Below, piece after piece: positions 1 through 64,000 of a stretch of 64,000 nucleotides of DNA. Within the stretch, counting starts at the first letter, position 1; each line of letters begins with the position of its first letter. This stretch comes from Clostridia bacterium. GTDB lineage: Bacteria > Bacillota > DAOUPZ01. Below the pieces are notes generated by a model that did not search any database, had not been told where the DNA came from, and worked only from the letters and a program-made list of their open reading frames with translations. The stretch spans positions 116,623 to 180,622 of the forward strand of contig DAOUPZ010000004.1 in assembly GCA_030625885.1 (NCBI GenBank). The letters are read 5' to 3'. The translations under genes were made by a program, and so were the position numbers.

Positions 1-1148
1 GTTACCCGATCTAATAGGTCTCCACCTTGCTGAGGATCAACTAACGGAATTAAGCTATAACCAATTTCCAACTCCATGGGATCAACTTGCAACAGCGAAA
101 GAACATTTTCCGGTTTACGCGTTTCTTCAATTGCATCTTCTTCAGCTTCTAACGCTTCCGCTTGGGCTGCTTGCTTAGAGGTACGATTTATTAAATATGC
201 CAACGTTCCCACTATAATAGCAATGGTTATAAAAGGGATATGAGGAAGCCCCGGAATCATACTTAAAAACAACAATGCCCCTGTAGCAATAAATAATGCT
301 TTAGGTTGACTGAATATTTGCCCGATAACATCCCGCCCCAGACTTCCTTCCGACGCCGCCCGTGTGACAATAATACCTGTTGAGGTTGATATCATAAGTG
401 CGGGGATTTGACTAACTAACCCATCCCCAACCGTAAGAAGCGTAAATCGCTGTGCTGCCTGTGCAATAGGCATTTTCATGGTGATGACGCCGATTACCAA
501 TCCCCCAATAATATTGATAATTGTAATAATAATGCCCGCAATTGCATCTCCTTTAACGAACTTACTGGCTCCATCCATAGCCCCATAAAAATTAGCTTCA
601 CGCTGAATTTTATTGCGTCTATCTCTTGCGTCCTGCTCAGAAATTAATCCCGCATTGAGATCCGCATCGATACTCATCTGTTTCCCAGGCATCGCATCTA
701 ACGTAAAACGAGCAGCAACCTCAGCAACCCTTTCTGCACCCTTCGTAATAACCACAAACTGAATAACAATTAGAATTAAAAATATCACAAACCCCACGAT
801 TGGGTTTCCACCTACTACAAAATTACCAAAGGCATCAATCAGTGCACCTGCATTTCCTTTAAGCAATATTAATCGTGTAGAAGATACGTTAAGTGCCAAA
901 CGAAAAAGGGTTGTAATTAATAACAAAGAGGGGAAAATTGACAATTCCAGTGATTCCTGCGTATACATGGTTACTAGTAAAATAATTAACGCTAAAGTAA
1001 TATTTATTGTAAGTAAAAGTGTCAATAAAAAACTAGGCATCGGTACAATCATCATGATTACAATAGCAATAATACCACACGCTACCATTATATCACTATT
1101 CTTTAAAATACGATCTATATCAAAAGGTGTTGAAATTGATGATGCCAT
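1..1148 (-). CDS. flhA: Flagellar biosynthesis protein FlhA, N-terminal ~380 aa; gene continues beyond window start
   Basis: Manual minus-strand translation from ATG at 1148 gives MASSISTPFDIDRILKNSDIMVACGIIAIVIMMIVPMP...LLLTINITLALIILLVTMY, the multi-TM N-terminus typical of FlhA; lies downstream of flhB in canonical order. Confidence 0.8.
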   Translation of the reverse strand, partial: MASSISTPFDIDRILKNSDIMVACGIIAIVIMMIVPMPSFLLTLLLTINITLALIILLVTMYTQESLELSIFPSLLLITTLFRLALNVSSTRLILLKGNAGALIDAFGNFVVGGNPIVGFVIFLILIVIQFVVITKGAERVAEVAARFTLDAMPGKQMSIDADLNAGLISEQDARDRRNKIQREANFYGAMDGASKFVKGDAIAGIIITIINIIGGLVIGVITMKMPIAQAAQRFTLLTVGDGLVSQIPALMISTSTGIIVTRAASEGSLGRDVIGQIFSQPKALFIATGALLFLSMIPGLPHIPFITIAIIVGTLAYLINRTSKQAAQAEALEAEEDAIEETRKPENVLSLLQVDPMELEIGYSLIPLVDPQQGGDLLDRV

Positions 1149-1168
1149 TTTTTATTCTCCTTTTAGGT

Positions 1169-2245
1169 TTACGCTTTTTTCTGTTTTAATTGATAAACAA
1201 AAGCCAATACTTCTGCCACAGCTTTGTACAAACTCGCAGGGACAGCTTCTCCAATCTCTACTGATTCATAAAGAGAACGCGCTAAGGGCTTGTTTTCAAA
1301 AATACTGACTTCATGATTGCGCCCCACTTCTTTTATCCTTTGAGCCATCATATCTTGTCCTTTAGCAATGACTGTAGGCGCCTCCATACGATTACTATCA
1401 TATTTTAATGCAACGGCTAGATGCGTAGGGTTCGTAATAATTACATCTGCTTCAGGAACAGATTGCATCATTCGCTGCATAGCCATCGCTCGTTGTCTTT
1501 CTTTAATTTTTGATTTAATAAGGGGATCCCCCTCTGATTGTTTGTATTCATCTTTAATTTCTTTCTTTGACATTTTTAAGTTTTTTTCATATTCGTACCA
1601 TTGAAAAGCATAGTCAAATATGGCTAAAAACAATAACAATATCCCTGCAGAAATTGCAATACGATAACTTATTTTCCCCACATACGCCATCCCTGTGAAG
1701 ATACTCATATCTTGCAATAACGGTAAATTAATGAATTCCTTTTTAATGATTCTAAAAGCAATATATCCTACCAAAAAAACTTTAAACAAAGATTTAACAA
1801 GTTCGACCACGGAACGTTTGGAAAACATTCGCTTTAAACCCTCTAAAGGATTTAACCGTTCAGGTTTAAATTTTAATGGTTCTGTAGTAAAAAGCGGGCC
1901 TACCTGAATATAGTTTGCCAGTATACCCACTATCATAACGATAATCATAAAAGGCAGTATAATCTTACCCATAGTACTAATGGTTAAAAAAGTCAAAGAA
2001 ATCATACCACCACGGGTTACAGCAAATCCCAAGGGATTTGTAAAAAGCGTCACCATAAAATTTCCAATTTGTTCTCCCATATAGGGCATAAAGGAAAATA
2101 ATACACCAAAAGCCACGAGTAATATAAGTGCTGAATTTAATTCTACGCTTTTTAGTATCTGCCCTTTTTCCCTTGCTTCTCGCTTTTTCTTGGGCGTTGC
2201 GTTTTCTGTTTTCTCTTCTGAAAATAATTGCAGGTTAATCATCAT
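1169..2245 (-). CDS. flhB: Flagellar biosynthesis protein FlhB
   Basis: N-terminal EEKTENATPKKKREAREKGQILKS and the autocleavage-region NPTH motif; C-terminal PTVIAKG; start moved to internal Met (MMINLQLF). Confidence 0.85.
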   Translation of the reverse strand: MMINLQLFSEEKTENATPKKKREAREKGQILKSVELNSALILLVAFGVLFSFMPYMGEQIGNFMVTLFTNPLGFAVTRGGMISLTFLTISTMGKIILPFMIIVMIVGILANYIQVGPLFTTEPLKFKPERLNPLEGLKRMFSKRSVVELVKSLFKVFLVGYIAFRIIKKEFINLPLLQDMSIFTGMAYVGKISYRIAISAGILLLFLAIFDYAFQWYEYEKNLKMSKKEIKDEYKQSEGDPLIKSKIKERQRAMAMQRMMQSVPEADVIITNPTHLAVALKYDSNRMEAPTVIAKGQDMMAQRIKEVGRNHEVSIFENKPLARSLYESVEIGEAVPASLYKAVAEVLAFVYQLKQKKA

Positions 2246-2281
2246 TGTATGATGGGTATGCTCCATGCCAATAACGCCCCT

Positions 2282-3061
2282 TCATCTTAGGCCTCTTAAC
2301 ATACTAAAAATATCATGTATCACATTATTAATAAATTCAGGCAATAGACTCACAAATAAAGGTATCGATAAAAATATCATAAAAAGTCCAACCAATATCT
2401 TTGCGGGAATGCCAACAATAAAAATATTCATTTGAGGTACTGTTCTAGCCATAATACCAAACACAACATCCGAAATGAGTATGGCACCAATAACAGGCGC
2501 TGCAATTTTGAAGCTTATGATAAACAACTTACCGGAAATAGCAATTAAATTTACCAGCACCCCATCTGATATTCCAACACCCATCAACGGAATAATTTCA
2601 TAACTTTTATATAAAGATAAAATCAAGTGATGATGTCCATTTATAATTAAAAAAATCAGCATCGCTAATAAGTAATTAAAATTACCCACGAGAGGAACTT
2701 GGGTACCTGAATTAGGATCTAAAACATTAACCATTCCAAAACCTATTTGCATATCAATAAGCTGCCCTGCCATCTGCATGACGGAAAAAAGAAGAGAACT
2801 GATAAAGCCAATGGTCAATCCTACCAACATTTCTCCCCCTAGTGCAATAACAAAAACCCCTAATTTAGCAGGTACTAAAATTGTTCCTTGACCCATTAGG
2901 GGCAAGAGTGTAAAAGCCAAGAAAAAAGAGAGTCCAACTTTCGCAGACAGCGGAACCTGCCGCTGACTAAAAATAGGCGCTGAGATAAAGAAACCCGTTA
3001 TTCTACCAAAAATAAGGAAAAACAAATCCATCCTCTGCATAAAATAGTCAATTTGCTCCAT
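2282..3061 (-). CDS. fliR: Flagellar biosynthesis protein FliR
   Basis: 259 aa polytopic membrane protein between fliQ and flhB; canonical fliPQR-flhBA order. Confidence 0.8.
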   Translation of the reverse strand: MEQIDYFMQRMDLFFLIFGRITGFFISAPIFSQRQVPLSAKVGLSFFLAFTLLPLMGQGTILVPAKLGVFVIALGGEMLVGLTIGFISSLLFSVMQMAGQLIDMQIGFGMVNVLDPNSGTQVPLVGNFNYLLAMLIFLIINGHHHLILSLYKSYEIIPLMGVGISDGVLVNLIAISGKLFIISFKIAAPVIGAILISDVVFGIMARTVPQMNIFIVGIPAKILVGLFMIFLSIPLFVSLLPEFINNVIHDIFSMLRGLR

Positions 3062-3077
3062 CTTTTATTAATTCCTT

Positions 3078-3344
3078 TTACAAGTTTTTAGGTATATTGA
3101 CAATCACGCTATAGGTAAATTCCACCAGATGATTTAATATCCACGGTCCAAACAAGATCAATGAAACAAGAATGGCAACAATTTTAGGAATAAACGATAA
3201 GGTTTGCTCTTGAATTTGAGTGGTCGCCTGAAATATACTCACAGCTAAACCTACAAACAACCCAATCCCTAAAATGGGTGCACACAGAATAAGCACCAGC
3301 ATAACTGCATTCTGTGCTAAGTGAATTACAAAATCTTGCGTCAT
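3078..3344 (-). CDS. fliQ: Flagellar biosynthesis protein FliQ
   Basis: ~88 aa two-TM protein from internal Met MTQDFVIHLAQNAVMLVLILCAPILGIGL; position between fliP and fliR. Confidence 0.8.
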   Translation of the reverse strand: MTQDFVIHLAQNAVMLVLILCAPILGIGLFVGLAVSIFQATTQIQEQTLSFIPKIVAILVSLILFGPWILNHLVEFTYSVIVNIPKNL

Positions 3345-3360
3345 GCTATAACCTCTTTTC

Positions 3361-4137
3361 TTAAAAACTCTGTACAAGAGATCGGATAATCAAATGCCAT
3401 CCATCTACCAGAATAAAAAGCATGATTTTAAAAGGCAGTGAAATCATGGCAGGCGGCAACATCATCATTCCCATCGACATAAGTGTACTAGCAACCACCA
3501 TATCAATCACTATAAAAGGGATAAAAATAACAAACCCTATTTCAAAAGCTGTTTTTAATTCACTGATAATAAAAGAAGGAATCAGTACATATGTAGGGAT
3601 ATCATTAGAATCTTTAGGGTGTTCAATGTCAGCTAAATTAACAAATAGAGCCAGATCCTTTTCACGTGTTTCTTTAAACATAAAACTTCGTACGGGTTGT
3701 ATCGCCTTATTAAAAGCTTCCTCTTGAGAAACTTGCCCTTGCAAATAAGGTTGAAGTGCTTCTGCATTAACCTGGTTCCACACGGGTGTCATAATAAAAA
3801 CAGTTAAAAACAACGCAAGACCTACCAATATTTGGTTAGGCGGCATTTGCTGTGTTCCTATCGCACTTCTCATAAACGAAAGAACGACTATAATTCGGGT
3901 AAAAGAGGTTACCATAACCAAAATAGCAGGCGCTAGTGATAAAAACGTTAGTAGAAACAATATCTGCAACCCTACCCCAACATCCTCTGGCGTTTCTGCT
4001 GATCTAACACCAATATCGATATTAGGAAAGGGCAGTACCGGTTCTGCATATCCATTATGACTAAAAACGGTTAACATAACGAGTACTAAAAACAACCCAC
4101 AAACCCATTTCCTCCATTTAACGTTCATGTTTGTCAT
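3361..4137 (-). CDS. fliP: Flagellar biosynthesis protein FliP
   Basis: Signal peptide followed by conserved FliP core (LSFMRSAIGTQQMPPNQILVGLALFLTVFIMTPV); 258 aa. Confidence 0.9.
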   Translation of the reverse strand: MTNMNVKWRKWVCGLFLVLVMLTVFSHNGYAEPVLPFPNIDIGVRSAETPEDVGVGLQILFLLTFLSLAPAILVMVTSFTRIIVVLSFMRSAIGTQQMPPNQILVGLALFLTVFIMTPVWNQVNAEALQPYLQGQVSQEEAFNKAIQPVRSFMFKETREKDLALFVNLADIEHPKDSNDIPTYVLIPSFIISELKTAFEIGFVIFIPFIVIDMVVASTLMSMGMMMLPPAMISLPFKIMLFILVDGWHLIIRSLVQSF

Positions 4138-4753
4138 CCTTACCTAACTCTCTACTATTTTTTTGCCATATGGAAGATGATTCTTCCTTCTGTCTCCCTG
4201 AAATGTTTTTTAGCCGTTCAATCTGATTTTGTAAAAAAAGGCTGGAACTCAAATCAGTATTTTCTCCCTTTTTGATATTGTCACGAACACTTTGAAAATA
4301 ATTTCTAAAAGAAAGCGGTATTTCTGTAACGTGATCTCCTTCTTCCTTTAAAGTTGCGATCACACCAGGCTCCTCTATCTTTGAAAGTAAGTTCATGCTA
4401 TTATCTGCAGCACCAATAACCAATACTTCTCCTGCGATCTCAATAACATAGACAGCCCGATTATGCCCTAAAACAAAATGATCTAAAAGTGAAATATGTT
4501 TCCCTTGTCCAATATTAACCATGCGCTTATTAAAAAATCGACTCATAAAAACAGCTAATATAATAATTAATGCCAGTGAAAAAAATATTTTAATAATTGT
4601 ACCACCTAAACTATAATTAATGGGTGTCGGTTCCTGATCTTTATATTCTAAGTTTACAGGTTCTCCCACAGCAACTGCTACCAGACACAACATCAATCCT
4701 ATGCACAGCAAAAATAATAGCCATCTATTCGATTTATTAAAATATGTTTTCAC
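4118..4753 (-). CDS. FliO/FliZ-like flagellar biosynthesis protein
   Basis: Single N-terminal TM protein of 211 aa immediately upstream of fliP and overlapping it, as fliZ/fliO does in Bacillus fla/che operons. Confidence 0.5.
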   Translation of the reverse strand: MKTYFNKSNRWLLFLLCIGLMLCLVAVAVGEPVNLEYKDQEPTPINYSLGGTIIKIFFSLALIIILAVFMSRFFNKRMVNIGQGKHISLLDHFVLGHNRAVYVIEIAGEVLVIGAADNSMNLLSKIEEPGVIATLKEEGDHVTEIPLSFRNYFQSVRDNIKKGENTDLSSSLFLQNQIERLKNISGRQKEESSSIWQKNSRELGKDDKHER

Positions 4754-4764
4754 CTTTTCCTCCC

Positions 4765-5127
4765 TTATCCTAGTGCCTTACTAATTGCTTCTAATACCCG
4801 TTCAGCTTGAAATGGCTTTACGATAAAATCTCTAGCCCCTGACTGAATGGCATCAATTACCATCGCTTGCTGACCCATAGCTGAGCACATCACGATTTTC
4901 GCTTCAGGATTAATCTTACGAATTTCTTTAACAGCTGTAATACCATCCATCTCCGGCATCGTAATATCCATTGTTACTAAATCAGGTTTTAATTCACTGT
5001 AACTCTCAACCGCTTGAGCCCCATTTCCAGCTTCCCCAATCACTTCGTAACCATTTTTGGTTAAAATGTCTTTCAACATCATGCGCATAAATGCAGCATC
5101 ATCTACAATCATAACTTTCGCAGCCAT
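4765..5127 (-). CDS. cheY: Chemotaxis response regulator CheY
   Basis: 120 aa single receiver domain with MIVDDAAFMR...DITMPEMDG...FIVKPF motifs; sits between fliY and fliO as in Bacillus. Confidence 0.9.
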   Translation of the reverse strand: MAAKVMIVDDAAFMRMMLKDILTKNGYEVIGEAGNGAQAVESYSELKPDLVTMDITMPEMDGITAVKEIRKINPEAKIVMCSAMGQQAMVIDAIQSGARDFIVKPFQAERVLEAISKALG

Positions 5128-5148
5128 TCTTCTGCCTCCTTCTTATGT

Positions 5149-6378
5149 CTATTGCAAATTTTTCATTCTTTCCATTGGGCTGACAATATCGGTAACACGA
5201 ACACCAAAGTTCTCATCAATCACAACCACTTCACCCTTAGCAATTAGTTTACCATTTGCCATGATATCTACAGGCTCACCGGCTAACTTATCCAGCTCAA
5301 TAATGGTACCCACTGAAAAATCCAAAATTTCTTTTATGGTTTTCCGCGTACGACCTAATTCAACGGTAAGTTGCAGGGGTACGTCCATAATCAATCCAAT
5401 ATTGTCAAGCTCTTGTTGACTTACTCCACTACCCAGTTGGGCAAACTGGACAGGTCTTACCTCTACTTTAGGATCTCTTTCAACTTTTGGTTGCTGCTGA
5501 TTGTTAGATCTTGCAAACGAATCATTGTACTGTGAACCATTGTACTGTGAATCAGCAACAATCGGTTTTTCTGGTATAACAGACTCTACAGGTGGTGATT
5601 GATACGAAGGTTGCTCAATTTCATTTATTTCCTGGACGCTATTGTCCTTCGTCATATCTTCAGGTTGATAATCGCCAAGCAGATGACCAATTAAGTCTTT
5701 CGCAAACCACATTGGCAAAATTTGCATAACTTCACTATCAATCAGGTCTTCAACAATCATTCGAAATGAAACCTTTACAATATGTGAATCATTTGAATTA
5801 AGCACTTCATTTACTACAGGTGGGGTAAGCTCAGATAATTGGGCGTGAGGCGGCGAGATATCAACAGAACGATTTAACATCGTAGCAAGTGATGTTGCCG
5901 ATGTCCCCATCATTTGATTCATCGCTTCAGAAACACCGGAAAGATGTAACTCTGTCAATTCCTGCGGTGGATTCGTGCCATCTCCACCCATCATCAAGTC
6001 TACTATTATCCCACTCTCTTGCCGCCCTAAGATTAAAAGATTGGCACCTTCAATCCCTTTTGTATACTTTACATCAATTGCAACATAGGGAAGCGGGTAA
6101 TCTTCAATAAGTTGTTCAATTTTTATCACATTAATCTTAGGCGTCGTAATACTTACTTTGCGCCCTAAAAGGGTAGAAAGCGTTGTAGCCGCACTCCCCA
6201 TTGTAATGTTTCCAATTTCACCGAGCGCGTCTTTTTCTATTATTGTCAAATCATTTTGAACGGCTATATCAGCATTTTGTACCTCATCTCCAGCTTCACC
6301 CTGGCTGCTATCACTCCCTCTAAGTAATGCATCAATCTCTTCTTGAGATAAAATTTGATCACTCATCTTCTCTTTCAA
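5149..6378 (-). CDS. fliY: Flagellar motor switch phosphatase FliY (CheC-like N-terminus + FliN C-terminus)
   Basis: C-terminal FliN/SpoA domain (LQLTVELGRTRKTIKEILDFSVGTIIELDKLAGEPVDIMANGKLIAKGEVVVIDENFGVRV); CheC-like N-terminal region; long Q/N/S-rich linker. Confidence 0.8.
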   Translation of the reverse strand: MKEKMSDQILSQEEIDALLRGSDSSQGEAGDEVQNADIAVQNDLTIIEKDALGEIGNITMGSAATTLSTLLGRKVSITTPKINVIKIEQLIEDYPLPYVAIDVKYTKGIEGANLLILGRQESGIIVDLMMGGDGTNPPQELTELHLSGVSEAMNQMMGTSATSLATMLNRSVDISPPHAQLSELTPPVVNEVLNSNDSHIVKVSFRMIVEDLIDSEVMQILPMWFAKDLIGHLLGDYQPEDMTKDNSVQEINEIEQPSYQSPPVESVIPEKPIVADSQYNGSQYNDSFARSNNQQQPKVERDPKVEVRPVQFAQLGSGVSQQELDNIGLIMDVPLQLTVELGRTRKTIKEILDFSVGTIIELDKLAGEPVDIMANGKLIAKGEVVVIDENFGVRVTDIVSPMERMKNLQ

Positions 6379-7369
6379 CTCCTTGATTCTGGGAAGGCGT
6401 CATAATCTGAACCGCTAATTTTCCTCCCACTAATCCTGCTTTAGCCGTAAATTTTTTTCTTTCACCAATAATAATGTCCAAATCCTCATCTGTTCCCTTA
6501 TCTAAGGGTAGTACGTCACCCCTTTGAAGGTTAAGGAGCTCCTCTACCGTTACAACAGAATTCCCCAATTGCACCTTCACCAGCACCAAGGCCTTTTCAA
6601 TTCGTTGCCGTAAAACATCAATGTTTTGACTCTCTTCATTGTTTCGCACGGCTGCAGCTGCAAACCAGTACTGGGCACTTAGCTTCGGAATCAACGGTTC
6701 CATTGCTACAATAGGGATACAAATATTTATAAAACCTTTAGCTTCACCCACTTCTGCTTTAAAGGTAAGGAGGACAACCATGTCACCAGGCGATACAATT
6801 TGGACAAATTGAAGATTCGTTTCAATTTTTTCTAATTCTGCTTGGAAGGATGCCACATTAACCCAGCTTTCTGAAAAATACGCCAGTATCCTTTTAAGCA
6901 TATGCTTTAACACATTACGTTCAATATCTGTTAAATTTCGTTTTTCTTCATAAGGTCTCCCCCCACCCCCAAAGAGACGTTCAATCATAGAAAAACCTAA
7001 TTCAAGATTTATTTCAATAATAGAATTACCCATAAGGGGTTCCATGGAAAAAATACCTAATAAGGTAGGACTGGCAACAGAACGCACAAATTCATCATAA
7101 GTTAATTGATCAACAGAAGCCACTTCTATGTTAACCCGTGTACGCAAATGCGCTGATAAATAAGTCGCAACAAGCCGGGAAAAATTTTCATGCATCATAA
7201 CGAGCGTACGAATTTGCTCTTTGGAAAACTTATCAGGCCGCTTAAAGTCGTATACTTTAACGCTATGTTCTTTTTCTTCTTCCTTAATTTCCTCTACTTT
7301 CATATCTCCTGATGAGAGGGCAGAAAGCAAATTATCAATCTCTTGTTGGGAAAGGACATCTTCACTCAA
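6359..7369 (-). CDS. fliM: Flagellar motor switch protein FliM
   Basis: N-terminal LSQQEIDNLLSAL CheY-P binding motif and FliM middle domain; 336 aa. Confidence 0.9.
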   Translation of the reverse strand: MSEDVLSQQEIDNLLSALSSGDMKVEEIKEEEKEHSVKVYDFKRPDKFSKEQIRTLVMMHENFSRLVATYLSAHLRTRVNIEVASVDQLTYDEFVRSVASPTLLGIFSMEPLMGNSIIEINLELGFSMIERLFGGGGRPYEEKRNLTDIERNVLKHMLKRILAYFSESWVNVASFQAELEKIETNLQFVQIVSPGDMVVLLTFKAEVGEAKGFINICIPIVAMEPLIPKLSAQYWFAAAAVRNNEESQNIDVLRQRIEKALVLVKVQLGNSVVTVEELLNLQRGDVLPLDKGTDEDLDIIIGERKKFTAKAGLVGGKLAVQIMTPSQNQGVEREDE

Positions 7370-7385
7370 GAAGAACCCTCCTTTG

Positions 7386-7862
7386 CTATTGAATGACGAT
7401 ATCCGTAAAATAAATTTCTACAATTTTTCCATCCTTTAAATAAGAATTGATCTCGTCTTTAATTTCCTCTTTTAATTTCTGTGTTCCCTGAACATGATTT
7501 AGATCGCTAGAAGATTTATTTCGTAAAATCGTGATAATGGTATCCCGAATCTGTGGTGCTCGTTGTTGTAGTTCTTTAGCTAATTTTGCATCATCCATCG
7601 CTAAAACGATTGATGTTTTTATATAATGAGCGCGTCCTTCATCCGTTAACTTAACCGCAAAATTCTGTTGTTCAAAGACTGGATAAATTTCTGATTGATT
7701 ATAAGAATTTTCTGCTTCTTCTTCTCCTGCTCCATTTGCTGTCCCAAAGAAAAACCGCACGGCAACATAGGAGGTGCCTGCCGCAAGGATAATAACCAAA
7801 AATAAAACCGCAATAATTTTAAAGTTAATTTTAAACCGTTTCTTTTCCATTTCTTCTCCCAT
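7386..7862 (-). CDS. fliL: Flagellar basal body-associated protein FliL
   Basis: Single-TM ~155 aa protein directly upstream of fliM. Confidence 0.7.
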   Translation of the reverse strand: MGEEMEKKRFKINFKIIAVLFLVIILAAGTSYVAVRFFFGTANGAGEEEAENSYNQSEIYPVFEQQNFAVKLTDEGRAHYIKTSIVLAMDDAKLAKELQQRAPQIRDTIITILRNKSSSDLNHVQGTQKLKEEIKDEINSYLKDGKIVEIYFTDIVIQ

Positions 7863-7872
7863 TTCACTCCTC

Positions 7873-8625
7873 CTATAATTCTGGTTCTAATAACTCGGAT
7901 TCTGGCATGGAAAAACCTGTATTTAGAAGAATAATTTCAATACGTCTATTTAGCTGTCGTCCTGCAACCGTTTGGTTTGACGAAATAGGATGATATTCTC
8001 CGTAGCCTGCCGCTACCAACCTCTTCGGGTCAACATCATGAATTTCAATAAAATAACTAATAACCTGAATCGCTCTCGCGGTAGATAATTCCCAATTTGA
8101 AGGAAATAAAGCAGTATGAATGGGTATGTTATCCGTATGGCCTTCAACACGAATCATCTTCTCACTTTTAGAAAAAACACGAATGACTTCATCTAAAACA
8201 ACTTTGGCAGCCGGCTTTAAGTTTGCCTTGCCCGAATCGAATAAAACTTTATCCAAAAAGCGTACCACCAGTCCCCTTTCATCAATTTCAAGATGTACAT
8301 CTTCTTCTAATTCGTTAGATTCAATATATTCTTGTAATTGATCATAATAACTTTGTATCTCTCCTAATTCCCTGCTGTCTTCCCCTACATCTGAACCATT
8401 AATAAATTCGTCATCTACAATTGTTTTTCCTGCCTCTAACACACCAAATGAACCCTGAAGAGATGATACCATTAATTTGAATTTTTGTATATCCATCTTA
8501 GAAAAAGAAAATAGAAGAACAAAAAAACAGAGTAACAATGTCATTAGATCACCATAAGTTGTCATCCAAGCAGGTGATCCGGCCGGAGATGAATCTTCTT
8601 GTTTCTTTTTTCTAGCCATTTGCAC
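7873..8625 (-). CDS. motB: Flagellar motor stator protein MotB (OmpA-like C-terminal domain)
   Basis: N-terminal TM with WMTTYGDLMTLLLCFFVLLFS plug/TM region; C-terminal OmpA-like peptidoglycan-binding domain (NRRIEI). Confidence 0.8.
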   Translation of the reverse strand: MQMARKKKQEDSSPAGSPAWMTTYGDLMTLLLCFFVLLFSFSKMDIQKFKLMVSSLQGSFGVLEAGKTIVDDEFINGSDVGEDSRELGEIQSYYDQLQEYIESNELEEDVHLEIDERGLVVRFLDKVLFDSGKANLKPAAKVVLDEVIRVFSKSEKMIRVEGHTDNIPIHTALFPSNWELSTARAIQVISYFIEIHDVDPKRLVAAGYGEYHPISSNQTVAGRQLNRRIEIILLNTGFSMPESELLEPEL

Positions 8626-9412
8626 TCACCGCCGCGTTACCGCTTTTAATATTTTCCACTTTTTCCCTCGATTGGGGATCTAAAAATGCCTTTAACTTCT
8701 CTTCAACAATCCGCGGATTATCCCCAGATTGAATGGATAATATCCCTTCAATCATGATTTCTTTTAGTAACATTTCTTCGGCACTGCGAACTTTTAGTTT
8801 CCCAGCAGTAGGTATGCATAACAAATTGGCAATAACTGCCCCATATAATGTTGTAAGCAACGCAACCGCCATTGAAGGACCTATTGTGGTAGGGTCATCC
8901 AAACTAGCAAGCATTGCTACCAATCCAATAAGTGTTCCGATCATCCCGAATGCCGGCGCTAATGCCCCCATTGTTTCCAAAATACCTGCTCCTGCTTTGT
9001 GTCGATCTTGAATGAAGGATAATTCTGTTTCTAATATATTACGTACCAATTCCGGATCCGTACCGTCGACTACAAGCTGAATGCCTTTCTTTAAAAAATC
9101 GTCATCCACCCCATCCACATCCTCTTCCAAAGCCAGCAACCCTTCGCGACGAGCTTTGTCTGCAAATCCCACCAAACTAACAATCATTTGCGAATAATCA
9201 AGGGGTTTTTGAAAAAACACATTGCGCACAATCTTAAAAACGCCAATGACCTGATTTAACGAATAATTAATCAGTGTTCCGGCAATTGTTCCCCCGAGAA
9301 CAATAAATATGGATTTTACGTCAATAAAACCTGTAACATCGCCCCCCATAATAATCGGTACAACAATACATATCATACCTGCAACCAATCCGATTACCGT
9401 TGCCAAATCCAT
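8612..9412 (-). CDS. motA: Flagellar motor stator protein MotA
   Basis: 266 aa four-TM MotA/TolQ/ExbB family protein, overlapping motB. Confidence 0.85.
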   Translation of the reverse strand: MDLATVIGLVAGMICIVVPIIMGGDVTGFIDVKSIFIVLGGTIAGTLINYSLNQVIGVFKIVRNVFFQKPLDYSQMIVSLVGFADKARREGLLALEEDVDGVDDDFLKKGIQLVVDGTDPELVRNILETELSFIQDRHKAGAGILETMGALAPAFGMIGTLIGLVAMLASLDDPTTIGPSMAVALLTTLYGAVIANLLCIPTAGKLKVRSAEEMLLKEIMIEGILSIQSGDNPRIVEEKLKAFLDPQSREKVENIKSGNAAVSANG

Positions 9413-9414
9413 TT

Positions 9415-9630
9415 TCAGTCACCCCTGTTTCTTATCCTATCACTTATATCCCCCAAAATTTTCCTGTAAAACCCTATTGACTGTGTGATTATTTCCTCAG
9501 TCGATTCCTTAACTACTATTTTTTTCCCTGTTGTGAGAGTAATCACTGTATCCGGTGTTGATTCAATCATCTCAATCAACTGAACATTAACGATTAATTG
9601 TTCACTATTAAAGCGCGTAACTTTTATCAT
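9415..9630 (-). CDS. flbD: Flagellar protein FlbD
   Basis: MIKVTRFNSEQLIVNVQLIEMIESTPDTVITLTTGKKIVVKES matches the FlbD family; sits between flgE and motA. Confidence 0.75.
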   Translation of the reverse strand: MIKVTRFNSEQLIVNVQLIEMIESTPDTVITLTTGKKIVVKESTEEIITQSIGFYRKILGDISDRIRNRGD

Positions 9631-9668
9631 GTGGCACCTCATTTTGCAGCTTCGCTGTAGCTCTTAGG

Positions 9669-9940
9669 TATTAGCAGTTAGAAGTTAGGTCTTTATATGT
9701 TTCCCTTCCATGCAATAAGGGGACACACCCCTCGTCCCTCACAGAATGTCCCCATTCTTGCATTAGGGTTTTTATTATTCCTAGTACTTCTTTGGTAGAA
9801 GGTTCAAGGTTGAAGGAAAATTCAAACCAATAATTACTCTTTTTCCTTCTACCTTCTACCTACGTCTTTTTATTCTTTATCTCTTTATCTTTTCCTACCT
9901 GCTACCTGCTGTTCACTACCTGCTAAAACAGCCTGCAGCT
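9669..9940. repeat. Intergenic word-repeat element (ttagcagttagaagttagg; ttctaccttctacctac; cctacctgctacctgctgttcactacctgct)
   Basis: 300 bp noncoding gap between flbD and flgE; the 31-mer cctacctgctacctgctgttcactacctgct (9895-9924) recurs identically at 45051-45081. Confidence 0.7.
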
Positions 9941-9948
9941 GTTCTAAT

Positions 9949-11343
9949 CTATCGCTTCAGATTAACCAATTCCTGCAACATTTCATCAGAAGCGCTGATA
10001 ATACGGGAATTAGCTTGAAAGCCACGCTGTGTTACGATCATGTCGGTGAATTCCTGTGATAAGTCGACATTGGACATTTCCAAAGTTCCAGATGAAACCG
10101 CTCCTCGTTTACCTGTTCCTGACGTACCAATGTTGGCTTCCCCAGAGTTATTTGATTCCTGGTACAGGTTCTGCCCATCTTTGATTAATCCCGACGGATT
10201 GGTAAAGTGAGCCATCCCAACCTGAGCCAGTGTCTGGGCCTCTCCGTTGGAATATACGCCCGTCAGAATACCACTACCATCTATCGCATATTTAACCAAT
10301 TCACCCATAGAACGTCCTGCATGCTTCCCTTCAATATCTCCTTTTCGACCAGTTACTGTGGATTCTTCAGATGCAAATTGGGTGAGATTGGATAAATCAA
10401 TCTCTATATCCATTTCATCTAAATTGGCAGGTGTATAGGCCACTGATATTTTCTGGAAATTTGTATTTATTTTACCTACATCATCTGTCGTTTGAAATGA
10501 AATTTGTTTATAATCCGCACTATCAATTTGGGTTTGTTCCCCATCAATTGTTATGGAAAGATTCCAGTTGTTTTCTCCAGGATCCTCCCAATCTGTTTGT
10601 ACTTTGTCATCATTCAATTCGGGTTTCCCATCTGCATCCCGCTTAACGGTTGCTTTAGAAAAAGAAACTTCCATTTGGTGCTTGACACCCATTTCATCAT
10701 AAAAGCTAACAGGAACGGTATATGAATATTGTGTTTTTTCGTCATCCCCATCCGTGTACCCATCTAAAGAATCCTTATCCACATATGAATCGGTAGGGGT
10801 TTTCATCATATTACCCGAAACAGTAACAGCCTCTGTTTTTAATGGCGCAATGATTTTATCTTTAGGTAGAATCTGAATGGCCCCCATATCTGCCGGCGAT
10901 GTACTATTAATGATACCATCTTGCGCTAACCAACCCTGCACCTTTAAGCCAGTACCCATGCTCACCAGGTTATCATTGGTATCAAAATCAAAATCACCTA
11001 CACGTGTATAGGAAGACGCCTCGCCTTCACCCAAAACAAAAAAACCATCTCCCTGAATAGCAAGATCCAGCATTCTGCCTGTTGGTTGTAAACTCCCACC
11101 CGTATGAACCACATTGATTGATCCAAGTTTTGTACCTAATCCAACTTGAACGGGGTTAGTGCCACCTCGTTCATCCTGAGCTGCTGACGCACCACTAATC
11201 GTCTCATTTAACATATCTTGAAACGTCACCTGACTTTTTTTAAAACCAATCGTATTCACATTTGCAATATTATTACCAATGACATCCATCTTTGTCTGAT
11301 TAATTCGTAATCCAGACACAGCGGAAAACATAGAACGCATCAT
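9949..11343 (-). CDS. flgE: Flagellar hook protein FlgE
   Basis: N-terminal MMRSMFSAVSGLRINQTKMDVIGNNIANVNTIGFK and C-terminal VNLKR flagellar rod/hook signature domains; 464 aa. Confidence 0.9.
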   Translation of the reverse strand: MMRSMFSAVSGLRINQTKMDVIGNNIANVNTIGFKKSQVTFQDMLNETISGASAAQDERGGTNPVQVGLGTKLGSINVVHTGGSLQPTGRMLDLAIQGDGFFVLGEGEASSYTRVGDFDFDTNDNLVSMGTGLKVQGWLAQDGIINSTSPADMGAIQILPKDKIIAPLKTEAVTVSGNMMKTPTDSYVDKDSLDGYTDGDDEKTQYSYTVPVSFYDEMGVKHQMEVSFSKATVKRDADGKPELNDDKVQTDWEDPGENNWNLSITIDGEQTQIDSADYKQISFQTTDDVGKINTNFQKISVAYTPANLDEMDIEIDLSNLTQFASEESTVTGRKGDIEGKHAGRSMGELVKYAIDGSGILTGVYSNGEAQTLAQVGMAHFTNPSGLIKDGQNLYQESNNSGEANIGTSGTGKRGAVSSGTLEMSNVDLSQEFTDMIVTQRGFQANSRIISASDEMLQELVNLKR

Positions 11344-11430
11344 AATAATGACCTCCTTGAGTTTTTAAGTTTTTAAGTTTATACCGCTTCTATCATTCCA
11401 CGGCTCGGGCTTCCTCACTAAGGTCCAGCC

Positions 11431-11826
11431 CTAAGTTATTACGGCACTATCAATATTTGTAAAAACGTTTTCCTTCAGGTTCTGCCCATCCATTGCGGTG
11501 ATAACTGTATTGTTTTTTACACTGACCACAAAAGCCACATTTTTATCCTGCATTAAGATTAGGGAGTCCCGTGCACCTTTTTGAGCAACCTTCCCTATCG
11601 CCTGTTCAAGTTGTGTCATATCTCCCTCTGACAAATGAATATTACGCGATTGTAGTCGTTGCCTGGCATGTTGAGAAAATTTGAGCGGCGTTTGCGTCTG
11701 CAATTGTTGTGCTAGAACTTGCTCAAACTGACGATCAGCTGCCTTATTACTAGAAGGATTGGCATCAGGACGATTCTTCCCTACCGGAAAAACACCTGGA
11801 TTCATCATAATACGATGATTAACCAT
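11431..11826 (-). CDS. Flagellar operon protein of unknown function (TIGR02530-like)
   Basis: ~130 aa protein between flgD and flgE, the position this family occupies in Firmicute fla operons; start moved to internal Met to avoid long overlap with flgD. Confidence 0.45.
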   Translation of the reverse strand: MVNHRIMMNPGVFPVGKNRPDANPSSNKAADRQFEQVLAQQLQTQTPLKFSQHARQRLQSRNIHLSEGDMTQLEQAIGKVAQKGARDSLILMQDKNVAFVVSVKNNTVITAMDGQNLKENVFTNIDSAVIT

Positions 11827-12229
11827 TTTCAGCCCCCCCACGGACTTCCGTAACATCACTTGCATTAACAAGGATATCTCCAATTGTTACTTTAGGTCCT
11901 TCTTTTTCCATTTTAACACCTGTAACCACACCTTCTACAGGTTCCCCTTCGTTCGTTGTTGCACTCACCCATTTCCCTAGCATGCCCAGCGCCTGTACCT
12001 GAGCTAAATTCCCGCTCATGTTTTGGGATTGTTCTAAAGCAGAAAATTGTGCCATCTGGGCAATGAAATCTTCATTTTCCATGGGGGACATGGGGTCTTG
12101 ATAACGCAATTGCGTGACTAATAATTGTAAAAACTCATCTTTCCCCAGTTCGTTCTTAGGTGTCCTATTTGTTGCATTCGTTTGATTACCAGCTGAATAA
12201 CTTCCATTAACGCTGGATACACCATCCAT
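11819..12229 (-). CDS. flgD: Flagellar hook capping/assembly protein FlgD
   Basis: KDEFLQLLVTQLRYQDPMSPMENEDFIAQMAQFSALEQ is the conserved FlgD N-terminal region. Confidence 0.8.
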   Translation of the reverse strand: MDGVSSVNGSYSAGNQTNATNRTPKNELGKDEFLQLLVTQLRYQDPMSPMENEDFIAQMAQFSALEQSQNMSGNLAQVQALGMLGKWVSATTNEGEPVEGVVTGVKMEKEGPKVTIGDILVNASDVTEVRGGAENG

Positions 12230-12240
12230 ATTTCCGCCTC

Positions 12241-13683
12241 CTATACCCTATAATCTACGGATTCACTCATGCCTGTTGGCGCAATGAGCTGTTGATTGAC
12301 AACCTCATCCTCCCAAGTGATTCCCTCTTCTTCATGATATCCATTTGAAAAATAAAATTGCTGTTTGGAATGTTGCTGATGAAAGGAATGACTGCCAAAA
12401 GACTGTTGCTGCAAGTCATGATCCTGACCCACAAAGACCTGCACATTTTGTACTTTTAAACCCTGCTCCTCAAAATGATGTCGCAACTGGATCATTTGGC
12501 TTTCTATCGCTTCTTTGACCTGGTGGTTTTGAACAAAAAATTTAGCTGTCAGCGTGCCATTCTCAAGTGCAACTTTCATGCTTAGTTCACCCAAGTATTC
12601 AGGTTTAAGCTGTATTTTCATTTCATGCAAACCCTCTTTGGACATCAGCGATGCTTTTGAGACAATCTGCTCCATCACATTCTCTGATGATGAACTTTCA
12701 CCTGTTTCCATCACAGCTGCTTCGTTTCCCATTTCCATTATAGGCTTAAATAAAACGTCTTTGGGACTTCCTTCCATCATATTAGACATGGTACTTTGAT
12801 GTGAAGGCTGCAAAGCAGCTTTCTCCTGATCTTCTACTGATAATCCTGGGAGTACTATTTTTGTTTGCTCGTTCATGTTTTTCGTATTATCATGAATACC
12901 AGGTTTCTTACTTAAGTTTTTCAATTGATTAATGACTTGAGATTTTTCTAAGAGTGATTGATCATTTTTTGTGTCTATGCCATTCTTGATAGCTGCCTTT
13001 ACATGGGTTGTTTTTGCTTTTAACTTTCCAGATTCATCTGCATGAATAGCTGCCAGTTGTTCTTCAGAATCTATTAATTGTATACCCCGTCCATCACCAT
13101 TCGGTTTAGAACTATTTAAATTTTCCTCAAGCACAACTTGAACCATCTGCTGCAACTTTTCTTCTGCTCCTGCTATTCCCTTTATCCATACTTCCAAGTC
13201 AATTACCTTATGATTCGTCATCATGGTATCCTGAATACTTTGAAGCAGTTTTTCACTCTCTTCTGTAAACCCAGCAGCATTTAAGGTTTGCACCATATTA
13301 TTAGCAATCTCTATTAACTGGTCTGGTGTCATTTCTTGTTCAACTGCTGGTAATGCAACCGCCAAATCTTCTACATTCTTTGTTTCATCTGCTGATTTTT
13401 CCTTGGTTTTGGCCTTCTCTACATTATCATTGTTATGACTTAAATAATCTTCACTTTTTATATGTTTTCTCTTACTAAGATCTGATCCAGATCCAGCTTG
13501 ACCTTGAATTGCTGACTCACCCTGTTTTTCCTGCAAGGACTTATTAAACATCTTCGCAAAATCATTAGTCCCTGCCTTTTTGTTCTTAAAACCACAAGAT
13601 TTAACAGCTGATAATTCATGAGTTTGACTCATCAAAAGCATATTCGCATCATATTGTTCCACTTTCTCACCTCCTTTCAACAA
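12241..13683 (-). CDS. fliK: Flagellar hook-length control protein FliK
   Basis: C-terminal Flg_hook domain (IQLKPEYLGELSMKVALENGTLTAKFFVQNHQVKEAIESQMIQLRHHFEEQGLKV) with a long low-complexity N-terminal ruler region. Confidence 0.7.
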   Translation of the reverse strand: MLKGGEKVEQYDANMLLMSQTHELSAVKSCGFKNKKAGTNDFAKMFNKSLQEKQGESAIQGQAGSGSDLSKRKHIKSEDYLSHNNDNVEKAKTKEKSADETKNVEDLAVALPAVEQEMTPDQLIEIANNMVQTLNAAGFTEESEKLLQSIQDTMMTNHKVIDLEVWIKGIAGAEEKLQQMVQVVLEENLNSSKPNGDGRGIQLIDSEEQLAAIHADESGKLKAKTTHVKAAIKNGIDTKNDQSLLEKSQVINQLKNLSKKPGIHDNTKNMNEQTKIVLPGLSVEDQEKAALQPSHQSTMSNMMEGSPKDVLFKPIMEMGNEAAVMETGESSSSENVMEQIVSKASLMSKEGLHEMKIQLKPEYLGELSMKVALENGTLTAKFFVQNHQVKEAIESQMIQLRHHFEEQGLKVQNVQVFVGQDHDLQQQSFGSHSFHQQHSKQQFYFSNGYHEEEGITWEDEVVNQQLIAPTGMSESVDYRV

Positions 13684-13693
13684 ACATTATAAA

Positions 13694-14332
13694 CTATTGA
13701 TATTCTCCACTCATCATCCTAGTAATTCGTGCTGCCTGCTGTGGATCCATCACCCCTAAAATGGGGGCAACAGCGTCCGGTTTCATAAAATTGAATATTT
13801 GTACAATGAGATTATCATCCAGCACAGCAATAATCTCCTGTGCTTCTTTAGGCTTCATTTCTGCATAAAGTTTAGCCAAAAGCTTATAATTTTTTTCATA
13901 TGAGGTAACCGTTTCCACAGCTCCGCCATTTGTCTCATCAGTTTCAGTACTGTTAGCCTCGCTTTTTTCCAATTCCCACTCTATTTTTTCTGCTTCAAAT
14001 TGAGTTCGTTCTTCTGTCAATTGTACTTGAAGATCCTTTAACTCTACTTCTTTTTGCTTTAATTCTTCTATAGTAGGCAAATCTTCACCCTGATCTTCTG
14101 TTTTTTCAAAGTACTTCCCCACAACTGGAATGCTCTTAAAATTATTATCGGCAAATTCCTTAACACCCAATAGTCCTGAAAAGTATAAAGCTGTAAAAAT
14201 ACCTAATCCCAAAACAATTAATAACAGCAATACAAATATCATTTTACGTACAAGGGACTTTTTTTTATTTACCTTAGGCATCTTATCTTGAGTCGATTGT
14301 GCTAATTGCTGTGAAGATTTTTTAGGTTTCAT
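13694..14332 (-). CDS. Flagellar protein YlxF/MotE-like (MgtE-N-like C-terminal domain)
   Basis: N-terminal TM, coiled-coil middle, and C-terminal AQEIIAVLDDNLIVQIFNFMKPDAVAPILGVMDPQQAARI resembling the MgtE_N/FliG-like fold; occupies the ylxF position between fliJ and fliK. Confidence 0.5.
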   Translation of the reverse strand: MKPKKSSQQLAQSTQDKMPKVNKKKSLVRKMIFVLLLLIVLGLGIFTALYFSGLLGVKEFADNNFKSIPVVGKYFEKTEDQGEDLPTIEELKQKEVELKDLQVQLTEERTQFEAEKIEWELEKSEANSTETDETNGGAVETVTSYEKNYKLLAKLYAEMKPKEAQEIIAVLDDNLIVQIFNFMKPDAVAPILGVMDPQQAARITRMMSGEYQ

Positions 14333-14858
14333 AATAACTCAATACCTTCTTTACATAGTTTTGCGTCTCTTTAAAAGGAGGGATGCCTTGATAATGTTCC
14401 ACATTTCCAGGACCTGCATTATAAGCAGCTAATGCAAGCGAAACATCCCCATCAAACTGTTTTAACATTTGATGCAGATACTTAATTCCCCCCACAATAT
14501 TCTCTTTAGGATCAAAAATGTTATTAACGCCCAAATTTTTGGCTGTTTGAGGCATCAATTGCATAATCCCTTTAGCGCCTGCGCGCGATATGGCTCTAGG
14601 ATTAAAATTAGATTCTGCTCTGGCTACTGCTTTCACCAAATCAGGCTCAACGCCATATTGAACGGCCAGTGTTTCAATCATTGGCGCATAAATTTTCTCT
14701 TCTGAATCACCATGTGTTTTATCCTGCTGCAACTGTTTTAAAGCTGCAGCAAATTGTCCCTCATTTATTTCTTGCGAAGAACGGGTTGATGTTTGCTGGG
14801 TATGAAAACGTGATTGTATTTCACCCATCCTCACTAGCACACGATTAAATCCAGTCAT
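14322..14858 (-). CDS. Lytic transglycosylase (SLT domain) encoded within the flagellar operon
   Basis: GIMQLMPQTAKNLGV...AYNAGPGNV matches the soluble lytic transglycosylase catalytic domain. Confidence 0.7.
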   Translation of the reverse strand: MTGFNRVLVRMGEIQSRFHTQQTSTRSSQEINEGQFAAALKQLQQDKTHGDSEEKIYAPMIETLAVQYGVEPDLVKAVARAESNFNPRAISRAGAKGIMQLMPQTAKNLGVNNIFDPKENIVGGIKYLHQMLKQFDGDVSLALAAYNAGPGNVEHYQGIPPFKETQNYVKKVLSYYET

Positions 14859-14871
14859 TTTATCACCTCAA

Positions 14872-15312
14872 TTATTTATGTGTACCCATCATGGTTGAAA
14901 TTTCATCAACCTGCTGCTGCTCGTATTTTTTTAACATCTTTCCATAATCCTCAATATGTTTTTCTTTCAGCTTTTCGAGTTTCTTTTTTTCTCTTACGGC
15001 TTCTAGTAAATTTTCTTGAGCTATGTTCAAACTGTCATACAATGTCTTCACATTCAAAGTTTCTCTCTCTATTTGATTTTCCAATTGATAGATAAAACGT
15101 TGATAAAATTGAACCTGTTCTATTTCAATACAACCAAGTTGAGCTTCACGGTACCCCATACGATATGTATCACATTTATTTTTAAGTTCTTTCAGGTTTT
15201 CATCTGCTTCTTCGTAAGTTACTTGTGCCGCTTTAAACTGCGCCTGCCTTTCATCTTCTTCTCTTTGTTTAAGATCAAGGATCTTTTCCAATTTAAAGCG
15301 AAATTTTTGCAT
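14872..15312 (-). CDS. fliJ: Flagellar export chaperone FliJ
   Basis: 146 aa all-coiled-coil protein directly downstream of fliI. Confidence 0.65.
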   Translation of the reverse strand: MQKFRFKLEKILDLKQREEDERQAQFKAAQVTYEEADENLKELKNKCDTYRMGYREAQLGCIEIEQVQFYQRFIYQLENQIERETLNVKTLYDSLNIAQENLLEAVREKKKLEKLKEKHIEDYGKMLKKYEQQQVDEISTMMGTHK

Positions 15313-15338
15313 GTTTCTTCCGCTCCTTAATCTTTATA

Positions 15339-16667
15339 TTATTGTTTTTTTTCATAAAACAGATCATACAGTTCCTGTTTTATGGCTTCGAAATTACAAT
15401 TTTCATGAACATCTTGTTTCAAAAAACTATTTATCTTCTCAATCATTTCTAGGGCATAATCAATGCGGGGATTTGCACCCTGACGATAAGCACCTATTTG
15501 TATAAGGTCCTCCGCTTCTTTATAAACAGCTAGAACTGACCGCAGTTGATTCGCCAATGATCGATGGTCTTCCCCCACAATGTCATTCATAACACGACTA
15601 ATGCTTCCCAAAACATCGATAGCTGGATAATGATTCTGTGTCGCTAATTTTCGTGAGAGTACAATATGCCCATCTAAAATACCTCTTGCTGCATCAGCAA
15701 TAGGTTCATCCATATCCCCACCATCTACTAATACCGTATAAAGACCTGTAATTGTTCCACGAGCGGAAGTACCGGAACGCTCTAGCAATTTAGGCAACAA
15801 AGCAAAAACAGATGGTGTATAACCTTTAGTAGCAGGGGGCTCACCTACGGCTAAACCCACCTCCCGTTGTGCCATTGCAAAACGTGTCACCGAATCCATC
15901 ATTAACATGACATCTTTACCTTGATCCCGAAAGTATTCTGCAATAGCCGTTGCCACCATAGCACCCTTAATACGAACGAGCGCAGGCTGATCAGATGTAG
16001 CGACTACAATAACAGAACGGGCTAAACCTTCCTCTCCCAGATCCTTTTCCAAAAAGTCTCTCACTTCCCGACCACGCTCACCAATTAATGCAATCACATT
16101 AACATCTGCTACAGTATTACGAGCAATCATCCCTAGAAGCGTACTCTTTCCTACACCACTACCGGCAAAAATCCCCATTCTCTGTCCTTTTCCACATGTT
16201 ATCAATCCATCAATTGCTTTAACACCCAAAGGCAACGGTTCAGCTATACGTTTGCGCGCTAAAGGATTAGGGGGCGTATTATAAACAGGATAAGAAAGCT
16301 TTGTTTGTAAAGCACCATGAGCATCTATGGGATTCCCTAAACCATCAAGTACTCTCCCTAACAATTCCTCCCCTACTTGAACCGAAAGGGCATGGCCTGT
16401 CGCATTAACTTCACAACCCGGACCAATTCCTTCCATTTCCCCCAAAGGCATGAGGAGTACTTTGTTGCCTTTAAACCCAACAACCTCTGCTTGTATGTAA
16501 CGATTTAAACGGGCAGAATAAAGATAGCATAATTCTCCCAAGTTAGCCCCTGGACCATGAGATTCAATAATAAGACCAATTACTTCTGTAACCTTCCCGT
16601 TAAGTTTGATTGTTTCAAGATAGTCTAGTGCATCCCAATACTTTCCCAAGTCAAGCATTTCCATCAT
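15339..16667 (-). CDS. fliI: Flagellum-specific ATP synthase FliI
   Basis: Walker [18 protein letters not shown], Walker B and F1-ATPase beta-like fold; start placed at internal Met near fliH stop. Confidence 0.9.
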
Positions 16668-17436
16668 GCACCTCTGCCCCTGCAATTTCTGAAAAAGCTT
16701 GCATGATTTCTTGGAATTGGGATTCAATTTGACTATTAACGGTATCTAAAGGTGATTCAATAATACACCCTCCTGAAAGAATGCGTTCGTCTTCGGTGAT
16801 AACCAGTTCTTCAATCTCGGAATTTAACTTCAGTAATTCTTGCCTCTGAGATTGAAGCACTTCATAATCCTGTGGATTAATTTTGACTGTCATTTTAGTT
16901 TTATCTGTAACCTTTTTTACAGCTTGCTTTACAACACTAAAGACAACGTTCGTATTCATTGTAATTTCTGTATGAATTACTTTTTTTGCAATAGCTAATA
17001 TTAATCGCACGATTTCCGGCTCCAACGCCGTCATCATCTCTGCCGCTTTTTTCTTCATTTCTTTCTCAATATCTTTTGCTCGGATCAGTGCAGCAGCTAA
17101 TTCCTTCCTGCCTGCTTCAGTCCCTTCCCGCTTCCCCTTTTCAAACCCTTCTTTTTGTTTTTGACGCATCATTTCTTGTCCTTCTTGCTCAGCACGAGTC
17201 ATCATAGCACGCGTTTCTGTTTCCGCATCCTGCAACCTGGCCTCTATTTCAGACTGAATTTCTTTTTGCCTTTGCTGTAACTCAGAAATTTTTTCTTCCA
17301 TATCCTGAACAATCTTTTGTTCTTGAGGAATCTCGGTTTTGGGTTCTTCAGATGTTTTCTGCAGCGGTGGTTCAATGGAGAAAACATAAGGTTGAGCAGC
17401 AACCATTCGTTCCGATTTAATGATATTATTAGACAA
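16651..17436 (-). CDS. fliH: Flagellar assembly protein FliH
   Basis: Charged coiled-coil N-terminus and FliH C-terminal domain; lies between fliG and fliI. Confidence 0.7.
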
Positions 17437-18442
17437 TTAAGTCACTCTCCCCGCCGCGTGCAACAACAATTTCTCCTGCTTCTTCCAACTTACGAACCAG
17501 GTTAACAATTTTTTGCTGAGCCTCTTCAACATCTCGCAAGCGTACAGGTCCCATAAATTCGATATCTTCTTTAAGCGTATCGGCAGCTCGGGAAGAAATG
17601 TTTTTAAAGATTTTTTCACCCGCTTCTTCGCTGCTGCCCTTTAATGCCAATGCTAAATCTTTCATATCCACTTCACGTAATACACGTTGCATAGAACGGT
17701 CGTCTAAGACAATCAAATCTTCAAATACAAACATGCGTTTCTTGATTTCTTCAGCCAATTCCGGATTGTCCAGTTCCAAATCTTCTAATATTGTTTTTTC
17801 AGCCCCTCGATCAACCAGATTTAATATCTCGACAATATTTTGAATACCGCCAACACTGGTAAAGTCCTGAGTGACTAATGAAGATAATTTCATTTCCAAT
17901 ACTTTTTCTACTTCCCGAATAATTTCTGGAGACGTACGATCCATTGTTGCGATACGTTCGGCCACATCGGCTTGTTTTTCATTAGGCAATGCGGAAAGAA
18001 TCATTGCTGCCTGGTCAGGATCTAAGTATGCCAGAATGAGTGCTATGGTTTGAGGGTGTTCATTTTGAATATAGTTAAGCAGTTGTCCCGGATCCGTTTT
18101 ACGAATAAAATCAAAAGGTTTAACTTGAAGTGTAGAGGTTAAGCGATTAATAATGTCCATGGCTTTTTGGCCGCCTAAAGCACGCTCCAATACTTCCCGA
18201 GCATAACTAATACCACCTTCAGAAATAAAATCCTGAGCGATACACATTTGATGAAATTCATCCAATATGTCTTGCCGCTCTTCACTAGAAATCTTACTGA
18301 TATTAGCAATTTCTAATGTCAATTGTTCAATTTCTTCTTCAGATAGATGCTTGAATATTTCCGCTGATGCCTCTGAACCCAGGGTAATTAATAATACAGC
18401 TGCTTTTTTCTTTCCTGATAATATTTCAGCTTTTCTGACCAT
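17429..18442 (-). CDS. fliG: Flagellar motor switch protein FliG
   Basis: 337 aa; KAAVLLITLG...EIFKHLSEEEIEQLTLEIA N-terminus and C-terminal torque helix region typical of FliG. Confidence 0.9.
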   Translation of the reverse strand: MVRKAEILSGKKKAAVLLITLGSEASAEIFKHLSEEEIEQLTLEIANISKISSEERQDILDEFHQMCIAQDFISEGGISYAREVLERALGGQKAMDIINRLTSTLQVKPFDFIRKTDPGQLLNYIQNEHPQTIALILAYLDPDQAAMILSALPNEKQADVAERIATMDRTSPEIIREVEKVLEMKLSSLVTQDFTSVGGIQNIVEILNLVDRGAEKTILEDLELDNPELAEEIKKRMFVFEDLIVLDDRSMQRVLREVDMKDLALALKGSSEEAGEKIFKNISSRAADTLKEDIEFMGPVRLRDVEEAQQKIVNLVRKLEEAGEIVVARGGESDLIV

Positions 18443-18454
18443 TCCCCTTCACTC

Positions 18455-20023
18455 CTAATCTTCTGATAACCAAACTTTCAAAATCTGCACGACATTTTCT
18501 GGTTGTGTATGTACAAGATCTTTAATCTCTTGGTGTATTTTCTTCCGTTTTGCATCTTCCGGCGACAATTCTTCAATTTCAATATCATCCTCTAAGTCAT
18601 CCGCCTCTTTCATAGCCATAGATGCTGAAATTTCTTCGCCAATAACATCTTCTTGCTTGCGCCGCCGACGCATCACAAACCCTATACCTAATCCTGTTAC
18701 CAATATAGCAATCGCCCCGATCGCTAACAATAGTTGAGTTCTCTTTTGTTCTTTTTCATTGGTTGCAAACTGTTCGTTAAATTGATCCTGAATCTCAGTA
18801 TTAAAATTCATACCCTGAACAACAACTTGATCCCCACGCGCTGCATCATAGCCAACAACACCACCCACCAAATCTGTAATGACTTTCTGCTTCTGTACAT
18901 TTAAATCAGAACTGACAATGACAGCAACTGAAATCTTGTTAATGGTTCCAGGTGATATAACACTATGAATCTTTCTCTCATTTATCTCAAAATTAGTTCT
19001 TTCTTCCGTATGTTCATATTCTGTACTACCATCATCCACTGCCTGATAACCCGATAGATTGCTTTCTGTACCGGGAATGCCGCCCGGAATATCACTCCCA
19101 CTTCCGTTAAATGATTCTTTTATTTCTTCTACACTCCGAGCAATTCCGCCATCTTCCATAGGGGGTGTATATTGGACCTCATCAACGGTAGAATGGTCTA
19201 AATTAATATCTGCATTCACTTTCGCCGTCACTTTACCCATTCCAAAAACTTTTTCCAGCATACTTTTGATATCTTTTTCCAGGCTTTTATTAAATTGTTT
19301 GCGAATCTCTAATTGATCCATTGTAAACTGATTAGACTGAAAATCATCTTCTTCTCCAATATTTTCAGAAAGAATCATCCCATTCTGATCGACTACTGTT
19401 ACATTCTCTGGCTCTAACCCTTCAACCCCTCTTGCAACTAGATGAACAATACCTTTTATCTGTTCCTGGTTCAACTGTTTTCCGGGAGAAATCTTTAAAA
19501 GGACTGAAGCCGTTGCATCTTTTTGTTCGTCGATAAAAAGTGTTTCTTTAGGGACAACCATATTAACAACAGCCGCATCTACCCCCACAATTTGTTCCAA
19601 ACTCGTCTCTAACTCTTCTTTAAGCGCTATATGATACTTCACTTGCTTATCCGTATCCGTCTCACCTAATTTTCCTGCATCAAAACGACTAAACCCTGCT
19701 TTCCCTTTGGGTAATCCTTCATTGGCAAGATTGACTCTCAGACCATAAACTTCCTTTTGCGGCACCACAATCGTGCTGCCACCGTCTTCCAAACGATACT
19801 CAATATTCTTTTCCTGCAATTTCTCTACAACAGCTCCAGCATCTTGAGAGCTTAAATCCGTAAACAAAGGCATATAATGCGGATTACTTGCCCAATTGAT
19901 CAGCATGCCCATCCCCAAGAGAACTAAAATAACAGAACCGATAATGATTCCCCTCTGTTTTTTACTTAAGCCTTGCCATATCTCAATAAGTTGTTGTTTC
20001 CAATGCAATAATAGCTCTTTCAT
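18455..20023 (-). CDS. fliF: Flagellar M-ring protein FliF
   Basis: ~520 aa with N- and C-terminal TM segments and a central YscJ/FliF ring domain. Confidence 0.9.
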   Translation of the reverse strand: MKELLLHWKQQLIEIWQGLSKKQRGIIIGSVILVLLGMGMLINWASNPHYMPLFTDLSSQDAGAVVEKLQEKNIEYRLEDGGSTIVVPQKEVYGLRVNLANEGLPKGKAGFSRFDAGKLGETDTDKQVKYHIALKEELETSLEQIVGVDAAVVNMVVPKETLFIDEQKDATASVLLKISPGKQLNQEQIKGIVHLVARGVEGLEPENVTVVDQNGMILSENIGEEDDFQSNQFTMDQLEIRKQFNKSLEKDIKSMLEKVFGMGKVTAKVNADINLDHSTVDEVQYTPPMEDGGIARSVEEIKESFNGSGSDIPGGIPGTESNLSGYQAVDDGSTEYEHTEERTNFEINERKIHSVISPGTINKISVAVIVSSDLNVQKQKVITDLVGGVVGYDAARGDQVVVQGMNFNTEIQDQFNEQFATNEKEQKRTQLLLAIGAIAILVTGLGIGFVMRRRRKQEDVIGEEISASMAMKEADDLEDDIEIEELSPEDAKRKKIHQEIKDLVHTQPENVVQILKVWLSED

Positions 20024-20183
20024 TCGTAAGACGCTCCTCAACTAATCTATATAGGTCTTCTTTGTAATGATCGTTATAGATAAACAAACAAAAAATTTTT
20101 TTGACACATAGGGACATACCACTCATACTTTGTGGGATGTCCCCTAATGTCTTGTTTTCCTTTAACATTCCTTCTTCTTTGAA

Positions 20184-20483
20184 TTACACCTGCATCCTCA
20201 TAATTTCTTGATAAGCTTCTACCATTTTATTCCTAATTTCTAACGTCAATTGCAAGGCCATATTCGCTTTTTCCGTTGCAATGACCACATCATGCAAATC
20301 CGTACTTTTCCCCATAGCAAGTTCCAACGTTTTTTGTTCTCCATCTTTCTGTAAATGATTTACTTCACTAATCGCGTTTTTTAACATATCTTTGAACCCA
20401 GCCGCTTTATCCGTCTCTTGCTTACCGCTACGGTTTAGACCATCAGCTGTCGATTGAACAGGTAATCCCGTTATTCCTCTCAT
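20184..20483 (-). CDS. fliE: Flagellar hook-basal body complex protein FliE
   Basis: 99 aa with conserved C-terminus ALQLTLEIRNKMVEAYQEIMRMQV. Confidence 0.8.
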   Translation of the reverse strand: MRGITGLPVQSTADGLNRSGKQETDKAAGFKDMLKNAISEVNHLQKDGEQKTLELAMGKSTDLHDVVIATEKANMALQLTLEIRNKMVEAYQEIMRMQV

Positions 20484-20499
20484 TACCTAACCCTCTTTC

Positions 20500-20949
20500 C
20501 TAACCCCGACCAATTTCTAGTGCCTGCATAGCCATTCCCTTAGCTGCATTCACAACTGTCACATTCGCTTCATATGCTCTGGAGGCACTTATCATATCTA
20601 CCATTTCCTTAACAATATTAACATTAGGCATTGCCACATAACCTTTTTCATTCGCATCAGGGTGCTGTGGATCGTAAACCATTTTAAATGGCTCCTGATC
20701 TTCTACAATACCAACAACTTTTACACCTAACCCCTGATACGTATCGCTTTTCCCTCTCGCTTGTTGCAACACTTCATAAAAAGAATCCTTTTGCCTTGAT
20801 TCATAAACCGGCATTTGTCGCCGATAGGCTTCCCCTGTATTGGTACGAGTGGCATTCACATTCGCAATATTATTAGAAATAATATCCATACGCAATCTTT
20901 CTGCTGTCAAACCAGAAGCTGCAATATCGATAGAACGAAAAATAGACAT
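20500..20949 (-). CDS. flgC: Flagellar basal-body rod protein FlgC
   Basis: MSIFRSIDIAASGLTAERLRMDIISNNIANVNATRT rod N-terminal motif and C-terminal rod motif. Confidence 0.9.
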   Translation of the reverse strand: MSIFRSIDIAASGLTAERLRMDIISNNIANVNATRTNTGEAYRRQMPVYESRQKDSFYEVLQQARGKSDTYQGLGVKVVGIVEDQEPFKMVYDPQHPDANEKGYVAMPNVNIVKEMVDMISASRAYEANVTVVNAAKGMAMQALEIGRG

Positions 20950-21209
20950 CCCATTTCCTCCCTTGTTTACGTATTATATAATAAATGTTATTCTTTCTAG
21001 CTATAATGGCAATCGTTTTTACCTATAGAGAACGCATTAAATATTTTTCATAGATTATAATATTAGGGGAAAGTTGGTTAGTTGGAAAGTTGGAAGTAAA
21101 AGATTAAAGTTCATGGCATATATTTATTGCGTTTCATATAGTAATATTATTATCATTTTTCTTTTCTGTTTTACTATTTTAATTTTGAATTAATAATTAT
21201 GAATTATTG

Positions 21210-21629
21210 TTATCTTCCTTGAATAACTGTTCGAAGCATTTGAAGATTTTTTGCCATCTGTTGAGATAAAGCATTATATGTCAAAGAATTCTCAGACAGC
21301 TCTGCCATTTCTGCATCAATATCCACGTTATTCAGATCATTACGAAAAGAAAGCTGATTCTCTTGTACGACTTTAGGATTAATACGATCGATCGTAGTAC
21401 CGCCCCCAAAAGGAATATGACCTCGATGCGTTATCATTGCCTTATGCCTGCTTCCTGTATCCAATGCATGTGATAATTCTTCCTCAAATATAACATCACT
21501 TCGCTTATATCCGGGTGTATTCACATTGGCAATATTATTTGCTAGAATATTATGGCGCAAAGTAGAAGCATCAAGAGCTTTTTCAACCATTTGAAAATAA
21601 GAGTTAGAAAAAATGCGCTCAAACATCAC
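21210..21629 (-). CDS. flgB: Flagellar basal-body rod protein FlgB
   Basis: LRHNILANNIANVNTPGYKRSDV rod motif; first gene of the fla cluster downstream of codY. Confidence 0.85.
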   Translation of the reverse strand: MMFERIFSNSYFQMVEKALDASTLRHNILANNIANVNTPGYKRSDVIFEEELSHALDTGSRHKAMITHRGHIPFGGGTTIDRINPKVVQENQLSFRNDLNNVDIDAEMAELSENSLTYNALSQQMAKNLQMLRTVIQGR

Positions 21630-21825
21630 TTTTTCTCCTTTCTTAGTAATTTAATGCAAAAATCAACAGATTTTATGATAAGTCATTCAATAATAATAGT
21701 ATATGCTGTAATAACTATATGGTTAATTGTGTATTATTTTAAAGAATAAGGAAAGTGTATATTTTATGTCTCCTTAACTTCTAGATATTACACTTAAATA
21801 CTGCAAATTCCTGCAAGAAAACAAA

Positions 21826-21851
21826 ACATTTGTCAACATTGTCAAATGTTT
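21826..21851 (-). promoter_or_regulatory. Tandem TTGACAA boxes upstream of flgB (candidate -35 elements or regulator site)
   Basis: Minus-strand reading gives TTGACAAtgTTGACAAatg about 200 nt upstream of the flgB start; no clean -10 partner found. Confidence 0.25.
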
Positions 21852-21902
21852 CTCAAAAGAGTTAGATGGTCATAATTCATTAGTTCTAAAGTCTTAGTTA
21901 AT

Positions 21903-21927
21903 GAAAAAACTCCCGAAGGAGTTTTTT
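21903..21927 (-). terminator. Hairpin plus T-run terminator after codY
   Basis: aaaaaactcccgaaggagttttttt is a perfect stem (aactccc/gggagtt) with flanking A/T runs immediately 3' of codY. Confidence 0.5.
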
Positions 21928-22715
21928 TAGTGTTTCAACTTATCTAATTCATCTATCAAACGCTCATTGAGAACATGAATATATGTGCCTTTCATTCCTA
22001 AAGAACGGGTTTCAATGACCCCGGCACTTTCAAATTTACGTAAAGCATTAACAATGACCGAACGCGTAATACCGACACGATCTGCAATTTTGCTGGCCAC
22101 TAGCAACCCTTCATTTCCTTCTAATTCATCAAAAATGTGTATAATAGCTTCTATTTCAGAGTATGAAAGTGTTCCAACCGCCACTTGAACCGCAGCTTTC
22201 TTTCGTGCTTCCTCTTCAATCTTAGAAGCTTCACAACGCAAAATTTCCATTCCAACAACAGTTGCACCATATTCCCCCAAAACCAAATCTTCATCTGTAA
22301 AATTCACATTAAATCGTGCTAATATTAATGTACCTAAGCGTCTTCCTGCACCGTTGATAGGAATAATGCATGTTAGTTTATTAACGAAAAAACATTTTTG
22401 TTCCTTTTTAAAAGCACACATTCCCTGACTTTCTGTATTATTCGCTTTAGTTTGTTTAAGACTCAAAAGCCACTCATTATATTCATCAGGAAAGTACGTT
22501 TTATTTAAAACATCATTTTTCATAATCTCACATTCAAAATCTTCTTTTAAAGTATATCCTAATATTTTTCCATCCTGATCAATAACATAAACATTTGCTT
22601 CAAGCAAGTTACTCAACACATTAGACATTTGATCAAAATCTACTAAACATGCTGCTGTTTTTTGTAAAAGTTGATTAATTTTTCGAGTTTTTTCCAATAA
22701 AGATAGCGGTGCCAT
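21927..22715 (-). CDS. codY: GTP-sensing pleiotropic transcriptional repressor CodY
   Basis: GAF-like N-terminus and C-terminal wHTH (ASKIADRVGITRSVIVNALRKFESAGVIETRSLGMKGTYI); directly upstream of the fla operon as in Bacillus. Confidence 0.9.
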   Translation of the reverse strand: MAPLSLLEKTRKINQLLQKTAACLVDFDQMSNVLSNLLEANVYVIDQDGKILGYTLKEDFECEIMKNDVLNKTYFPDEYNEWLLSLKQTKANNTESQGMCAFKKEQKCFFVNKLTCIIPINGAGRRLGTLILARFNVNFTDEDLVLGEYGATVVGMEILRCEASKIEEEARKKAAVQVAVGTLSYSEIEAIIHIFDELEGNEGLLVASKIADRVGITRSVIVNALRKFESAGVIETRSLGMKGTYIHVLNERLIDELDKLKH

Positions 22716-22783
22716 ACATTTCCCTCCTATGTACATCCCTATCTAAACACAAACGATTTAAGACACGAGATGTTACCGCGTAA

Positions 22784-24190
22784 TTACAAAATATATCGAC
22801 TTAAGTCTTGATTTTTAACAATATCCTTTAATTTTTCCCTTACATATCCTTGGTTAATCGTAATTTCTTGTCCCTCAATTTCCGAAGCTGCAAAAGAAAG
22901 ATCATCAAAGAGTTTTTCCATAATAGTATGCAGCCGACGTGCACCGATATTCTCCATTTGTATATTAACATCATATGCTATCTGAGACAATTCATCAATA
23001 GCTTCTTCCAAAAATATCACTTTAACACCTTCTGTCTCCATTAAAGCAATATACTGTTTTGTTAATGCATTGCGAGGCTCCATAAGAATCCTTTTAAAAT
23101 CTTCTTTACTCAAGCTTTCCAATTCTACCCGAATCGGAAAACGCCCTTGCAATTCTGGAATCAAATCGGAAGGTTTTGAAATATGAAACGCCCCCGCACC
23201 AATAAAAAGGATATAATCTGTCTTTACTGGGCCATATTTAGTGGTAATTGTTGAACCTTCAACAATCGGAAGTATATCACGTTGTACACCTTCACGCGAT
23301 ACATCCGGGCCCTTTCCACCATAGCTACCCGTGGCGATCTTATCAATTTCATCAAGAAAAACAATACCATCCTGCTCTACCTTCTCCAGCGCCTCTCCCA
23401 CAACTTCATCCATATCAATTAATTTCTCTGCCTCTTGCTGCAAGAGAATTTTCCGCGCATCTTTAATGGTCACTTTACGACGTTTGGTCTTTTTAGGGAA
23501 AAAATTTCCCAGCATATCCTGAACACCCATCCCAACCTCTTCAATACCCGAACCTGCAAACATATCAACCATGGGTGACTGTTGGCTTTCTACTTCGATC
23601 TCTACAGTACGGTCCTCAAGCTCCCCATCTTGGAGCTGCCGCCGCAATTCTTCCCGTGTCTGCTGGGCTTTAGAGACACGGCGTTTAAAATCTTCATCCT
23701 GATCCGGTTCTTCCTCCTGCATACCACCAAATAGCCCTTCCAAAATATTAGTATTCTTACGTCCTGCTTTATGAGGTAAGGGAAGTAACAATTCCAGAAA
23801 TCTCTCTTCCGTCATCACTTGAGCTCTTTCCGATACATCTTTCATTTTTCGATTTTTTACCATGCGGATCGCGATCTCCACTAAATCCCGAATAATCGCT
23901 TCCACATCTCTTCCCACATATCCTACTTCTGTAAATTTTGTCGCTTCAATTTTAATAAAGGGTGCATCTACTAACTTGGCTAAACGTCGTGCAATTTCTG
24001 TTTTTCCTACACCAGTTGGTCCAATCATTAATATGTTTTTAGGCATAATTTCATCTCTTAGTTCTGAAGATAACTGCTTACGCCGCAAACGATTTCTCAG
24101 GGCAATCGCAACAGACTTCTTGGCCTTCTCCTGACCAACAATATATTTATCTAATGCTTCCACAACCTGTCGTGGTGTCAGACCATCCAT
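22784..24190 (-). CDS. hslU: ATP-dependent protease ATPase subunit HslU
   Basis: [22 protein letters not shown] start; Walker [16 protein letters not shown]; I-domain; start placed at MDGLTPRQ. Confidence 0.9.
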
Positions 24191-24201
24191 AACATGACCT
24201 C

Positions 24202-24741
24202 CTATAATTCTTCTACAGTAATCTGGTGATTCGTATAAACACAAATGGAAGCTGCTGTTTCCAGTGCTTCTCTAGCAATTTCAGTTGCAGGTAGATTGGA
24301 GAATTTCACCAAAACTCGCGCAGCTGCTAAAGCATACGCACCGCCTGAACCAATAGCCGTCACCCCATCATCAGGCTCAATGACCTCTCCATTTCCAGAG
24401 ATAATTAAAAGATTTTCAGTATCTGCTACAATTAATAATGCTTCTAGATTTTTTAATATTTTATCTGTACGCCATTCTTTAGCTAACTCTACTGCAGCCC
24501 GTTGCAAGTTTCCATTAAATTCTTCTAAACGACCTTCAAACTTTTCAAATAATGTAAAAGCATCTGCTACCGAACCAGCAAATCCAGCTAGAACACGGTC
24601 TCTATAAATGCGGCGTACTTTCCTAGCCCCGTGCTTTAAAATCATATTCTGCCCAAATGTGACTTGCCCATCCCCCGCTAAAGCAACTTTTCCATTATGA
24701 CGAACGGCAACAATCGTTGTTCCACGAAACAATCTTCTCAC
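24202..24741 (-). CDS. hslV: ATP-dependent protease subunit HslV
   Basis: [24 protein letters not shown]-terminal threonine-protease signature; 179 aa. Confidence 0.9.
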
Positions 24742-26072
24742 CTCAATTTCTGTTTAACCTGTTCAAGGCTCTCTAAACCGCGCTCAGATATTAGATTATA
24801 TTTTTCCCGTTTATTCTTAATTCTTTTTGGCCAAGGTGGTAATAATCCAAAATTAACATTCATAGGCTGAAATGATTTTGGCGGCGAAGTCGTAATATAA
24901 TGACATAATGCCCCATGCGCCGTTTCCTTGGGAAAAACAATCATTTCATCACCGCTAACCTGCAAAGCTGCATTTATACCTGATACTAACCCCATCGCAG
25001 CAGACTCCATATATCCTTCGACACCCGATATTTGTCCTGCAAAAAACAGTCCTTTAACTGCTTTCATTTCCAAAGTCGGCTCTAAAAGAGTAGGCGAATT
25101 AATATATGTATTACGATGCATCACGCCAAAACGCACAAACTCAGCATTTTCCAGTCCAGGAATCATCCTGAAAATTCGTTTTTGTTCACCCCATTTTAAA
25201 TGAGTTTGAAAACCTACCAGATTGTACAGGGACCCTTCTTTATTATCCTGACGCAGTTGAACCACTGCACAGGGCTGCTTCCCGTCCCTAGGATCTGTAA
25301 GACCTACTGGTTTCAAAGGGCCAAACGCTAATGTTTGTTCTCCTCTTCTAGCCATCTCTTCAATCGGCATACAACCTTCAAAATACTTTTCTTTTTCAAA
25401 TTCCTTAAGCGGCACCGTTTCCGCATTCACTAATTCCTGCCAAAAAGAATGATACTGTGCTTCACTCATAGGACAATTCAAATAATCGTTTTCTCCACGC
25501 CCATACCGAGATGCGGCAAAAGCTTTTTCCATATCAATGGAATCGTAGGTTACAATAGGTGCAGCCGCATCATAAAAATATAAATAATCTTGATGCGTCA
25601 ACTTCGCAATAGCTTCAGCAAAATCTTGAGAAGTTAATGGTCCAGTTGCAATAATCACAGGCCTTTCCAAAGGAATCGTTGTAATCTCTTCACAAATTAT
25701 ATTGATCCTAGGATGACTAACTAAACGCTGGGTCACCATCTGAGAAAAACCTTCTCGATCCACAGCCAACGCACCACCAGCTGGTACACGCGTCGCATCT
25801 GCACAAGCCATAATTAAGGAATCTAGTCTCCTCATTTCTTCCTTTAACAAACCTACTGCATTCGTCAATCCTTCTGCCCTTAAAGAGTTGCTGCACACTA
25901 GCTCAGCAAATTCCCCTGTATGATGAGCAGGCGTTTTTTTATGCGGACGCATTTCTATTAAATTGACATCGATTCCTCGCTGTGCTATCTGCCAAGCCGC
26001 TTCACTACCTGCCAGACCCGCCCCAATGACAGTTACTTTCTTTTCCAATTTTACATCAACCTTTCGTATCAT
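24738..26072 (-). CDS. trmFO: Methylenetetrahydrofolate--tRNA-(uracil-5-)-methyltransferase TrmFO
   Basis: FAD-binding [21 protein letters not shown] and full Gid/TrmFO-like length (444 aa); lies between topA and hslV as in Bacillus. Confidence 0.9.
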
Positions 26073-26089
26073 ATGCCTCTATAGTCTTA

Positions 26090-26266
26090 TCTTTTTCTTT
26101 TATTCTTTTATTCTTTAATCTTCATCTTTTATCTTTAAGCTTTAAGCCTTTAGCCTTCAGCCAATCTTATTATCTTTTTCTTCCCTTTATCCTTTGTCGT
26201 TCAGCGACCAAAGGAAGCGATCGTTCCTCGTTCAGCGAACGCAGAGAGCGATCTTCCCTCTATCTT
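26090..26266. repeat. Intergenic repeat element (tatcttttatctttaagctttaagcctttagccttcagcc + ttcagcga direct-repeat core)
   Basis: ~70-nt core cgttcagcgaccaaaggaagcgatcgttcctcgttcagcgaacgcagagagcgatcttccctct is ~90% identical to 60398-60465; a degenerate copy lies at 51860-51895. Confidence 0.7.
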
Positions 26267-28357
26267 TTACCCCTTATCTGCAACTTCCTCATAATCACAT
26301 TCTTCCCGCACACATTTATAAATCTTACCACTTTTTTTAGAACCTTTTTCAACTAAAAATGCATTACACTTGGGACATTTTTTATGAACGGGCCGATCCC
26401 AAGTCACAAAATCACATGCAGGATATTCACTGCAGCCATAAAAATTTCGCCCTTTTTTAGTTTTCCTTTCTACTATAACCCCTTTACAATCTGGTTTGGG
26501 ACATGCCACACCCATTTCCTTTAACAGAGGTCGCGTGTTCCGGCATTCAGGAAACCCGGGACATGCTAAAAATTTCCCAAAACGCCCCCGCTTAATAACC
26601 ATATTCCGGCCGCATTTTTCGCATATTTCATCTGTCTCTTCATCTTTAATCTCAATTTCACCAATTTCTTCATCTGCTTTTTCTAACCATTTGGAAAAAG
26701 GTTCATAGAATTCCTGTAATACCTTATGCCAATCCATTTCTCCCACGGCAATTTTATCAAGTTGCGCCTCCATGTCAGCTGTAAACTCCATATCAAGAAT
26801 ATCCCGAAAGTATTCCTTTAATAAATCAACGACGAGAAAACCCAACTCAGTCGGTATAAAATACCGATTTTCCTTCGTAGCGTACCCTCTCTGCTGAATT
26901 GTACCAATAATCGGTGCATAGGTACTGGGGCGTCCCACCCCATTTTCTTCAAGCACTTTTATAAGAGAAGCTTCCGTATACCTCGCTGGCGGTTGTGTAA
27001 AATGCTGTTTAGGTTCTAAACTTAAACATTTCAAGTTTTGCCCCTCAGTAAGTTCAGGTAATAGCCTTTCTTCTTCTTTTAGCACCTTGGTTTTATTTAA
27101 TATTAGAAAACCAGGAAAAGCAACAGTAGAACCGTTCGCTTTAAATAAGTAATTTTTTGCCCCGATCTCCACAGTTAAGGTATCCATTACTGCCGCTGCC
27201 ATTTGACTGGCAACAAACCGATTCCAAATCAGCTCATATAAACGATATTGATCCTTACTTAAAAATTCTTTAATGTCGGAAGGCTTGCGCCATACAGATG
27301 TAGGACGTATCGCCTCATGCGCATCCTGTGCGCCCTTTTTCTCTTTATAAGTCCAAGGCTTCTCTGGTGCGTAATTTTTTCCCCATTCCTGTATAATAAA
27401 CGTTTTAGCCGATTCTTGAGCCTGAGTAGCAATACGCGTAGAATCTGTACGAATATACGTAATGAGACCTACTGTACCCCCTTCTCCAATATCTATCCCC
27501 TCATAAAGTTGCTGTGCAATCATCATCGTTTTCCGGGCAGTAAATCTTAAAGTACCCGCCGCTTCCTGTTGAAGACTACTGGTAATCAAAGGCGGATAAG
27601 GTTTGCGATTACGTTGTTTTTTATGTATATGATCAACCCTATAAATGGCATCCTGAAGTTCAGCAAGAATCTTCTCACTCTCAGCACGTTGATGAATCTC
27701 TAGTTTTTTCCCATCTCTTTTAACCAGCTTTGCTTCGAATTTATTCTTTATCTTATCAGGTGTCAATATACCAGTAATAGACCAATACTCTTCTGGTACA
27801 AAAGCTTCAATTTCCCGTTCGCGATCACATATTAAACGAACAGCAAGAGATTGGACACGGCCAGCACTTAGACCCTTTGTTATTTTCCGCCATAACAAAG
27901 GGCTCAAATTGTAACCGACTAGGCGATCCAGAATACGACGAGCCTGCTGAGCATTTACTAAATCTAAATTAATAGGACGTGCCTGTTTTAAAGCACCCGT
28001 TACAGCTTCTTTTGTTATTTCATTAAAAGCAATACGACAATACTCTTTTTCATCAACACCCAACAAATGAGCTAAATGCCATGAAATAGCTTCACCCTCC
28101 CTGTCAGGGTCAGCAGCCAATAAAATACGATCAGCTTTTTTGGCCAAACTCCGTAATTCACTAAGTACGGGACCCTTACCACGAATCGTTATATATTTAG
28201 GCTCAAAATCATGTTCTGTATCTACTCCCAATTGACTTTTTGGGAGATCACGAACATGACCCATAGAAGCTTTTACTGTATACTTGCGTCCTAAAAATTT
28301 CCCTATTGTTTTTGCTTTAGCTGGTGATTCTACAATTACTAAAAATTTATTAGCCAA
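26267..28357 (-). CDS. topA: DNA topoisomerase I
   Basis: Toprim LVIVESPAKAKTIGKFLG; catalytic domains; C-terminal tandem CxxC zinc ribbons; likely TTG start (M)ANKFLVIVESPAKAK preceded by a GGGGGG RBS rather than the longer upstream TTG. Confidence 0.9.
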   Translation of the reverse strand: MANKFLVIVESPAKAKTIGKFLGRKYTVKASMGHVRDLPKSQLGVDTEHDFEPKYITIRGKGPVLSELRSLAKKADRILLAADPDREGEAISWHLAHLLGVDEKEYCRIAFNEITKEAVTGALKQARPINLDLVNAQQARRILDRLVGYNLSPLLWRKITKGLSAGRVQSLAVRLICDREREIEAFVPEEYWSITGILTPDKIKNKFEAKLVKRDGKKLEIHQRAESEKILAELQDAIYRVDHIHKKQRNRKPYPPLITSSLQQEAAGTLRFTARKTMMIAQQLYEGIDIGEGGTVGLITYIRTDSTRIATQAQESAKTFIIQEWGKNYAPEKPWTYKEKKGAQDAHEAIRPTSVWRKPSDIKEFLSKDQYRLYELIWNRFVASQMAAAVMDTLTVEIGAKNYLFKANGSTVAFPGFLILNKTKVLKEEERLLPELTEGQNLKCLSLEPKQHFTQPPARYTEASLIKVLEENGVGRPSTYAPIIGTIQQRGYATKENRYFIPTELGFLVVDLLKEYFRDILDMEFTADMEAQLDKIAVGEMDWHKVLQEFYEPFSKWLEKADEEIGEIEIKDEETDEICEKCGRNMVIKRGRFGKFLACPGFPECRNTRPLLKEMGVACPKPDCKGVIVERKTKKGRNFYGCSEYPACDFVTWDRPVHKKCPKCNAFLVEKGSKKSGKIYKCVREECDYEEVADKG

Positions 28358-28573
28358 AACAGTACCCCCCGTTGCAACATATATGTTCAAAAAAAATCAA
28401 ATATTCATTTTCTCTAATCTTTTATTAGATGAATCTTCTTTTGCCAAATATTTAGTTAACTTTAAATTCTGATATCTATATCATATGCATATGCCTTAAT
28501 TTGGCTATTATTGTTGTTATTATGCATCTTTTTTTCTTTACTTTCTTATGTACGCCTTATTTATCACATGATG

Positions 28574-29821
28574 CTACTTTCCCTTCAGATATAACCTTAA
28601 CATATTGAGCGCATATTGCTTGGCATCATTTTTAATTTGAAGTCGATCTCCAAACAATTTAAATTCCTCACAAATAACATCCCTGTCATAAGCCAATGCA
28701 ACATAGGTTAACCCAACAGGTTTTCCAGATGCGCTGCCGCCTGTACCGCTAATACTTGTAACCGCTACCCCTAAGTCCGATTTCATAACATTGGCAACAC
28801 CACAAGCCATTGCTTTAGCGCAAGCCGCACTAACAGCCCCCTGCTCAACAAAAATTTTATCAGAAACGCCCAAACAAGATTGCTTCACATCATTACTATA
28901 ACTTACAATACCCCCCATAAAATAAGCAGAACTTCCTGGAACATCTGTCAGCGCACTTGCTAATAAACCATCAGAACCTGCTTCGGCAACAGCAATTTTT
29001 AATCTTTTTACCCGCAGCATTTCTCCTACTACTTTTTGCAAGGTATCTTTATCTTCTCCAAAAACATACGGACCTAAACTTCTTTTGATTTTTTCTGTCC
29101 ATAATATCAACTTCTCCTGTACATCCCCCTCATGATCCCCTTTAGCTGTTAACCGTAAATTGACCAAAGGACCATAAGGCAAAAAAGCAATAGATGGGTT
29201 AGTAGGAAAAGACATTGATTCCAACATCATATTTTCTAATACCTTTTCTCCCGTCCCAAAACACCATATATCCTTTACTTTAATACTTTTCAAACACGCC
29301 CTATATTGATCCATTAAAAATGGTACGACTTTCTCTGCCACCAAAGACTCCAATTCTTGCGGTGGGCCTGGCAGGGAAATAATTAATGTATTCTCATATT
29401 CTATCACCATAGCAGGGGCTGTGCCAACCCTATTTTTCAAAACAATCGCTCCCTGAGGTATAAAAGAAAAACTTTCCAACTGTTTGCTGCAAATTTTTCT
29501 ATTCCTTTCTTTAAAATATTCTTGTAACCATTGCAGTACTTCTGGATAAATTTCCAGCTCAAGTTGTAGCGTTTCCGCAATTGCCTTTTTCGTAATATCA
29601 TCAGAAGTAGCGCCTAACCCTCCCGTTGTAAAAACAATGTCGCAGCGTTTTATGGCAATTTGTAATGCAGAAGCAATATCCGCTTCAATGTCAGCTACTG
29701 TTGTTTTGTAGCCCACAGCAATACCCAACATTTCACATTGCCTCGCAATAAACGGCCCATTTGTGTCAACATTGCGCCCAGATAAAATCTCTCCTCCAAT
29801 CGTAATAATCTCTGCTTTCAA
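28574..29821 (-). CDS. cinA: Competence/damage-inducible protein CinA (MocF-like N domain + CinA C domain)
   Basis: MKAEIITIGGEILSGRNVDTNGPFIA N-terminal MoCF-biosynthesis fold and C-terminal CinA domain; 415 aa. Confidence 0.85.
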   Translation of the reverse strand: MKAEIITIGGEILSGRNVDTNGPFIARQCEMLGIAVGYKTTVADIEADIASALQIAIKRCDIVFTTGGLGATSDDITKKAIAETLQLELEIYPEVLQWLQEYFKERNRKICSKQLESFSFIPQGAIVLKNRVGTAPAMVIEYENTLIISLPGPPQELESLVAEKVVPFLMDQYRACLKSIKVKDIWCFGTGEKVLENMMLESMSFPTNPSIAFLPYGPLVNLRLTAKGDHEGDVQEKLILWTEKIKRSLGPYVFGEDKDTLQKVVGEMLRVKRLKIAVAEAGSDGLLASALTDVPGSSAYFMGGIVSYSNDVKQSCLGVSDKIFVEQGAVSAACAKAMACGVANVMKSDLGVAVTSISGTGGSASGKPVGLTYVALAYDRDVICEEFKLFGDRLQIKNDAKQYALNMLRLYLKGK

Positions 29822-30273
29822 ATTTCATCACTCCATTTCACCAAAAATTGCTGGAGCATTTCTATTGCAGCCAGTGCTGCTTGATGTTTAATATCCAAAC
29901 GTCCTCCCTTAAAAAAATGCCGAACACAAAACGTACCCTTAGGAGAAGATAATCCAATATATACTAAACCCACTGGCTTTCCAGGTTCTCCTTGAGGACC
30001 TGCTAATCCTGTAGTCGAAATGCCAATATCGGCCTCCGCCCACTTTCGAACACCTTGAGCCATTCCAATAGCCGTTTGCGGGCTCACAGGCCCCACCGTA
30101 TTTAATATGCCTTTTGAAACACCTAATATTTTGTTTTTTGCTTCATTGCTGTAGGTCACAACGCCTTGTTTAAAATAATCGGAACTGCCATCCACGTCCG
30201 TCAAGAAGCAAGATACCAATCCTCCTGTACACGATTCTGTCGCAGTAACGGTCAGTTTTCTATCTTTTAACAT
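29818..30273 (-). CDS. Standalone CinA C-terminal domain protein (PncC-like NMN deamidase family)
   Basis: LTVTATESCTGGLVSCFLTDVDGSSDYFKQGVVTYSNEAKNKILGV matches the CinA-C/PncC core; start set at the internal ATG with GGAG RBS (alternative GTG start at 30375). Confidence 0.65.
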   Translation of the reverse strand: MLKDRKLTVTATESCTGGLVSCFLTDVDGSSDYFKQGVVTYSNEAKNKILGVSKGILNTVGPVSPQTAIGMAQGVRKWAEADIGISTTGLAGPQGEPGKPVGLVYIGLSSPKGTFCVRHFFKGGRLDIKHQAALAAIEMLQQFLVKWSDEI

Positions 30274-30380
30274 ACACCCTACTCCATTTTTTAATTCATT
30301 TTCCTGTTTCAACCCAATCCCCCCTAAAAAAATAGTGATGGATATGAAATCCATCACTATTTTACCCCTAAGCACTCTAT

Positions 30381-31883
30381 TTAAACAACCTTTTTATTCA
30401 CTTCATTTTGTTGCTGCACCATTTCACGCAAACTTAGGCCGGAAATTTTCTCATCTTCAAGTAGTTTCTGAACCAATACTTCAATTAAATCTTTATTTTC
30501 CTCAATAAAAACCCACACCTTCTCCTTCTGTTGTTGTAAGATTTCCCCGGTTGCTTTATGCAATAAAGAGGCAGGTAAATGGTCTAAAGAAACAATACCT
30601 AAACTCGACATCCCTGATCCAATCATACGTCTTGCACATCTTAAGGCTTGTTCAAAATCATTGCCTGCACCTGTACTAGAACTCTTTAAAATAATCTGTT
30701 CGGCAACAGCACCCGCAAGGAAAATGCGAATTTGTCCTTCAAGATATTGCTGGGTATGCAAATAAAAATCATCTTCAGGCGTTTGCCTCATATAACCTAA
30801 GGCATTTCCCCGAGATGTAACCGTCACCGCCGAAACTGATCCGGGGCGAATCCACTCACTCACAAAACCATGCCCTAATTCATGAACAGCAATCCGTTCC
30901 ATTTCATGCTCAGGCGGTCTACGCAATAATTTTTCCCCCATCATTACTTTCTCTAATGCTTCTTCAAAATGATCATAATTTACCTGGTTTTCGCTCTGGC
31001 GCAGTGCAAATATAGCGGCCTCGTTTACGAGACTTTCCAAATGAGCACCAGAGAATCCGTAAGTGTCCTGTGCAATCTGCTCCAATGTCACATCACTGTT
31101 CAAGGGCTTATTCTTCGTATGGATGGTTAAAATTTTCAGCCGTGCTTCTTTGTCGGGTAAGTCTACCTTAATGACTCGGTCAAAACGCCCGGGACGCATT
31201 AAAGCATCATCCAGAAGGTCTACACGATTGGTCGCTCCCATGAGGAGTATGCGTATACCTTCATCTGTTTTTAATCCGTCCATTTCCACCAGTAATTGAT
31301 TGAGCGTTTGATCGTATTCCAAATGGCTGGTATGTTGTCCTCTTTTCCCACCTAAAACTTCAATTTCATCAATAAAGATAATCGCCCATGTTTTATTTTG
31401 TTTCTCAGCGGCTTGACGAGCCTTCGCAAAAAGTTTACGAATACGTTGCGCCCCTACACCAGCGTACATTTCAATGAATTCACTTCCAGAAGCAGAGACA
31501 AATGATGCTTGAGTATAAGCCGCCGCCGCTTTTGCCAAAAGTGTTTTTCCTGTTCCAGGAGGACCTGTCAATAAGATACCTTTCAAAGGCCGGATGCCCA
31601 ACTTGCAAGCGGCTTCTTCTTTTTTTAAGAAATCTAAAGCCTCCTTTAATTCCCTTTTAGCCACTTCCTGTCCCCCAATGTCATCAAAAGAGATTTGTGA
31701 AAGCTGTGTATGATGACCTGCTTGAGTCAAATGACCTGAAGGTACTTTTGCCCTGCTCAGTTTATAAAACATAAGGGCAGCACCGCCTATAAATAGGAAT
31801 GGAAGTACATTCAAGCCTATAACTGCCATAAAAACAAGTACACCTAAACTACTCCCAATCGTTATTTCCTGCCATATTTTCAT
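30381..31883 (-). CDS. Short FtsH-like AAA+ ATPase / M41 zinc metalloprotease (500 aa, two N-terminal TM)
   Basis: Walker A GPPGTGKTLLAKAAA, second region of homology, and HELGH zinc-binding motif; lacks the long periplasmic domain of canonical FtsH. Confidence 0.75.
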   Translation of the reverse strand: MKIWQEITIGSSLGVLVFMAVIGLNVLPFLFIGGAALMFYKLSRAKVPSGHLTQAGHHTQLSQISFDDIGGQEVAKRELKEALDFLKKEEAACKLGIRPLKGILLTGPPGTGKTLLAKAAAAYTQASFVSASGSEFIEMYAGVGAQRIRKLFAKARQAAEKQNKTWAIIFIDEIEVLGGKRGQHTSHLEYDQTLNQLLVEMDGLKTDEGIRILLMGATNRVDLLDDALMRPGRFDRVIKVDLPDKEARLKILTIHTKNKPLNSDVTLEQIAQDTYGFSGAHLESLVNEAAIFALRQSENQVNYDHFEEALEKVMMGEKLLRRPPEHEMERIAVHELGHGFVSEWIRPGSVSAVTVTSRGNALGYMRQTPEDDFYLHTQQYLEGQIRIFLAGAVAEQIILKSSSTGAGNDFEQALRCARRMIGSGMSSLGIVSLDHLPASLLHKATGEILQQQKEKVWVFIEENKDLIEVLVQKLLEDEKISGLSLREMVQQQNEVNKKVV

Positions 31884-31929
31884 TCATTTCACATCCATTC
31901 TACGCTTTATTGTCCACATTGATCCCGGT

Positions 31930-32454
31930 TTATCTTCCAGACCGCGGTAATATTTCATAGAGAAAATGCTCACCTTTCTTTAAAGATACATAGACATATT
32001 TCATATCAACATTCATTTGATATGAAACGCCTGATTGTTCATTCATATATGTTTTAATCGCACCATCCATCTCTGCAAAGTTCCCCCGGCTCATCGCTTC
32101 CTGTAAGTAGATGTTGATTCCATTAAAGATAGGCACTAATTCTTCTCCACGACTATCTTTTAAAATCAACTCATAAGACTTGTCCCCCAATTGCGCCTCC
32201 ACCTGTCTCTCTAATGCAGTATGAATTTGGGGTAATTGTTCTGTCCAATCTAGTTCAACCACGACTTCCAGTTGTTTCTTAGTCGTTAATACTTGAATTT
32301 GTTTAACATCCTTGTTATTCTTTAAAACTTCCGCTAAAGGCTTTGCGATAAAATTCTCTTGATAGACTGTCTTGCCAAAGGTCAAAAGAGCGACTGTAAC
32401 AACCAAAGCCAATATCATAACCCCTAATCTTTTTCCCTTTATTTCCACACGCAT
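31930..32454 (-). CDS. Hypothetical membrane-anchored protein
   Basis: 174 aa ORF with N-terminal TM helix; no family recognised. Confidence 0.35.
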   Translation of the reverse strand: MRVEIKGKRLGVMILALVVTVALLTFGKTVYQENFIAKPLAEVLKNNKDVKQIQVLTTKKQLEVVVELDWTEQLPQIHTALERQVEAQLGDKSYELILKDSRGEELVPIFNGINIYLQEAMSRGNFAEMDGAIKTYMNEQSGVSYQMNVDMKYVYVSLKKGEHFLYEILPRSGR

Positions 32455-32560
32455 TCCCTCCTATTCTTTAATTATATCATATCTTCTGCACACATTAATC
32501 GCGTCAAACGATGTAATGAAAGGATGAAATGGCAAGAAAAAACAGCCTTGTTAAAGGCTG

Positions 32561-33106
32561 TTACTTAATACTTGAAAACAAAAGATGACGCGATTTATAA
32601 AAATAATCTACACCCGATACAATTGTTAAAACAAGCGCAATCCAGATTAAGATCGTTCCCATTGGAATATGAAGGTAATTAAAAGGGAAATCCTTTAATA
32701 TAATTTCCACAATCGCTATAATCTGAAAAACCGTTTTAAATTTCCCTAACTTACTGGCAGCGATCACCACACCTTCTGCTGCAGCAACCATCCGTATCCC
32801 TGAAACGATAAACTCCCTGCCTACAATAACCATCACCACGGGTGCCGTTAATTCTCCCATTTGTACCAGAGAAATAAGTGCACCTGAAATCAACAATTTA
32901 TCTGCTAATGGATCCATAAACTTGCCCAAATTTGTAATTTGATGCCGTGACCGGGCAATATACCCATCTAACCCGTCTGTAGCTGCTGCTAGAATAAAAA
33001 TTCCTGTGGCAATATAGGAACCATACGGTATTTTAATTAATAAAAAAGACATAAAAACTGGAACCAATAAAATACGCACAAATGTAATTCGATTAGCTAA
33101 GTTCAT
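32561..33106 (-). CDS. pgsA: CDP-diacylglycerol--glycerol-3-phosphate 3-phosphatidyltransferase
   Basis: CDP-alcohol phosphatidyltransferase motif DGxxAR...G...D...D (ATDGLDGYIARSRHQITNLGKFMDPLADK). Confidence 0.85.
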   Translation of the reverse strand: MNLANRITFVRILLVPVFMSFLLIKIPYGSYIATGIFILAAATDGLDGYIARSRHQITNLGKFMDPLADKLLISGALISLVQMGELTAPVVMVIVGREFIVSGIRMVAAAEGVVIAASKLGKFKTVFQIIAIVEIILKDFPFNYLHIPMGTILIWIALVLTIVSGVDYFYKSRHLLFSSIK

Positions 33107-34466
33107 TTTCTACAATCTCCCCATACAAATCATATTCATCACACTCTTTTATTTCAACCCATACCATGTCTCCCGATTTTGCTTCCCCTTTTGTCATATA
33201 AATCAGGCCATCTATATCAGGCGCATCACGTTGAGAGCGGCCTACTAGTATTTCTGTATTTTCAGCATCATTTCCTTCCACCAGCACATTTATTTTTCTT
33301 CCCACCCATTCTTTATTCTTAGAACGGGAAATTTCCTGTTGCAGTTGCATGGCTTTATGATAACGTTCTTGTTTGATTTCCTCTTCAATCTGATCTTCCC
33401 GCTCCCCAGCTATTGTGCCTTCTTCTCGAGAATAAGGGAAAACCCCAACTCGATCAAATTTTGTTTCCTCCATAAAATCGAGCAATTCTTGAAAATCATC
33501 TTCCGTTTCCCCGGGAAAGCCAACAATAAACGAAGTGCGCAAACTGACATTGGGAATCGTCTCCCGCAACTTCTGAATAAGCATTTTCGCTTCTTCAGGT
33601 GTACCCTGCCGATTCATTTCCGCCAAAATATGATGGCTGACATGCTGCAGCGGCAAATCAATATAAGAACAAATTTTAGGCGCCTTCCCAATCAATTCAA
33701 TCAACTCGGGTGTAAAACGATTGGGGTAAGAATACAGGAGCCGGATCCATTCCAAATCTTTAATCTTTATGAGTTCTTGTAATAACTCTGTTAACGCGTA
33801 ATGACCATAATAATCAATTCCATAAGCCGTTGTATCTTGGGCAATAAGATTAATTTCCTTTACCCCTTGTTCTACCAAGTGTTTGGCTTCTTCAACAATA
33901 GATGGAATAGAACGGCTGCGAAAGGGCCCCCTCAATTGAGGAATCACACAATAAGCACATCGATTATCACAGCCTTCTGCGATTTTCACATAAGCCGTAT
34001 ACTGAGGTGTTGTTAATATACGCGGATAGGTGTGGTCATAAATAAAAGTAGGATGATTAACATTTACATAACGTTCTCCGGCTAAAACTTTATCCACTGT
34101 GTCTACAATATGGTTGAATTCCCCTGTTCCCACAGCAGCATCAATTTCAGGCATTTCCCTCAATAATTCGTCTTTGTATCTTTGCATTAAACATCCCGTA
34201 ACAATCAGACCCTTGCATTTACCATCCGATTTATATGTATTCATTTCTAAAATCATATCAATGGCTTCTTCTTTGGCAGGACCAATAAAACCACATGTAT
34301 TAACAATAATAATATCTGCTTCACACTCAACACCGGTTATTTGATATCCTGATTCATTCAGTAGACCCAGCATCACTTCTGCATCCACTAAATTTTTAGT
34401 ACATCCTAAAGACACCATAGCAATCTTCGCTGTGTTCTGGGCATTCTTTATTTTATCGTTCATCAT
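33093..34466 (-). CDS. rimO: Ribosomal protein S12 methylthiotransferase RimO
   Basis: MTTase N-domain VSLGCTKNLVDAE, radical-SAM CxxxCxxC (CDNRCAYC), C-terminal TRAM domain. Confidence 0.85.
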   Translation of the reverse strand: MMNDKIKNAQNTAKIAMVSLGCTKNLVDAEVMLGLLNESGYQITGVECEADIIIVNTCGFIGPAKEEAIDMILEMNTYKSDGKCKGLIVTGCLMQRYKDELLREMPEIDAAVGTGEFNHIVDTVDKVLAGERYVNVNHPTFIYDHTYPRILTTPQYTAYVKIAEGCDNRCAYCVIPQLRGPFRSRSIPSIVEEAKHLVEQGVKEINLIAQDTTAYGIDYYGHYALTELLQELIKIKDLEWIRLLYSYPNRFTPELIELIGKAPKICSYIDLPLQHVSHHILAEMNRQGTPEEAKMLIQKLRETIPNVSLRTSFIVGFPGETEDDFQELLDFMEETKFDRVGVFPYSREEGTIAGEREDQIEEEIKQERYHKAMQLQQEISRSKNKEWVGRKINVLVEGNDAENTEILVGRSQRDAPDIDGLIYMTKGEAKSGDMVWVEIKECDEYDLYGEIVENELS

Positions 34467-34550
34467 TGTTTCTTCCCTTCTTTATGCTTTCTCCCATCAT
34501 AATACACCCCTACATAAATGTCAAAAGCCACAGTTCTTCTCTCCTGCAGC

Positions 34551-34916
34551 TTAAAGGTTATCCAATACATCTTTTAATGTTTTAGATACATTTTGTAAAT
34601 GTATCGCTTTTTCTCCCCGCTTAACTTTTTGATGAATCAGTTCTTCTTCCAATTCCATTCTTATTTTTTTAAAGGCTTCTTCTATCATTTGTGGGTTTTC
34701 GGCCAATTTTGGAGATACATAAAACAACACATCCCCCTCTTGGGAATAACGATAGAACCAGATCGGCACAAAAGACATGTGATTTACAATTTCATTAATC
34801 ACTTTTATTGTCTCCCACCCAGTCCCAAATATATTATTAAACTTTACAATAGCAGGTTCAATGATATGATCTTTTAATTGGAAACCCTCAATTAGTTCTA
34901 TCTTTATTTTTACCAT
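34551..34916 (-). CDS. Hypothetical protein
   Basis: 121 aa ORF from internal ATG with strong GGAAGGTG RBS; no family recognised. Confidence 0.4.
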   Translation of the reverse strand: MVKIKIELIEGFQLKDHIIEPAIVKFNNIFGTGWETIKVINEIVNHMSFVPIWFYRYSQEGDVLFYVSPKLAENPQMIEEAFKKIRMELEEELIHQKVKRGEKAIHLQNVSKTLKDVLDNL

Positions 34917-34986
34917 CTTATTCACCTTCCATATCACACATATGAATATTATAAGAAAACCCCGGATAGGAACCGGGGCATAGAAA

Positions 34987-35541
34987 TTACGATTGATTGA
35001 CAGCAGGTGTCATACGTTTAAAAATATCTGTTAACTCATCCCATGACTCTGAAATAGGACGACCTTCAGAAATTCCTGTCGTAACCTTTTTAATTCTAGT
35101 TGTCAAATCAGGATCAGCCGTTATAGATGTGTTTTTAATACGTTGATCCCTCTCTTTTACTGCTTGATCAATTTCGCTCTTAATATCATCTATTTTTTCT
35201 TCGGCTATATCTTTATCTAAACCCACGCCAATCAGAGCTGTATTTCCCAATACAACAACATTTGCTGCTTCTACACCTTCTACATCCGTAGCAGCATCCA
35301 CAGCATTTTCTGCCATATCTTCCATCCTCTCACTGGTTCCTACAGCATTGTCTTGTGCCGTTTCTCCTCCTTCTTTCTGATTATCTGCATCTTCTGCATC
35401 CTGAGTATTTTGTTGCGGGTCAGGATTTGGTGGTTGTTCTTCTGTTTTTGGTGTACATCCTGCAACAACCATTAAGGTTAATATCATTAACCCAACTAAA
35501 AGTAATGCCATTATTCTTATACGTCTAGACAAAAAATTCAT
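34987..35541 (-). CDS. YhcN/YlaJ-family sporulation lipoprotein (inferred)
   Basis: Lipobox LMVVAGC after a positively charged n-region; acidic low-complexity linker; C-terminal VVLGNTALIGV...ITADPD segment typical of YlaJ/YhcN spore lipoproteins. Confidence 0.55.
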   Translation of the reverse strand: MNFLSRRIRIMALLLVGLMILTLMVVAGCTPKTEEQPPNPDPQQNTQDAEDADNQKEGGETAQDNAVGTSERMEDMAENAVDAATDVEGVEAANVVVLGNTALIGVGLDKDIAEEKIDDIKSEIDQAVKERDQRIKNTSITADPDLTTRIKKVTTGISEGRPISESWDELTDIFKRMTPAVNQS

Positions 35542-35649
35542 CCCCTTTTTATAATTATCTATGATTAGTATTGCTAAAAAGGTGTTTTTTTATGAGTATA
35601 AGAAATAAAAAATAGTCCAACATATACGTTAGACTATCTCTGCTGCTCC

Positions 35650-36498
35650 CTAATTATTGACCCTATAAATCTTATCGGTTGTTTCACCCGATTTTCCAGC
35701 AACACCTTGATCTTTTCCATTAAACATAATACGCGCTGCACCCGCATTACCAAACCTAATTTTTACGTAGCTAATCCCTTTCCAGGTCTTCTTTTCTCCT
35801 GCTTTTAACAATCCTGTAAAAACAACGCGTTCATCTTCCTGTGCTTTTACCCAGCACTCACCTGTAAATTCAACTTGCACTTCAGCACCCTGGAATGCAG
35901 GTTCTTCAACAGGCTCAGGAGAAAGATCCCCTGTGCTCGGAGGACGTTGTGTCTGTCCTTGTTCCGACGGTGGTAATTGAGCTTCGCCATATGGATGAAT
36001 GGCTTTATCCCTTTGTACAATCCAAACAGCTGCCAAAATAATCCCCAAAATCGCAACTGAAATGATTAAATAAGATTTTCTAAAACCCGAAGACTTTTTA
36101 GGTAAAGAAATTTTTTTGGATGATAATGCAGGTTTCTTTTCCTGTTTTTCATGTAGATTATTTTGCTCCAATGCTAATGATTTTTCTGTTTCTTCACTAG
36201 AATATGCTATGCGATAATCTTCAAGTAACTTTTTCTCATCAATGCCTAAAAATTGCGCATAACTACTTAAGAATATCCGGGTATAGCTTTCTCCTGGAAG
36301 GAGTGAAAATTTTTCTTCTTCCATCGCCTCTAGATACTTACACCGAATATTAGTTTGTTCTTCAACCTCTCTTAAACTGACACCTTTAGCTTCTCGTGCT
36401 TTTCTAAGCCTCTGCCCAACTGATAATTCAGCCTGCTTCTTGCTGCTATTATCAGTTTTACTTTCTTGTCCTTCGTTGAAATTTTCTACGGAAACCAA
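35650..36498 (-). CDS. RodZ-like membrane protein (XRE-type HTH + TM + C-terminal DUF4115-like)
   Basis: N-terminal HTH LSVGQRLRKAREAKGVSLREVEEQTNIRCKYLEAME, single TM, C-terminal beta-rich domain; sits upstream of the pgsA-cinA region as rodZ does in Bacillus. Confidence 0.6.
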   Translation of the reverse strand: MVSVENFNEGQESKTDNSSKKQAELSVGQRLRKAREAKGVSLREVEEQTNIRCKYLEAMEEEKFSLLPGESYTRIFLSSYAQFLGIDEKKLLEDYRIAYSSEETEKSLALEQNNLHEKQEKKPALSSKKISLPKKSSGFRKSYLIISVAILGIILAAVWIVQRDKAIHPYGEAQLPPSEQGQTQRPPSTGDLSPEPVEEPAFQGAEVQVEFTGECWVKAQEDERVVFTGLLKAGEKKTWKGISYVKIRFGNAGAARIMFNGKDQGVAGKSGETTDKIYRVNN

Positions 36499-36540
36499 AG
36501 TTCTCCTCCTTTCTACACCTCTCTAAATAGTAATAGTCTC

Positions 36541-36843
36541 TTAATCTTCCCCTTCTTTCATGCGATTAAGAATCAACAAATAGCCATCAGCACCATAATT
36601 AAGACAACGTTTTACCCGACTAACCGTTGCCGTACTTGCCCCTGTTTTCTCTACAATTTCGTTATATGTATGTTCTCCCTGTAGCATCCTAGCTACTTGA
36701 AGACGTTGAGCCATCGATTTTATCTCACTGATTGTACATAAATCTTCAAAAAATTGGTAACATTCTTCATTATTTTTCAATAATAACATGGCGTTAAATA
36801 ACTGATCAACTTCTGGATCCTTCAGCTTTTCATTAATACTCAA
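36541..36843 (-). CDS. YerC/YecD-family TrpR-like protein
   Basis: 100 aa; LCTISEIKSMAQRLQVARMLQGEHTYNEIVEKTGASTATVSRVKRCL matches the TrpR-related YerC/YecD family. Confidence 0.7.
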   Translation of the reverse strand: MSINEKLKDPEVDQLFNAMLLLKNNEECYQFFEDLCTISEIKSMAQRLQVARMLQGEHTYNEIVEKTGASTATVSRVKRCLNYGADGYLLILNRMKEGED

Positions 36844-37098
36844 AATTATACACCTCCAAAATTATTATTGGACATTATCATAAATTTATCCTTCTTTATA
36901 GTAAAAATGTTTATATTAATAAAAAATATGTACTATTTCTTATTAATAATTCAGGAATATAAAGCAAAAATAGAATTCCCAAAAATGATTACAGTAATAT
37001 CAAAAATTATAATTTAACCCTTAAATACTTGTATATTTTATTATTAATGAACCATAATAAGTTTTGATTGGAACTCACCCTAATAAGGAGGTTTTTCT

Positions 37099-37467
37099 AT
37101 GGAAAAAACAACGGTTGCCGTATTTTCCCATTTTGATTATGCAAACCAAGCACTAAAAAAACTAAAGGAAGAAAATATTTCTGAAGATCATATTCACTTT
37201 ATAAATAAAGATATTCCTGATAGAAATATTGTAGATCCCTTCTTAAAAACCACACAACTCATGGAAAAATATCATATTCCGGATATCAAAATTGAATACT
37301 ACAATATCATGTTAAAAACCGGCCATTACGTCATTGCAGTAGAATCAAGCAGTGAAAAAAACCCTCCTATAGAATCTTTATTTCAACACGCTGATTGTGA
37401 AAGTATAGAGTCATATGCTTCTATTCGCCAGGGGTATGAGTCATCTACCAGCAGCATATTAATGTAA
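37099..37467 (+). CDS. Hypothetical protein (possibly general-stress YflT-like)
   Basis: 122 aa ORF with AAGGAGG RBS 8 nt upstream; weak resemblance to heat-induced stress proteins. Confidence 0.4.
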   Translation: MEKTTVAVFSHFDYANQALKKLKEENISEDHIHFINKDIPDRNIVDPFLKTTQLMEKYHIPDIKIEYYNIMLKTGHYVIAVESSSEKNPPIESLFQHADCESIESYASIRQGYESSTSSILM

Positions 37468-37518
37468 GAAAAACGGCGATTCGCCATTTTTCAGCGGAAA
37501 GGGGAAAGGCGAAAAACA

Positions 37519-37556
37519 GTAAGCAGCAGGTAGATCTACCTGCTGCTTACTGTTTT
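37519..37556. terminator. Bidirectional rho-independent terminator
   Basis: Perfect 16-bp palindrome cagtaagcagcaggtag atc ctacctgctgcttactg followed by ttttttat; lies between convergent genes 37099-37467(+) and sleB(-). Confidence 0.6.
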
Positions 37557-37559
37557 TTA

Positions 37560-38462
37560 TCATCTTGCAAATACATGATTACCAATTCGTCTGACAACAG
37601 GTCGAGTATAAATCCAGGGTGTTTGAACACCTAATGGATTATAGAAATACAACGAGTCATAAGAAGGATCCCATCCAGCAATGGCTTCTTGTGCTGCTTT
37701 ATAAGCCGTTTGATTAGGTGCATAATTAATTTGTCCATTCATTACCGGTTCAAATTGCCACTTCTGATAGATCACGCCAGCAATCGTATTAGGAAATTGA
37801 GCGCTCTCCACACGATTCAACACCACAGCAGCAACAGCAACCTGTCCCTCATATATTTCTCCCCGCGCTTCACCATATACCAAATGTGCCAATAGATCTA
37901 TATCACGACGAGAATAATCACCACGTGAGCTTACTGGTGATACCCTGGGAACTGAACGTCGCATTTCATTTTTAGTTTTAGCACCGACCACCCCATCAAC
38001 TTCCAAACGGTGAATCTTCTGGTAATTTTTTACAGCTTGGAAAGTTTCTTGTCCAAACTTTCCATCAATCAAATTAATGTTGTATTTTAAATCTTTCAAA
38101 ACTTTTTGTAGTGCCGCAATATCAGCCCCTTGCGTTCCCAAAACAAGCTTACGATCATTATAAATTTCCTGATAATCAACAAAATCAAATACACCATCAA
38201 CATTAAGATGATGATTACCTTCAAACTGCGTGACTACCTGATGTGTCTGATCGCCATAAATTCCGTCTATAGTGCCTACATGATACTTTCTTTGTTGCAA
38301 TATATATTGCAACTGACTCACATCCGACCCCCTCATCCCCTTTTGCAACGTTCTGCTGCCTAAAACAGCCCCTTGTGCTTGAGCATAAGGTATAAATAGA
38401 ATCCATACAAAAACAAGAATGATAACAGCTAACGAGCTCTGTATCTTCGATATTTTCTTCAT
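37560..38462 (-). CDS. sleB: Spore cortex-lytic enzyme SleB-like (two PG-binding domains + hydrolase_2 domain)
   Basis: C-terminal LVYGEARGE...VAAVVLNRV...YQKWQFEPV hydrolase_2 signature and two peptidoglycan-binding repeats; start at ATG with GGGAGGGAGGAG RBS. Confidence 0.75.
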   Translation of the reverse strand: MKKISKIQSSLAVIILVFVWILFIPYAQAQGAVLGSRTLQKGMRGSDVSQLQYILQQRKYHVGTIDGIYGDQTHQVVTQFEGNHHLNVDGVFDFVDYQEIYNDRKLVLGTQGADIAALQKVLKDLKYNINLIDGKFGQETFQAVKNYQKIHRLEVDGVVGAKTKNEMRRSVPRVSPVSSRGDYSRRDIDLLAHLVYGEARGEIYEGQVAVAAVVLNRVESAQFPNTIAGVIYQKWQFEPVMNGQINYAPNQTAYKAAQEAIAGWDPSYDSLYFYNPLGVQTPWIYTRPVVRRIGNHVFAR

Positions 38463-38736
38463 CTTTTCTCCTCCCTCCCAAAACAAAAGCTCATATCGAA
38501 ATATATGAGCTTAGTAAAATTATAAGGGAAAAAGAAAAAAAGGACAAAAACGCTAGTCCTTTTAATTACTTACTGAGCATCGTTTTGTAGTTAACATAAT
38601 GCCGATGCACGCCTATCTATATTTTTCTGCACGAATACAGTATGATGGGGCTTTATCCCCCTAATGGATAAGTTTAACGTATTTTTTTATGAGACAATAG
38701 GTACAGCTCTCTAATCTCGTAGAAGGGTATATCCAA

Positions 38737-39318
38737 TTATACTTCGGTATTGGGCAACTCAAGCTGAGAACCTGAATCAGCCCTTTTTATATCCTCAATA
38801 TCGTTATTTTTCTCAGGCAAACCCTCCAAACTATTAAGACCAAAACTTTGCAAAAATAATGGCGTTGTGACATATAAAATGGGACGTCCGATGGTTTCCT
38901 TACGTCCAGCTTCCTCAATTAACCCCCGTTCTGATAAGTTAGAAACCGCTTTATCTGCACGCACACCTCGAATTGCCTCGATCTCCACCTTGGTAACTGG
39001 CTGACGATAAGCAATAATAGCCAATGTCTCCAAACTCGCTTGAGAAAGTGCCATGGTTTTGCTTTCTTGTTGTGCAAGTTCAGTCAAATAAGATGAAAAT
39101 TGCGATTTTGTTACCAGTTGGAACCCACCGGCAACTTCCCTAATTTGTAATGCACGTGTTTCATCTTCATTAAATTGTTCTTGCATCTGGTAAAGTAATT
39201 GTTTTGTCCTTTCGTTGTCAACCTCTAAAACGGATGCTATTTTATCACAAGAAACGGGCTCACTTACAGTAAAAAGTATCGCCTCAATAATCCCCTGTTG
39301 ATTTGTTTCTTTATTCAT
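38737..39318 (-). CDS. scpB: Segregation and condensation protein B
   Basis: IEAILFTVSEPVSCDKIASVL and LETLAIIAYRQPVTKVEIEAIRGV tandem winged-helix ScpB signature. Confidence 0.85.
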   Translation of the reverse strand: MNKETNQQGIIEAILFTVSEPVSCDKIASVLEVDNERTKQLLYQMQEQFNEDETRALQIREVAGGFQLVTKSQFSSYLTELAQQESKTMALSQASLETLAIIAYRQPVTKVEIEAIRGVRADKAVSNLSERGLIEEAGRKETIGRPILYVTTPLFLQSFGLNSLEGLPEKNNDIEDIKRADSGSQLELPNTEV

Positions 39319-39330
39319 ACGATCCTCTTT

Positions 39331-40068
39331 CTAACCTGCAGTCTGCAATAAAATGGGTTCAAATATTTCTTCCTGTAAAACTTTAATCTCCTGCAATCGA
39401 ATCAATTCCAACAATGCTAAAAAAGTTACCACCCGATCTATTCGAGTCGTATGACTATTAAATATTTCTGTAAAATAGATTCCATCGGGTTGTTCTTCAA
39501 TTAAATGCCGCAGGTCAAGCATTTTTTTTCTTACTGTTACCTTTTCTTGACGGATTTCCTCCACACGCTGCGTCTCATCTAAACGTTTTAATACCTGCTC
39601 CAAGGAATTAAAAAGCTGCGAGACACTCACATTCACAAGCGGCTGAGGCTGTGTAGGCGAATAAGCTAAAAGATCATTAACTGAACGCGTAAATATTTTC
39701 CTTTCTTCAGCACCTAAATCTTGCAGCTCACCTGCCAATTGTTTATACTTACGATAAGTCATCAATCGCTCAACCAATGCTTCTCGAGGATCATCCGCTA
39801 TTATTTCTTCTTCCATTTCCTCTTCGGAAACCATGATGACAGGCAATAACATTCTGGCCTTTATTTCCATCAACGTAGCAGCCATAACCAAAAACTGTCC
39901 GCCTACCTCCAAATCCAAATCCTGCATCGCCTCAATATAACTAAGATACTCATTGGTAATCCTGGCGATCGGTATATCATAAATATCAATTTGATCTTTT
40001 TCAATAAGGTGAAAAAGCAAATCAAAAGGCCCTTCAAATACAGGAAGTTTTATTAAATATGCCATCAT
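39331..40068 (-). CDS. scpA: Segregation and condensation protein A
   Basis: FEGPFDLLFHLIEKDQIDIYDIPIARIT kleisin N-terminus; 245 aa; adjacent scpB. Confidence 0.85.
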   Translation of the reverse strand: MMAYLIKLPVFEGPFDLLFHLIEKDQIDIYDIPIARITNEYLSYIEAMQDLDLEVGGQFLVMAATLMEIKARMLLPVIMVSEEEMEEEIIADDPREALVERLMTYRKYKQLAGELQDLGAEERKIFTRSVNDLLAYSPTQPQPLVNVSVSQLFNSLEQVLKRLDETQRVEEIRQEKVTVRKKMLDLRHLIEEQPDGIYFTEIFNSHTTRIDRVVTFLALLELIRLQEIKVLQEEIFEPILLQTAG

Positions 40069-40076
40069 TTCACCTA

Positions 40077-41066
40077 CTATAACAACCCAATCGCATCGCG
40101 AACCTGCTGCATGGTCTCTTGTGCCGTCTTACGTGCCCGCTTAGCGCCTTCTTCTAAAATATCGTCTACTAAATGTAAATCTTTTTCTAATTCAACCCGT
40201 TTTTCTCTAACATGTGCCAGCGAATCCACTAAAGTTTGTGCCATTTTTTTCTTGCAGGCAACACAACCGATTTCCCCAGCTTTACAAGCCGCCTCAACTT
40301 CTGCAACATTTTCCGGATCAAAAATCTTCTTAAACGCATATACCGTACAAACATCCGGATGTCCGGGATCGGTCTTTTTGATGCGGTCAGGATCGGTTAC
40401 CATTGTTTTTACTTTCTCTCTTATTTCTTCTTCAGAAGCAGACATCGGAATATAGTTCCCATAACTTTTACTCATTTTTCGTCCATCTACACCGGGCAAC
40501 ATCGGCGTTTTAGAAAGTATTTCCTTAGGAATAGGAAACACTTCACCATACAGATAATTAAAGCGGCGGCCAATTTCCCGACAAAGCTCAATATGAGGCA
40601 ACTGATCCTCTCCAACCGGTACAATAGTAGAACGATAAAGCAGGATATCCGCAGCCATTAAAACGGGATAGCCTAAAAAACCATACGTTGAAATATCTTT
40701 GTTTTGCAACTGTTTCATTTGATCCTTATAGGTTGGGCATCTTTCTAACCATCCCAAAGGTGTTAACATCGATAGTAACAAATGAAGTTCCGCATGTTCT
40801 TTGACCTGGGATTGTACAAAAACAGGACTCTTCTGGGGATCAATACCTGCACTAATCCAGTCAATCGTCATCTGCCGGATATTATTTCGAATCTGGGAAG
40901 GATCCTCGTAAGCCGTCGTCATCGCATGCCAATCCACGACACTAAAATAACATTCATATTCATCCTGTAATTTAACCCAATTGCTTAAAGCTCCTAACAT
41001 ATTCCCTAAATGAGGCCTGTCCGCAGTCGGTCTCATACCACTAAAAATACGACCCTTTGAATTCAT
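40077..41066 (-). CDS. trpS: Tryptophan--tRNA ligase
   Basis: Class I HIGH-like PHLGN and KMSKS motifs; 329 aa. Confidence 0.9.
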   Translation of the reverse strand: MNSKGRIFSGMRPTADRPHLGNMLGALSNWVKLQDEYECYFSVVDWHAMTTAYEDPSQIRNNIRQMTIDWISAGIDPQKSPVFVQSQVKEHAELHLLLSMLTPLGWLERCPTYKDQMKQLQNKDISTYGFLGYPVLMAADILLYRSTIVPVGEDQLPHIELCREIGRRFNYLYGEVFPIPKEILSKTPMLPGVDGRKMSKSYGNYIPMSASEEEIREKVKTMVTDPDRIKKTDPGHPDVCTVYAFKKIFDPENVAEVEAACKAGEIGCVACKKKMAQTLVDSLAHVREKRVELEKDLHLVDDILEEGAKRARKTAQETMQQVRDAIGLL

Positions 41067-41158
41067 TACACTCAGCTCCTTAATTAATTGATGTTATATG
41101 GTGAAAATCATAACATTTCTAGTCTTCCCTACCTCCTACCTGCTGCAGCCGCAGGCTG

Positions 41159-41797
41159 CTAAAATATCCTCGTTCCCAGTATAAACCACGATACCAAGTT
41201 CGCTAAAGGAAATAAGATGCGATCAATGATATTAAAGTAGATTAATACAATTAAAATTAAAAACCCATAACGTTCTATTTCTAAATAACGTAATCTTAAA
41301 TGAGCCGGCAGAAGACCTGCCAATATTTTTGATCCATCTAAGGGTGGAATAGGGATCATATTAAAAACGGCCAGTACAATATTGTATAAAATAACCATGA
41401 TCATAAACCTTGTAAGCCACGGATATTGATATAATACCATACTTAGCTTTTCACTAAAAGGTGCCAACCGCACAGGTAAAGCAAAAAGCGCAGCAACAAT
41501 CAAATTGGCCAAAGGACCGCCTATACTGGAAAGAACCATTCCTTTTTGAGGATTCTCAAAATTGCGGGGATTAATCGGTACCGGTTTGGCCCAGCCAAAT
41601 TTAAAAACCAGCAGCATAATGGCACCAATAGGATCTAAATGTTTTAACGGGTTGAGACTCAAACGACCCACCATCTTAGCCGTCGGATCACCCAGACGAT
41701 AAGCCACATACCCATGAGAAAATTCATGGATCGTAATAGCAATCAATAATGCGGGTATACTCGTCAATAATTCTGTCAAATCAGGTAAACTAATCAT
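41159..41797 (-). CDS. Site-2 protease family (M50) zinc metalloprotease
   Basis: HEFSH zinc-binding motif in a polytopic membrane protein with a downstream LDG-like motif. Confidence 0.7.
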   Translation of the reverse strand: MISLPDLTELLTSIPALLIAITIHEFSHGYVAYRLGDPTAKMVGRLSLNPLKHLDPIGAIMLLVFKFGWAKPVPINPRNFENPQKGMVLSSIGGPLANLIVAALFALPVRLAPFSEKLSMVLYQYPWLTRFMIMVILYNIVLAVFNMIPIPPLDGSKILAGLLPAHLRLRYLEIERYGFLILIVLIYFNIIDRILFPLANLVSWFILGTRIF

Positions 41798-41806
41798 TTA
41801 ATTTAA

Positions 41807-44437
41807 TCATCCTCTCAATAACTTATGAGCTAATGCCATCTCTTCTTTTTTCGTTTTTACATGACCATCTAGCTTAGCTAATTTTATCTGCCATAAAACT
41901 TCTCGGAATTGCGGTCCCGGTTCAAAACCAGCACGAATTAAATCTCTTCCCGAAATCTCAGACTTAATAAACCGTAGATTGTTTATAAAAACCATCACTC
42001 GCGCTTTCAAACACGCGTTCCTACTTTTTACGATCAAAAAAGCCAACACTTCTAATGGTATATCATAAAACTCTTGATATAAATGGCTATTGGGTATCTT
42101 CTCTGTCTGACTCAGATAGACCCCTTTTTCCTGCCATATCTTAAAAGCCAATATCAATTTATCGCCAAGTTCTAGGGGAAGATGAAGGCGCTTCATATTT
42201 TCTCTTACTTCTTCATGCCCTATTTTATGGAGTAAAACCATAAGATAAAGCTGCCATACCCAAACCTTATCTTCCCCTAATTCTTCAATCAGCGTAGGTA
42301 ATAACTTTTCCAAATAATAAAGTGTTTCTAAAATTTCAAGATCTAGTTGTACAGAAGGAAAGAAAAATCCGAGAACATTCAGTTCTGACAAACGAATAAT
42401 GACTCGAGGTACATGGTTCTCTTTTAAAAGGCGTATCAATTCATCTCGAGCACGTTCCAATTTTAAATCACGGAGCACACCTGTATCTAAAGCACTTTTA
42501 ATATAATGAAGCGTTTGAGGCCCAATGGTAAACCCATATCGTTGTTCATACCTAACAGCACGGAAAATCCGCGTCGGATCCTCCACAAAACTTAAATTAT
42601 AAAGCACACGTATGATACCTTCTTTTAAATCTTTTATACCATTAAAAAAGTCCCACAATCGCCCAAAGTTGTCTTGACTCAATTCAATGGCCAGCGCATT
42701 AACTGTAAAATCACGTCGGTACAAGTCCTGTCTTAATTTGACTTCTCCTGCTTCTACCGTCGGCAAAGCTGCTGGATATTCATAGTATTCCTGACGGGCA
42801 CTGGCAATATCCAGCCGTAACCCACTTTGCAAAATGACCTTTGCTGTTTTAAAACGGTCGTAAACGCTCAAGGTTCCTTGAAAATGTTCAGCAACAAGGC
42901 GGGCAAATCGTTCTCCCTCTCCTTCAACCACAATATCGATATCCAGATTAGGTACACCCAGCAGCAAGTCACGTACAAATCCCCCGACAATATAGATTGA
43001 AAAACCATGTTGTGTCCCCAAATGACTCAAAGTAAGCAATAAGTCATATATTCCTTCAGGCAGCTCCGTTTGCATCTTTTCCTTCACATTTATATCTAGT
43101 TTATGAGTCCCCTCAGTAAAGGTTAATGATCGACGCTGTGAATAATTTGCACCATGCCACGTCTCCAAAACATTGGTCCGGGTCACGATACCTACAATTT
43201 TACCGTCTTCAATCACTGGCAGGCGCCCAATATCGCTATGCGTCATCAGACGCTGTATTTCTCCCAATGAAGTTGACGGTTTGATATAGACCACTTCTTT
43301 GGTCATAAAACCCTTTACAGGAGCATGTCCCAGGCCATGGTAAAGGGCTTTATCCATATCGCGCCGCGAAATAATGCCCACCAATTTACCATGATCCACA
43401 ACGGGTAATCCCGTATGTCCGTGACGCAATAATATCTTAAAAGCTTCTTCTATCGGGATATTCGATGGAACCGTCTTAACAGGGCATGACATGATTTGAC
43501 TGGCAACATATTCAGGTTTCACCTCTTTCTGAAGAACTTTACGAAGCTGAGCAACCACATCATCTAATCCTTGTTCACTATCTTTAAAACTGGCAGAGGC
43601 TGCTTTCTTGTGTCCCCCGCCGCCAAAACGTTCCATCACTTTCCCAACATCTACAGAATCAATTTTACTCCGTCCAATTAATTGGAAGCGTTCACCCATC
43701 TTCACAACAACCATCATCAAAGCCTCATTCTCAATTTCGCCTAAATGATAGGTCAAAAGGCTTAATCCCGGTACAAATTCCTCCGTCTCGGCTGTTGCCA
43801 GCAGAACATCCACTTCATTAATTGATATATTTTGTGCATCCTGTAATAGTTTGCTTAAAACTTGCTTTTGCATCATCGACAAGGGCCGATCCAGGAACTC
43901 GCCAACAATATCTAAGTTTGCACCTATTTCTAACAAGTAAGTCACCGCTGCTGCATCATGAACAGTTGTGGTGGGAAAAAGCAAATTACCCGTATCTTCA
44001 TAAATGCCGAGCATAAAAAGAGTGGCTTCTAAAGGCGTTATTCCCAAACCCTGCTTCCGGATCAAATTCACCAGCAACGTTGTGACTGCACCCACATTTT
44101 CTACAATAACAAAATCTCCGGAAATATCATCTGCCAAAACCGGATGGTGGTCATATACACATATCTGAATATCTTCTTTATCAAGAAGTGCCGCTATTTT
44201 ATCCAATCGATCTGGCGATTTAGTGTCTACTATTATAATCTTATGAACATCTTCTAGTAGAACCTGTGCTAATGGTTTAACATCAATCGTATCTTTATAA
44301 ATAGATAAAAAATCATGGACATTATGATTCACATGACCGCTAAAAACCAATTGTGCCTCAGGGTGGAGTTTCTGTGCTGCTACCATTGAAGCAAAACCAT
44401 CAAAATCTAGGTTAATATGGCTTGTAATAATCTCCAC
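41807..44437 (-). CDS. Multidomain DHH/DHHA1 + tandem CBS + poly(A) polymerase/CCA-adding nucleotidyltransferase protein
   Basis: N-terminal DHH phosphoesterase motif (INLDFDG), two CBS domains, and nucleotidyltransferase head IYIVGGFVRDLLLGVPNLDIDIVVEG. Confidence 0.75.
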   Translation of the reverse strand: MEIITSHINLDFDGFASMVAAQKLHPEAQLVFSGHVNHNVHDFLSIYKDTIDVKPLAQVLLEDVHKIIIVDTKSPDRLDKIAALLDKEDIQICVYDHHPVLADDISGDFVIVENVGAVTTLLVNLIRKQGLGITPLEATLFMLGIYEDTGNLLFPTTTVHDAAAVTYLLEIGANLDIVGEFLDRPLSMMQKQVLSKLLQDAQNISINEVDVLLATAETEEFVPGLSLLTYHLGEIENEALMMVVVKMGERFQLIGRSKIDSVDVGKVMERFGGGGHKKAASASFKDSEQGLDDVVAQLRKVLQKEVKPEYVASQIMSCPVKTVPSNIPIEEAFKILLRHGHTGLPVVDHGKLVGIISRRDMDKALYHGLGHAPVKGFMTKEVVYIKPSTSLGEIQRLMTHSDIGRLPVIEDGKIVGIVTRTNVLETWHGANYSQRRSLTFTEGTHKLDINVKEKMQTELPEGIYDLLLTLSHLGTQHGFSIYIVGGFVRDLLLGVPNLDIDIVVEGEGERFARLVAEHFQGTLSVYDRFKTAKVILQSGLRLDIASARQEYYEYPAALPTVEAGEVKLRQDLYRRDFTVNALAIELSQDNFGRLWDFFNGIKDLKEGIIRVLYNLSFVEDPTRIFRAVRYEQRYGFTIGPQTLHYIKSALDTGVLRDLKLERARDELIRLLKENHVPRVIIRLSELNVLGFFFPSVQLDLEILETLYYLEKLLPTLIEELGEDKVWVWQLYLMVLLHKIGHEEVRENMKRLHLPLELGDKLILAFKIWQEKGVYLSQTEKIPNSHLYQEFYDIPLEVLAFLIVKSRNACLKARVMVFINNLRFIKSEISGRDLIRAGFEPGPQFREVLWQIKLAKLDGHVKTKKEEMALAHKLLRG

Positions 44438-44550
44438 GGACGTCTCCCCCCAATAATAACTTACTTAACAAGATTAAAATGAACTGAGAATAGTAAAATT
44501 ATAACACAAAAAAATAATTGCTAAAAGAATTAGTCGTAATTTCAAAGGAT

Positions 44551-44590
44551 ATAACAAAAGCGCCTATTATCCTACTAATAGGCGCTTTTG
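44551..44590 (-). terminator. Perfect hairpin terminator overlapping 3' end of small ORF
   Basis: aaaagcgcctatta tcctac taataggcgctttt is a 14-bp perfect stem. Confidence 0.5.
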
Positions 44591-44722
44591 TTATATCCGT
44601 TTTTTGAACCCTCTGAAAAATACGCAATTTCTTCAGATGTTAAAATCTTAGTTGTTTCTTTCCCCGTATCCTTGTCATTACAAACACTTTGTTCGCTTTG
44701 CTTACTCTCATAACTCATAGAT
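44574..44722 (-). CDS. Small protein (47 aa) of unknown function, absent from the ORF track
   Basis: ATG with ideal AGGAGG RBS (6-nt spacer); TTGATA-16-TATAAT promoter-like sequence upstream; own terminator; translation MSYESKQSEQSVCNDKDTGKETTKILTSEEIAYFSEGSKNGYNKSAY. Confidence 0.35.
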
Positions 44723-45039
44723 ATAACGCCTCCTAAAGTTACTAATATCTCATAAAATTATATAATAAAACAACGAGATATCAACCTTATTATCGACAAA
44801 AATTTCTTGATTTTGTTATAATTATTATTGGTTTTCTACGGATATTGCAAAAAACCTCTTTATTTGTAGAAAACCAATAAAAAAAGACCCAAAGCACTAC
44901 ACCCTGGGCCTATCCTACTGCTTCTTTTATCTTTTCTTCTTTTATCTTTTCTTCTTTTACCGATCAGCTATTTAAATCTTCCATCATTTAAAACCCCAAC
45001 TTCATCATATAGAAGATCTCCATATCTTAATCCCTATCC

Positions 45040-45136
45040 TTAATCTTTTTCCTACCTGCTACCTGCTGTTCACTACCTGCTTCTTTTGTCTTTCATTCTT
45101 TTAAATGTAAACTGTCAATTGTCAACTGTCAACTGC
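45040..45136. repeat. Intergenic word-repeat element (cctacctgctacctgctgttcactacctgct; gtcaactgtcaattgtcaactgtcaactg)
   Basis: The 31-mer at 45051-45081 is identical to 9895-9924; a (gtcaact)n run follows; its reverse-complement word gacagttgacagt occurs at 63268-63290. Confidence 0.7.
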
Positions 45137-45892
45137 CTAAAACCCTTCCGCTTTTATTGCTGCTATAAATCGATTTGCGTTTGCCTTCTTTCTACAGGTT
45201 TCGCATTTTTTAATGTCAATATCATCTCCAAGCTTTTGGTATAGATAGGCTATTTCCTCTTCAGTCGCAAAATATTTTCCACACGCTTTGCATTGAACCA
45301 TTTTAAATGTTTTGCCCCAAATGGCCCGTGTTCCATTCTCCTCTAAATATTCAATCGCATTCGTCGGACAAACAGATGCGCAGGCACCACACCCAATACA
45401 AGGCTCAGACGGTTCGTCAAAAGGTGTACCCACTTTCTTTGCCGCCCCTCTAAAAACAGTATAAATCGCATTCGTCCCCATTGTCTCACAGGCCTTCACA
45501 CAAAGTCCGCATAACGTACATTTGTTTTCAGTATCCACTTTGCATCTATTAAACTCACGTACATCCTGTTGTTCCATCAGTTTCCTGATCATTTCACTAT
45601 TAGGCGCCATGGTATAATATAATTTTAGCAAGGTTTTTCTAATACGACGCAGTTTTTCATTATCCGTTACCACTTCTATTTCGCTTTGAATGGGATACGA
45701 ACAGGAAGCAACCCGTTTTGTAACGCCATTTTCAACAATTTCCACCATGCACAAGCGACAGGTTGCCAGACCGGGCAGCGCTTCAGAGTGACACAAAGTA
45801 GGAATATAAACATCATTTCGTTTGGCTGCTTCCAAAATGGTTTCACCATATTGTGCCTCTACCTTTTTCCCATCAATAATGATTTCCATCAT
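45137..45892 (-). CDS. NuoG/HndD-N-terminal-like iron-sulfur subunit ([2Fe-2S] + [4Fe-4S] clusters, C-terminal CxxC..CxxC), copy A
   Basis: 2Fe-2S ferredoxin motif CHSEALPGLATCRLCMVEI...C; His/Cys cluster CKVDTENKCTLCGLCVKAC; CIGCGACASVCP; no catalytic domain. Confidence 0.75.
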   Translation of the reverse strand: MMEIIIDGKKVEAQYGETILEAAKRNDVYIPTLCHSEALPGLATCRLCMVEIVENGVTKRVASCSYPIQSEIEVVTDNEKLRRIRKTLLKLYYTMAPNSEMIRKLMEQQDVREFNRCKVDTENKCTLCGLCVKACETMGTNAIYTVFRGAAKKVGTPFDEPSEPCIGCGACASVCPTNAIEYLEENGTRAIWGKTFKMVQCKACGKYFATEEEIAYLYQKLGDDIDIKKCETCRKKANANRFIAAIKAEGF

Positions 45893-45903
45893 GCTTCCCC
45901 CTT

Positions 45904-47742
45904 TTATTTCACTCTAACCGCATGAAACTGACAGTTATCCATACAAATACCGCATTTTGTACATTTTCCCTGATCTATAACGTGAAGTTGTTTTTTATCC
46001 CCTGAAATAGCGCCTACAGGACAACGCTTGGCACATACCGCACAACCCACACAAATCTTGGAATCAATATAGAACGCCGTCAAATCCTTACAAACCCCAG
46101 CCGGGCACCTCTTATTCTTAATATGTTCTTCAAATTCTACTCTAAAGTTTGCAATATTCGAAAGAACCGGATTGGGTGCTGATTTACCCAAAGCACAAAG
46201 GGAAGCTTCTTGAACCATTTGCCCAATTTCTACTAACAAATCAATATCGCCTTCTTGGCCTCTGCCTTCACAAATATCGGTCAAGATTTCCAACATCGTT
46301 TTAATCCCCTGCCGACAGGGCACACATTTCCCACAAGATTCTTCTGAGAGAAATTTCAAATAATACCGGGCAAATTCGACCATACAGGTCCGGTCATCAA
46401 CCACAATCATCCCACCCGAACCCATCATAGAACCTTCAGCAGTCAACGAATCAAAATCTACGGGTAAATCCAGCTTAGCTTCCGGAATACAGCCGCCGGA
46501 AGGACCGCCTGTCTGCACAGCCTTAAACTTTCGCCCCTTCGGAATTCCGCCGCCAATCTCAAAAATAATCTCCCGCAAAGTCGTCCCCATCGGTACTTCA
46601 ACTAAACCCGTATTATTGACCTTACCAACCAGCGCAAATACCTTGGTCCCGGGACTGTTTTCTGTCCCAATACTTCGAAAATAATCGGCACCCTTGTTAA
46701 TAATCACGGGTACATTTGTCCAAGTTTCGACATTGTTAATGACAGTAGGCTTCCCCCATAAACCCTTATCTGCAGGATAAGGCGGTTTAGGCACCGGTTC
46801 ACCAGTATTCCCCTCTATTGACCGTATCAGCGACATTTCCTCACCACAAACAAAGGCGCCGCCCCCTCTAACAATTTCAACATCAAACGAAAAGCCCGTA
46901 CCCAAAATATGTTCCCCTAAGAATCCCCTTTCACGCGCAGCAACAATCGCTCGCTTCATATTTTCCACGGCTAATCCATATTCATCACGAATATACAGGA
47001 ACCCATGATCGACCCCTATCGCATAACCACAGATGACCATTCCTTCCAATACCGCGTGTCCATCTCCCTCCAATACCGCTCGGTCCATAAACGCACCCGG
47101 GTCTCCTTCATCACCGTTGCAAATAACATATTTACATGTCCCTTCTGCTTGAGCCGCAAAAGACCATTTCAAACCGGTAGGAAATCCGCCGCCCCCTCTG
47201 CCGCGCAATCCTGATTTCTTGACTTCCTCAATAACTTCTGACCGCGTCATATCTTTTAATGCTTTTTCCAAAGCTTTGTAACCATCTCGCTCCAGATACT
47301 CGTCAATCTTACCCGGATCAATCAAACCTACATGACGCAAGGCAACTTTTTTCTGTTTACGATAGAATGTCCACTCATCGCGTTTAACCAGCTTCTTCTT
47401 TTGAATCTTATCCGTATATAATAACCGTTCTACCACTTCGCCCTTTAGAACAGTTTTTTCTATGATTTCCGATACATCTTCTACTTTCACTTTTATATAC
47501 GTGATATCATGAGGCAGAATGGTAACTAGCGGTCCATGCTCACAAAGGCCGTGGCAGCCTGTTGCTTTAATAGCAGGTGATGATTCTTTATCGCACTCAC
47601 ATTCAACCGTCATCGCCACTTCAACATTTAAGTAGCTTCCAGCTATATGCTTTTTAAAAGCTTCATAAACTTGCATGCTGTTATTTGCGATACAACCCGG
47701 ACCACAACAAACTAAAATCGTTAATCGTTTGCTACTTTGCAT
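45904..47742 (-). CDS. NuoF/HndC-like NAD(H)-binding flavoprotein subunit (N-terminal thioredoxin-like 2Fe-2S, FMN/NADH site, C-terminal 2x[4Fe-4S]), copy A
   Basis: GLRGRGGGGFPTGLKWSF NADH/FMN motif; N-terminal CCGPGC...C; C-terminal CVGCAVCAKRCP and CTKCGICMDNC ferredoxin motifs. Confidence 0.85.
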   Translation of the reverse strand: MQSSKRLTILVCCGPGCIANNSMQVYEAFKKHIAGSYLNVEVAMTVECECDKESSPAIKATGCHGLCEHGPLVTILPHDITYIKVKVEDVSEIIEKTVLKGEVVERLLYTDKIQKKKLVKRDEWTFYRKQKKVALRHVGLIDPGKIDEYLERDGYKALEKALKDMTRSEVIEEVKKSGLRGRGGGGFPTGLKWSFAAQAEGTCKYVICNGDEGDPGAFMDRAVLEGDGHAVLEGMVICGYAIGVDHGFLYIRDEYGLAVENMKRAIVAARERGFLGEHILGTGFSFDVEIVRGGGAFVCGEEMSLIRSIEGNTGEPVPKPPYPADKGLWGKPTVINNVETWTNVPVIINKGADYFRSIGTENSPGTKVFALVGKVNNTGLVEVPMGTTLREIIFEIGGGIPKGRKFKAVQTGGPSGGCIPEAKLDLPVDFDSLTAEGSMMGSGGMIVVDDRTCMVEFARYYLKFLSEESCGKCVPCRQGIKTMLEILTDICEGRGQEGDIDLLVEIGQMVQEASLCALGKSAPNPVLSNIANFRVEFEEHIKNKRCPAGVCKDLTAFYIDSKICVGCAVCAKRCPVGAISGDKKQLHVIDQGKCTKCGICMDNCQFHAVRVK

Positions 47743-48220
47743 CGACCATCCCTCCCTCTCTATATGATTCTAGAACCGCTCTTAATTTAGCAGGTGTCAA
47801 TTTCCCATAATACGATTCATTAATCATCATTACGGGGGCCAACGCACAGGAACCAATACAGTTAACAATTTCTAGAGAAAACTTTCCATCTGCAGTAGTC
47901 TGACCAGGATCAATCCCCAAAACGGCTTTAATCTCCGTAATTAAATTCATAGAACCTTTAATATGACAGGCTGTACCATCACAAACTTTAATAATATTTT
48001 CCCCCTTGGGTGTTAAACTAAAGGCTTTATAGAAAGTAACCACGCCATATACTTTAGTTAAAGGAACATCAAGATACTCACTTACCACTTCCAAGGATTG
48101 TTTGGGCAAATACTTGTATTTCCTTTGGATATCCTGCAATACGGCTAACAAAAAACGGGGTTCAGGCTTGTAAGTAGAAGCAACAACTAATGTTTCCTGT
48201 TTAATTTGTGATAAATCCAT
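47732..48220 (-). CDS. NuoE/HndA-like [2Fe-2S] thioredoxin-fold subunit, copy A
   Basis: CDGTACHIKGS...CIGSCALAP 2Fe-2S motif of the 24-kDa subunit family; start at MDLSQIK with GAGGGAGG RBS. Confidence 0.8.
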   Translation of the reverse strand: MDLSQIKQETLVVASTYKPEPRFLLAVLQDIQRKYKYLPKQSLEVVSEYLDVPLTKVYGVVTFYKAFSLTPKGENIIKVCDGTACHIKGSMNLITEIKAVLGIDPGQTTADGKFSLEIVNCIGSCALAPVMMINESYYGKLTPAKLRAVLESYREGGMVDAK

Positions 48221-48244
48221 CCTCTCAACCTCCCTCATTCATTT

Positions 48245-48400
48245 GGGTAAGTGGTAAGTAGGAAAAAGGTAAGTAAAAAATATAAAAAGCTAATAATTTT
48301 CAAAATAATAAAACTGTATAAGCTAACACTTTGTATATTATAAAAAATGTAAAAATAGACCGGCTTATTACATACCACTTACCACTTACCACTTACCTTA
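48245..48400. repeat. Intergenic word-repeat element (ggtaagtggtaagtaggaaaaaggtaagtaaaaa ... ccacttaccacttaccacttacc)
   Basis: Opposite-orientation copies of the (cttacca)n word flank an AT-rich segment between the AOR and NuoE-like genes of copy A; the same word occurs at 54985-55000 in copy B. Confidence 0.65.
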
Positions 48401-48423
48401 TTTTATGCTTTCTATAAATTAAG

Positions 48424-48455
48424 AAAAAGGAGAAGGAGCTCAGCTCCTTCTCCTT
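48424..48455 (-). terminator. Rho-independent terminator-like hairpin between AOR and NuoE-like genes, copy A
   Basis: ggagaaggagctgagctccttctcc perfect palindrome followed on the minus strand by ttttcttaatttat, 45 nt after the AOR stop. Confidence 0.55.
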
Positions 48456-48498
48456 TTCCCACTTTACTTATAAGCAGCTAATTTATCTTAACTTTTCA

Positions 48499-50361
48499 TT
48501 AATTATTCTTAGCTGAAGCCGCTTCTACAGCCCCTAGCATTTGTGCAAAAGCATCCTCTAAACCAAGCTCGACCATCTTATCTTTAGTGGGAACACCCGC
48601 TTGATCCCAACCTCGAAGTTGATAATATTCAGGAAGCATTTCATGTAAGCGGTTAACGCTGCCTTTATAGGAACCATTTTTTTGCGGCTCTTGCAAAAGT
48701 CTCTGTGGCAATGTATCGTCTTTACTTGTAAAGCCACACGCCATGTTAAATAACCGTTCTAAATTCCAAATTCTTTCCCCCGCTTTGAGTAATTCATCTG
48801 GACTATATTCAATACCCGTTGCTGCCGATACAACATTAGCAATAATATCAGCGCCAATTGCAAACGTTGTAAATAAACAGAAACCCGAAGCATCTACTGC
48901 GCCAGTCAAATCCTGGAATGCTTTACAGACACCTGCTTTTCCTTCTGTTACTGCCGGATCTAACTTCACGGGAATACCCAAAATTTCCGGAGCTGTCATA
49001 TACCCGCGCACATGGCAGCCACCACGATTATTGGTAGCATAATTTAAACCCATTCCCTGAAGTGTTCTGGGTTCATAAGCGGGCAATTCCTGTTTCTTAA
49101 CACTCATGGATAATTCCGGATGACCGTATTTCTCCGCTAAGCGATAAGAACCTTCCGCCAGTATATCACCAATATCTTCCCGGTAAGCCGTCTTAGTTAC
49201 CAAATCAGCTAAGATGCTCGCATTGCCAAACCTTAAATCACATCCGGCATCTTCGTTCGGCAGATAGCCGTTTTCATAAAGCTCCATGGCACAGGCTATC
49301 GTACAAGGCATGGAAATCGCATCCAATCCCAACTCATTGCAACGGAAGTTGGCTTGGCAAATCGCATCAATATCCTTGACACCACAGTCCGCACCAAAAC
49401 CCCAGCCTGCTTCATATTCGGGACCTTCTCCAAATCCTGCATATGGCTTGAATGTTCTGGTTACCCGACCACAACGCATCACACAGGAAAAGCAGCCTTT
49501 ATTACGCACCAAATTCTTATGTTCAATCATAAATTCACCACTGGTTTTATCTGCCCATTCTACCGTACCGGAATCACGGAAGTTACGTACCGGCAACCCA
49601 CCAGACTGATCTAAAATATTAATTAAAATTTGCGTACCATAAGTTGCTAAACCTGTACCCGTAACAGGATGTTCTAACAAAGCTTTTCGTGCTTCTTGGA
49701 TCGCTGCCATAAATTTTTCCCCATCAGGAACATGAACGGGATTCGTACCACGTACAACAATTCCCTTTAAATTTTTAGAACCCATAACCGCACCAACCCC
49801 AGTACGACCCGCTGCCCGATTCATTTCATTCATAATACAAGCTATTTTAGAAAGATTTTCCCCCCCAGGGCCAATACAAGCTACTTTAGCCATCTCATCC
49901 GTTTCTTCTTTTAACAGATCTGTTGTATCAGGTACTTCTTTGCCCCAGATATGATCTGCCGGACGAATTTCTACCTTGTCATTATTAATCCAGATATACA
50001 CTGGTTTTTCTGCTTTTCCTTCAATAACAACCACATCATAACCCGCATATTTCATTTCACTGCCAAAATACCCGCCGGAATTGGAACAAGCAATGGTCCC
50101 CGTAAGTGGTCCCCGCGTAATCACCATATATCGCCCGGCAGAAGGTGCCATGGTGCCTGTAAGCGGTCCTGTCACTAAATACATATTATTATCAGGACTT
50201 AAAGGATCGACGTTAGGACCTACTTCTTCGCAATACATTTTCGTCCCAAGTCCACGACCCCCAATAAAATCTTTCGCATATTTGGTATTTAATGGTTCCA
50301 TACTCGCTGTACCATTTGTCAAATTAACCCTTAAAATCTTATTTTGGTAGCTGCTCATCAT
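48499..50361 (-). CDS. Tungsten-type aldehyde:ferredoxin oxidoreductase (AOR family catalytic subunit), copy A
   Basis: 620 aa; AOR N-terminal domain (KILRVNLTNG...YIGGRGLG), pterin/[4Fe-4S]-binding region, C-terminal AOR domains; ~95% identical to copy B. Confidence 0.9.
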   Translation of the reverse strand: MMSSYQNKILRVNLTNGTASMEPLNTKYAKDFIGGRGLGTKMYCEEVGPNVDPLSPDNNMYLVTGPLTGTMAPSAGRYMVITRGPLTGTIACSNSGGYFGSEMKYAGYDVVVIEGKAEKPVYIWINNDKVEIRPADHIWGKEVPDTTDLLKEETDEMAKVACIGPGGENLSKIACIMNEMNRAAGRTGVGAVMGSKNLKGIVVRGTNPVHVPDGEKFMAAIQEARKALLEHPVTGTGLATYGTQILINILDQSGGLPVRNFRDSGTVEWADKTSGEFMIEHKNLVRNKGCFSCVMRCGRVTRTFKPYAGFGEGPEYEAGWGFGADCGVKDIDAICQANFRCNELGLDAISMPCTIACAMELYENGYLPNEDAGCDLRFGNASILADLVTKTAYREDIGDILAEGSYRLAEKYGHPELSMSVKKQELPAYEPRTLQGMGLNYATNNRGGCHVRGYMTAPEILGIPVKLDPAVTEGKAGVCKAFQDLTGAVDASGFCLFTTFAIGADIIANVVSAATGIEYSPDELLKAGERIWNLERLFNMACGFTSKDDTLPQRLLQEPQKNGSYKGSVNRLHEMLPEYYQLRGWDQAGVPTKDKMVELGLEDAFAQMLGAVEAASAKNN

Positions 50362-50364
50362 TGC

Positions 50365-50844
50365 TTATTCCACCTCCTCAAATATTTTTTTGAATTTTTC
50401 GGCATACATCGCTTTCTTAGTCAGCATACCTTTGTCCGCTTCCTTATATTCAATTGCCTCATTGGGGCAGAATTTAACACATTCCGGATCGCCGCCGCAC
50501 AAATCACATTTAATAACGCTTTTTGTTTCACTATCGTAGCTCGCATTACCAAATGGACAGGCACTGATACATAATTTACAACCAATACATTTATCTTTAT
50601 CCCATAAAACACCATTTGCTTCTTCATCACGATGCAGCGCACCTGTCATACAAACTTCGACGCAAGGGGCATCATCACAATGCATACACATCAACGGAAC
50701 ACCTAATCCTAAACGCTCCCAGACTAAAGCATGTACTCTCGACTTATTGGGATTAAATACGCCTTCATGTGCAAAGGAACAAGCGAGCTCACAATTACGA
50801 CAGCTTGCACACTTGCTTGGCTGAACCATTAAAATTTTCGCCAT
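50365..50844 (-). CDS. Polyferredoxin-like 4x[4Fe-4S] electron-transfer subunit (AorA-like), copy A
   Basis: Four CxxCxxCxxxCP-type motifs in 160 aa; stop overlaps the AOR start (translational coupling). Confidence 0.8.
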   Translation of the reverse strand: MAKILMVQPSKCASCRNCELACSFAHEGVFNPNKSRVHALVWERLGLGVPLMCMHCDDAPCVEVCMTGALHRDEEANGVLWDKDKCIGCKLCISACPFGNASYDSETKSVIKCDLCGGDPECVKFCPNEAIEYKEADKGMLTKKAMYAEKFKKIFEEVE

Positions 50845-50853
50845 CACTTCCCC

Positions 50854-51062
50854 GCTTCAATTTGATATTGAAGCAGGTTCCACCTCCTCGTATTATTATT
50901 TATCACCCTACAATGAAGCGCCTTCCTTTTCACCTCCTCAATTATTATTTATTTCAATGCTCCTTTGCACACTGGCAGGTATAAGAATTACTCCTTATGC
51001 CCTATCGCCCTGAATTCCCCCGTTCTTCTTGTGGAACTTCCAGGGTCGGAGATATGATTGCT
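50854..51062 (-). promoter_or_regulatory. Conserved 5' leader of ferredoxin-AOR unit, copy A (hairpin abutting RBS, two GAGGAGGTG motifs, ~100-nt conserved block)
   Basis: gcttcaat ttga tattgaagc hairpin at 50854-50874; the block at 50955-51060 is ~80% identical to 57578-57670 upstream of copy B. Confidence 0.45.
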
Positions 51063-51465
51063 TATACTTATATCATTTCAGACAATCATATATCATAAAT
51101 ATATGAAACTATTTCCTTTATATATACCTCTATTAAGGTGTTTTTAGAATACAATGATTCCCTTAGTTTTTATACGCTATATGATGGCATTAAAGTTTTA
51201 CATTTAGAATTGCCCCATCTTTCCTTCGCTTTTCCTGCAAACCTGCAATGTAAATTCTTGATTGCATGATATGTAGTCGTTTGATAATATCAAATGTTAT
51301 TTATTTATATTTAGTTCAGTTTCATTATATTCCTATCCATTTTATTGTACAAATTCCTCGTATTGTAATTTATATCTATAATATGGATTATAACGCATTT
51401 ATTTAATATTAACTGTTTACACCCTTTACTTTCGCGCTTTATCAATATCTTCCATAAGGAAAATA

Positions 51466-51495
51466 AAAAAAGACCCAAAGCCCTAGGCTTTGAGT
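51466..51495 (-). terminator. Rho-independent terminator after MoaD-like gene
   Basis: Minus strand agactcaaagcctagggctttgggtcttttttt: GC-rich stem plus U-run immediately 3' of the stop. Confidence 0.5.
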
Positions 51496-51774
51496 CTACC
51501 CTCCTGCTACAACAGGGAAAATAGATACTTGATCACTTGCTTGTAATTTTGTATGAATGCCATCTAAATGGGCAACATGCCGCCCATTTACCAATACAAT
51601 GATGAGATTATTCAAATCATCCTCAGTCTCATTAAACACCGCTTCTCTAAATTTCTTCCCATAATGCTGTGAAAGTTGCTGTAATAATGCCTGCAAATCA
51701 TCCGCTGGATCATTCCAGGTTGTTTCCTTTTCTCGGGTAAAATCACGGATATAAGCAAAATATTTAATATTCAT
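51496..51774 (-). CDS. MoaD/ThiS-family small sulfur-carrier-like protein (C-terminal Gly-Gly)
   Basis: 92 aa ending ...SIFPVVAGG; beta-grasp-sized; last gene of Nuo-like unit of copy B; absent from copy A. Confidence 0.5.
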   Translation of the reverse strand: MNIKYFAYIRDFTREKETTWNDPADDLQALLQQLSQHYGKKFREAVFNETEDDLNNLIIVLVNGRHVAHLDGIHTKLQASDQVSIFPVVAGG

Positions 51775-51789
51775 AAGTTCCCTCCCTTT

Positions 51790-51850
51790 TTTCAGCTCTT
51801 AGCAGTTAGCTTTTTCTTTTCCTAACTGCTAACTCCTAACTCCTAACTGC
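51790..51850. repeat. Intergenic word-repeat hairpin (ttagcagttagc...cctaactgctaactcctaactcctaactgc)
   Basis: agcagttag / ctaactgct inverted repeat plus (taactcc)n; same words as 9669-9692 in opposite orientation. Confidence 0.65.
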
Positions 51851-51902
51851 TTCTTTTTTCTTCACTCTTCCAGCAACTAAAGGGAGCGTTCTTTACTCTC
51901 TC

Positions 51903-52673
51903 TCAAATATCCAATTCTGCCTTTAACGCTTCCTTAAATTTTGCCGCATTCCCCTTTTGCTTACACTTTTCACACAATGCCATATCCATATCATTACCAA
52001 TCTTTTGCTTGACATAAGCAATTTCTTGTGCTGTAGCAAAATATTTACCGCATTCCTTACATTGAATCAATTCAAAGGTTTTATCCCAAATGGTTCTTAC
52101 CCCATTTTCTTGAGTCATTTGAATGGCTTCTGTTGGACAAACTGAAGCACATGCTCCGCACCCAATACAAGAATCAGAGGGTTCATCAAAAGGTGTGCCT
52201 ACTTTCTTTTCCGCCCCTCTAAATACAGTAGAAATGGCATTTGTACCCATTTCTTCACAAGCTTTTACGCATAGTCCACACAATACACAATTTTCTGCCA
52301 AATGTGTTTCCCCTTTATTAACCTGCAAGCGTTTTATTTCCGGTACATCATACTTTTCTTTTAACGCCTTAATATCTTTATTATGAGGGACACGCGCACT
52401 ATATAAATTGAGCAGCACATTTCTTGTTCTTCGTATGGTCTCATTATCAGTGGTAACTTCCATACCTTCATGAACAGGATAAGCACAAGATGCCACCCGC
52501 TTGGTCACACCGTTTTCTTTTACTTCCACCATACAAATCCGGCAGCTTGTAATGCCGGGTAATGCATCCGAATAACATAACGTCGGGATATCAATACCAT
52601 TGCGACGTGCTGCTTGTAAAATCGTTTCACCTTCTTGTACTGCTGCCTTTTTCCCATCAATGATAATTTCCAT
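51903..52673 (-). CDS. NuoG/HndD-N-terminal-like iron-sulfur subunit, copy B
   Basis: Same cysteine architecture as 45137-45892 (CYSDALPGITSCRICMVEV; CVLCGLCVKAC; CIGCGACASVCP; CKECGKY...CEKCKQK) at ~55-60% identity. Confidence 0.75.
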   Translation of the reverse strand: MEIIIDGKKAAVQEGETILQAARRNGIDIPTLCYSDALPGITSCRICMVEVKENGVTKRVASCAYPVHEGMEVTTDNETIRRTRNVLLNLYSARVPHNKDIKALKEKYDVPEIKRLQVNKGETHLAENCVLCGLCVKACEEMGTNAISTVFRGAEKKVGTPFDEPSDSCIGCGACASVCPTEAIQMTQENGVRTIWDKTFELIQCKECGKYFATAQEIAYVKQKIGNDMDMALCEKCKQKGNAAKFKEALKAELDI

Positions 52674-52687
52674 AATCTCCCCTCCTT

Positions 52688-54484
52688 CTATTTTACTTTT
52701 ATTGCATTAAATTTACAACTGTCAATACAAATACCGCATTTTGTACATTTCTCCGAATCAATCACGTGAAGTTGTTTCTTTTCTCCCGAAATAGCGCCTA
52801 CCGGACAGCGTTTAGCGCATAAGGTACATCCTTTACAGGCTTCTGCATCAACATAAAACTCTGTTAAATCCTTACAAACCCCCGCCGGGCATCTCTTATT
52901 CTTAATATGCTCTTCAAACTCTTCCCTAAAGTTCTCGATATTTGAAATAACAGGATTAGCCGCTGTTTTCCCTAATGCACAAAGGGATGACTCTTGAATC
53001 GCTTCTCCCATTTCTAATAATAAATCAATATCGCCTTCTTGGCCTCGACCTTCACAAATATCACCTAATATTTCCAGCATTCTCTTAATACCTTCACGGC
53101 AGGGGGCACATTTTCCGCAAGATTCCCCATAAAGAAATTGCATATAGAAACGAGCTACTTCGACCATACAAGTCCGATCATCCATAACAACCAACCCACC
53201 AGAACCCATCATGGAACCTTCTGCTGTCAAGGAATCAAAATCAACCGGTAAGTCTAATTTAGATTCTGGAATACATCCCCCGGAAGGCCCGCCTGTTTGT
53301 ACGGCTTTAAATTTTCTGCCACCGGGAATACCTCCGCCAATATCAAAAATAAGTTCTCTTAAAGTAATCCCCATCGGTACTTCTACCAGACCTGTATTTG
53401 CAATTTTACCAACCAGTGCAAAAACCTTGGTCCCCGGACTGTTTTCCGTACCAATAGAACGGAACCAATCTGCTCCTTTATTGATAATAAGCGGTACATT
53501 GGACCATGTTTCTACATTATTGATAATGGTAGGTTTACCCCATAACCCTTTATCTGCTGGGAATGGCGGCTTCTGAACCGGTTCACCCGTCTTCCCTTCT
53601 ATCGAAGCGATCAACGCTGTTTCTTCCCCACAAACAAAAGCCCCGCCGCCTCTAACAATCTCGGCATCAAAGGAAAATTCCGTCCCCAAAATGTTTTCGC
53701 CTAAGAAGCCTCTTTTTTTGGCCGCTTCGATTGCTTTTTTCATGTTCTTAACAGCCAATCCATATTCATCCCGAACATAGAGAAAACCACGATTAGCACC
53801 AATAGCATAGGCACATATAGCCATTCCTTCTAAAACAGTATGTGGATCACCTTCTAATACTGAGCGATCCATAAATGCGCCCGGGTCTCCTTCGTCAGCA
53901 TTACAAATAACATATTTAGGTGACCCCTCTGCCTTAGCAGCAAACGACCATTTCAAGCCAGTCAAAAATCCACCACCGCCCCTGCCACGCAGTTTGGAAT
54001 GCTTCATTTCATCAATCACTTCTTGAGGTTTCATGTTCTTCAAAACCTTTGCAATGGCTTTGTAGCCGTCTCTTTCAATATAATCATCAATACTTTCGTT
54101 ATCAATATGTCCTACATTGCGCAACGCTAAACGCATCTGCTTTTTATCAAACGTCCAATCTTCTTTAGACTGAACTTTTGCTTTTTGCTGTGCATCAAAA
54201 TATAAAAGACGATCAATTACTTCATTATTAGTAATACTTTTTGCAATAATCTCCGGAACATCGGAATCTTTGACATGAACATAGGTAATCTGCTGAGGGA
54301 GAATATGTACGAGCGGCCCTTTTTGACAAAGTCCATGACAACCTGTTCCCTTAACATCCGGGATCAGCTCTACATCTAACTCTAGCGCTTTTAATTGTTC
54401 TTTAAATGCATCATAGATCTTCTGACTGCCATTTGCCAAACAACCCGTACCACAGCAAACCAGAATCGTTTTTTTACTTTCCAT
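52688..54484 (-). CDS. NuoF/HndC-like NAD(H)-binding flavoprotein subunit, copy B
   Basis: GLRGRGGGGFLTGLKWSF; N-terminal CCGTGC; C-terminal tandem ferredoxin motifs; ~80% identical to copy A. Confidence 0.85.
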   Translation of the reverse strand: MESKKTILVCCGTGCLANGSQKIYDAFKEQLKALELDVELIPDVKGTGCHGLCQKGPLVHILPQQITYVHVKDSDVPEIIAKSITNNEVIDRLLYFDAQQKAKVQSKEDWTFDKKQMRLALRNVGHIDNESIDDYIERDGYKAIAKVLKNMKPQEVIDEMKHSKLRGRGGGGFLTGLKWSFAAKAEGSPKYVICNADEGDPGAFMDRSVLEGDPHTVLEGMAICAYAIGANRGFLYVRDEYGLAVKNMKKAIEAAKKRGFLGENILGTEFSFDAEIVRGGGAFVCGEETALIASIEGKTGEPVQKPPFPADKGLWGKPTIINNVETWSNVPLIINKGADWFRSIGTENSPGTKVFALVGKIANTGLVEVPMGITLRELIFDIGGGIPGGRKFKAVQTGGPSGGCIPESKLDLPVDFDSLTAEGSMMGSGGLVVMDDRTCMVEVARFYMQFLYGESCGKCAPCREGIKRMLEILGDICEGRGQEGDIDLLLEMGEAIQESSLCALGKTAANPVISNIENFREEFEEHIKNKRCPAGVCKDLTEFYVDAEACKGCTLCAKRCPVGAISGEKKQLHVIDSEKCTKCGICIDSCKFNAIKVK

Positions 54485-54959
54485 GGTTCTCCCCTCCTCT
54501 ATAACGATTGATAATTTCTCTCAATGAAGCTGGTGTTAAATTACCATGATATTCATCATTAATTACAACAACGGGTGCTAATCCACAAGCGCCCACACAA
54601 CCAACGGTTTCTAATGAAAATTTACCATCTTCGCTCGTCTCACCCGGCTCTATTCCAAGAATATCTTTTACTTCTTGTATCAAATTCATAGAACCTTTAA
54701 CATGACAGGCTGTGCCGTCGCATACTTTAATAATATTCTCACCTTTGGGTTTTAAACTTAACGCTTTATAAAAAGTAGCAACACTATAAACTTTTGTCAG
54801 TTCCACCCCAACATACTCCGCAACAATCACCAAAGATTCTTTAGGTAAATAATTATATTTTCTTTGCACATCCTGTAGTATGGCTAATATGAATCGCCGT
54901 TCAGGCTTGTAACTAGAAGCAATCGCCAACGTTTCCTGTTTAACCTGTGATAAATCCAT
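54474..54959 (-). CDS. NuoE/HndA-like [2Fe-2S] subunit, copy B
   Basis: CDGTACHVKGS...CVGACGLAP; ~85% identical to copy A. Confidence 0.8.
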   Translation of the reverse strand: MDLSQVKQETLAIASSYKPERRFILAILQDVQRKYNYLPKESLVIVAEYVGVELTKVYSVATFYKALSLKPKGENIIKVCDGTACHVKGSMNLIQEVKDILGIEPGETSEDGKFSLETVGCVGACGLAPVVVINDEYHGNLTPASLREIINRYRGGENHGK

Positions 54960-55002
54960 CCCTCAACCTCCCTCATTCATTTTGGTAAGTGGTAAGTGGG
55001 AA

Positions 55003-55036
55003 AAAGGAGAAGGAGCTCATCTCCTTCTCCTTTTTC
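55003..55036 (-). terminator. Terminator-like hairpin between AOR and NuoE-like genes, copy B
   Basis: ggagaaggagctcatctccttctcc with flanking A/T runs; same position as the hairpin in copy A. Confidence 0.5.
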
Positions 55037-55075
55037 CACTTTACTTATAAGCAGCTAATTTATCTCAACTTCTCA

Positions 55076-56938
55076 TTAATTATTTTGAGCCGCAGCCGCT
55101 TCTACAGCCCCTAGCATTTGTGCAAAAGCATCCTCTAAACCAAGCTCGACCATCTTATCTTTAGTGGGAACACCCGCTTCAGTCCAACCACGCAATTCAT
55201 AATACTCTGGAAGCATTTCATGTAAACGGTTGACGCTGCCTTTATAGGGACCAAATTTTTGCGGCTCTTGCAAAAGTCTCTGTGGCAATGTATCATCTTT
55301 ACCCGTAAAGCCACACGCCATATTAAATAACCGTTCTAAATTCCAAATTCTTTCCCCCGCTTTGAGTAATTCATCTGGACTATATTCAATACCTGTTGCT
55401 GCCGATACAACATTAGCAATAATATCAGCACCAATAGCAAACGTTGTAAATAAGCAAAAACCCGAAGCATCTACTGCACCAGTTAAATCCTGGAACGTTT
55501 TACAGACACCTGCTTTTCCTTCTGTTACTGCTGGATCTAATTTCACCGGAAGACCCAAAATTTCAGGGGAAGTCATATACCCGCGCACATGACAGCCGCC
55601 ACGGTTATTGGTAGCATAATTTAAACCCATCCCTTGAAGTGTTCTCGGTTCATAAGCCGGCAATTCCTGTTTCTTAACGCTCATCGATAATTCCGGATGA
55701 CCGTATTTCTCCGCTAAGCGATAAGAACCTTCCGCCAGCATATCACCAATACCTTCCCGGTAAGCCGTCTTAGTTACTAAATCAGCTAAAATACTGGCAT
55801 TGCCAAAGCTTAAATCACATCCCGCATCTTCTTTAGGCAAATACCCGTTTTCATAAAGTTCCATGGCACAAGCAATGGTACAAGGCATGGAAATCGCATC
55901 CAATCCCAACTCATTGCAACGGAAGTTAGCTTGGCAAATTGCATCGATATCATCAACATCACAATCGGCACCAAAACCCCAGCCTGCTTCATATTCAGGC
56001 CCTTCACCAAATCCAGCATATGGTTTATAGGTTTTAGTCACTCGACCGCAACGCATCACGCAGGAGAAGCAGCCTTTATTACGCACCAGATTCTTATGTT
56101 CAATCATAAATTCACCACTGGTTTTATCCGCCCATTCTACCGTACCGGAATCACGGAAATTGTGGACAGGCAGCCCACCAGACTGATTTAAAATATTAAT
56201 CAAAATTTGCGTTCCGTATGTTGGAAGACCTGTTCCTGTAACAGGATGTTCAGCCAATACTTTACGCGCTTCTTCGATCGCTGCCATAAATCTTTCCCCA
56301 TCAGGAACATGAACGGGATTCGTACCACGTACAACAATTCCCTTTAAATTTTTAGAACCCATAACCGCACCAACACCTGTACGACCTGCCGCTCGATTCA
56401 TTTCATTCATAATACAAGCTATTTTAGAAAGGTTTTCCCCCGCTGGGCCGATACAAGCTACTTTAGCCATCTCGTCCGTTTCTTCTTTTAACAGATCTGT
56501 TGTATCGGGTACTTCTTTGCCCCAGATATGATCTGCTGGATGAATTTCTACCTTGTCATTATTAATCCAGATATACACTGGTTTTTCCGCTTTTCCTTCA
56601 ATAACAACCACATCATAACCCGCATATTTCATTTCACTGCCAAAATACCCGCCGGAATTAGAACAAGCAATGGTCCCCGTAAGTGGTCCCCGCGTAATCA
56701 CCATATATCGCCCGGCAGAAGGTGCCATGGTGCCTGTAAGCGGTCCTGTCACTAAATACATATTATTATCAGGGCTTAATGGATCGACGTTGGTTCCTAC
56801 TTCTTCATAATACATTTTCGTCCCAAGTCCACGACCACCGATGTAGTCCTTAGCATATGATTCATTTAAAGGTTCCGTACTGACTTTACCCGTTGTCAAG
56901 TTAATTCTTAAGACTTTATTTTGGAAACTGTTAGCCAT
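55076..56938 (-). CDS. Tungsten-type aldehyde:ferredoxin oxidoreductase (AOR family), copy B
   Basis: Start placed at [14 protein letters not shown], overlapping the ferredoxin stop as in copy A; long stretches identical at nucleotide level to copy A (e.g. 55090-55178 vs 48513-48600). Confidence 0.9.
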
Positions 56939-56939
56939 C

Positions 56940-57419
56940 TTATTCCACCTCCTCAAATACTTTTTTGAATTTTTCCGCATACATGGCTTTCTTGGCCATC
57001 ACGCCTTCATTTGCTTCCTTATATTCAATCGCCTGATTAGGACAAATCCTCACACATTGTGGATCCCCACCGCATAAATCACATTTGATAACCTGTTTTG
57101 TTTCATTATCATAACTGGCATTACCAAAAGGACAGGCACTAACGCATAATTTACAACCGATACATTTGTTTTTATCCCATAAGACACCATTTGCTTCTTC
57201 ATCACGATGCAATGCCCCCGTTGGGCAAACCCCGGCACACGGAGCATCATCACAATGCATACACATCAATGGAACACCTAATCCTAAGCGTTCCCAAACC
57301 AATGCATGTACTCTTGATTTATTGGGATTAAATACACCTTCATGTGCAAAGGAACAAGCCAGTTCACAGTTACGGCAACTAGCGCATTTATCCGGATGAA
57401 TCATTAAAATTTTTGCCAT
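56940..57419 (-). CDS. Polyferredoxin-like 4x[4Fe-4S] subunit (AorA-like), copy B
   Basis: 160 aa, ~92% identical to 50365-50844. Confidence 0.8.
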
Positions 57420-57428
57420 CACTTTCCT

Positions 57429-57670
57429 GCTTCAACTTTAAATAAATGGCACATCTACTTTAAGTTGAAAGCAGGTTTCACCTCCTCTATATTATTTTTT
57501 TAGGAAAAGCCGATACTTACCCTTTCACCCCCTCAATCATATTCATCTCATTTTTCATTTCTATCATGGCTCTTTTGCACATTGGCAGATATAAAAATTG
57601 CTTTTTATACCCTATCGCCTGGAAATTCACACTTTGTGTGGAATTTCTAGGTTCAGAGATATGATTATGT
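57429..57670 (-). promoter_or_regulatory. Conserved 5' leader of ferredoxin-AOR unit, copy B
   Basis: Imperfect hairpin cttcaacttta...tttaagttgaag next to the RBS; GAGGAGGTG motifs; conserved block with near-palindrome cctggaaattcacac ttt gtgtggaatttctagg. Confidence 0.45.
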
Positions 57671-57871
57671 TGTACCATGTGATGCGAATTATTTTGATAT
57701 TATCAAACTAAGTTTTATATTTATTTAATTTATTTTTATTATATCAACTGATGTTTTATTAATCCAACTTTTTTATCTCTTAATTATTAAGTTTAATACC
57801 TAATAAGGCAATTTTTCTTACCCTTGCTCTTTATATATCTTTTTTTCATGTTTTTTCATTTAAAATAAAAA

Positions 57872-57905
57872 AAGACCCTTTTTAAAACCAGGGTCTTCTT
57901 CCACA
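57872..57905 (-). terminator. Rho-independent terminator after ECF S-component gene
   Basis: gaccct ttttaaaac cagggtc hairpin followed by a U-run on the minus strand. Confidence 0.45.
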
Positions 57906-57909
57906 ATCA

Positions 57910-58455
57910 TTATACGACTAATTTTTTCTTTTCTTCCAACACCCCTGCTTTAGCAAGAAACTTAAACAACAGAGGAATAAACATCAATTGCATTATAATA
58001 CCAGGAAGTCCTTTTATAATAGAACCATATACAAATATCAAGGGATTTACGGGCAATCCTCCAAATCCGGTTATATGAACCATGACCCATACAACCATTC
58101 CAGCTGCCATGCGCCCGCCTAACATCGCAATTAGTAATGATATCCAAATATTGCGCCCTCTTTTTTCAAAAGTAAAACCAGTCAAAAATCCATATACACC
58201 TAATTCAAAGAACATGATCGGCAACATGGGTATTACGGGCGGCATACCCGTTAATAATGTGCTTAATAACACAGTAAGCATACCTATTAATGCACCCCAA
58301 CAAGGTCCTAACATTAATCCTGCAATCAAAACGGGAATATGCATCGGTAGGAAAATTGCACCCCCAATGCCGACAGCATGAAACCCCATCGGTAATACAA
58401 TGCCCATTGAAATGAGAAATGATCCATTTAACATCATTTTAGTCTTTATCTTCAC
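57910..58455 (-). CDS. ECF-transporter substrate-specific (S) component, ThiW-like
   Basis: 181 aa, ~6 TM; GIVLPMGFHAVGIGGAIFLPMHIPVLIAGLMLGP resembles ThiW-type S components; no adjacent EcfA/T genes or riboswitch seen. Confidence 0.55.
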   Translation of the reverse strand: MKIKTKMMLNGSFLISMGIVLPMGFHAVGIGGAIFLPMHIPVLIAGLMLGPCWGALIGMLTVLLSTLLTGMPPVIPMLPIMFFELGVYGFLTGFTFEKRGRNIWISLLIAMLGGRMAAGMVVWVMVHITGFGGLPVNPLIFVYGSIIKGLPGIIMQLMFIPLLFKFLAKAGVLEEKKKLVV

Positions 58456-58725
58456 AAAATTCCCCTCCTCTTTATCTTTATTTACTCTTATTAACTTATT
58501 CTATTATAACTCAATTATAATCAAAAAAAAACTTCTTACATTCTTTCTTTATATACAACAGTGGTGTATCACCAATTTTGCGTGTAAAACCTTTATTGCT
58601 TCTTATTTATCAATTTGAAAACAAAAACAGGCTAAAATATGGAGAAATATAGCCTTATATCAATGCTAAATCTAAAATATGGTAACTTTTTATCCTTTTT
58701 GCTATATTTCTTCGTTAAATTAAGT

Positions 58726-58755
58726 TTGATTTTTTCACTACTTGTTTAATATAAT
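58726..58755 (+). promoter_or_regulatory. Sigma-A-like promoter candidate for alcohol dehydrogenase gene
   Basis: TTGATT -18- TATAAT about 170 nt upstream of the ADH start. Confidence 0.35.
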
Positions 58756-58924
58756 ATAAGCATAGTTTGCTAATGTAAAATTAATTTTCATATAATCAAA
58801 CAATCATCTTTATTTAAATATTAAAAAAGGAGGTAAACAAAACACGAGTTAAAATTTTCGTAGTATCCTATGCACAAATATTAATGTGCATAAAATTGAA
58901 ACTAATGATGAGGAGGAGAAAACT

Positions 58925-60082
58925 ATGAAAGAAGAAGTATTTGGTTATTTCATGCCGCCAGTCAGTTTAATGGGTGTTGGTAGTTACAAAAAAATCGGGG
59001 AACAAATTAAAGCCCTCGGAAAATCAAAAGCATTAATCGTTACTGATCAAGGAATTATTAAAGCAGGTGTTGCTAAAAAAGTAACTGACATATTAGACGA
59101 AGCCGATATTAAATACGTTATTTTTGATGGTGCTCAACCTAATCCTACGGTTGGCAATGTAGAAGACGGCCTAAAAGTATTAAAAGATAACGACTGTAAT
59201 GTTGTTATTTCATTAGGTGGCGGCAGTCCACATGACTGTGCTAAAGGGATCGCCCTTGTAGCCACCAATGGCGGCAGTATTAAAGACTATGAAGGATTAG
59301 ACCAATCCCCAAAACTCATGATGCCATTGATTGCTGTTAATACAACTGCTGGTACAGCCAGTGAAATGACCCGGTTTGCAATCATAACCGATACCGACCG
59401 CCATGTTAAAATGGCTATTGTTGACTGGCATACAACACCAACCATTGCCATTAATGATCCTCTTTTAATGATGGGTATGCCTGCCAGTCTGACAGCTGCA
59501 ACTGGTATGGATGCATTAACTCATGCCATTGAAGCTTATGTTTCCACAATCGCAACACCCATTACCGATTCTAATGCAATTGCAGCCATTGAACTAATTT
59601 CCAAATATTTAAGAAGAGCTGTTAAAGACGGTAATGATACGGAAGCTCGTGACAAAATGGCTTATGCTGAATTTCTTGCTGGTATGGCATTCAATAATGC
59701 AAGCTTAGGATATGTTCATGCCATGGCACATCAATTGGGTGGTTTCTATGACCTGCCACATGGTGTATGTAATGCCATTTTATTACCCCACGTTCAAGCT
59801 TACAATGCCAAAGTCGTACCGGAAAGATTTATTGCGATCGCTAAAGCTATGGGCGAAAACGTTGAGAGCTTAAACCCTGAAGAAGCTGCAAAAGTTGCCA
59901 TTGAATCCATTAAGAAACTTTCAAAAGATGTTGATATTCCTGCCGGTGTTAAAGAATTGGGCGCTAAAGAAGAAGATCTTCCAACTCTAGCAAGTAATGC
60001 CTTAAAAGATGCCTGTGGTTTAACCAATCCAAAACAACCTACTAAAGAAGAAGTTATAGAGATTTATCGTCAAGCTATGTAA
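58925..60082 (+). CDS. Iron-containing (group III) alcohol dehydrogenase
   Basis: [14 protein letters not shown]-binding motif and metal-binding histidines ([13 protein letters not shown]); 385 aa from ATG preceded by GAGGAGGAG RBS. Confidence 0.85.
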
Positions 60083-60187
60083 CAAAAACAATTGTAATTG
60101 CCCTCCCCCAATGTGCAAATATACAATTGACATAAATAACCCCTCAGTACTATAAATGATAGATCTGCCTATTAATTTATCGACAAA

Positions 60188-60232
60188 AGATAATGGCTGC
60201 CTGTTATATAACAAGCAGCCATTATCTTTTTT
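60188..60232 (+). terminator. Rho-independent terminator of ADH gene
   Basis: agataatggctgc ctgttatataacaa gcagccattatct perfect 13-bp stem followed by tttttat. Confidence 0.6.
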
Positions 60233-60334
60233 ATTGTTCAGAAAGTATTAGAGGACACACCTCGTACCTTTTATTAATTCACAATTCATAATTAAAAACA
60301 TTCAACATTTTTGCATTAGGTTTCAGTCTCCACC

Positions 60335-60500
60335 AATCATTTATCTTTTAGCTTTTAGCCTTCAGCTTTCCGCCTTCTACCAATCTTTTGTTTTTCATCT
60401 TTCAGCGACCAAATGGAGCGCTCGTTCCTCTTTCAGCGAACGCAGAGAGCGGTCTTCTCTCTGTCTTTTCCTACCTGCTACCTGCTGATAGCTATTTTTC
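60335..60500. repeat. Intergenic repeat element homologous to 26090-26266, plus cctacctgctacctgctg word
   Basis: tttcagcgaccaaatggagcgctcgttcctctttcagcgaacgcagagagcggtcttctctctgtctttt aligns with 26205-26270 at ~90% identity; ends with ctacctgctacctgctg. Confidence 0.7.
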
Positions 60501-61274
60501 CTACAACACCACATTATGAACCATCTCAGACAAAACTCGTCCATATTTTACCACTATTTTAATCATGTCTTTTATCCGCTTATCTGTCATATGTGACGGA
60601 GGGCCGGAAACAGAAACCGTGGCAATAATTTTATCACCAAAGCCAAATACCGGTGCGGCAATCGTGATCGATTCATCATGCTCCCCATCATTAGCTGCAA
60701 AGCTGCGCAATCTTATTTCCATCAACTCTTTATTTAAAACTTCACGATCGGTAATGGTGTTTTTTGTAAAACGCGGCATCCCCGTTTGCTCTAATATTTT
60801 TTCTCGTTCCCCTTCTCCTAAAAAAGCCAAAAATACTTTCCCTGAAGCACTTGCATGCATAGGCACACTGTTCCCAATCGGGTTATGGCTATGAAGCGGC
60901 GAATAGACTTCTCTAGCTAATACACAGGTGGCTTTATTCCCACTATAAATATAGAAATATACACTTTCACTTACTTCATTCTGTAACTCACGTAAAACAG
61001 CATCAATATCCTGATAGGGAAAATCTTTACGAAGATAACATTCACCAACACGAAAAGCTTCTGGCCCAATACGATACTTCTTATTTTCTTGGTTTTGTAT
61101 CACATACTTTTCCATCACCAGTGTCGCTAAATAATGATGCATGGTGCTTTTGTTAATTTTTAATGATTCTACTAAGTCCGTAATACTCACTTCTTGATTT
61201 AATGTAGCCATATAGCTTAAAATTTGCAAACATTTTTGGGCAGAACCAATAATCTTTACTTCTTTTTGTGTCAT
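60501..61274 (-). CDS. IclR-family transcriptional regulator
   Basis: N-terminal wHTH (ITDLVESLKINKSTMHHYLATL) and C-terminal IclR effector-binding domain; 257 aa. Confidence 0.85.
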   Translation of the reverse strand: MTQKEVKIIGSAQKCLQILSYMATLNQEVSITDLVESLKINKSTMHHYLATLVMEKYVIQNQENKKYRIGPEAFRVGECYLRKDFPYQDIDAVLRELQNEVSESVYFYIYSGNKATCVLAREVYSPLHSHNPIGNSVPMHASASGKVFLAFLGEGEREKILEQTGMPRFTKNTITDREVLNKELMEIRLRSFAANDGEHDESITIAAPVFGFGDKIIATVSVSGPPSHMTDKRIKDMIKIVVKYGRVLSEMVHNVVL

Positions 61275-61399
61275 TTTTATTCACTTCCTTATTAAGGTGC
61301 AAGGGATATTTCTTCATTATTTGTAAATGTTTCACACTACTATTATAAATACAGAAAGTGTTACATTTCTATTAAAATTCTAAAAAAAGCATAATATTA

Positions 61400-62551
61400 T
61401 TATTTTCCAAAAATCAGTAAAGTTAATGTTTGATTCATATGCAAACCATTATGTTGCTCACCATAGGTATTAAATCCAACAACAGGGGCAACATGAAGGG
61501 CATCAAAAGATGCTTCCAGCGTTCCCAGTTTTAGTAATTCCTGATAGCGAAGGATGCAATTAAAAGCAATAATCGCGCCAATACCACCTAATTCTTGTTT
61601 TGCTTCTACCATGGCATCTTCGATCTCTTTAACCATCTTCCCAGGGCGCATAATGGCTACCCGGCTGCCCTCTGTCACATGGCAAAAAAACTTCAAGGCA
61701 TTTTTTTCAACCACTTTTAAAGGACTGCGAATATAATAATCATCACCGAAATGAATGGCAATCGGATGACTCATAAAGATATCCTCATTGAGCTTATCTG
61801 AAGAAATTCCTAATGCATGCGCATATTCTTCTGCAGCTGGCCTCCCATTAAATTCATAGACAATACGTTTTTCTAAGTCAGCCCTAGTAATCTTCAGTTT
61901 TTTATCTGAAGGCAAATAGCTTCTTACCCCCATTATTTTAAAAGGTGTGTCTGTCTTAAAAATCACAACCACTCCAGCATCTTCATATACTTTTCCCCGT
62001 GCATGAATCTGAGTATTTTGAAACTTAAAATCATCTCCAGCTGATCCACCTGCTACGCGCAATAATCGTACCGCTTTACTAATCCCTAGCATAAAATACT
62101 CTTCTACACTTTGAAGTCCGTCCACTAATACCAGTCCTGCATAATGCTTGCCATCAATATCATCTGTTGTAATTCCCAATTGTGAGCAAGCTTTTTCCAC
62201 AGCATGCTTTGCAGAACCAATAGGATTGGTACTGATTTTCTTAGCGATACCCACGCCAACTTCCAATTCTTCAGAAGCCATACTCATTGCCGTAAAACTT
62301 TTCGTTTTCACGCCTTCTGGTGTTATTTCTCCTGCAGAAGTACATCCAACGAATTCTACCCCCTCAAAATCCTCATCTTGAGCAACATACGCTTTGATTG
62401 CTTGTGAAATGAGTTCTTGATCATAATGACTGGATACAAAAAACAAGACATATTTCATATGCGCTTGCTTAATATTCTGAAGCACTTCAGTTACTAAACC
62501 CTTTTCATCTTTATTTGTGCTTACACTTGTTAAAAAAGAAATATGACTCAA
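61400..62551 (-). CDS. FIST-domain (FIST-N/FIST-C) sensor protein
   Basis: 383 aa; layout and motifs (VLFFVSSHYD...GCTSAGEI...; C-terminal GFNTYGEQ) consistent with FIST N and C domains. Confidence 0.65.
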   Translation of the reverse strand: MSHISFLTSVSTNKDEKGLVTEVLQNIKQAHMKYVLFFVSSHYDQELISQAIKAYVAQDEDFEGVEFVGCTSAGEITPEGVKTKSFTAMSMASEELEVGVGIAKKISTNPIGSAKHAVEKACSQLGITTDDIDGKHYAGLVLVDGLQSVEEYFMLGISKAVRLLRVAGGSAGDDFKFQNTQIHARGKVYEDAGVVVIFKTDTPFKIMGVRSYLPSDKKLKITRADLEKRIVYEFNGRPAAEEYAHALGISSDKLNEDIFMSHPIAIHFGDDYYIRSPLKVVEKNALKFFCHVTEGSRVAIMRPGKMVKEIEDAMVEAKQELGGIGAIIAFNCILRYQELLKLGTLEASFDALHVAPVVGFNTYGEQHNGLHMNQTLTLLIFGK

Positions 62552-62806
62552 AATAATTTCCCCCCCAGGAAAGCACTAAAATTTTATTCATTTAGTTCTT
62601 ATTATCTATTTTATATGATTGTATGAACGGTGTAAATAGGATATATCTAATATACCCGTTTATCATAACATATGATCACTTTGCTTTCCTTTTACTTATA
62701 TTGAAAACATTGGCATGCAATATGCATATAATATATTAATAAATAACCTTAAAAAATGACTAAAAAATTAACATATAAGAAGACTATTAAGGAAGGAGGA
62801 AATACA

Positions 62807-63235
62807 ATGATTCGAATGACACATAAACGTCCTTATAACCAGAAGAAAGCTTTAGAGCTTATTAAACTCGCGTGTAAAAAATCTATTTCACGATCCCTCT
62901 TTAACGCCAAAGGTATGGAAGGTATCTCTATTGTGAGCGATGAAAATATGGTGATGGTTAAAATATTCGGTAATGTTCAAAAGGCGTATCACTTTCTAAC
63001 ACTAACCAGGGAAGACATGGGGGATATAGATATAAAATTTATGGAACAGAATGTACTGGATCCTGAGCATCAAACAATCGTTGCCACCTGGTTTTTAAAT
63101 CCTGAAATTATAAAAGATGCTTATACAGAATTTAAAAAGTGTTCCACAATTACGATTCTTAATTTAAGTCAAGCCGTAGAAGAAATTGTGTTTAACCCAT
63201 ATCATTACCCCCCCCTCGCTTCATGCTCTCTCTAG
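62807..63235 (+). CDS. Hypothetical protein
   Basis: 142 aa from ATG preceded by AAGGAAGGAGG RBS; followed by a terminator; no family recognised. Confidence 0.4.
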   Translation: MIRMTHKRPYNQKKALELIKLACKKSISRSLFNAKGMEGISIVSDENMVMVKIFGNVQKAYHFLTLTREDMGDIDIKFMEQNVLDPEHQTIVATWFLNPEIIKDAYTEFKKCSTITILNLSQAVEEIVFNPYHYPPLASCSL

Positions 63236-63275
63236 CTACTAAAAAAGACGGCCTAACGCCGTCTTTTTTAGTAGC
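63236..63275. terminator. Bidirectional hairpin terminator
   Basis: aaaaaagacggcctaacgccgtctttttt: GC stem with A-run and T-run on either side. Confidence 0.5.
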
Positions 63276-63354
63276 TGACAGTTGACAGTAACACATTCAC
63301 AGTTAAAACGATAAAACCACTTACCCCGTTATTAGACTGGGTAAGTGGTTTTTT

Positions 63355-63430
63355 TGGTGGGCAATATTGGACTTGAACCAACGACTTCTTCCGTGTGAAG
63401 GAAGCACTCTCCCGCTGAGTTAATTGCCCA
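63355..63430 (-). tRNA. tRNA-Val (anticodon CAC)
   Basis: Minus-strand 76-nt sequence GGGCAATTAACTCAGCGGGAGAGTGCTTCCTTCACACGGAAGAAGTCGTTGGTTCAAGTCCAATATTGCCCACCA folds into a cloverleaf: 7-bp acceptor, D stem ACTC/GAGT, anticodon stem CTTCC/GGAAG, loop TTCACAC, T-arm GTTGG TTCAAGT CCAAT, encoded CCA. Confidence 0.8.
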
Positions 63431-63626
63431 TAATTATAAATTCACAATTAGTATAATATATTTTCCATAAAACAACAAATGCCAATATAGATGTTTTTCT
63501 CGCTTATTTTTTTCTAAAAACTCATTCGCTCTAATTATCGTGACTCAGCCTTTTTTTCCACACATTGCCACTGGCATGCTCTATTATGACCACGTAATAT
63601 AAGCAGAATATAAAATAACAACCTTC

Positions 63627-63980
63627 TTATAGCACAACATTATGTACCATATCTGATAATGTTTTTCCATATTTAATCACAATATTAATCGTTTCACCCA
63701 TCCATTTATCGATTCTCTCCTCCGACGTATCAGCCAATATGTCATCTGATATTCCAACAACAGACAAAACCGCTACGATTTCATCGCCAAATCCAAAAAC
63801 AGGAACCGCTAATCCCCTTGACTCACCATATTCCAAATTATTGACCGCATATCCTCGAAGGCGAATTTCAATTAATTCTTTGTTAAAGAGATTACGTTCT
63901 TTAATATCTTGTTCTGTTAGCTTTGAATTCATATTTTCTTTAAGTACTTTATCTTTCTTTAATTGAGCCATATTTGCCAT
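63627..63980 (-). pseudogene. Truncated IclR-family paralog (effector-binding C-terminal domain only; in-frame stop just upstream)
   Basis: NKELIEIRLRGYAVNN...AVPVFGFGDEIVAVLSVVG...IVIKYGKTLSDMVHNVVL aligns with the C-terminus of the IclR at 60501-61274; homology reaches the ORF start, but a TAG stop lies 18 nt upstream in frame; window ends at 64000. Confidence 0.45.
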
Positions 63981-64000
63981 AAATACTTTTCCTACTGTGC

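Follow-up and report, generated by a model that had tools for sequence, protein, structure and literature searches.

Do the short tandem words that recur in the intergenic DNA around the 3′ end of flgE and at distant positions belong to one dispersed family of hairpin-forming elements, or do they reflect several kinds of sequence? An earlier note on the same window, i.e. the whole 64-kb stretch of DNA analysed here, had listed such words at nine intergenic sites and had taken them for a REP/MITE-like element family or a set of protein-binding sites. The words are present at all nine sites, and their recurrence at unlinked loci, sometimes inverted into hairpins, is non-random and restricted to non-coding DNA. 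However, the single family did not survive the analysis: the feature is a mosaic of heptanucleotide arrays, at least two small MITE-like modules, and composite blocks copied between unlinked loci.

The window has a GC content of 38%, its GC skew is strongly negative, and its minus strand holds almost all genes. A conserved Firmicute block, topA-trmFO-hslVU-codY, is followed by the flagellar operon (flgB ... flgE-flbD-motAB ...), and anaerobe redox operons encode aldehyde:ferredoxin oxidoreductase, NuoE/F-like and HoxU-like proteins. Two segments, 45137–50847 and 51903–57422, are paralogous copies of one operon (a 6.6-kb duplication). Neither a transposase nor a RAYT gene was found among the window genes. 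TrmFO shares at most 71% identity with named Desulfotomaculia/Peptococcaceae-like proteins, and the identity to one uncultured relative (Logan sample SRR14270296) is 91%. The close-relative comparison covers 15 kb of this 91% relative (contigs L036 and L040), and a 70% relative served as second, outgroup comparison.

Repeat counts were taken from the 64-kb window only, setting 8.6 kb of intergenic DNA against 55 kb of coding DNA; perfect duplications of at least two units were compared with 100 dinucleotide shuffles. Intergenic DNA contains 14 duplications of period 7, where 1.1 are expected and the shuffles reach a maximum of 4, as well as 4 of period 8 (0.4 expected) and 13 of period 6 (3.6 expected). 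In the 55 kb of coding DNA period 7 is not enriched (7 observed, 4.7 expected). A stricter score yields ten intergenic and no coding period-7 arrays, and between 0 and 3 arrays for each of the periods 5, 6 and 8–11. The period-7 excess and its confinement to non-coding DNA are thus the properties of a heptanucleotide SSR or STRR-like repeat, with the head-to-tail 7-nt unit above chance and none of the ten strict arrays in coding DNA. The words themselves recur as well. The 18-mer CCTACCTGCTACCTGCTG is present in three exact copies and one copy with a single mismatch, and in 0 of 100 shuffles; of 15 occurrences of CAGGTAG in the window, 11 fall within its non-coding 12.5%.

The sense strand is purine-rich in 11 of 12 strict arrays, and arrays begin on this strand 0–100 nt past stop codons, with gaps of 23 nt for flgE, 2 nt for flgB, 13 nt each for the M50 peptidase and IclR, and 1 nt for hoxU1; at topA, the onset of the element coincides with the stop codon. 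All three convergent spacers contain arrays, none of the three divergent (5′-5′) spacers does, and none were seen in promoter or riboswitch leaders. The proposed concentration 3′ of genes and at operon boundaries therefore holds in its first part, since most sites lie just 3′ of stop codons, but numerous array sites are within-operon spacers. Read in sense, nine of ten distinct words contain a stop codon. Provision of stop codons in three frames was nevertheless set aside as a reason for the arrays, because its effect cannot be separated from that of purine richness and five of the ten words contain a stop codon in antisense too.

The flgE-flbD spacer combines most of the components. Starting 23 nt past the flgE stop codon, an array of element B (9890–9926, minus strand) reads in sense AGCAGGTAG-TGAACAG-CAGGTAG-CAGGTAGG-AAAA and contains CAGGTAG heptamers. 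It adjoins a period-8 array of the TAAAGAGA type (9865–9890, minus strand; 3.4 units), which was detected by TRF and by the perfect-repeat search. Next to it, GGTAGAAGGTTCAAGGTTGAAGG (9794–9816) and CCTTCTACCTTCTACCTAC (9845–9863) form an inverted-array hairpin (9794–9863, minus strand) that is present in both the MFE and the centroid fold of 9643–9948 (z = −6.4). A hairpin module termed M2 (9708–9768, plus strand), GGGGACAC...ATGTCCCC, has an extended stem formed by CCATGCAATAAGGGGACA and TGTCCCCATTCTTGCATTAGGG. Finally, an array in inverted orientation, TAGCAGT TAGAAGT TAGG (9672–9689, plus strand), pairs at 14 of 17 positions with the CAGGTAG array at 9894–9911, by which the whole spacer is closed into a branched structure. 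A scan of 9600–10000 found no canonical terminator in this spacer. Situated 17 nt upstream of the flgE start is a second period-8 array, TAAAAACT (11360–11380, minus strand; 2.6 units). The flgB-flgC spacer (20950–21209, minus strand) holds a degenerate AATTNNN array (21180–21207), a period-8 array (21068–21095) and an inverted pair of a further module, M1.

In the topA-trmFO spacer (26073–26266, minus strand), a degenerate array of 11 units of 6–8 nt (26090–26162) is accompanied by a core of two 31-nt repeats (26197–26257). The units follow the order GGCTGAA GGCTAAA GGCTTAAA GCTTAAA GATAAAA GATGAA GATTAAA, and neighbouring units grade into each other; such unit-to-unit grading in long arrays fits the expectation of local duplication and mutation. 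Homology of this spacer with 60336–60469 sets in at the topA stop codon. The latter segment is part of a composite 3′ of an iclR-like gene (60243–60487, minus strand), which consists of element B (60466–60487), the core of two 31-nt repeats (60398–60465), an AAGCTNA-type array (60336–60380) and an M2 remnant with AATTATG/AATTGTG words inside (60243–60323). Core and AAGCTNA-type array together, about 135 nt, constitute element A, which is common to the topA-trmFO spacer and the post-iclR region. The shared core of about 70 nt that had been described before is 89.6% identical over 67 nt (26200–26266 versus 60401–60467), but its internal direct repeat has a period of 31, not 32.

Similar arrays accompany the redox operons and the remaining loci. 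A variant of element B, CAGCAGGTAGGAGGTAGG (41128–41159, minus strand), adjoins the stop codon of the peptidase M50 gene and is preceded by the short hairpin GCAGCCTGCGGCTGC. The 3′ UTR of the first HoxU-like gene, hoxU1 (44915–45135, minus strand), consists of nearly nothing but arrays, namely four CAGTTGA units (45106–45135), element B (45047–45081) and 2.6 units of AAAAGATAAAAGAAG (44921–44959), which occupy the 225 nt from the stop codon to the true terminator at its end (44885–44911). At 48245–48399, to which no strand is assigned, inverted GGTAAGT arrays (48246–48259 on the plus strand, 48373–48397 on the minus strand) form the base of a long hairpin enclosing 110 nt of AT-rich DNA. An overlapping segment, 48269–48422, is missing in the paralogue and has GAAAAAGG direct repeats on both flanks. 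In the second operon copy, the hoxU2-moaD spacer contains a GAGTTAG/CAGTTAG site (51797–51850, minus strand; array 51820–51848) with an 11-bp perfect hairpin of TTAGCAGTTAG (51798–51808) and CTAACTGCTAA (51821–51831); it represents the paralogous slot of 45047–45092 and is 78% identical to it. Likewise, the 2.4 GGTAAGT units at 54983–54999 (plus strand), the paralogue of 48246–48259, abut and lengthen the terminator hairpin at 54999–55037. A weak CAGTTGA array (63276–63289, plus strand) is found 3′ of a terminator, and a second terminator hairpin (63310–63352, plus strand) has a stem made of the GGTAAGT word, ACCACTTACCC / GGGTAAGTGGT. The nine sites are not all independent: 45040/51790 and 48245/54985 are equivalent slots of the 6.6-kb operon duplication. 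Further sites exist beyond the nine, at 11360–11380, 20056–20180, 20950–21209, 44921–44959 and 63310–63352.

Element B is a dispersed block with a fixed orientation. Its consensus, CAGCAGGTAG(C/G)AGGTAGG-(G)AAAAGA (also written CAGCAGGTAGCAGGTAGGAAAAGA), is recognizable at four or five sites, throughout in sense orientation and 13–55 nt past stop codons at 9894, 41128, 45051 and 60470; a variant is located at 51820, and its word also appears in both arms of the convergent palindrome described below. The reported identity of a 31-mer between the flgE and hoxU1 sites is real, but the shared stretch measures 35 nt (9890–9924 equals 45047–45081). Since this identity exceeds the 78% of the paralogous slots, the element B block must have been moved or converted after the operon duplication. 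Neither element A nor element B showed a target duplication or clear ends.

Formation of hairpins had been regarded as a general property of the sites. RNA folding is indeed strong at about four of the nine owing to the words, but other sites are weak or unstructured. Low z-scores were obtained for 9643–9948 (−6.4), 48239–48498 (−7.3) and 51777–51902 (−4.9), and also for 37490–37575 (−7.4), outside the nine. Values are −1.2 for 26073–26266, −1.1 for 60320–60500 and −0.25 for 45000–45136, three segments with unstructured arrays, and turn positive for 41067–41158 (+1.1) and 20950–21209 (+1.3). Hairpins are present only where same-word arrays stand inverted. A reading of 26073–26266 and 60320–60500 as a single RNA structure was rejected (z about −1). 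A strong fold belongs to a palindrome between convergent genes (37512–37557, no strand assigned), which is larger than the 16 bp described before: its arms of 23 and 23 nt, AAAAACAGTAAGCAGCAGGTAGA / TCTACCTGCTGCTTACTGTTTTT, are perfectly complementary and contain the word CAGCAGGTAG (fold z = −7.4). This palindrome looks like a bidirectional terminator. By eye, 37512–37557 and 63310–63352 fit intrinsic terminators, and a simple terminator scan did not flag 37512–37557. No element was matched in Rfam 15 at the gathering threshold or at E ≤ 1; the Rfam matches in the window comprise only a tRNA, a near-threshold Moco riboswitch elsewhere and spurious hairpin matches.

Evidence for insertion comes from module M2, a 35-nt hairpin with the imperfect palindrome GGGGACAY-ACCMCTCRT...-ATGTCCCC. 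Copies are located at 9719–9753 (within 9708–9768) and 20111–20144, as a remnant at 60243–60262, and in the flgB-flgC spacer of the relative (L036:5117–5152). The copy at 20111–20144 is carried by a MITE-like foldback insertion of 109 nt (insert 20064–20172 within 20056–20180, minus strand) between fliE and fliF, bracketed by the 8-bp direct repeat AAAGAAGA at 20056–20063 and 20173–20180. In the 91% relative (L040), the fliE-fliF spacer is 42 nt long and contains a single AAAGAAGA. This empty site, together with the short spacer of the outgroup, identifies the 109-nt segment as an insertion with an 8-bp duplication of the AAAAGAAGA-type target AAAGAAGA, so that an insertion polymorphism with target duplication separates the two genomes. 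Moreover, the M2 element (20064–20172) shows the foldback or terminal inverted structure of a MITE, is non-coding, is represented by several copies and folds end to end (z = −3.2). The polymorphic insertion contains no heptamer array. Judged as a REP or REPIN, M2 shows no inverted doublets, has no RAYT gene in the window, and comprises 3 copies with no covariation. The second module, M1 (TATAATCTATGAAAAATATTTAATGCGTTCT), occurs twice in the flgB-flgC spacer, in opposite orientations (21105–21141 on the plus and 21023–21059 on the minus strand) and is identical at 31 of 31 positions to L036:1–31, which lies at another locus in the relative, upstream of trmFO. Contigs L036 and L040 join via a 28-nt overlap inside M2, which is taken as a sign that assemblies break at such repeats. 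Outside the two genomes, a metagenome scan with the M2 hairpin gave no matches, and one with a 20-mer core gave three, on unrelated contigs of 53–59% GC, which are taken as chance; plasmid BLAST with two elements and a viral scan with the 18-mer returned none. The likening of the sites to MITEs is supported for the 109-nt foldback insertion with its 8-bp target duplication, but not for the arrays, which are devoid of target duplications or defined ends.

Comparison with the relatives reveals how differently the spacers are filled. In the 70% relative, topA shares 8 nt with trmFO, flgB and flgC are 4 nt apart, and the fliE-fliF gap measures about 40 nt; the same spacers of the window are 194, 260 and about 160 nt long. 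Because these spacers are short or overlapping in the 70% relative, the filler is lineage-specific. The 91% relative carries about 90 extra nt past the codY terminator, its flgB-flgC spacer contains M2 and additional arrays where the content of the window differs, and M2 differs between the two genomes in the spacer that it occupies and in its orientation. The post-flgB array reads AATTCAT AATTATT AATTCAA AATTAAA in the window and AATTAAT AATTGAA AATTGAA AATTTAA AATTAAG in the 91% relative, where the 2.6 units of TAAAAACT upstream of flgE are likewise imperfect. Thus, at the three loci compared (these two and the paralogous slots), unit number and sequence vary, as they do among close relatives in a heptanucleotide SSR or STRR-like repeat. 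Between paralogous slots, the same C-to-A change, CTACCTG versus CTAACTG, appears in register across several units. Arrays therefore turn over between relatives as well as between paralogues. On the question of mobility this gives a divided answer: presence and absence with an 8-bp duplication apply to the M2 insertion, but the arrays show turnover at the level of the unit. A search with FlgE for the flgE-flbD spacer of the relative retrieved a closest match of 51% identity.

The best reading of these data, towards which we lean slightly, is that the arrays were built by slippage in unconstrained spacers and dispersed by small insertions or gene conversion. Units of 7 nt, sometimes 6 or 8, would be gained and lost in place through replication slippage or unequal exchange, wherever coding or promoter constraint is absent, i.e. 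mainly 0–100 nt past stop codons, in 3′ UTRs and in intra-operon spacers. Purine asymmetry is a general trait of Firmicutes, and the position of purine-rich arrays on the transcribed, leading strand would be in line with it. Short non-coding modules (M2, the M1 pair, element A and element B) may insert into spacers or be copied among them, and modules or gene conversion could carry arrays to new loci. Same-word arrays that happen to land inverted would give rise to long hairpins, some of which might serve, or be tolerated, as terminator or RNA-stabilizer structures; on the best reading such a role is incidental. The arrays behave as simple-sequence repeats, being period-specific, graded, fast-changing and free of ends or target duplications, and the modules behave as small non-autonomous insertions. 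That slippage generates the arrays, that most copies are neutral and that transcripts might be affected are inferences. Several observations run against this reading. Slippage alone cannot account for a 35-nt identity at unlinked loci, and the constant sense orientation of element B past stop codons at 4–5 sites is left unaccounted for. Elements A and B lack target duplications and clear ends in a window without a transposase, the preference for 7 nt depends solely on a published conjecture, and the close relative is represented by 15 kb of one genome.

An account in which one or a few MITE/REP-like mobile families, mobilized by a transposase in trans, use the arrays as their terminal inverted repeats, with in-place growth playing a minor part, appears unlikely. 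It would explain the true insertion with its foldback ends and 8-bp target duplication, the second candidate insertion flanked by GAAAAAGG, the M1 inverted pair, the recurrence of the same composite blocks at unlinked loci and the ends of the relative's contigs within these modules, and the segments 9672–9926 and 48246–48397 are bracketed by inverted arrays in a TIR-like manner. However, the polymorphic M2 insertion lacks a heptamer array, elements A and B lack target duplications or defined ends, and many arrays are unstructured and stand in a single orientation. The words vary from site to site at a constant period of 7, and single units change while the orthologous or paralogous position of the array stays fixed; moreover, no transposase is encoded in the window and no match was obtained in the plasmid collection. 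An idea raised in section 9 of PMC4679880, namely that transposons came and went repeatedly and that the tandem units are the 7–8-bp target-site duplications left behind by each cycle, seems extremely improbable. Duplications of 8 bp do occur in this genome and period-8 arrays exist, but the dominant period is 7, the arrays reach 4–11 units with graded divergence, and tandem footprints after excision are not usual in bacteria (PMC4679880, section 9).

In a functional alternative, the arrays, and especially element B (CAGCAGGUAG(C/G)AGGUAGG-AAAAGA in the transcript), would be mRNA cis-elements by which the flanking genes are tuned in transcript stability, termination or translation, either through a repeat-recognizing binder (of the HutP type, (UAG-N4)x3, or S1/Csp/CsrA-like) or by Shine-Dalgarno mimicry. 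We regard it as distinctly unlikely. Element B is always in sense, 13–55 nt past stop codons, and recurs in both palindrome arms, but this orientation is explicable by purine asymmetry alone. UAG is repeated at exact 7-nt spacing four times in 51822–51848, and AGGAG or GGAGGT is contained in several words; however, the words are heterogeneous (UAG-, UGA- or UAA-containing, AATT-type and AAG-type), so that no single binder fits. An RNA site of the HutP type consists of three UAG triplets at 4-nt spacing, in two sets, in a host that possesses the HutP protein; here, UAG at 7-nt spacing is present at 51822–51848 and 9894–9926, other arrays lack UAG, and neither a HutP gene nor a hut operon is present in the window, where no candidate binding protein was seen. 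The neighbouring genes (flgE, topA, and those of an M50 peptidase, an IclR-type regulator and a HoxU-like protein) are unrelated, and turnover between the window and the 91% relative is rapid. On the other side, arrays of distant phyla use the same words, and for Nostoc and Beggiatoaceae there are proposals, and in part demonstrations, of regulatory effects of heptamers (bioRxiv 10.1101/2022.06.06.494920; PMC4679880).

The use of the same words elsewhere emerged from a scan of 185,579 species genomes with the 18-mer, which yielded 35 single matches, in unrelated taxa only. The matched loci in WOR-3, Chloroflexi, Nostocaceae and a Clostridia MAG carry heptamer arrays, with some of the same words and some of them inverted, which makes the phenomenon of heptamer arrays a widespread one. 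It is very doubtful that arrays of the (C/G)AG(G/T)TAG type are made or maintained by a sequence-specific mechanism acting across phyla, be it a tiny mobile unit or a factor with specificity for UAG/GTAG repeated every 7 nt in 3′ UTRs. This idea builds on the same words being arrayed in Clostridia, WOR-3, Chloroflexi, Nostocaceae and Thioploca, in part as inverted copies, on the sense arrays directly past stop codons, and on the one 35-nt copy recently moved between unlinked loci. Readings as integron attC, CRISPR, Chi/KOPS/SRS or primase sites were dropped, since the motifs do not fit.

The 7-nt period itself, considered unusual in the earlier note, is not: according to PMC4679880 and PMC4692102, Mrazek et al. 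(2007) documented that heptameric repeats are over-represented in the intergenic DNA of bacteria and conjectured that polymerase slippage favours 7 nt. The GGGAATC and GGGGA(T/C)T repeats of Xanthomonas and Nostoc are intergenic, form stem-loops when inverted and vary strongly between close relatives (PMC4692102). The arrays described here resemble these LSSR and Xanthomonas-Nostoc repeats in the intergenic-only excess of period 7, in arrays of 2–6 units, in stem-loops formed by inverted copies, in positions that are kept while length and sequence vary in close relatives, and in the slippage origin proposed for them. In contrast, they occur in an anaerobic Firmicute of low GC content, and their words are rich in purines and in A+T and do not form G-quadruplexes; many words coexist, and the arrays are interleaved with small inserted modules. 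STRR heptamers of heterocystous cyanobacteria, reportedly described by Mazel et al. in 1990, are likewise several heptamer words in tandem, non-coding and spread over many loci; the exact word CTACCTG, twice in tandem, is shared with a Nostocaceae array (L028). They differ in belonging to another phylum, and the arrays of the window are short, with 2–5 perfect units. PMC4692102 cites Mazel et al. 1990 for Calothrix. TAACTGA direct repeats are known from marine Beggiatoaceae, cyanobacteria and some Bacteroidetes (MacGregor 2015, PMC4679880). They too are intergenic heptamers in 2–6 direct copies with stop codons in all three forward frames (PMC4679880), and related words, TAACTGC, TAACTCC and TAACTTC, are found in the window. 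However, one word dominates in those repeats and lies directly before the start codon, where it overlaps the ribosome-binding site, whereas many words are used here, mainly just downstream of stop codons. For Nostoc, a regulatory role of heptamers has been suggested (bioRxiv 10.1101/2022.06.06.494920).

The modules find their counterparts among mosaic intergenic repeats. MITEs or mosaic repeats of this kind include the pneumococcal BOX and the Correia elements, and small dispersed repeats of cyanobacteria are said to have been described by Elhai in 2008. BIME/REP and REPIN are further mosaic intergenic repeats (PMC3116915). With all of these, the modules share foldback sequences of 35–150 nt in several copies and a modular or nested build, an extragenic position often 3′ of genes, presence/absence polymorphism and, for M2, a target duplication. 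Unlike them, they are accompanied by no transposase or RAYT gene in the window and gave no sequence match to described families, and the heptamer arrays have neither ends nor target duplications. The pattern as a whole is real and statistically solid, but fairly ordinary, with precedents in cyanobacteria, Xanthomonas and sulfur bacteria; a literature search found no paper on such arrays in Clostridia.

If the preferred reading, slippage-built arrays dispersed by small insertions or gene conversion, is right, a poorly studied heptamer-repeat phenomenon, whose hitherto known hosts are cyanobacteria, Xanthomonas, Beggiatoaceae and Bacteroidetes, would be extended to an anaerobic Firmicute lineage. 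It would also mean that essential and normally tight operons (topA-trmFO, the flagellar operon) can take up hundreds of nucleotides of rapidly changing filler and stay intact. Arrays and modules offer practical markers for strain typing and are a likely cause of assembly breaks. Finally, a lineage in which a 91% relative displays turnover would provide a usable comparative system for the 7-nt period and for the recurrence of the same words across phyla.

Some of the heptamer words found in the intergenic DNA of the window recur in loci of unrelated genomes that were retrieved with an 18-mer from the window. In a WOR-3 MAG with a GC content of 61%, a 140-nt array is composed of GAGTTAG, CAGGTAG and CAGTTAG (L003:5792-5931), words that are identical to those of the window despite the very distant phylum, and their reverse complements are found 380 nt from this array (L003:6311-6344). 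Similar arrays are present in L006, L020 and L035 (Chloroflexi) and in L028 (Nostocaceae). The locus of an uncultured Clostridia MAG has a tandem repeat of 124 nt that is itself made from heptamer words (CATTTTC, AATTGAG) and a GC hairpin (L004:1-311), and at L004:1478-1535 of the same MAG a terminator is followed by CAGCAGGTAGCAGGTAGG and then by a GGGACG...CGTCCC hairpin.

Comparison with the uncultured relative of 91% identity revealed about 90 additional nucleotides 3' of the codY terminator (L036:4195-4290), which include the hairpin ACTTAGACATCACTATGTCTAAGT and are absent in the window. This difference is a further insertion/deletion polymorphism between L036 and the window.

Elsewhere in the window, a near-perfect hairpin of 26 bp (44544-44601) is situated 3' of a minus-strand stretch (44600-44715) that may be a small ORF, about 40 codons long. 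Its weak Rfam match to the plastid psbA 3' UTR model is probably spurious. An A-adding tRNA nucleotidyltransferase of 876 aa, fused to DHH/CBS-type domains, is encoded at 41807-44437 (minus strand).

Two paralogous operon copies, about 6.6 kb and arranged in tandem (45137-50847 and 51903-57422), display a DNA identity of 63-92% and carry genes for aldehyde:ferredoxin oxidoreductase-like (AOR), NuoE/NuoF-like and HoxU-like proteins. A MoaD/ThiS-like small ORF with a terminal GG (51498-51776, minus strand) is found in copy 2 only, whereas the equivalent slot of copy 1, from the hoxU stop codon to the paralogous terminator (44912-45136), is occupied throughout by heptamer arrays. Within the hoxU2-moaD spacer (51777-51902, minus strand), the predicted fold has the 5' part GAACGCUCCCUUU base-paired to AAAGGGAGGG, the ribosome-binding site of moaD; such pairing could reflect translational coupling or occlusion, or else chance.

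The copy 1 leader (50944-51063, minus strand) matches the Moco/tungsten riboswitch RF01055 of Rfam with 35.5 bits, just below the gathering score of 36, and the copy 2 leader (57547-57666, minus strand) shares 76% identity with it across 123 nt. Both AOR operons are probably preceded by tungsten/molybdenum-cofactor riboswitches.

Follow-up and report, generated by a model that had tools for sequence, protein, structure and literature searches.

Two tandem type-1 operons, very probably for a Class IV (Wor-Bfu) aldehyde oxidoreductase, in an uncultured member of the Bacillota

The window (the whole 64,000-nucleotide stretch of DNA analysed here), which comes from an uncultured, spore-forming, flagellated member of the Bacillota, very probably carries two tandem type-1 operons for a Class IV WOR (WorABCSL, Wor-Bfu), and this degree of confidence extends to the mechanism, regulation and history proposed below. 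The genes form two tandem units on the minus strand, 57422-51903 (copy 2, upstream) and 50847-45137 (copy 1), each with worS, worL, worC, worB and worA, the S-L-C-B-A order known as the 'type 1 operon' (PMC13328260). The initial annotation had described two adjacent five-gene copies with a shared gene order, and the open reading frames were found at the coordinates it gave, on the minus strand and with the expected Pfam and NCBIfam domains:

57422-56940, minus strand: worS2, 160-aa 4x[4Fe-4S] 'nanowire' subunit (Pfam/NCBIfam; 16/16 conserved Cys)
56938-55076, minus strand: worL2, AOR-family catalytic subunit; the ORF extends back to 56980, the start equivalent to that of copy 1 being 56938
54959-54474, minus strand: worC2, NuoE/BfuC-like [2Fe-2S] subunit (Pfam/NCBIfam)
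54484-52688, minus strand: worB2, NuoF/BfuB-like FMN/NAD(H) subunit with N-terminal [2Fe-2S] and C-terminal 2x[4Fe-4S] domains (Pfam/NCBIfam)
52673-51903, minus strand: worA2, truncated NuoG/BfuA-like adaptor subunit (Pfam/NCBIfam)
50847-50365, minus strand: worS1, 160 aa, 4x[4Fe-4S] nanowire subunit with C-terminal helix (Pfam/NCBIfam; full-length match to 9mqx_E)
50361-48499, minus strand: worL1, 620 aa, AOR-family tungstopterin catalytic subunit (Pfam/NCBIfam; matches to 9mqx_D and 1aor)
48238-47732, minus strand: worC1, 168 aa, NuoE-like (Pfam/NCBIfam)
47742-45904, minus strand: worB1, 612 aa, BfuB-like flavoprotein (matched full length by bifurcating HydB chains and by 9mqx_B)
45892-45137, minus strand: worA1, 251 aa, truncated BfuA-like adaptor (9mqx_A match and AF2 model)

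In the Pfam and NCBIfam searches the worS product was identified as a Fer4_11/Fer4_7 polyferredoxin, that of worL as AFOR_N (E 1e-84) plus AFOR_C (E 1e-145), and that of worC as a NuoE-like 2Fe-2S_thioredx protein; WorB combined Complex1_51K, SLBB and NADH_4Fe-4S domains with a piece of 2Fe-2S_thioredx at its N-terminus and 2x Fer4 at its C-terminus, and WorA consisted of Fer2_4 and a Fer4 dicluster, resembling the NuoG/HoxU N-terminus. The listed ATG of worC1 falls within the GAGGGAGG Shine-Dalgarno sequence, and translation probably begins a few codons further on. The Fe-type alcohol dehydrogenase (group III) noted earlier at a distance of 1.5 kb occupies 58886-60082 of the plus strand; it is upstream of worS2, 1.46 kb away and divergently transcribed, and an ECF transporter gene separates it from the wor operon. 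A check for nearby tupABC, moa and moe genes, which had been proposed, found none within the 64-kb window.

All five proteins matched chains A-E of 9MQX nearly full length when compared with the PDB. This entry is the cryo-EM structure of the Acetomicrobium mobile (A. mobile) 'electron-bifurcating tungstopyranopterin-containing aldehyde oxidoreductase' (Feng et al. 2025, PMC12318220). WorL matched 9mqx_D with E 7.7e-244 and 1aor with E 2.9e-206, and its [4Fe-4S] Cys ligands and active-site Glu and His residues aligned; WorS1 matched 9mqx_E over its full length, C-terminal helix included (E 1.4e-45), and WorA1 matched 9mqx_A over residues 2-242 against 5-242 (E 1.6e-58). The corresponding values for WorC and WorB were E 1.8e-46 and E 6e-212. 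For WorL, WorS and WorA 9MQX was the best PDB match, whereas for WorB and WorC the scores of other bifurcating Bfu enzymes were slightly better. An AF2 model of WorA1 superimposed on 9mqx_A with TM 0.81/0.82 at 42% identity, against 0.58 or less for all other chains. The AOR-type tungstoenzyme on a HydABC/Bfu-type, NuoEFG-like module that had been predicted is the published WorABCSL (biochemistry and structure in PMC12318220, PMC9304861 and PMC13328260), and its catalytic subunit belongs unambiguously to the AOR family. The initial annotation was right that biochemical descriptions of such enzymes are very recent and cover few organisms; even so, the literature on the class already includes a cryo-EM structure, a census of 102 members and control by a Tuco riboswitch.

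All metal ligands were retained in both copies: the 16 Cys of WorS, CxxCxxxC...C and the active-site His of WorL, the four Cys of WorC, and 4+4+4+4 Cys in WorA. In both WorB copies the FMN and NADH loops are intact, and the four N-terminal Cys, the B1 CxxCxxC...C, the H/C/C site, eight C-terminal Cys and both extra FeS domains of this NuoF-like subunit are present. For the NuoG-like fragment, the annotated [2Fe-2S] and [4Fe-4S] clusters held up, but the listing was incomplete; WorA has a [2Fe-2S], two [4Fe-4S], a Cys4 (zinc-finger) site and a C-terminal helix, and the His-ligated A3 motif was absent from WorA of both copies. The bifurcation markers DEGDPGAFM and GGPSG (PMC7311640) occur in both WorB copies. 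At the PP[F/Y]P position WorB1 has Tyr, which has been linked to non-bifurcating enzymes (PMC7311640); however, most WorB homologues have Arg or His there, and A. mobile His, so this marker does not transfer to WorB.

The A. mobile WOR1 has the same five subunits and predicted cofactor sites, and its WorA likewise lacks A3 and has the Cys4 zinc-finger site and the C-terminal adaptor helix. Of the helix residues of its WorS, F149 and I152 are conserved in the window and F145 is replaced by Y, and the helix contacts differ by K143 to A in WorS and Y238 to N in WorA. A. mobile differs further in belonging to the Synergistetes and in its type-2 order (CBASL, against SLCBA here), and the window has two tandem copies. 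AorABC of Aromatoleum aromaticum (Class III WOR, 8C0Z) is also homologous (WorL against 8c0z_A, E 8.5e-198; WorS against 8c0z_C, E 2.4e-38) and its polyferredoxin likewise forms a nanowire by means of a C-terminal helix, but its electron acceptor is a single FAD-containing, NAD+-reducing subunit (WorN/AorC), in place of which the window has the three-subunit Bfu module. Among the Bfu enzymes HydABC, NiFe-HydABCSL and NfnABC (8A6T, 7T2R, 7Q4V, 7P5H, 9N5U), HydB and HydC are full-length homologues of WorB and WorC; WorB reached up to 763 bits against 8a6t_B and shares the FMN/NADH site and FeS complement of HydB. Unlike HydABC-type BfuA, WorA has no H-cluster or other catalytic domain and no A3 or A5 cluster, and in Wor-Bfu the third substrate arrives via the separate WorSL module.

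Upstream of each operon lies a structured leader, a point that goes beyond the initial annotation:

57693-57707, unstranded: 7-1-7 perfect palindrome TTTGATAtTATCAAA, 5' of the copy-2 leader and overlapping a -35-like TTGATA; candidate operator
57555-57671, minus strand: diverged P3-less Moco/Tuco riboswitch aptamer of copy 2 (R1 model)
57426-57475, minus strand: stem-loop from a computed fold, which ends just 5' of the worS2 start and spans the probable ribosome-binding site; candidate RBS sequestor
51280-51294, unstranded: palindrome TTTGATAaTATCAAA, 5' of the copy-1 leader and overlapping a promoter-like TTGATA-16-TATCAT
50944-51063, minus strand: P3-less Moco/Tuco riboswitch aptamer of copy 1 (RF01055 and R1 models, covariation)
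50851-50877, minus strand: stem-loop directly 5' of the worS1 start; candidate RBS sequestor

Judged by sequence and predicted fold, the aptamer upstream of both copies is a P3-less Moco/Tuco riboswitch. The leaders share P1, P2, P4, P5 and CUCCGA...CCUGCC...AAAGGAG with RF01055 (Regulski et al. 2008, PMC2408646) and lack the P3 stem, as does the form associated with Tuco and tungsten-cofactor genes and located upstream of the Eubacterium limosum (E. limosum) wor1 (PMC2408646, PMC11725836). The copy-1 leader matched RF01055 at 35.5 bits (local E 1.1e-6, P3 stem deleted), 0.5 bit short of the gathering threshold of 36. The copy-2 leader, which is substituted at otherwise invariant positions, gave no Rfam RF01055 report at E<=10 and was detected with the subfamily model only: the covariance model R1, built from relatives only, scored 66.6 bits for copy 1 and 57.3 bits (E 6e-13) for copy 2. 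In copy-2 P1 a CUCC to CUCU change is offset by a compensatory GGAG to AGAG. Compensatory changes were found in 19/26 pairs, and 87.6% of cells were paired compared with 74.4% in shuffles (0/500 reaching the observed value) and at most 54% in slid controls; this leader is also found ahead of worS in 8 related loci. Exact matches to the palindrome in the window were limited to the copy-2 site and its homologous copy-1 site. An RBS sequestor analogous to the hairpins found here has been described for E. limosum wor1 (PMC11725836). With a riboswitch and an RBS-covering hairpin before each operon, production of the enzyme is therefore probably coupled to cofactor availability.

The 'internal terminators' of the initial annotation proved to be genuine stem-loops after worL in both copies:

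54999-55037, minus strand: intercistronic stem-loop, ~17 bp, ~40 nt after the worL2 stop; no U-tail; dG -41.4 kcal/mol, z -9.0
48422-48460, minus strand: intercistronic stem-loop, 18 bp, after worL1; dG -38.2, z -6.9

No clear U-tract was found at these stem-loops in either copy, and a 145-bp insertion follows that of worL1 and is absent in copy 2. Strong hairpins occupy the same position in 13/23 related loci (z <= -2.8, as measured against mononucleotide shuffles only). In E. limosum, wor1L and wor1S are expressed ~3-fold above worXABC (PMC11725836), and the stoichiometry of the complex is WorABC(SL)3 (PMC12318220). The stem-loops had been raised as a means of uncoupling AOR from the Nuo-like subunits; they fit the published 3:1 SL:ABC expression and stoichiometry instead. 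Conjecturally, the stem-loop may raise the worSL message over worCBA and in this way account for the 3:1 WorSL to WorABC ratio reported for E. limosum and A. mobile.

The MoaD-like gene, WorX in the naming of PMC13328260, had been placed on one copy alone, and worX indeed lies only after worA2:

51774-51496, minus strand: worX, 92 aa, MoaD/ThiS-like, C-terminal GG
51471-51497, minus strand: intrinsic terminator of the copy-2 unit (stem-loop analysis)
44885-45100, minus strand: remnant of the worA-worX spacer (45100-45047) and terminator (44911-44885) in copy 1, homologous to the copy-2 worX flanks

The worX product matched TIGR01687 at 75.5 bits (cut-off 49.5) and Pfam ThiS. In copy 1 the remnants are 78% and 81% identical to 51869-51817 and 51508-51462, so worX has been deleted from this copy. 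In 14 related loci a worX homologue separates worL from worC, as in E. limosum WOR1 (wor1LSXABC; PMC11725836, PMC13390469), whereas the window has only the stem-loop there. The E. limosum operon is otherwise alike: it is of type 1, comes from a member of the Firmicutes, includes a ThiS/MoaD-like worX and is preceded by a P3-less Tuco riboswitch and an RBS-sequestor hairpin, but one bifurcating WOR operon is reported for that species against two here.

For all five subunits the copies are each other's nearest relatives, and their divergence is uneven. Protein identity is 87.5% for S, 93% for L, 70% for C, 73% for B and 63% for A, and nucleotide identity 91% for worL compared with ~71% for worCBA, with a peak of 97-98% in the 5' part of worL and a longest identical run of 113 nt. 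dS is 0.35 for worL (0.04-0.55 along the gene), 1.2 for worS and 1.6-2.8 for worC, worB and worA, a mosaic that points to gene conversion between the copies centred on worL. One relative has WorB (96%) and WorA (84%) of the copy-2 type, so the duplication is older than the split from that relative. The view that a tandem pair is unusual agrees with its occurrence in 0/23 related Wor-Bfu loci.

Tungsten content, NAD+/ferredoxin coupling, subunit ratio and catalytic direction of both enzymes should be those expected from homology to A. mobile. WorL would oxidise aldehyde to acid at a tungsto-bispyranopterin site, with electrons leaving through its [4Fe-4S] cluster to the four clusters of WorS. 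The WorS C-terminal helix would join several WorSL units into a wire that docks at the WorA C-terminal helix, and WorA would relay electrons by A4-A2-A1 to the FMN of WorB. From this FMN some would go to NAD+ and the others, through WorC and the WorB C-terminal clusters, to ferredoxin; the reverse reaction may also occur.

Two other readings of the function were considered. It seems improbable that these are simple NAD(P)+-linked aldehyde oxidoreductases in which WorABC is a mere diaphorase, like the FAD subunit of AorABC, and ferredoxin coupling is not obligatory. Bifurcation with NAD was not demonstrable in the partially purified enzyme of E. limosum (PMC13390469), thermodynamics would let aldehyde oxidation (about -560 mV) reduce either acceptor singly (PMC9304861), and the bifurcating activity of A. 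mobile is ~1000-fold lower than its dye-linked activity; the Tyr of WorB1 would also fit, were its marker value not lost within the WorB family. However, both WorB copies retain the N-terminal [2Fe-2S], the C-terminal 2x[4Fe-4S] and both motifs typical of bifurcating BfuB, and A. mobile WOR1, shown to bifurcate in 2021 (Schut et al. 2021), is described in PMC9304861, citing Schut 2021, as reducing neither acceptor without the other. Unlikely, but less so, is a reversed physiological direction, with reduced ferredoxin and NADH driving carboxylic acid to aldehyde and the neighbouring Fe-ADH continuing to alcohol. The divergent group III Fe-ADH would suit this, AOR-dependent acid reduction supplies ethanol formation in C. 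autoethanogenum (PMC12727526), and bifurcating WORs of Methanofollis are tied to alcohol metabolism (PMC13328260). The ADH, however, is in its own oppositely oriented unit beyond the transporter gene, characterised homologues are assigned to aldehyde detoxification, and the sequence carries nothing that fixes direction.

Least probable of all is that the layout is an assembly artefact, such as two strains or loci collapsed and joined at the near-identical worSL repeat, or that one copy is a decaying duplicate. The adjacency is known from a single assembly, worL contains identical runs of up to 113 nt, and in an independent Logan short-read assembly of SRR14270297 the worCBA segments are found only on two different 3-kb contigs, which end at the repeats. 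Nevertheless, both modules were recovered from that one read set, they differ at ~29% of nucleotides, far above strain variation, and the junction worA2-worX-terminator-promoter-leader-worS1 is unique sequence, continuous in the window. All ten ORFs are full length with complete ligand sets and dN/dS is 0.05-0.12 throughout, so that neither is a decaying copy.

We favour two independently transcribed Wor-Bfu operons that would stem from a six-gene unit, worX included, duplicated in tandem long ago, with copy 1 later losing its worX; gene conversion would have kept the two copies of worL similar, and to some extent those of worS and the leader, whereas the WorCBA modules would have drifted apart while still subject to purifying selection. 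The enzyme type is known and its structure solved; what is new here is the duplication and its uneven divergence.

Two five-gene units lie head to tail on the minus strand of the window, in exactly the coordinates and gene order that the initial annotation had read from the sequence. The order is worS-worL-worC-worB-worA (SLCBA) in both copies, and the domain make-up proposed for the five subunits was borne out by Pfam and NCBIfam profile searches. A MoaD-family gene (worX), its product ending in Gly-Gly, accompanies one copy only, as had been claimed, and the iron-type alcohol dehydrogenase said to lie nearby was found 1.46 kb upstream, on the opposite strand.

Features of the wor region, the products of the wor genes (Pfam and NCBIfam) and other genes of the window
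57422-51903, minus strand: copy 2, worS2 to worA2
51774-51496: worX, 92-aa ORF between the two units, after worA2
50847-45137, minus strand: copy 1, worS1 to worA1
worS product: 160 aa, polyferredoxin with four CxxCxxCxxxC-type sites
worL product: 620 aa, aldehyde:ferredoxin-oxidoreductase family (AFOR_N E 1e-84, AFOR_C E 1e-145)
worC product: NuoE-like [2Fe-2S] protein
worB product: NuoF-like flavoprotein; extra thioredoxin-like [2Fe-2S] piece at the N-terminus, 2x[4Fe-4S] domain at the C-terminus
worA product: NuoG/HoxU N-terminal fragment of about 250 aa (251 and 256 aa in copies 1 and 2)
1-21.6 kb: flagellar operon
Housekeeping genes: CodY, HslUV, TrmFO, TopA, CinA, FtsH-like, MiaB, RodZ, ScpAB, TrpRS, CCA-adding enzyme
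Other genes: sporulation-related; ECF S-component; two IclR-type regulators; NosP-like FIST protein

The spore-forming, flagellated host belongs to a poorly sampled part of the Bacillota; its TopA shares at most about 63% identity with that of any named organism, the closest being of Desulfotomaculia-type genera. No tupABC, moa or moe genes were found within the 64-kb window. Two adjacent CinA-domain ORFs are present, one full-length (28574-29821; MoCF_biosynth, KH and CinA domains) and one with the CinA domain only (29818-30375); the MoCF_biosynth domain belongs to CinA and thus gives no evidence for pterin-cofactor biosynthesis genes. Directly upstream of copy 2, with its own terminator, is an ECF-transporter S component (57910-58455) with a weak resemblance to the folate component FolT (26.6 bits, where the cut-off is 60); it would be of interest if its substrate were related to pterins. 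A putative nitric-oxide sensor of NosP-like type (FIST_N/FIST_C; 61400-62551; 318 bits, below the equivalog cut-off) is found just upstream of the alcohol dehydrogenase/wor region, beside a complete IclR-family regulator gene (60501-61274), and a further ORF nearby (63627-63980) has the IclR C-terminal domain only.

A search of the PDB matched all five window proteins to chains A-E of 9MQX, a cryo-EM entry for WorABC(SL)3, the tungstopyranopterin-containing, electron-bifurcating aldehyde oxidoreductase from Acetomicrobium mobile (PMC12318220). This entry was the top match for WorL, WorS and WorA; WorB (6e-212) and WorC (1.8e-46) also matched it, with slightly higher scores against other bifurcating Bfu enzymes. 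The three best PDB matches of WorL, namely A. mobile WorL (AmWOR1), PfAOR and AaAOR, are all assigned to clade 87 of the 92-clade WOR tree in a 2026 classification (PMC13328260). Class IV WORs are defined by the joint presence of WorL, WorS, WorA, WorB and WorC, and their operons follow either the SLCBA order (type 1, exemplified by Eubacterium limosum) or the CBASL order (type 2, exemplified by A. mobile), with the gene for the ThiS/MoaD-like WorX variably placed (PMC12318220; PMC13328260; and the Bfu-family paper, PMC9304861). By sequence, the window carries two type-1 Class IV WOR operons. The 9MQX matches and the conserved cofactor ligands described below support the view of the initial annotation that an AOR-type enzyme would here be joined to a bifurcating NuoEFG/HydABC-like module. 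That reading was right, but the locus is less novel than it implied: Class IV WOR is a known class for which biochemistry, structure, a census and a riboswitch have been published. In that census 102 members were counted, amounting to less than 1% (text) or 2.9% (Table 1) of the WOR family (PMC13328260).

Three related enzyme types were considered and ruled out. A Class III WOR (AorABC type) would share the AOR-type subunit, and its third subunit is WorN/AorC, a FAD-containing NAD(P)+ reductase; no such ORF was found in or beside either unit, and the three extra genes are NuoE-, NuoF- and NuoG-like, with no FAD subunit. Class II benzoyl-CoA reductase (BamB-I) is a distant match to WorL (BamB, 4z3w, E 2.5e-65, against 1e-244 for AmWOR1 WorL), and no Hdr-like BamDE-type genes occur near the window units. 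A bifurcating [FeFe] or [NiFe] hydrogenase of the HydABC(SL) kind would have an H-cluster domain in its A subunit, or NiFe large and small subunits. The match of WorA to the 571-aa FeFe_hydrog_A6 model (NCBIfam) covers just residues ~1-250; WorA ends after the ferredoxin-like domain and the zinc finger and has no H-cluster domain. For the Class IV enzymes of the window, function, metal and direction are what homology predicts. Tungsten rather than molybdenum is suggested indirectly by AOR-family membership and by the P3-less (Tuco-class) riboswitch upstream (PMC2408646).

The cofactor sites are well preserved. Alignment of WorL with 9mqx_D and 1aor showed conservation of the CxxCxxxC...C ligands, the EYE glutamate, the catalytic histidine and the DxxGxC pterin motif; the [4Fe-4S] cysteines and active-site His are present in both copies, and the Glu/His active-site residues are as in PfAOR. 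WorS keeps 16 of 16 cysteines in both copies and aligns end to end with 9mqx_E, including the C-terminal helix LxKKxxYAEKFKKI, which builds the 'nanowire' in A. mobile and is recognised here from sequence. All four WorC cysteines are kept in both copies. For WorA, four groups of four cysteines, corresponding to a [2Fe-2S] cluster, two [4Fe-4S] clusters and a Cys4 zinc finger, are invariant in 19 family members, and no Cys/His motif for the His-ligated cluster (A3) was found between residues 64 and 124. An AF2 model of WorA1 (pLDDT 75) places a C-terminal helix at 230-247, contains no catalytic domain, and superimposes on 9mqx_A with TM scores of 0.81/0.82, all other chains giving 0.58 or less. 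WorA is like that of 9MQX in keeping A1, A2 and A4, in lacking A3, in having a Cys4 zinc finger in place of A5, and in its adaptor helix.

Both WorB proteins have the FMN loop GxRGRGGGGF(P/L)TGLKW, the NADH loop GGGAFVCGEE, the B1 motif ESCGKCxPCRxG...LCALG, the Zn/B2-site (H/C/C) motif HIKNKRCPAGVC, eight C-terminal cysteines and both accessory FeS domains. The FMN/NAD(H) site and extra FeS domains, on whose presence the initial annotation had made its reading depend, are thus intact in both copies. Published sequence markers for bifurcating beta subunits are DEGDPGAFM, GGPSG, extra FeS domains, and Phe as opposed to Tyr in PP[F/Y]P (PMC7311640). The first three are present in both WorB copies, and at the last position (residue 337 counted on chain 7p5h_B, against 367 as printed) WorB1 has Tyr and WorB2 Phe. 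At this position most WorB homologues have Arg or, less often, His, and the A. mobile enzyme, for which bifurcation is proven, is among them. The Phe/Tyr marker is thus not transferable to WorB; as it does not discriminate within the family it was dropped as a test of bifurcation. By analogy with the A. mobile complex, the window enzymes would couple aldehyde oxidation to the joint reduction of NAD+ and ferredoxin, with a 1:3 ratio of ABC to SL. WorB1 also carries, at residues ~38-52 within its N-terminal [2Fe-2S] domain, a 14-residue insertion (LNVEVAMTVECECDKESSP) with two extra cysteines; it is absent from WorB2 and most homologues, and T. kivui HydB has an insertion there too.

The initial annotation made no mention of a riboswitch. 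About 210 bp upstream of each worS are duplicated along with the genes, and by eye they carry the Moco RNA signature CUCCGA...CCUGCC...AAAGGAG. An Rfam search of the whole window at the gathering threshold returned no riboswitch, just a tRNA. In a 701-nt search the copy-1 leader (51063-50944) scored 35.5 bits against RF01055, for which the gathering threshold is 36 (E 1.1e-6), and the cmscan alignment had the P3 stem deleted; the copy-2 leader gave no match to RF01055 at E<=10. The same family was above threshold upstream of worS in two relatives (55.5 bits in L005, an uncultured Clostridium MAG, and 38.6 bits in locus L012). A covariance model built solely from relatives gave 66.6 bits for copy 1 and 57.3 bits for copy 2 (57671-57555), and detected the element ahead of worS in eight related loci. 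In an alignment of 11 sequences, covariation backed the helices P1, P2, P4 and P5, with compensatory changes in 19 of 26 pairs, and 87.6% of cells were paired compared with 74.4% in shuffles; none of 500 shuffles reached the observed value, and slid controls gave at most 54%. In the copy-2 leader several positions that are invariant elsewhere are substituted, and one of these changes is compensated within P1; this leader may be blind to the ligand. A predicted P3-less Moco/Tuco aptamer precedes both copies. P3-less representatives form the class associated with tungsten-cofactor genes (PMC2408646), and E. limosum wor1 has a 'Tuco' riboswitch and an RBS-sequestor hairpin upstream (PMC11725836); both window leaders have a stem-loop a few bases before the start codon that is a candidate RBS sequestor.

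Each leader is preceded at a distance of ~220 bp by a perfect palindrome of 15 bp, TTTGATAnTATCAAA (51280-51294 and 57693-57707), which overlaps a -35-like hexamer. A version with two mismatches occurs at 58786-58800, ~90 bp ahead of the start of the Fe-alcohol dehydrogenase. The palindrome was absent among 163 comparison loci. One of the IclR-type regulators encoded nearby may use it as an operator. An FNR box was ruled out by the half-site spacing, which is 3 nt, not 4, and a cre/CcpA site because the palindrome is unlike such sites.

About 40 nt past the worL stop codon, both copies have a near-identical perfect hairpin of 17-18 bp (folding energies -38 and -41 kcal/mol; z -6.9 and -9.0), in neither case with a convincing U-tail. 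Strong hairpins (z <= -2.8, with mononucleotide shuffling as the only control) were found within the 110 nt after worL in 13 of 23 related loci, their sequences being unrelated. Transcript levels of worL and worS in E. limosum exceed those of worXABC ~3-fold 'for unknown reasons' (PMC11725836), and the structure later showed a complex with ABC and SL in a 1:3 ratio (PMC12318220). The stem-loop could attenuate read-through or protect the upstream message and in this way set a 3:1 worSL:worCBA ratio. Between the hairpin and worC, copy 1 also has a 145-bp insertion (48270-48414), missing in copy 2, whose GGTAAGTGGTAAGTGGTAAGTGG repeats are complementary to the CCACTTACC motifs found immediately 5' of worC.

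The two copies have diverged very unevenly. Nucleotide identity between them is ~75% in the leader, 82-87% in worS and 88-98% in worL, and drops abruptly at the hairpin to 57-79% across most of worCBA. WorL and WorS are 93% and 87.5% identical as proteins and WorABC 63-73%. Values of dS are 0.35 for worL (0.04 to 0.55 along the gene, with a longest identical run of 113 nt), 1.2 for worS and 1.6-2.8 (saturated) for worC, worB and worA, with dN/dS 0.05-0.12 throughout. Horizontal acquisition of one worCBA module is unsupported, as for every one of the five subunits the closest relative of each copy is the other copy. In a relative from a sister sample, WorB (96%) and WorA (84%) are of the copy-2 type, and the WorB1-WorB2 split thus predates that speciation. 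Downstream of worA1, a spacer and terminator are homologous to the worX flanks of copy 2 (78% and 81%), with the ~280-bp worX gene missing. Most simply, a unit including worX would have been duplicated in tandem long ago, copy 1 would then have lost worX, and gene conversion with its centre in worL would be continuing. The place of worX in 14 related loci is between worL and worC; its occurrence here after worA is a local rearrangement and falls within the variability that PMC13328260 describes.

The tandem pair was described in the initial annotation as unusual, and the survey agrees. When GTDB species representatives and JGI metagenomes were scanned with a WorA profile, 23 other loci with both worL and worA were obtained, none of which had a second wor unit within flanks of up to 10 kb, and the literature searched contained no mention of tandem or paralogous bifurcating WOR operons. 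The best WorA match among the GTDB species representatives was 56%; the metagenome scan, in which contigs were mostly short or distant, added four Wor-Bfu loci. Logan contigs matching the window proteins are 2-3 kb long and end at repeats, so that the tandem junction rests on the window's assembly. The SLCBA order was found in ~20 Firmicutes loci and CBASL in two others (L021, a Methanofollis MAG, and L094). No worX homologue was detected at tblastn E<=1e-3 in these two or in a Methanocorpusculum MAG (L019); this agrees with the report of archaeal clusters without WorX (PMC13328260).

Several related loci had features of their own. L005 has an extra lone worL paralogue (1427-3229) upstream of the operon and a second, stronger RF01055 riboswitch (10900-11016; 70.5 bits) directly after worA. 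The closest related wor locus (L082, Logan SRR13776099) has a sigma-54 activator with GAF/PAS domains upstream of the operon and, ~3 kb downstream of worA, a ZMP/ZTP riboswitch (13354-13435; 65.7 bits) that precedes the genes for a PFL-like glycyl-radical enzyme and its activase. WorA-like 250-aa proteins with worC and worB and no nearby AOR gene were seen in L024, L028, L030, L037, L041, L043-L047, L052 and others, and are common in MAGs of Dehalococcoidia, Syntrophales, Planctomycetota and Myxococcota; they may be other Bfu types, in which the same truncated adaptor serves a different third module.

What is new in the locus is modest: a tandem pair in which the wire genes have evolved in concert and the two bifurcating modules have diverged, a relocated single worX, and a positionally conserved stem-loop with a possible role in subunit stoichiometry. 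One reading of these ('one wire, two plugs') would be that gene conversion keeps the WorSL nanowire modules nearly interchangeable, so that a shared wire could dock onto either of two WorABC outputs, with the stem-loop after worL setting a 3:1 ratio of wire to plug. The two plugs have diverged under purifying selection, and they differ beside the FMN/NADH site (Tyr vs Phe) and in the WorA docking helix. We regard this combined reading as improbable; if true, the two plugs could be distinct in redox poise, in preferred direction or in the nucleotide or ferredoxin/flavodoxin partner that they use. The picture of the enzyme mechanism is unchanged by these findings. The stem-loop, which many related operons have in the same position, is a testable candidate for a cis-acting cause of the 3-fold excess of worSL transcripts. 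The locus is a well-preserved example of the bifurcating tungsten aldehyde oxidoreductase, a rare enzyme, in a Bacillota lineage that has been poorly sampled, and its tandem pair is a natural experiment in modularity, in which the wire genes evolve in concert while the bifurcating modules diverge.

Follow-up and report, generated by a model that had tools for sequence, protein, structure and literature searches.

The window (the whole stretch of DNA analysed, 64,000 nucleotides) contains two tandem copies of one operon, units A and B, which do not have one single divergence age. With a probability of roughly 60%, we explain this by an old duplication followed by repeated gene conversion everywhere except in a cassette at the junction of the NuoE- and NuoF-like genes. 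The conserved dimorphism of this cassette is the interesting part of the locus, which otherwise illustrates, as a new and clean case, a process already familiar in evolution.

The units (~6.4-6.6 kb each) occupy positions 44876-57707 on the minus strand. Their spacing, given as 6.5 kb in an earlier sequence-only reading, was measured as 6577 nt. Each consists of a candidate operator, a Moco-like leader, genes for a WorS ferredoxin and a WorL aldehyde oxidoreductase (AOR), a hairpin, and genes for NuoE-like, NuoF-like and short NuoG-like subunits, and each has its own operator candidate, leader and terminator-like hairpin. Both are paralogous WOR1/Wor-Bfu-type operons, predicted from their sequence to encode a tungsten-dependent, aldehyde-oxidising and electron-bifurcating enzyme.

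Unit A starts with the perfect palindrome TTTGATAATATCAAA (51280-51294), a candidate operator, and a Moco/Tuco-riboswitch-like leader (50944-51063; this and the following features are on the minus strand). The leader matches RF01055 with 35.5 bits (E = 2.4e-5), just under the gathering score of 36, in an alignment in which the central hairpin of RF01055 is deleted. The WorS-like ferredoxin (160 aa, 50365-50847, Fer4_11) is followed by the WorL-like tungsten aldehyde:ferredoxin oxidoreductase (620 aa, 48499-50361, AFOR_N and AFOR_C), whose top match among solved structures is 9mqx chain D (E = 7.7e-244). A hairpin scan located a terminator-like hairpin of 18 pairs (48422-48460) between AOR and NuoE. 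The interval from there to NuoE holds a 153-nt insertion specific to unit A (48270-48422), which bears a heptamer repeat and has no second copy in the window or the fetched related loci. The Bfu half comprises the NuoE-like subunit (WorC/BfuC, 168 aa, 47732-48238; PF01257, E = 2.9e-51), the NuoF-like subunit (WorB/BfuB, 612 aa, 45904-47742; Complex1_51K, NADH_4Fe-4S and a C-terminal Fer4), whose structure matches include 8a6t_B, 7t2r_B and 9mqx_B, and the short NuoG-like subunit (WorA/BfuA, 251 aa, 45137-45892, assigned by domain match). The unit ends in a copy of repeat family D6 (44876-44922), made up of the remnant of a ThiS 3' end and a terminator-like hairpin (44885-44911).

The perfect palindrome TTTGATATTATCAAA (57693-57707), which bounds the duplicated unit on its upstream side, is the operator candidate of unit B; a similar palindromic motif is present in the leaders of relatives, adjoining an IclR-family gene. 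The unit B leader (57565-57672) is a homologue of the unit A aptamer (Moco/Tuco-like), to which it aligns, and did not match RF01055 in Rfam even at E <= 10. As read by eye from the alignment, its P1 is CUCU...AGAG versus CUCC...GGAG in unit A. The WorS-like ferredoxin (160 aa, 56940-57422) has four [4Fe-4S]-type Cys motifs. The mechanical open reading frame of the WorL-like tungsten AOR (55076-56938) extends to 56980, and the ATG at 56938 was taken as the likely start because the layout then matches that of unit A. The GC-rich hairpin 3' of this gene (54999-55037) is the counterpart of the unit A hairpin and was scored on the plus strand because its stem is palindromic. The NuoE-like (WorC/BfuC, 161 aa, 54474-54959), NuoF-like (WorB/BfuB, 598 aa, 52688-54484) and short NuoG-like subunits (WorA/BfuA, 256 aa, 51903-52673) follow; the unit A copy of NuoE matches PF01257, and the NuoG-like subunit has Fer2_4 and 4Fe-4S dicluster domains. 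Only unit B has a ThiS/MoaD-like gene (WorX-like, 51496-51774; PF02597, E = 1.6e-15), which closes the unit in all close relatives. The terminator-like hairpin at its end (51471-51497) lies within a repeat (51462-51508) matching 44876-44922.

The tandem linkage was seen in one assembly, on a 184-kb contig of a public record, and in the same run contigs built from short reads are interrupted at the repeat: contig L138 ends 48 nt into the AOR gene of unit B, ~18 nt into an exact repeat of 86 nt. Two strains might have been joined in tandem, or mixed reads might have generated the identical patches. We consider such an artefact very unlikely, since a separate assembly of run SRR14270297 recovered both Bfu halves with 100% identity. 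Furthermore, the units have complete regulatory ends and are structurally distinct (ThiS deletion and 153-nt insertion in unit A, insertion in its NuoF), and a chimera of two strains would still require recombination to yield 97% identity in one part and 62% in another.

Comparison of the two units gene by gene showed amino acid identities of 87.5% for the ferredoxin, 93.2% for AOR, 68.9% for NuoE, 74.4% for NuoF and 63.2% for NuoG, with NG86 dS values (saturated outside AOR) of 1.22, 0.35, 1.45, 2.08 and 2.84, respectively. The sequence-only estimates for AOR (~95%), ferredoxin (~92%), NuoF (~80%) and the NuoG fragment (55-60%) were thus somewhat off, and that for NuoE (~85%) was clearly wrong. 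The main claim of that reading, that divergence is not uniform, was borne out by the range of dS (0.35-2.84). Chance is far from explaining this pattern: among codons for the same amino acid in both units, the proportion that differ is 0.35 in the ferredoxin gene, 0.18 in AOR, 0.42 in NuoE, 0.49 in NuoF and 0.54 in NuoG (chi-square 127.5, p = 1.3e-26 across the five genes), with NuoE, NuoF and NuoG homogeneous among themselves (p = 0.17). Because of the synonymous saturation, older tiers were ordered mainly by dN and outgroup-normalised distances; dS in short NuoE segments is unstable (0.97-2.8). Relative to outgroups, the A-B distance is 0.04 in AOR codons 56-215, 0.19-0.32 in the remaining AOR, 0.3-0.7 in the ferredoxin gene and the AOR start, and 0.6-1.1 in NuoE, NuoF and NuoG.

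The youngest conversion tract covers AOR codons 56-215 (49719-50196 in A, 56296-56773 in B; 96.9% nucleotide identity, dN 0.005, dS 0.13). Inside it lies the longest identical run, 113 nt (50084-50196 = 56661-56773), and 232 of 234 positions are identical where 49965-50196 is compared with unit B. Codons 216-390 form a part of intermediate age (49192-49718 = 55769-56295; dS 0.63, 87.6% nucleotide identity), and a second young tract comprises codons 391-620, the stop and the hairpin (48423-49191 = 55000-55768; dS 0.26). Within the latter, 48423-48722 is 92% identical to 55000-55299, and the identical stretch of ~90 nt first noticed between 48513-48600 and 55090-55178 was confirmed as a run of 86 nt (48517-48602 = 55094-55179). 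Codons 1-55 have a dS of 1.13, like the ferredoxin gene (~1.2). Synonymous differences are clustered within AOR (window-variance permutation p = 0.0015; maximal chi-square p = 0.016). The dS tiers of the whole unit are 0.13, 0.26, 0.63, ~1.1, and then at least 1.7 and saturated (NuoF, NuoG). What had been described as a gradient of divergence is therefore a patchwork, the first three tiers all falling within AOR.

Gene conversion of AOR is strongly supported by these data, and the presence of at least three dS tiers in this gene implies that there were several events, not one. The proposal that the AOR/ferredoxin half was converted holds for AOR; to speak of a half is overstated, because the synonymous sites of the ferredoxin gene lie outside the recent tract and were not recently homogenised. 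Nor is homogenisation confined to the catalytic half: the ferredoxin gene, the NuoE start, the last third of NuoF and the NuoG gene likewise show A and B as nearest to one another, with a divergence older than in AOR.

AOR is a conserved enzyme (A-B dN/dS ~0.1), so a single duplication without recombination, in which gene-specific constraint or codon-usage selection held AOR similar, was also considered; we give this hardly any credence. In ortholog pairs of related loci (L001-L002, L001-L066 and L002-L066), dN(AOR)/dN(NuoF) is 0.9-1.1 and dS(AOR) is at least as high as dS(NuoF) where estimable; the A-B ratios are 0.21 for dN and 0.17 for dS, about five-fold below the NuoF-based expectation. 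Since AOR diverges as fast as NuoF between orthologs, constraint cannot account for the similarity of the copies. Moreover, the exact identity within AOR extends to synonymous sites, and adjacent segments conflict in topology with strong support on each side. Constraint without recombination is refuted by the ortholog rate calibration together with the conflicting segment trees and quartets.

Along the operon, divergence is intermediate in the ferredoxin gene, low in AOR and high in NuoE, NuoF and NuoG, with a large step in identity at the AOR/NuoE boundary. This step would suit a single recombination that joined a young ferredoxin-AOR module to an old one of Nuo genes, without any continuing conversion, and the enzyme does have two functional modules, a (WorSL)3 nanowire and a WorABC core (PMC12318220). 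Such an event is nevertheless improbable: divergence falls into at least four tiers, AOR is itself patchy with significant clustering, the ferredoxin gene has a dS unlike that of most of AOR, and the NuoF C-terminus and NuoG also place A and B as sisters. Of the suggestion that two differently aged modules are present, the old module is real; it is a small cassette at the NuoE-NuoF junction and not the whole Nuo half.

This cassette, which encodes the C-terminal part of NuoE and the N-terminal [2Fe-2S] domain of NuoF, is of type alpha in unit A (minimal extent 47299-47851, maximal extent by diagnostic sites 46542-47998) and of type beta in unit B (54083-54590 and 53326-54737, respectively). 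In neighbour-joining trees on simple distances, the B cassette falls within the clade of L001, L002, L066, L072, L129 and L136 with 100% bootstrap, A being excluded, and the A cassette groups with those of L134 and L135 (alpha, 75%). Outside the cassette A and B are sisters, with 100% bootstrap for ferredoxin, AOR and NuoE 1-90 and 96% for NuoF from column 261 to the end. All 22 alpha/beta-diagnostic sites are in the cassette region and none outside; 19 lie within the minimal extent and three (NuoF columns 222, 228 and 375) within the maximal one. Conversely, 82 sites carry residues shared by A and B and absent from all other relatives, none of them in the maximal extent (Fisher p = 5e-23). 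Quartet parsimony inside the cassette gave 22-28 for A with alpha and B with beta versus 0-4 for A with B; outside it, A with B received 63-103 versus at most 6. Neither grouping is clearly favoured by NuoF columns 151-400, which leaves the position of the 3' cassette edge uncertain. The alpha type differs from beta by 42-49%, and both are under purifying selection (dN/dS 0.05-0.10) with every Cys ligand kept.

All seven related loci with a typable Bfu half have one unit each, either alpha or beta, and among the genomes examined only that of the window has both types. The remark in the sequence-only reading that such long repeats make the locus prone to deletion and amplification is plausible and agrees with these single units. 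A single unit is demonstrable in L001, L002, L066, L135 and L136, where both flanks are on the contig and FIST and IclR genes lie upstream, so that the locus is orthologous. One flank is missing from the contig in L072 and in L067 with L129; L134 begins ~90 nt upstream of the ferredoxin gene, and a second unit is opposed there only by the unbroken contig. L134 matches L001 at 92-95% in ferredoxin and AOR and at only 52% in the cassette; for L135 against L066 the values are 93-95% and 57%, respectively.

These mosaic relatives, their single units at the same locus, which require no losses, and the sisterhood of A and B everywhere but in the cassette would also be expected if the duplication were specific to this lineage and later than the split, with alpha imported into unit A by horizontal transfer and homologous recombination. 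L134 and L135 would have gained alpha likewise, and gene conversion would still explain the AOR tiers. We regard this late import as possible but doubtful. Cassette dN within alpha (L134-L135, 0.131) tracks that within beta in matched hosts (L001-L066, 0.131), an agreement not to be expected from three independent imports, although with three alpha sequences this argument has ~2 degrees of freedom. The dN is 0.23-0.24 from A to its alpha relatives and 0.19-0.21 from B to its beta relatives. When the N-terminal domain of the alpha type was used in a profile search, no donor lineage was found, the best identity being at most 54%, and a type this different from beta would still need an unsampled origin.

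Under the old-duplication model, the duplication would be older than the divergence from the nearest relatives known, because the deep alpha and beta cassettes of A and B group with different relatives. Non-reciprocal homologous recombination between the units would then have repeatedly overwritten all but the cassette: earliest the NuoF C-terminal third and NuoG, later the ferredoxin gene together with AOR codons 1-55 and the NuoE start, and most recently, in several overlapping tracts, AOR and its downstream hairpin. The cassette may have escaped because it was too diverged to recombine, or because chimeras of co-adapted cluster-binding domains were selected against. For the relatives with one unit, the best account is that a beta-alpha tandem collapsed via unequal crossover between homogenised parts; as only the window's genome has both types, the model needs several independent losses.

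One of the closest known systems is WOR1/Wor-Bfu (WorABCSL), a tungsten aldehyde oxidoreductase that bifurcates electrons and is described from Acetomicrobium mobile and Eubacterium limosum (PMC8639347 via PMC9304861; PMC11725836; PMC12318220; PDB 9mqx). The five subunit types (four-cluster ferredoxin, AOR, NuoE-, NuoF- and short NuoG-like) and the ThiS/MoaD-like accessory gene are common to both systems; 9mqx supplies the top structure match of the unit A AOR (chain D) and a match of its NuoF (chain B). Expression of wor1SL is reported to be threefold higher and the stoichiometry is ABC(SL)3, to which a hairpin separating AOR from the Bfu genes would be suited. A Moco/Tuco-type leader lies upstream of E. 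limosum wor1, as it does of unit A. The gene order is S-L-C-B-A-X here versus S-L-X-C-B-A in E. limosum, and the operon described here is a tandem duplicate whose copies carry deeply different NuoE C-terminal/NuoF N-terminal cassettes.

The AorABC operon of Aromatoleum aromaticum includes a MoaD-like accessory gene. As cited in PMC12318220, AorABC is a tungsten aldehyde oxidoreductase in which the AorA/WorS-like polyferredoxin forms a nanowire; AorC is described there as an FAD-containing NAD-binding subunit, not a Bfu core of the NuoE/NuoF/NuoG type. The likeness to the units analysed here lies in AOR, the AorA/WorS-like polyferredoxin and the accessory gene.

Bacterial paralogs such as Salmonella tufA/tufB and the rRNA operons evolve in concert by gene conversion. 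As in these, paralogs in the same genome are closer to each other than to orthologs, synonymous sites are homogenised, and the identity comes in patches, with tracts between a few hundred and ~2000 nt long. Unlike in these, conversion here acts on complete operons of several genes arranged as direct tandem repeats, and an internal cassette would have remained unconverted for longer than the time since the split from the nearest relatives, so that one unit would record both histories.

The two units are direct tandem copies on the minus strand (window 44876-57707), with homologous positions 6577 nt apart; unit A is the downstream operon copy (44876-51294, - strand) and unit B the upstream one (51462-57707, - strand). 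Both begin with the perfect palindrome TTTGATAWTATCAAA (51280-51294 in unit A, 57693-57707 in unit B), which is followed by a leader of ~110 nt (50944-51063 and 57565-57672, - strand). The leader precedes a gene for a ferredoxin (WorS-like, 160 aa, four [4Fe-4S]-type motifs) and one for an aldehyde:ferredoxin oxidoreductase (AOR, WorL-like, ~620 aa), after which a strong GC-rich hairpin is located (48422-48460 and 54999-55037). NuoE-like (WorC/BfuC), NuoF-like (WorB/BfuB) and short NuoG-like (WorA/BfuA) genes come next, and each unit ends with a terminator-like hairpin (44885-44911 and 51471-51497). A ThiS/MoaD-like gene (WorX-like, 51496-51774) is kept only in unit B; unit A retains just its last bases, before the terminator common to both units.

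Nucleotide identity between the units was determined in 100-nt windows of a gapped alignment, yielding 76-88% for the ferredoxin gene, 82-100% for most of the AOR gene, 61-85% for NuoE, 57-81% for NuoF (38-41% in two gapped windows at its 5' end) and 46-84% for NuoG. The encoded proteins are 93.2% (AOR), 87.5% (ferredoxin), 74.4% (NuoF-like), 68.9% (NuoE-like) and 63.2% (NuoG-like) identical. The ranking proposed in a sequence-only reading of the locus is thereby confirmed; its values for NuoE (85%) and ferredoxin (92%) were too high. Long identical stretches are present (113 nt, 50084-50196/56661-56773; 86 nt, 48517-48602/55094-55179). For the saturated genes, YN00 and maximum likelihood gave unstable dS values or none at all, and the analysis therefore relied on NG86 and third-position differences. 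NG86 dS is 0.35 for AOR, 1.22 for ferredoxin, 1.45 for NuoE, 2.08 for NuoF and 2.84 for NuoG. Among codons encoding the same amino acid in both units, the differing fraction is 0.18 in AOR and 0.35 in ferredoxin, and rises to 0.42-0.54 for NuoE, NuoF and NuoG (chi-square p = 1.3e-26), which are mutually homogeneous (p = 0.17). Synonymous differences also cluster within AOR (permutation p = 0.0015). Along the unit, dS falls into tiers of 0.13, 0.26, 0.63 and ~1.1, followed by at least 1.7 in NuoF and NuoG, with unstable values for the short NuoE segments; on the strength of these tiers a single recombination event was rejected.

For comparison, genomes, metagenomes and a protein collection were scanned for the nearest relatives, which gave L001 and L002 (Peptococcaceae bacteria UBA4068 and UBA5752), L066, L067+L129, L072, L134, L135 and L136. 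Scans of the genome and metagenome collections with AOR-A returned 133 loci, among which there was no second two-unit genome and nothing nearer than ~80% AOR identity. The typed relatives contain one unit each with the same gene order, and in the five loci that include the upstream flank on the contig (L001, L002, L066, L135, L136) the unit occupies the same chromosomal position, downstream of genes for a FIST-domain and an IclR-family protein. In ortholog pairs the AOR/NuoF ratio of dN is 0.9-1.1 and AOR dS equals or exceeds NuoF dS where estimable, whereas between units A and B the ratio is 0.21 (dN) and 0.17 (dS). With this calibration, the low divergence of AOR cannot be put down to constraint on the gene or to codon bias.

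We then expressed the A-B distance at first and second codon positions relative to the outgroup distance. It is lowest in AOR codons 56-215 (0.04), 391-621 (0.19) and 216-390 (0.32), and reaches 0.71 in the first 55 AOR codons; the N- and C-terminal halves of ferredoxin give 0.30 and 0.64, NuoE from residue 41 to the end 0.94, the thirds of NuoF 1.11, 0.80 and 0.61, and NuoG 0.6-0.8. Together with the dS tiers, these distances reveal a patchwork of at least four ages in place of the gradient, or the two differently aged modules, suggested earlier. The proposal of gene conversion for AOR is essentially right, as the dS tiers, the clustering and the ortholog calibration show. Synonymous divergence is segment-specific within one duplicated unit and unexplained by constraint, as concerted evolution demands.

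In a sliding-window comparison with the relatives, two deep types were seen for one segment, which starts near NuoE residue 100-130 and stops near NuoF residue 150-230. The alpha type is present in unit A, L134 and L135, the beta type in unit B, L001, L002, L066, L072, L129 and L136. In this cassette (minimal extent 47299-47851 in unit A and 54083-54590 in unit B) identity is 51-58% between the types and 61-94% within a type, and units A and B are ~62% identical at the nucleotide level; outside it, A is closest to B. Neighbour-joining trees group A with B at 100% bootstrap for ferredoxin, AOR and NuoE 1-90 and at 96% for NuoF 261-end. In the cassette tree, B lies within the beta clade at 100% and A is excluded from it; alpha monophyly is obtained at 75%. 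At 22 sites the residue of A is that of both alpha relatives and the residue of B that of the beta relatives; these sites all fall between NuoE column 130 and NuoF column 375, and the opposite pattern occurs at 1 site. Conversely, 82 sites have a residue common to A and B and absent from all other relatives, and all of these are outside the range from NuoE column 81 to NuoF column 400 (Fisher p = 5e-23 for the contrast). Quartet parsimony favours A with B by 63-103 against at most 6 in the part 5' of the cassette and by 28-51 against at most 5 in the 3' part; inside the cassette, A with alpha and B with beta is favoured by 22-28 against at most 4, NuoF 151-400 being uninformative. Adjacent segments therefore have conflicting, well-supported phylogenies, by genome in one case and by type in the other.

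Complex I NuoF can be aligned with NuoF-A only downstream of about residue 143 in the latter, so that the stretch of NuoF within the cassette corresponds to the extra N-terminal thioredoxin-like [2Fe-2S] domain, which holds cluster B5 in the WorABCSL structure (PMC12318220). The [2Fe-2S] clusters C1 and B5 have been placed in the C-terminal part of BfuC and the N-terminal domain of BfuB, and C1 moves in catalysis (PMC9304861, PMC12318220); the Bfu family paper proposes that C1 and B5 remain adjacent and together form a switch. All Cys ligand columns are kept in both types, and each type is under purifying selection (dN/dS 0.05-0.10).

The segments of the two units differ in history in a way that recombination alone can explain. 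The fuller picture suggested by these comparisons is concerted evolution of the whole tandem operon pair around one anciently dimorphic cassette. We favour, with a probability of roughly 0.6, an old and vertically inherited duplication in which all parts but the cassette were then repeatedly overwritten between the two units of one genome. The alpha/beta split would be older than the separation of the lineage of the window from its relatives, since each type has a window member as well as sister-group members. Such an inherited duplication predicts parallel within-type distances for matched hosts, and these are found: cassette dN is 0.131 for L134-L135 vs 0.131 for L001-L066, and 0.23-0.24 from A to the alpha relatives vs 0.19-0.21 from B to the beta relatives. 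The parallel is not predicted by the main rival, a lineage-specific duplication with alpha cassettes imported by transfer, which has the merit that no losses are needed. No alpha donor was found for such an import: a profile search with the three alpha N-terminal domains detected no new alpha members, only short or partial proteins of at most 54% identity. We regard this import as unlikely. Gene conversion of AOR in this genome is required whether the duplication is old or the alpha cassettes were imported.

The old duplication would also account for the single-unit relatives, two of which, L134 and L135, are mosaics as well. L134 and L001 share 92-95% identity in ferredoxin and AOR and 87% across NuoG and the C-terminus of NuoF, vs 52% in the cassette; L135 and L066 are 93-95% identical in ferredoxin and AOR up to mid-NuoE, then only 57-75%. 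In a beta-alpha tandem, a single unequal crossover would leave one unit, alpha if located 5' of the cassette and beta if located 3' of it. This reproduces both mosaics, L134 and L001 having both cassette flanks in common and L135 and L066 only the 5' part.

Two non-exclusive explanations may be offered for the escape of the cassette. With ~62% nucleotide identity it would provide none of the exact matches that recombination needs, and chimeras within a physically interacting domain pair may be selected against. In published models, Bfu-type electron bifurcation is gated by the mobile C1-B5 iron-sulfur unit. It is conceivable, though rather doubtful, that alpha and beta are functionally distinct versions of this unit, both kept by selection since before the lineage split and sharing one interchangeable, continually homogenised WorSL nanowire module for aldehyde oxidation, and that relatives losing a unit by unequal crossover fixed one type.

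That the two units are linked in tandem is seen in one contig, the 184-kb source contig. In an independent assembly of run SRR14270297, window positions 45052-48133 and 51815-55123 are recovered at 100% identity on two short contigs, showing that both Bfu halves are present in this sample. One of these contigs stops 48 nt into AOR-B, ~18 nt into the 86-nt exact repeat, as expected close to where such a repeat should break a k-mer assembly. The two contigs also have ends (45052, 51815) at or beside 7-nt spacer repeats. In one sediment metagenome a unit is split within AOR over two contigs (L067, L129), which could be caused by a repeat.

Several features are specific to one unit. Unit A alone has a 153-nt AT-rich insertion (48270-48422), located 3' of the post-AOR hairpin and 5' of NuoE, with no further copy in the window or the fetched loci. 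In this insertion, a heptamer repeat (48373-48397) forms the inverted complement of CTTACC-type repeats just 5' of NuoE; promoter-like hexamers were seen in the insertion by eye and a consensus scan reported none. NuoF-A (45904-47742, - strand) carries a private insertion, TVECECDKESSP, of ~12 aa with two extra Cys (47569-47610, - strand; residues ~45-58) within the N-terminal [2Fe-2S] domain, which is absent from B, from the two other alpha-type proteins and from all beta-type proteins. The database version of NuoF-A, P0001 (NCBI, 590 aa), begins at Met23, so that the conserved CCGPGC motif of the N-terminal cluster domain is lost; a 612-aa reading agrees with the relatives and with an independent Logan gene call. 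The longest AOR-B reading frame begins 42 nt further upstream (56938-56980, - strand), giving a 41-nt overlap with the end of the ferredoxin gene, and by analogy with unit A and the relatives the true start is probably ATG 56938.

In both units, the spacers that follow NuoG and AOR are occupied by short tandem repeats with a 7-nt unit, and a 15-nt repeat is located beyond the unit A terminator (45106-45135, 45052-45067, 51820-51848, 48373-48397, 54983-54999, 44921-44959); the post-NuoG repeat unit is copy-specific (TGTCAAC vs TCCTAAC). Between unit A and a convergent DHH/CBS/CCA-type gene (41807-44437), a perfect palindromic hairpin of 20 pairs (44549-44596) is probably a bidirectional terminator. 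This hairpin gave a spurious sub-threshold Rfam match to a plastid 3'UTR family. Hairpin look-alikes in the region that match Plastid-psbA-2, mir-627 and sraL far under their gathering scores were disregarded.

The unit A leader aligns to the Moco/Tuco riboswitch RF01055 without the central hairpin of the model, and the match (35.5 bits, E = 2.4e-5) falls just short of the gathering score of 36. The homologous unit B leader gave no RF01055 match at E <= 10 in Rfam, only noise, and six related loci scanned with Rfam gave no Moco match at gathering score. The leader stem P1 reads CUCU...AGAG in unit B vs CUCC...GGAG in unit A. A third copy of TTTGATAWTATCAAA, with 2 mismatches, is located at 58786-58800. 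A similar palindromic motif is kept in the leaders of the five relatives with an upstream flank, adjoining the IclR-family gene, so it may be an operator of this regulator. There the IclR and FIST genes flank the operon directly; in the window, the IclR (60501-61274) and FIST (61400-62458) genes lie ~3 kb upstream of the palindrome-bearing operon with two other genes inserted between. An ECF-transporter S-component gene (57910-58455, - strand) is immediately upstream of unit B, between the operon and the IclR/FIST genes. At the ferredoxin start (50848-50900 in A, 57423-57500 in B, - strand), GGAGGTGAAA, CTGC, a short hairpin, GCAG and the start codon follow each other, an arrangement conserved at the same position in the same five relatives. 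A Shine-Dalgarno-like sequence is thus located ~40 nt from the start codon, across the hairpin.

Taken together, the locus offers textbook-quality concerted evolution of tandem operon copies, with the unconverted cassette as an internal control dating the duplication. To read the two AOR genes as a recent duplication, or the two Nuo halves as unrelated acquisitions, would in either case be an error of annotation. Exact repeats of 86-113 nt break short-read assemblies here and may hide similar tandem pairs in metagenome-assembled genomes.

Judged from its protein domains, the operon has the gene set of WOR1/Wor-Bfu (WorABCSL), an electron-bifurcating tungsten aldehyde oxidoreductase known from Acetomicrobium mobile and Eubacterium limosum (PMC9304861; PMC11725836; PMC12318220). 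AOR-A has both domains of a WOR1 large subunit, AFOR_N (PF02730, E = 2.8e-84) and AFOR_C (PF01314, E = 2.7e-145), and its best solved-structure match is PDB 9mqx chain D (E = 7.7e-244); AOR-B is 93% identical to it. As in WorS, Fer4_11 and Fer4_7 matches were obtained, and four Cys-rich motifs are visible in both ferredoxins. NuoF shows the BfuB architecture (Complex1_51K, SLBB, NADH_4Fe-4S, C-terminal Fer4 and a weak N-terminal 2Fe-2S_thioredx match in Pfam), and NuoF-A matches 9mqx chain B (WorB) and HydB of bifurcating hydrogenases over its full length. NuoE corresponds to BfuC (PF01257, E = 2.9e-51), with the Cys columns kept in alpha and beta types. WorA/BfuA of the known system combines a [2Fe-2S] cluster at the N-terminus with 4Fe-4S clusters and, at the C-terminus, a Zn-finger plus helix. 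The NuoG-like proteins have Fer2_4 and Fer4 dicluster matches and, in both copies, a CxxC...CxxC near the C-terminus as a sequence motif only. The published stoichiometry is ABC(SL)3, and in E. limosum wor1SL is expressed threefold above wor1XABC (PMC11725836; PMC12318220); both would fit a partial terminator after AOR, the post-AOR hairpin being the candidate. The never-homogenised segment comprises the BfuC C-terminal part and the BfuB N-terminal domain, a useful point for the Bfu bifurcation field: two natural variants of the C1/B5 unit, both under purifying selection in an otherwise near-identical enzyme background, are a ready-made swap experiment. Concerted evolution and this enzyme family were both already known; of most interest to specialists is that the unconverted cassette lies on the proposed bifurcation switch.
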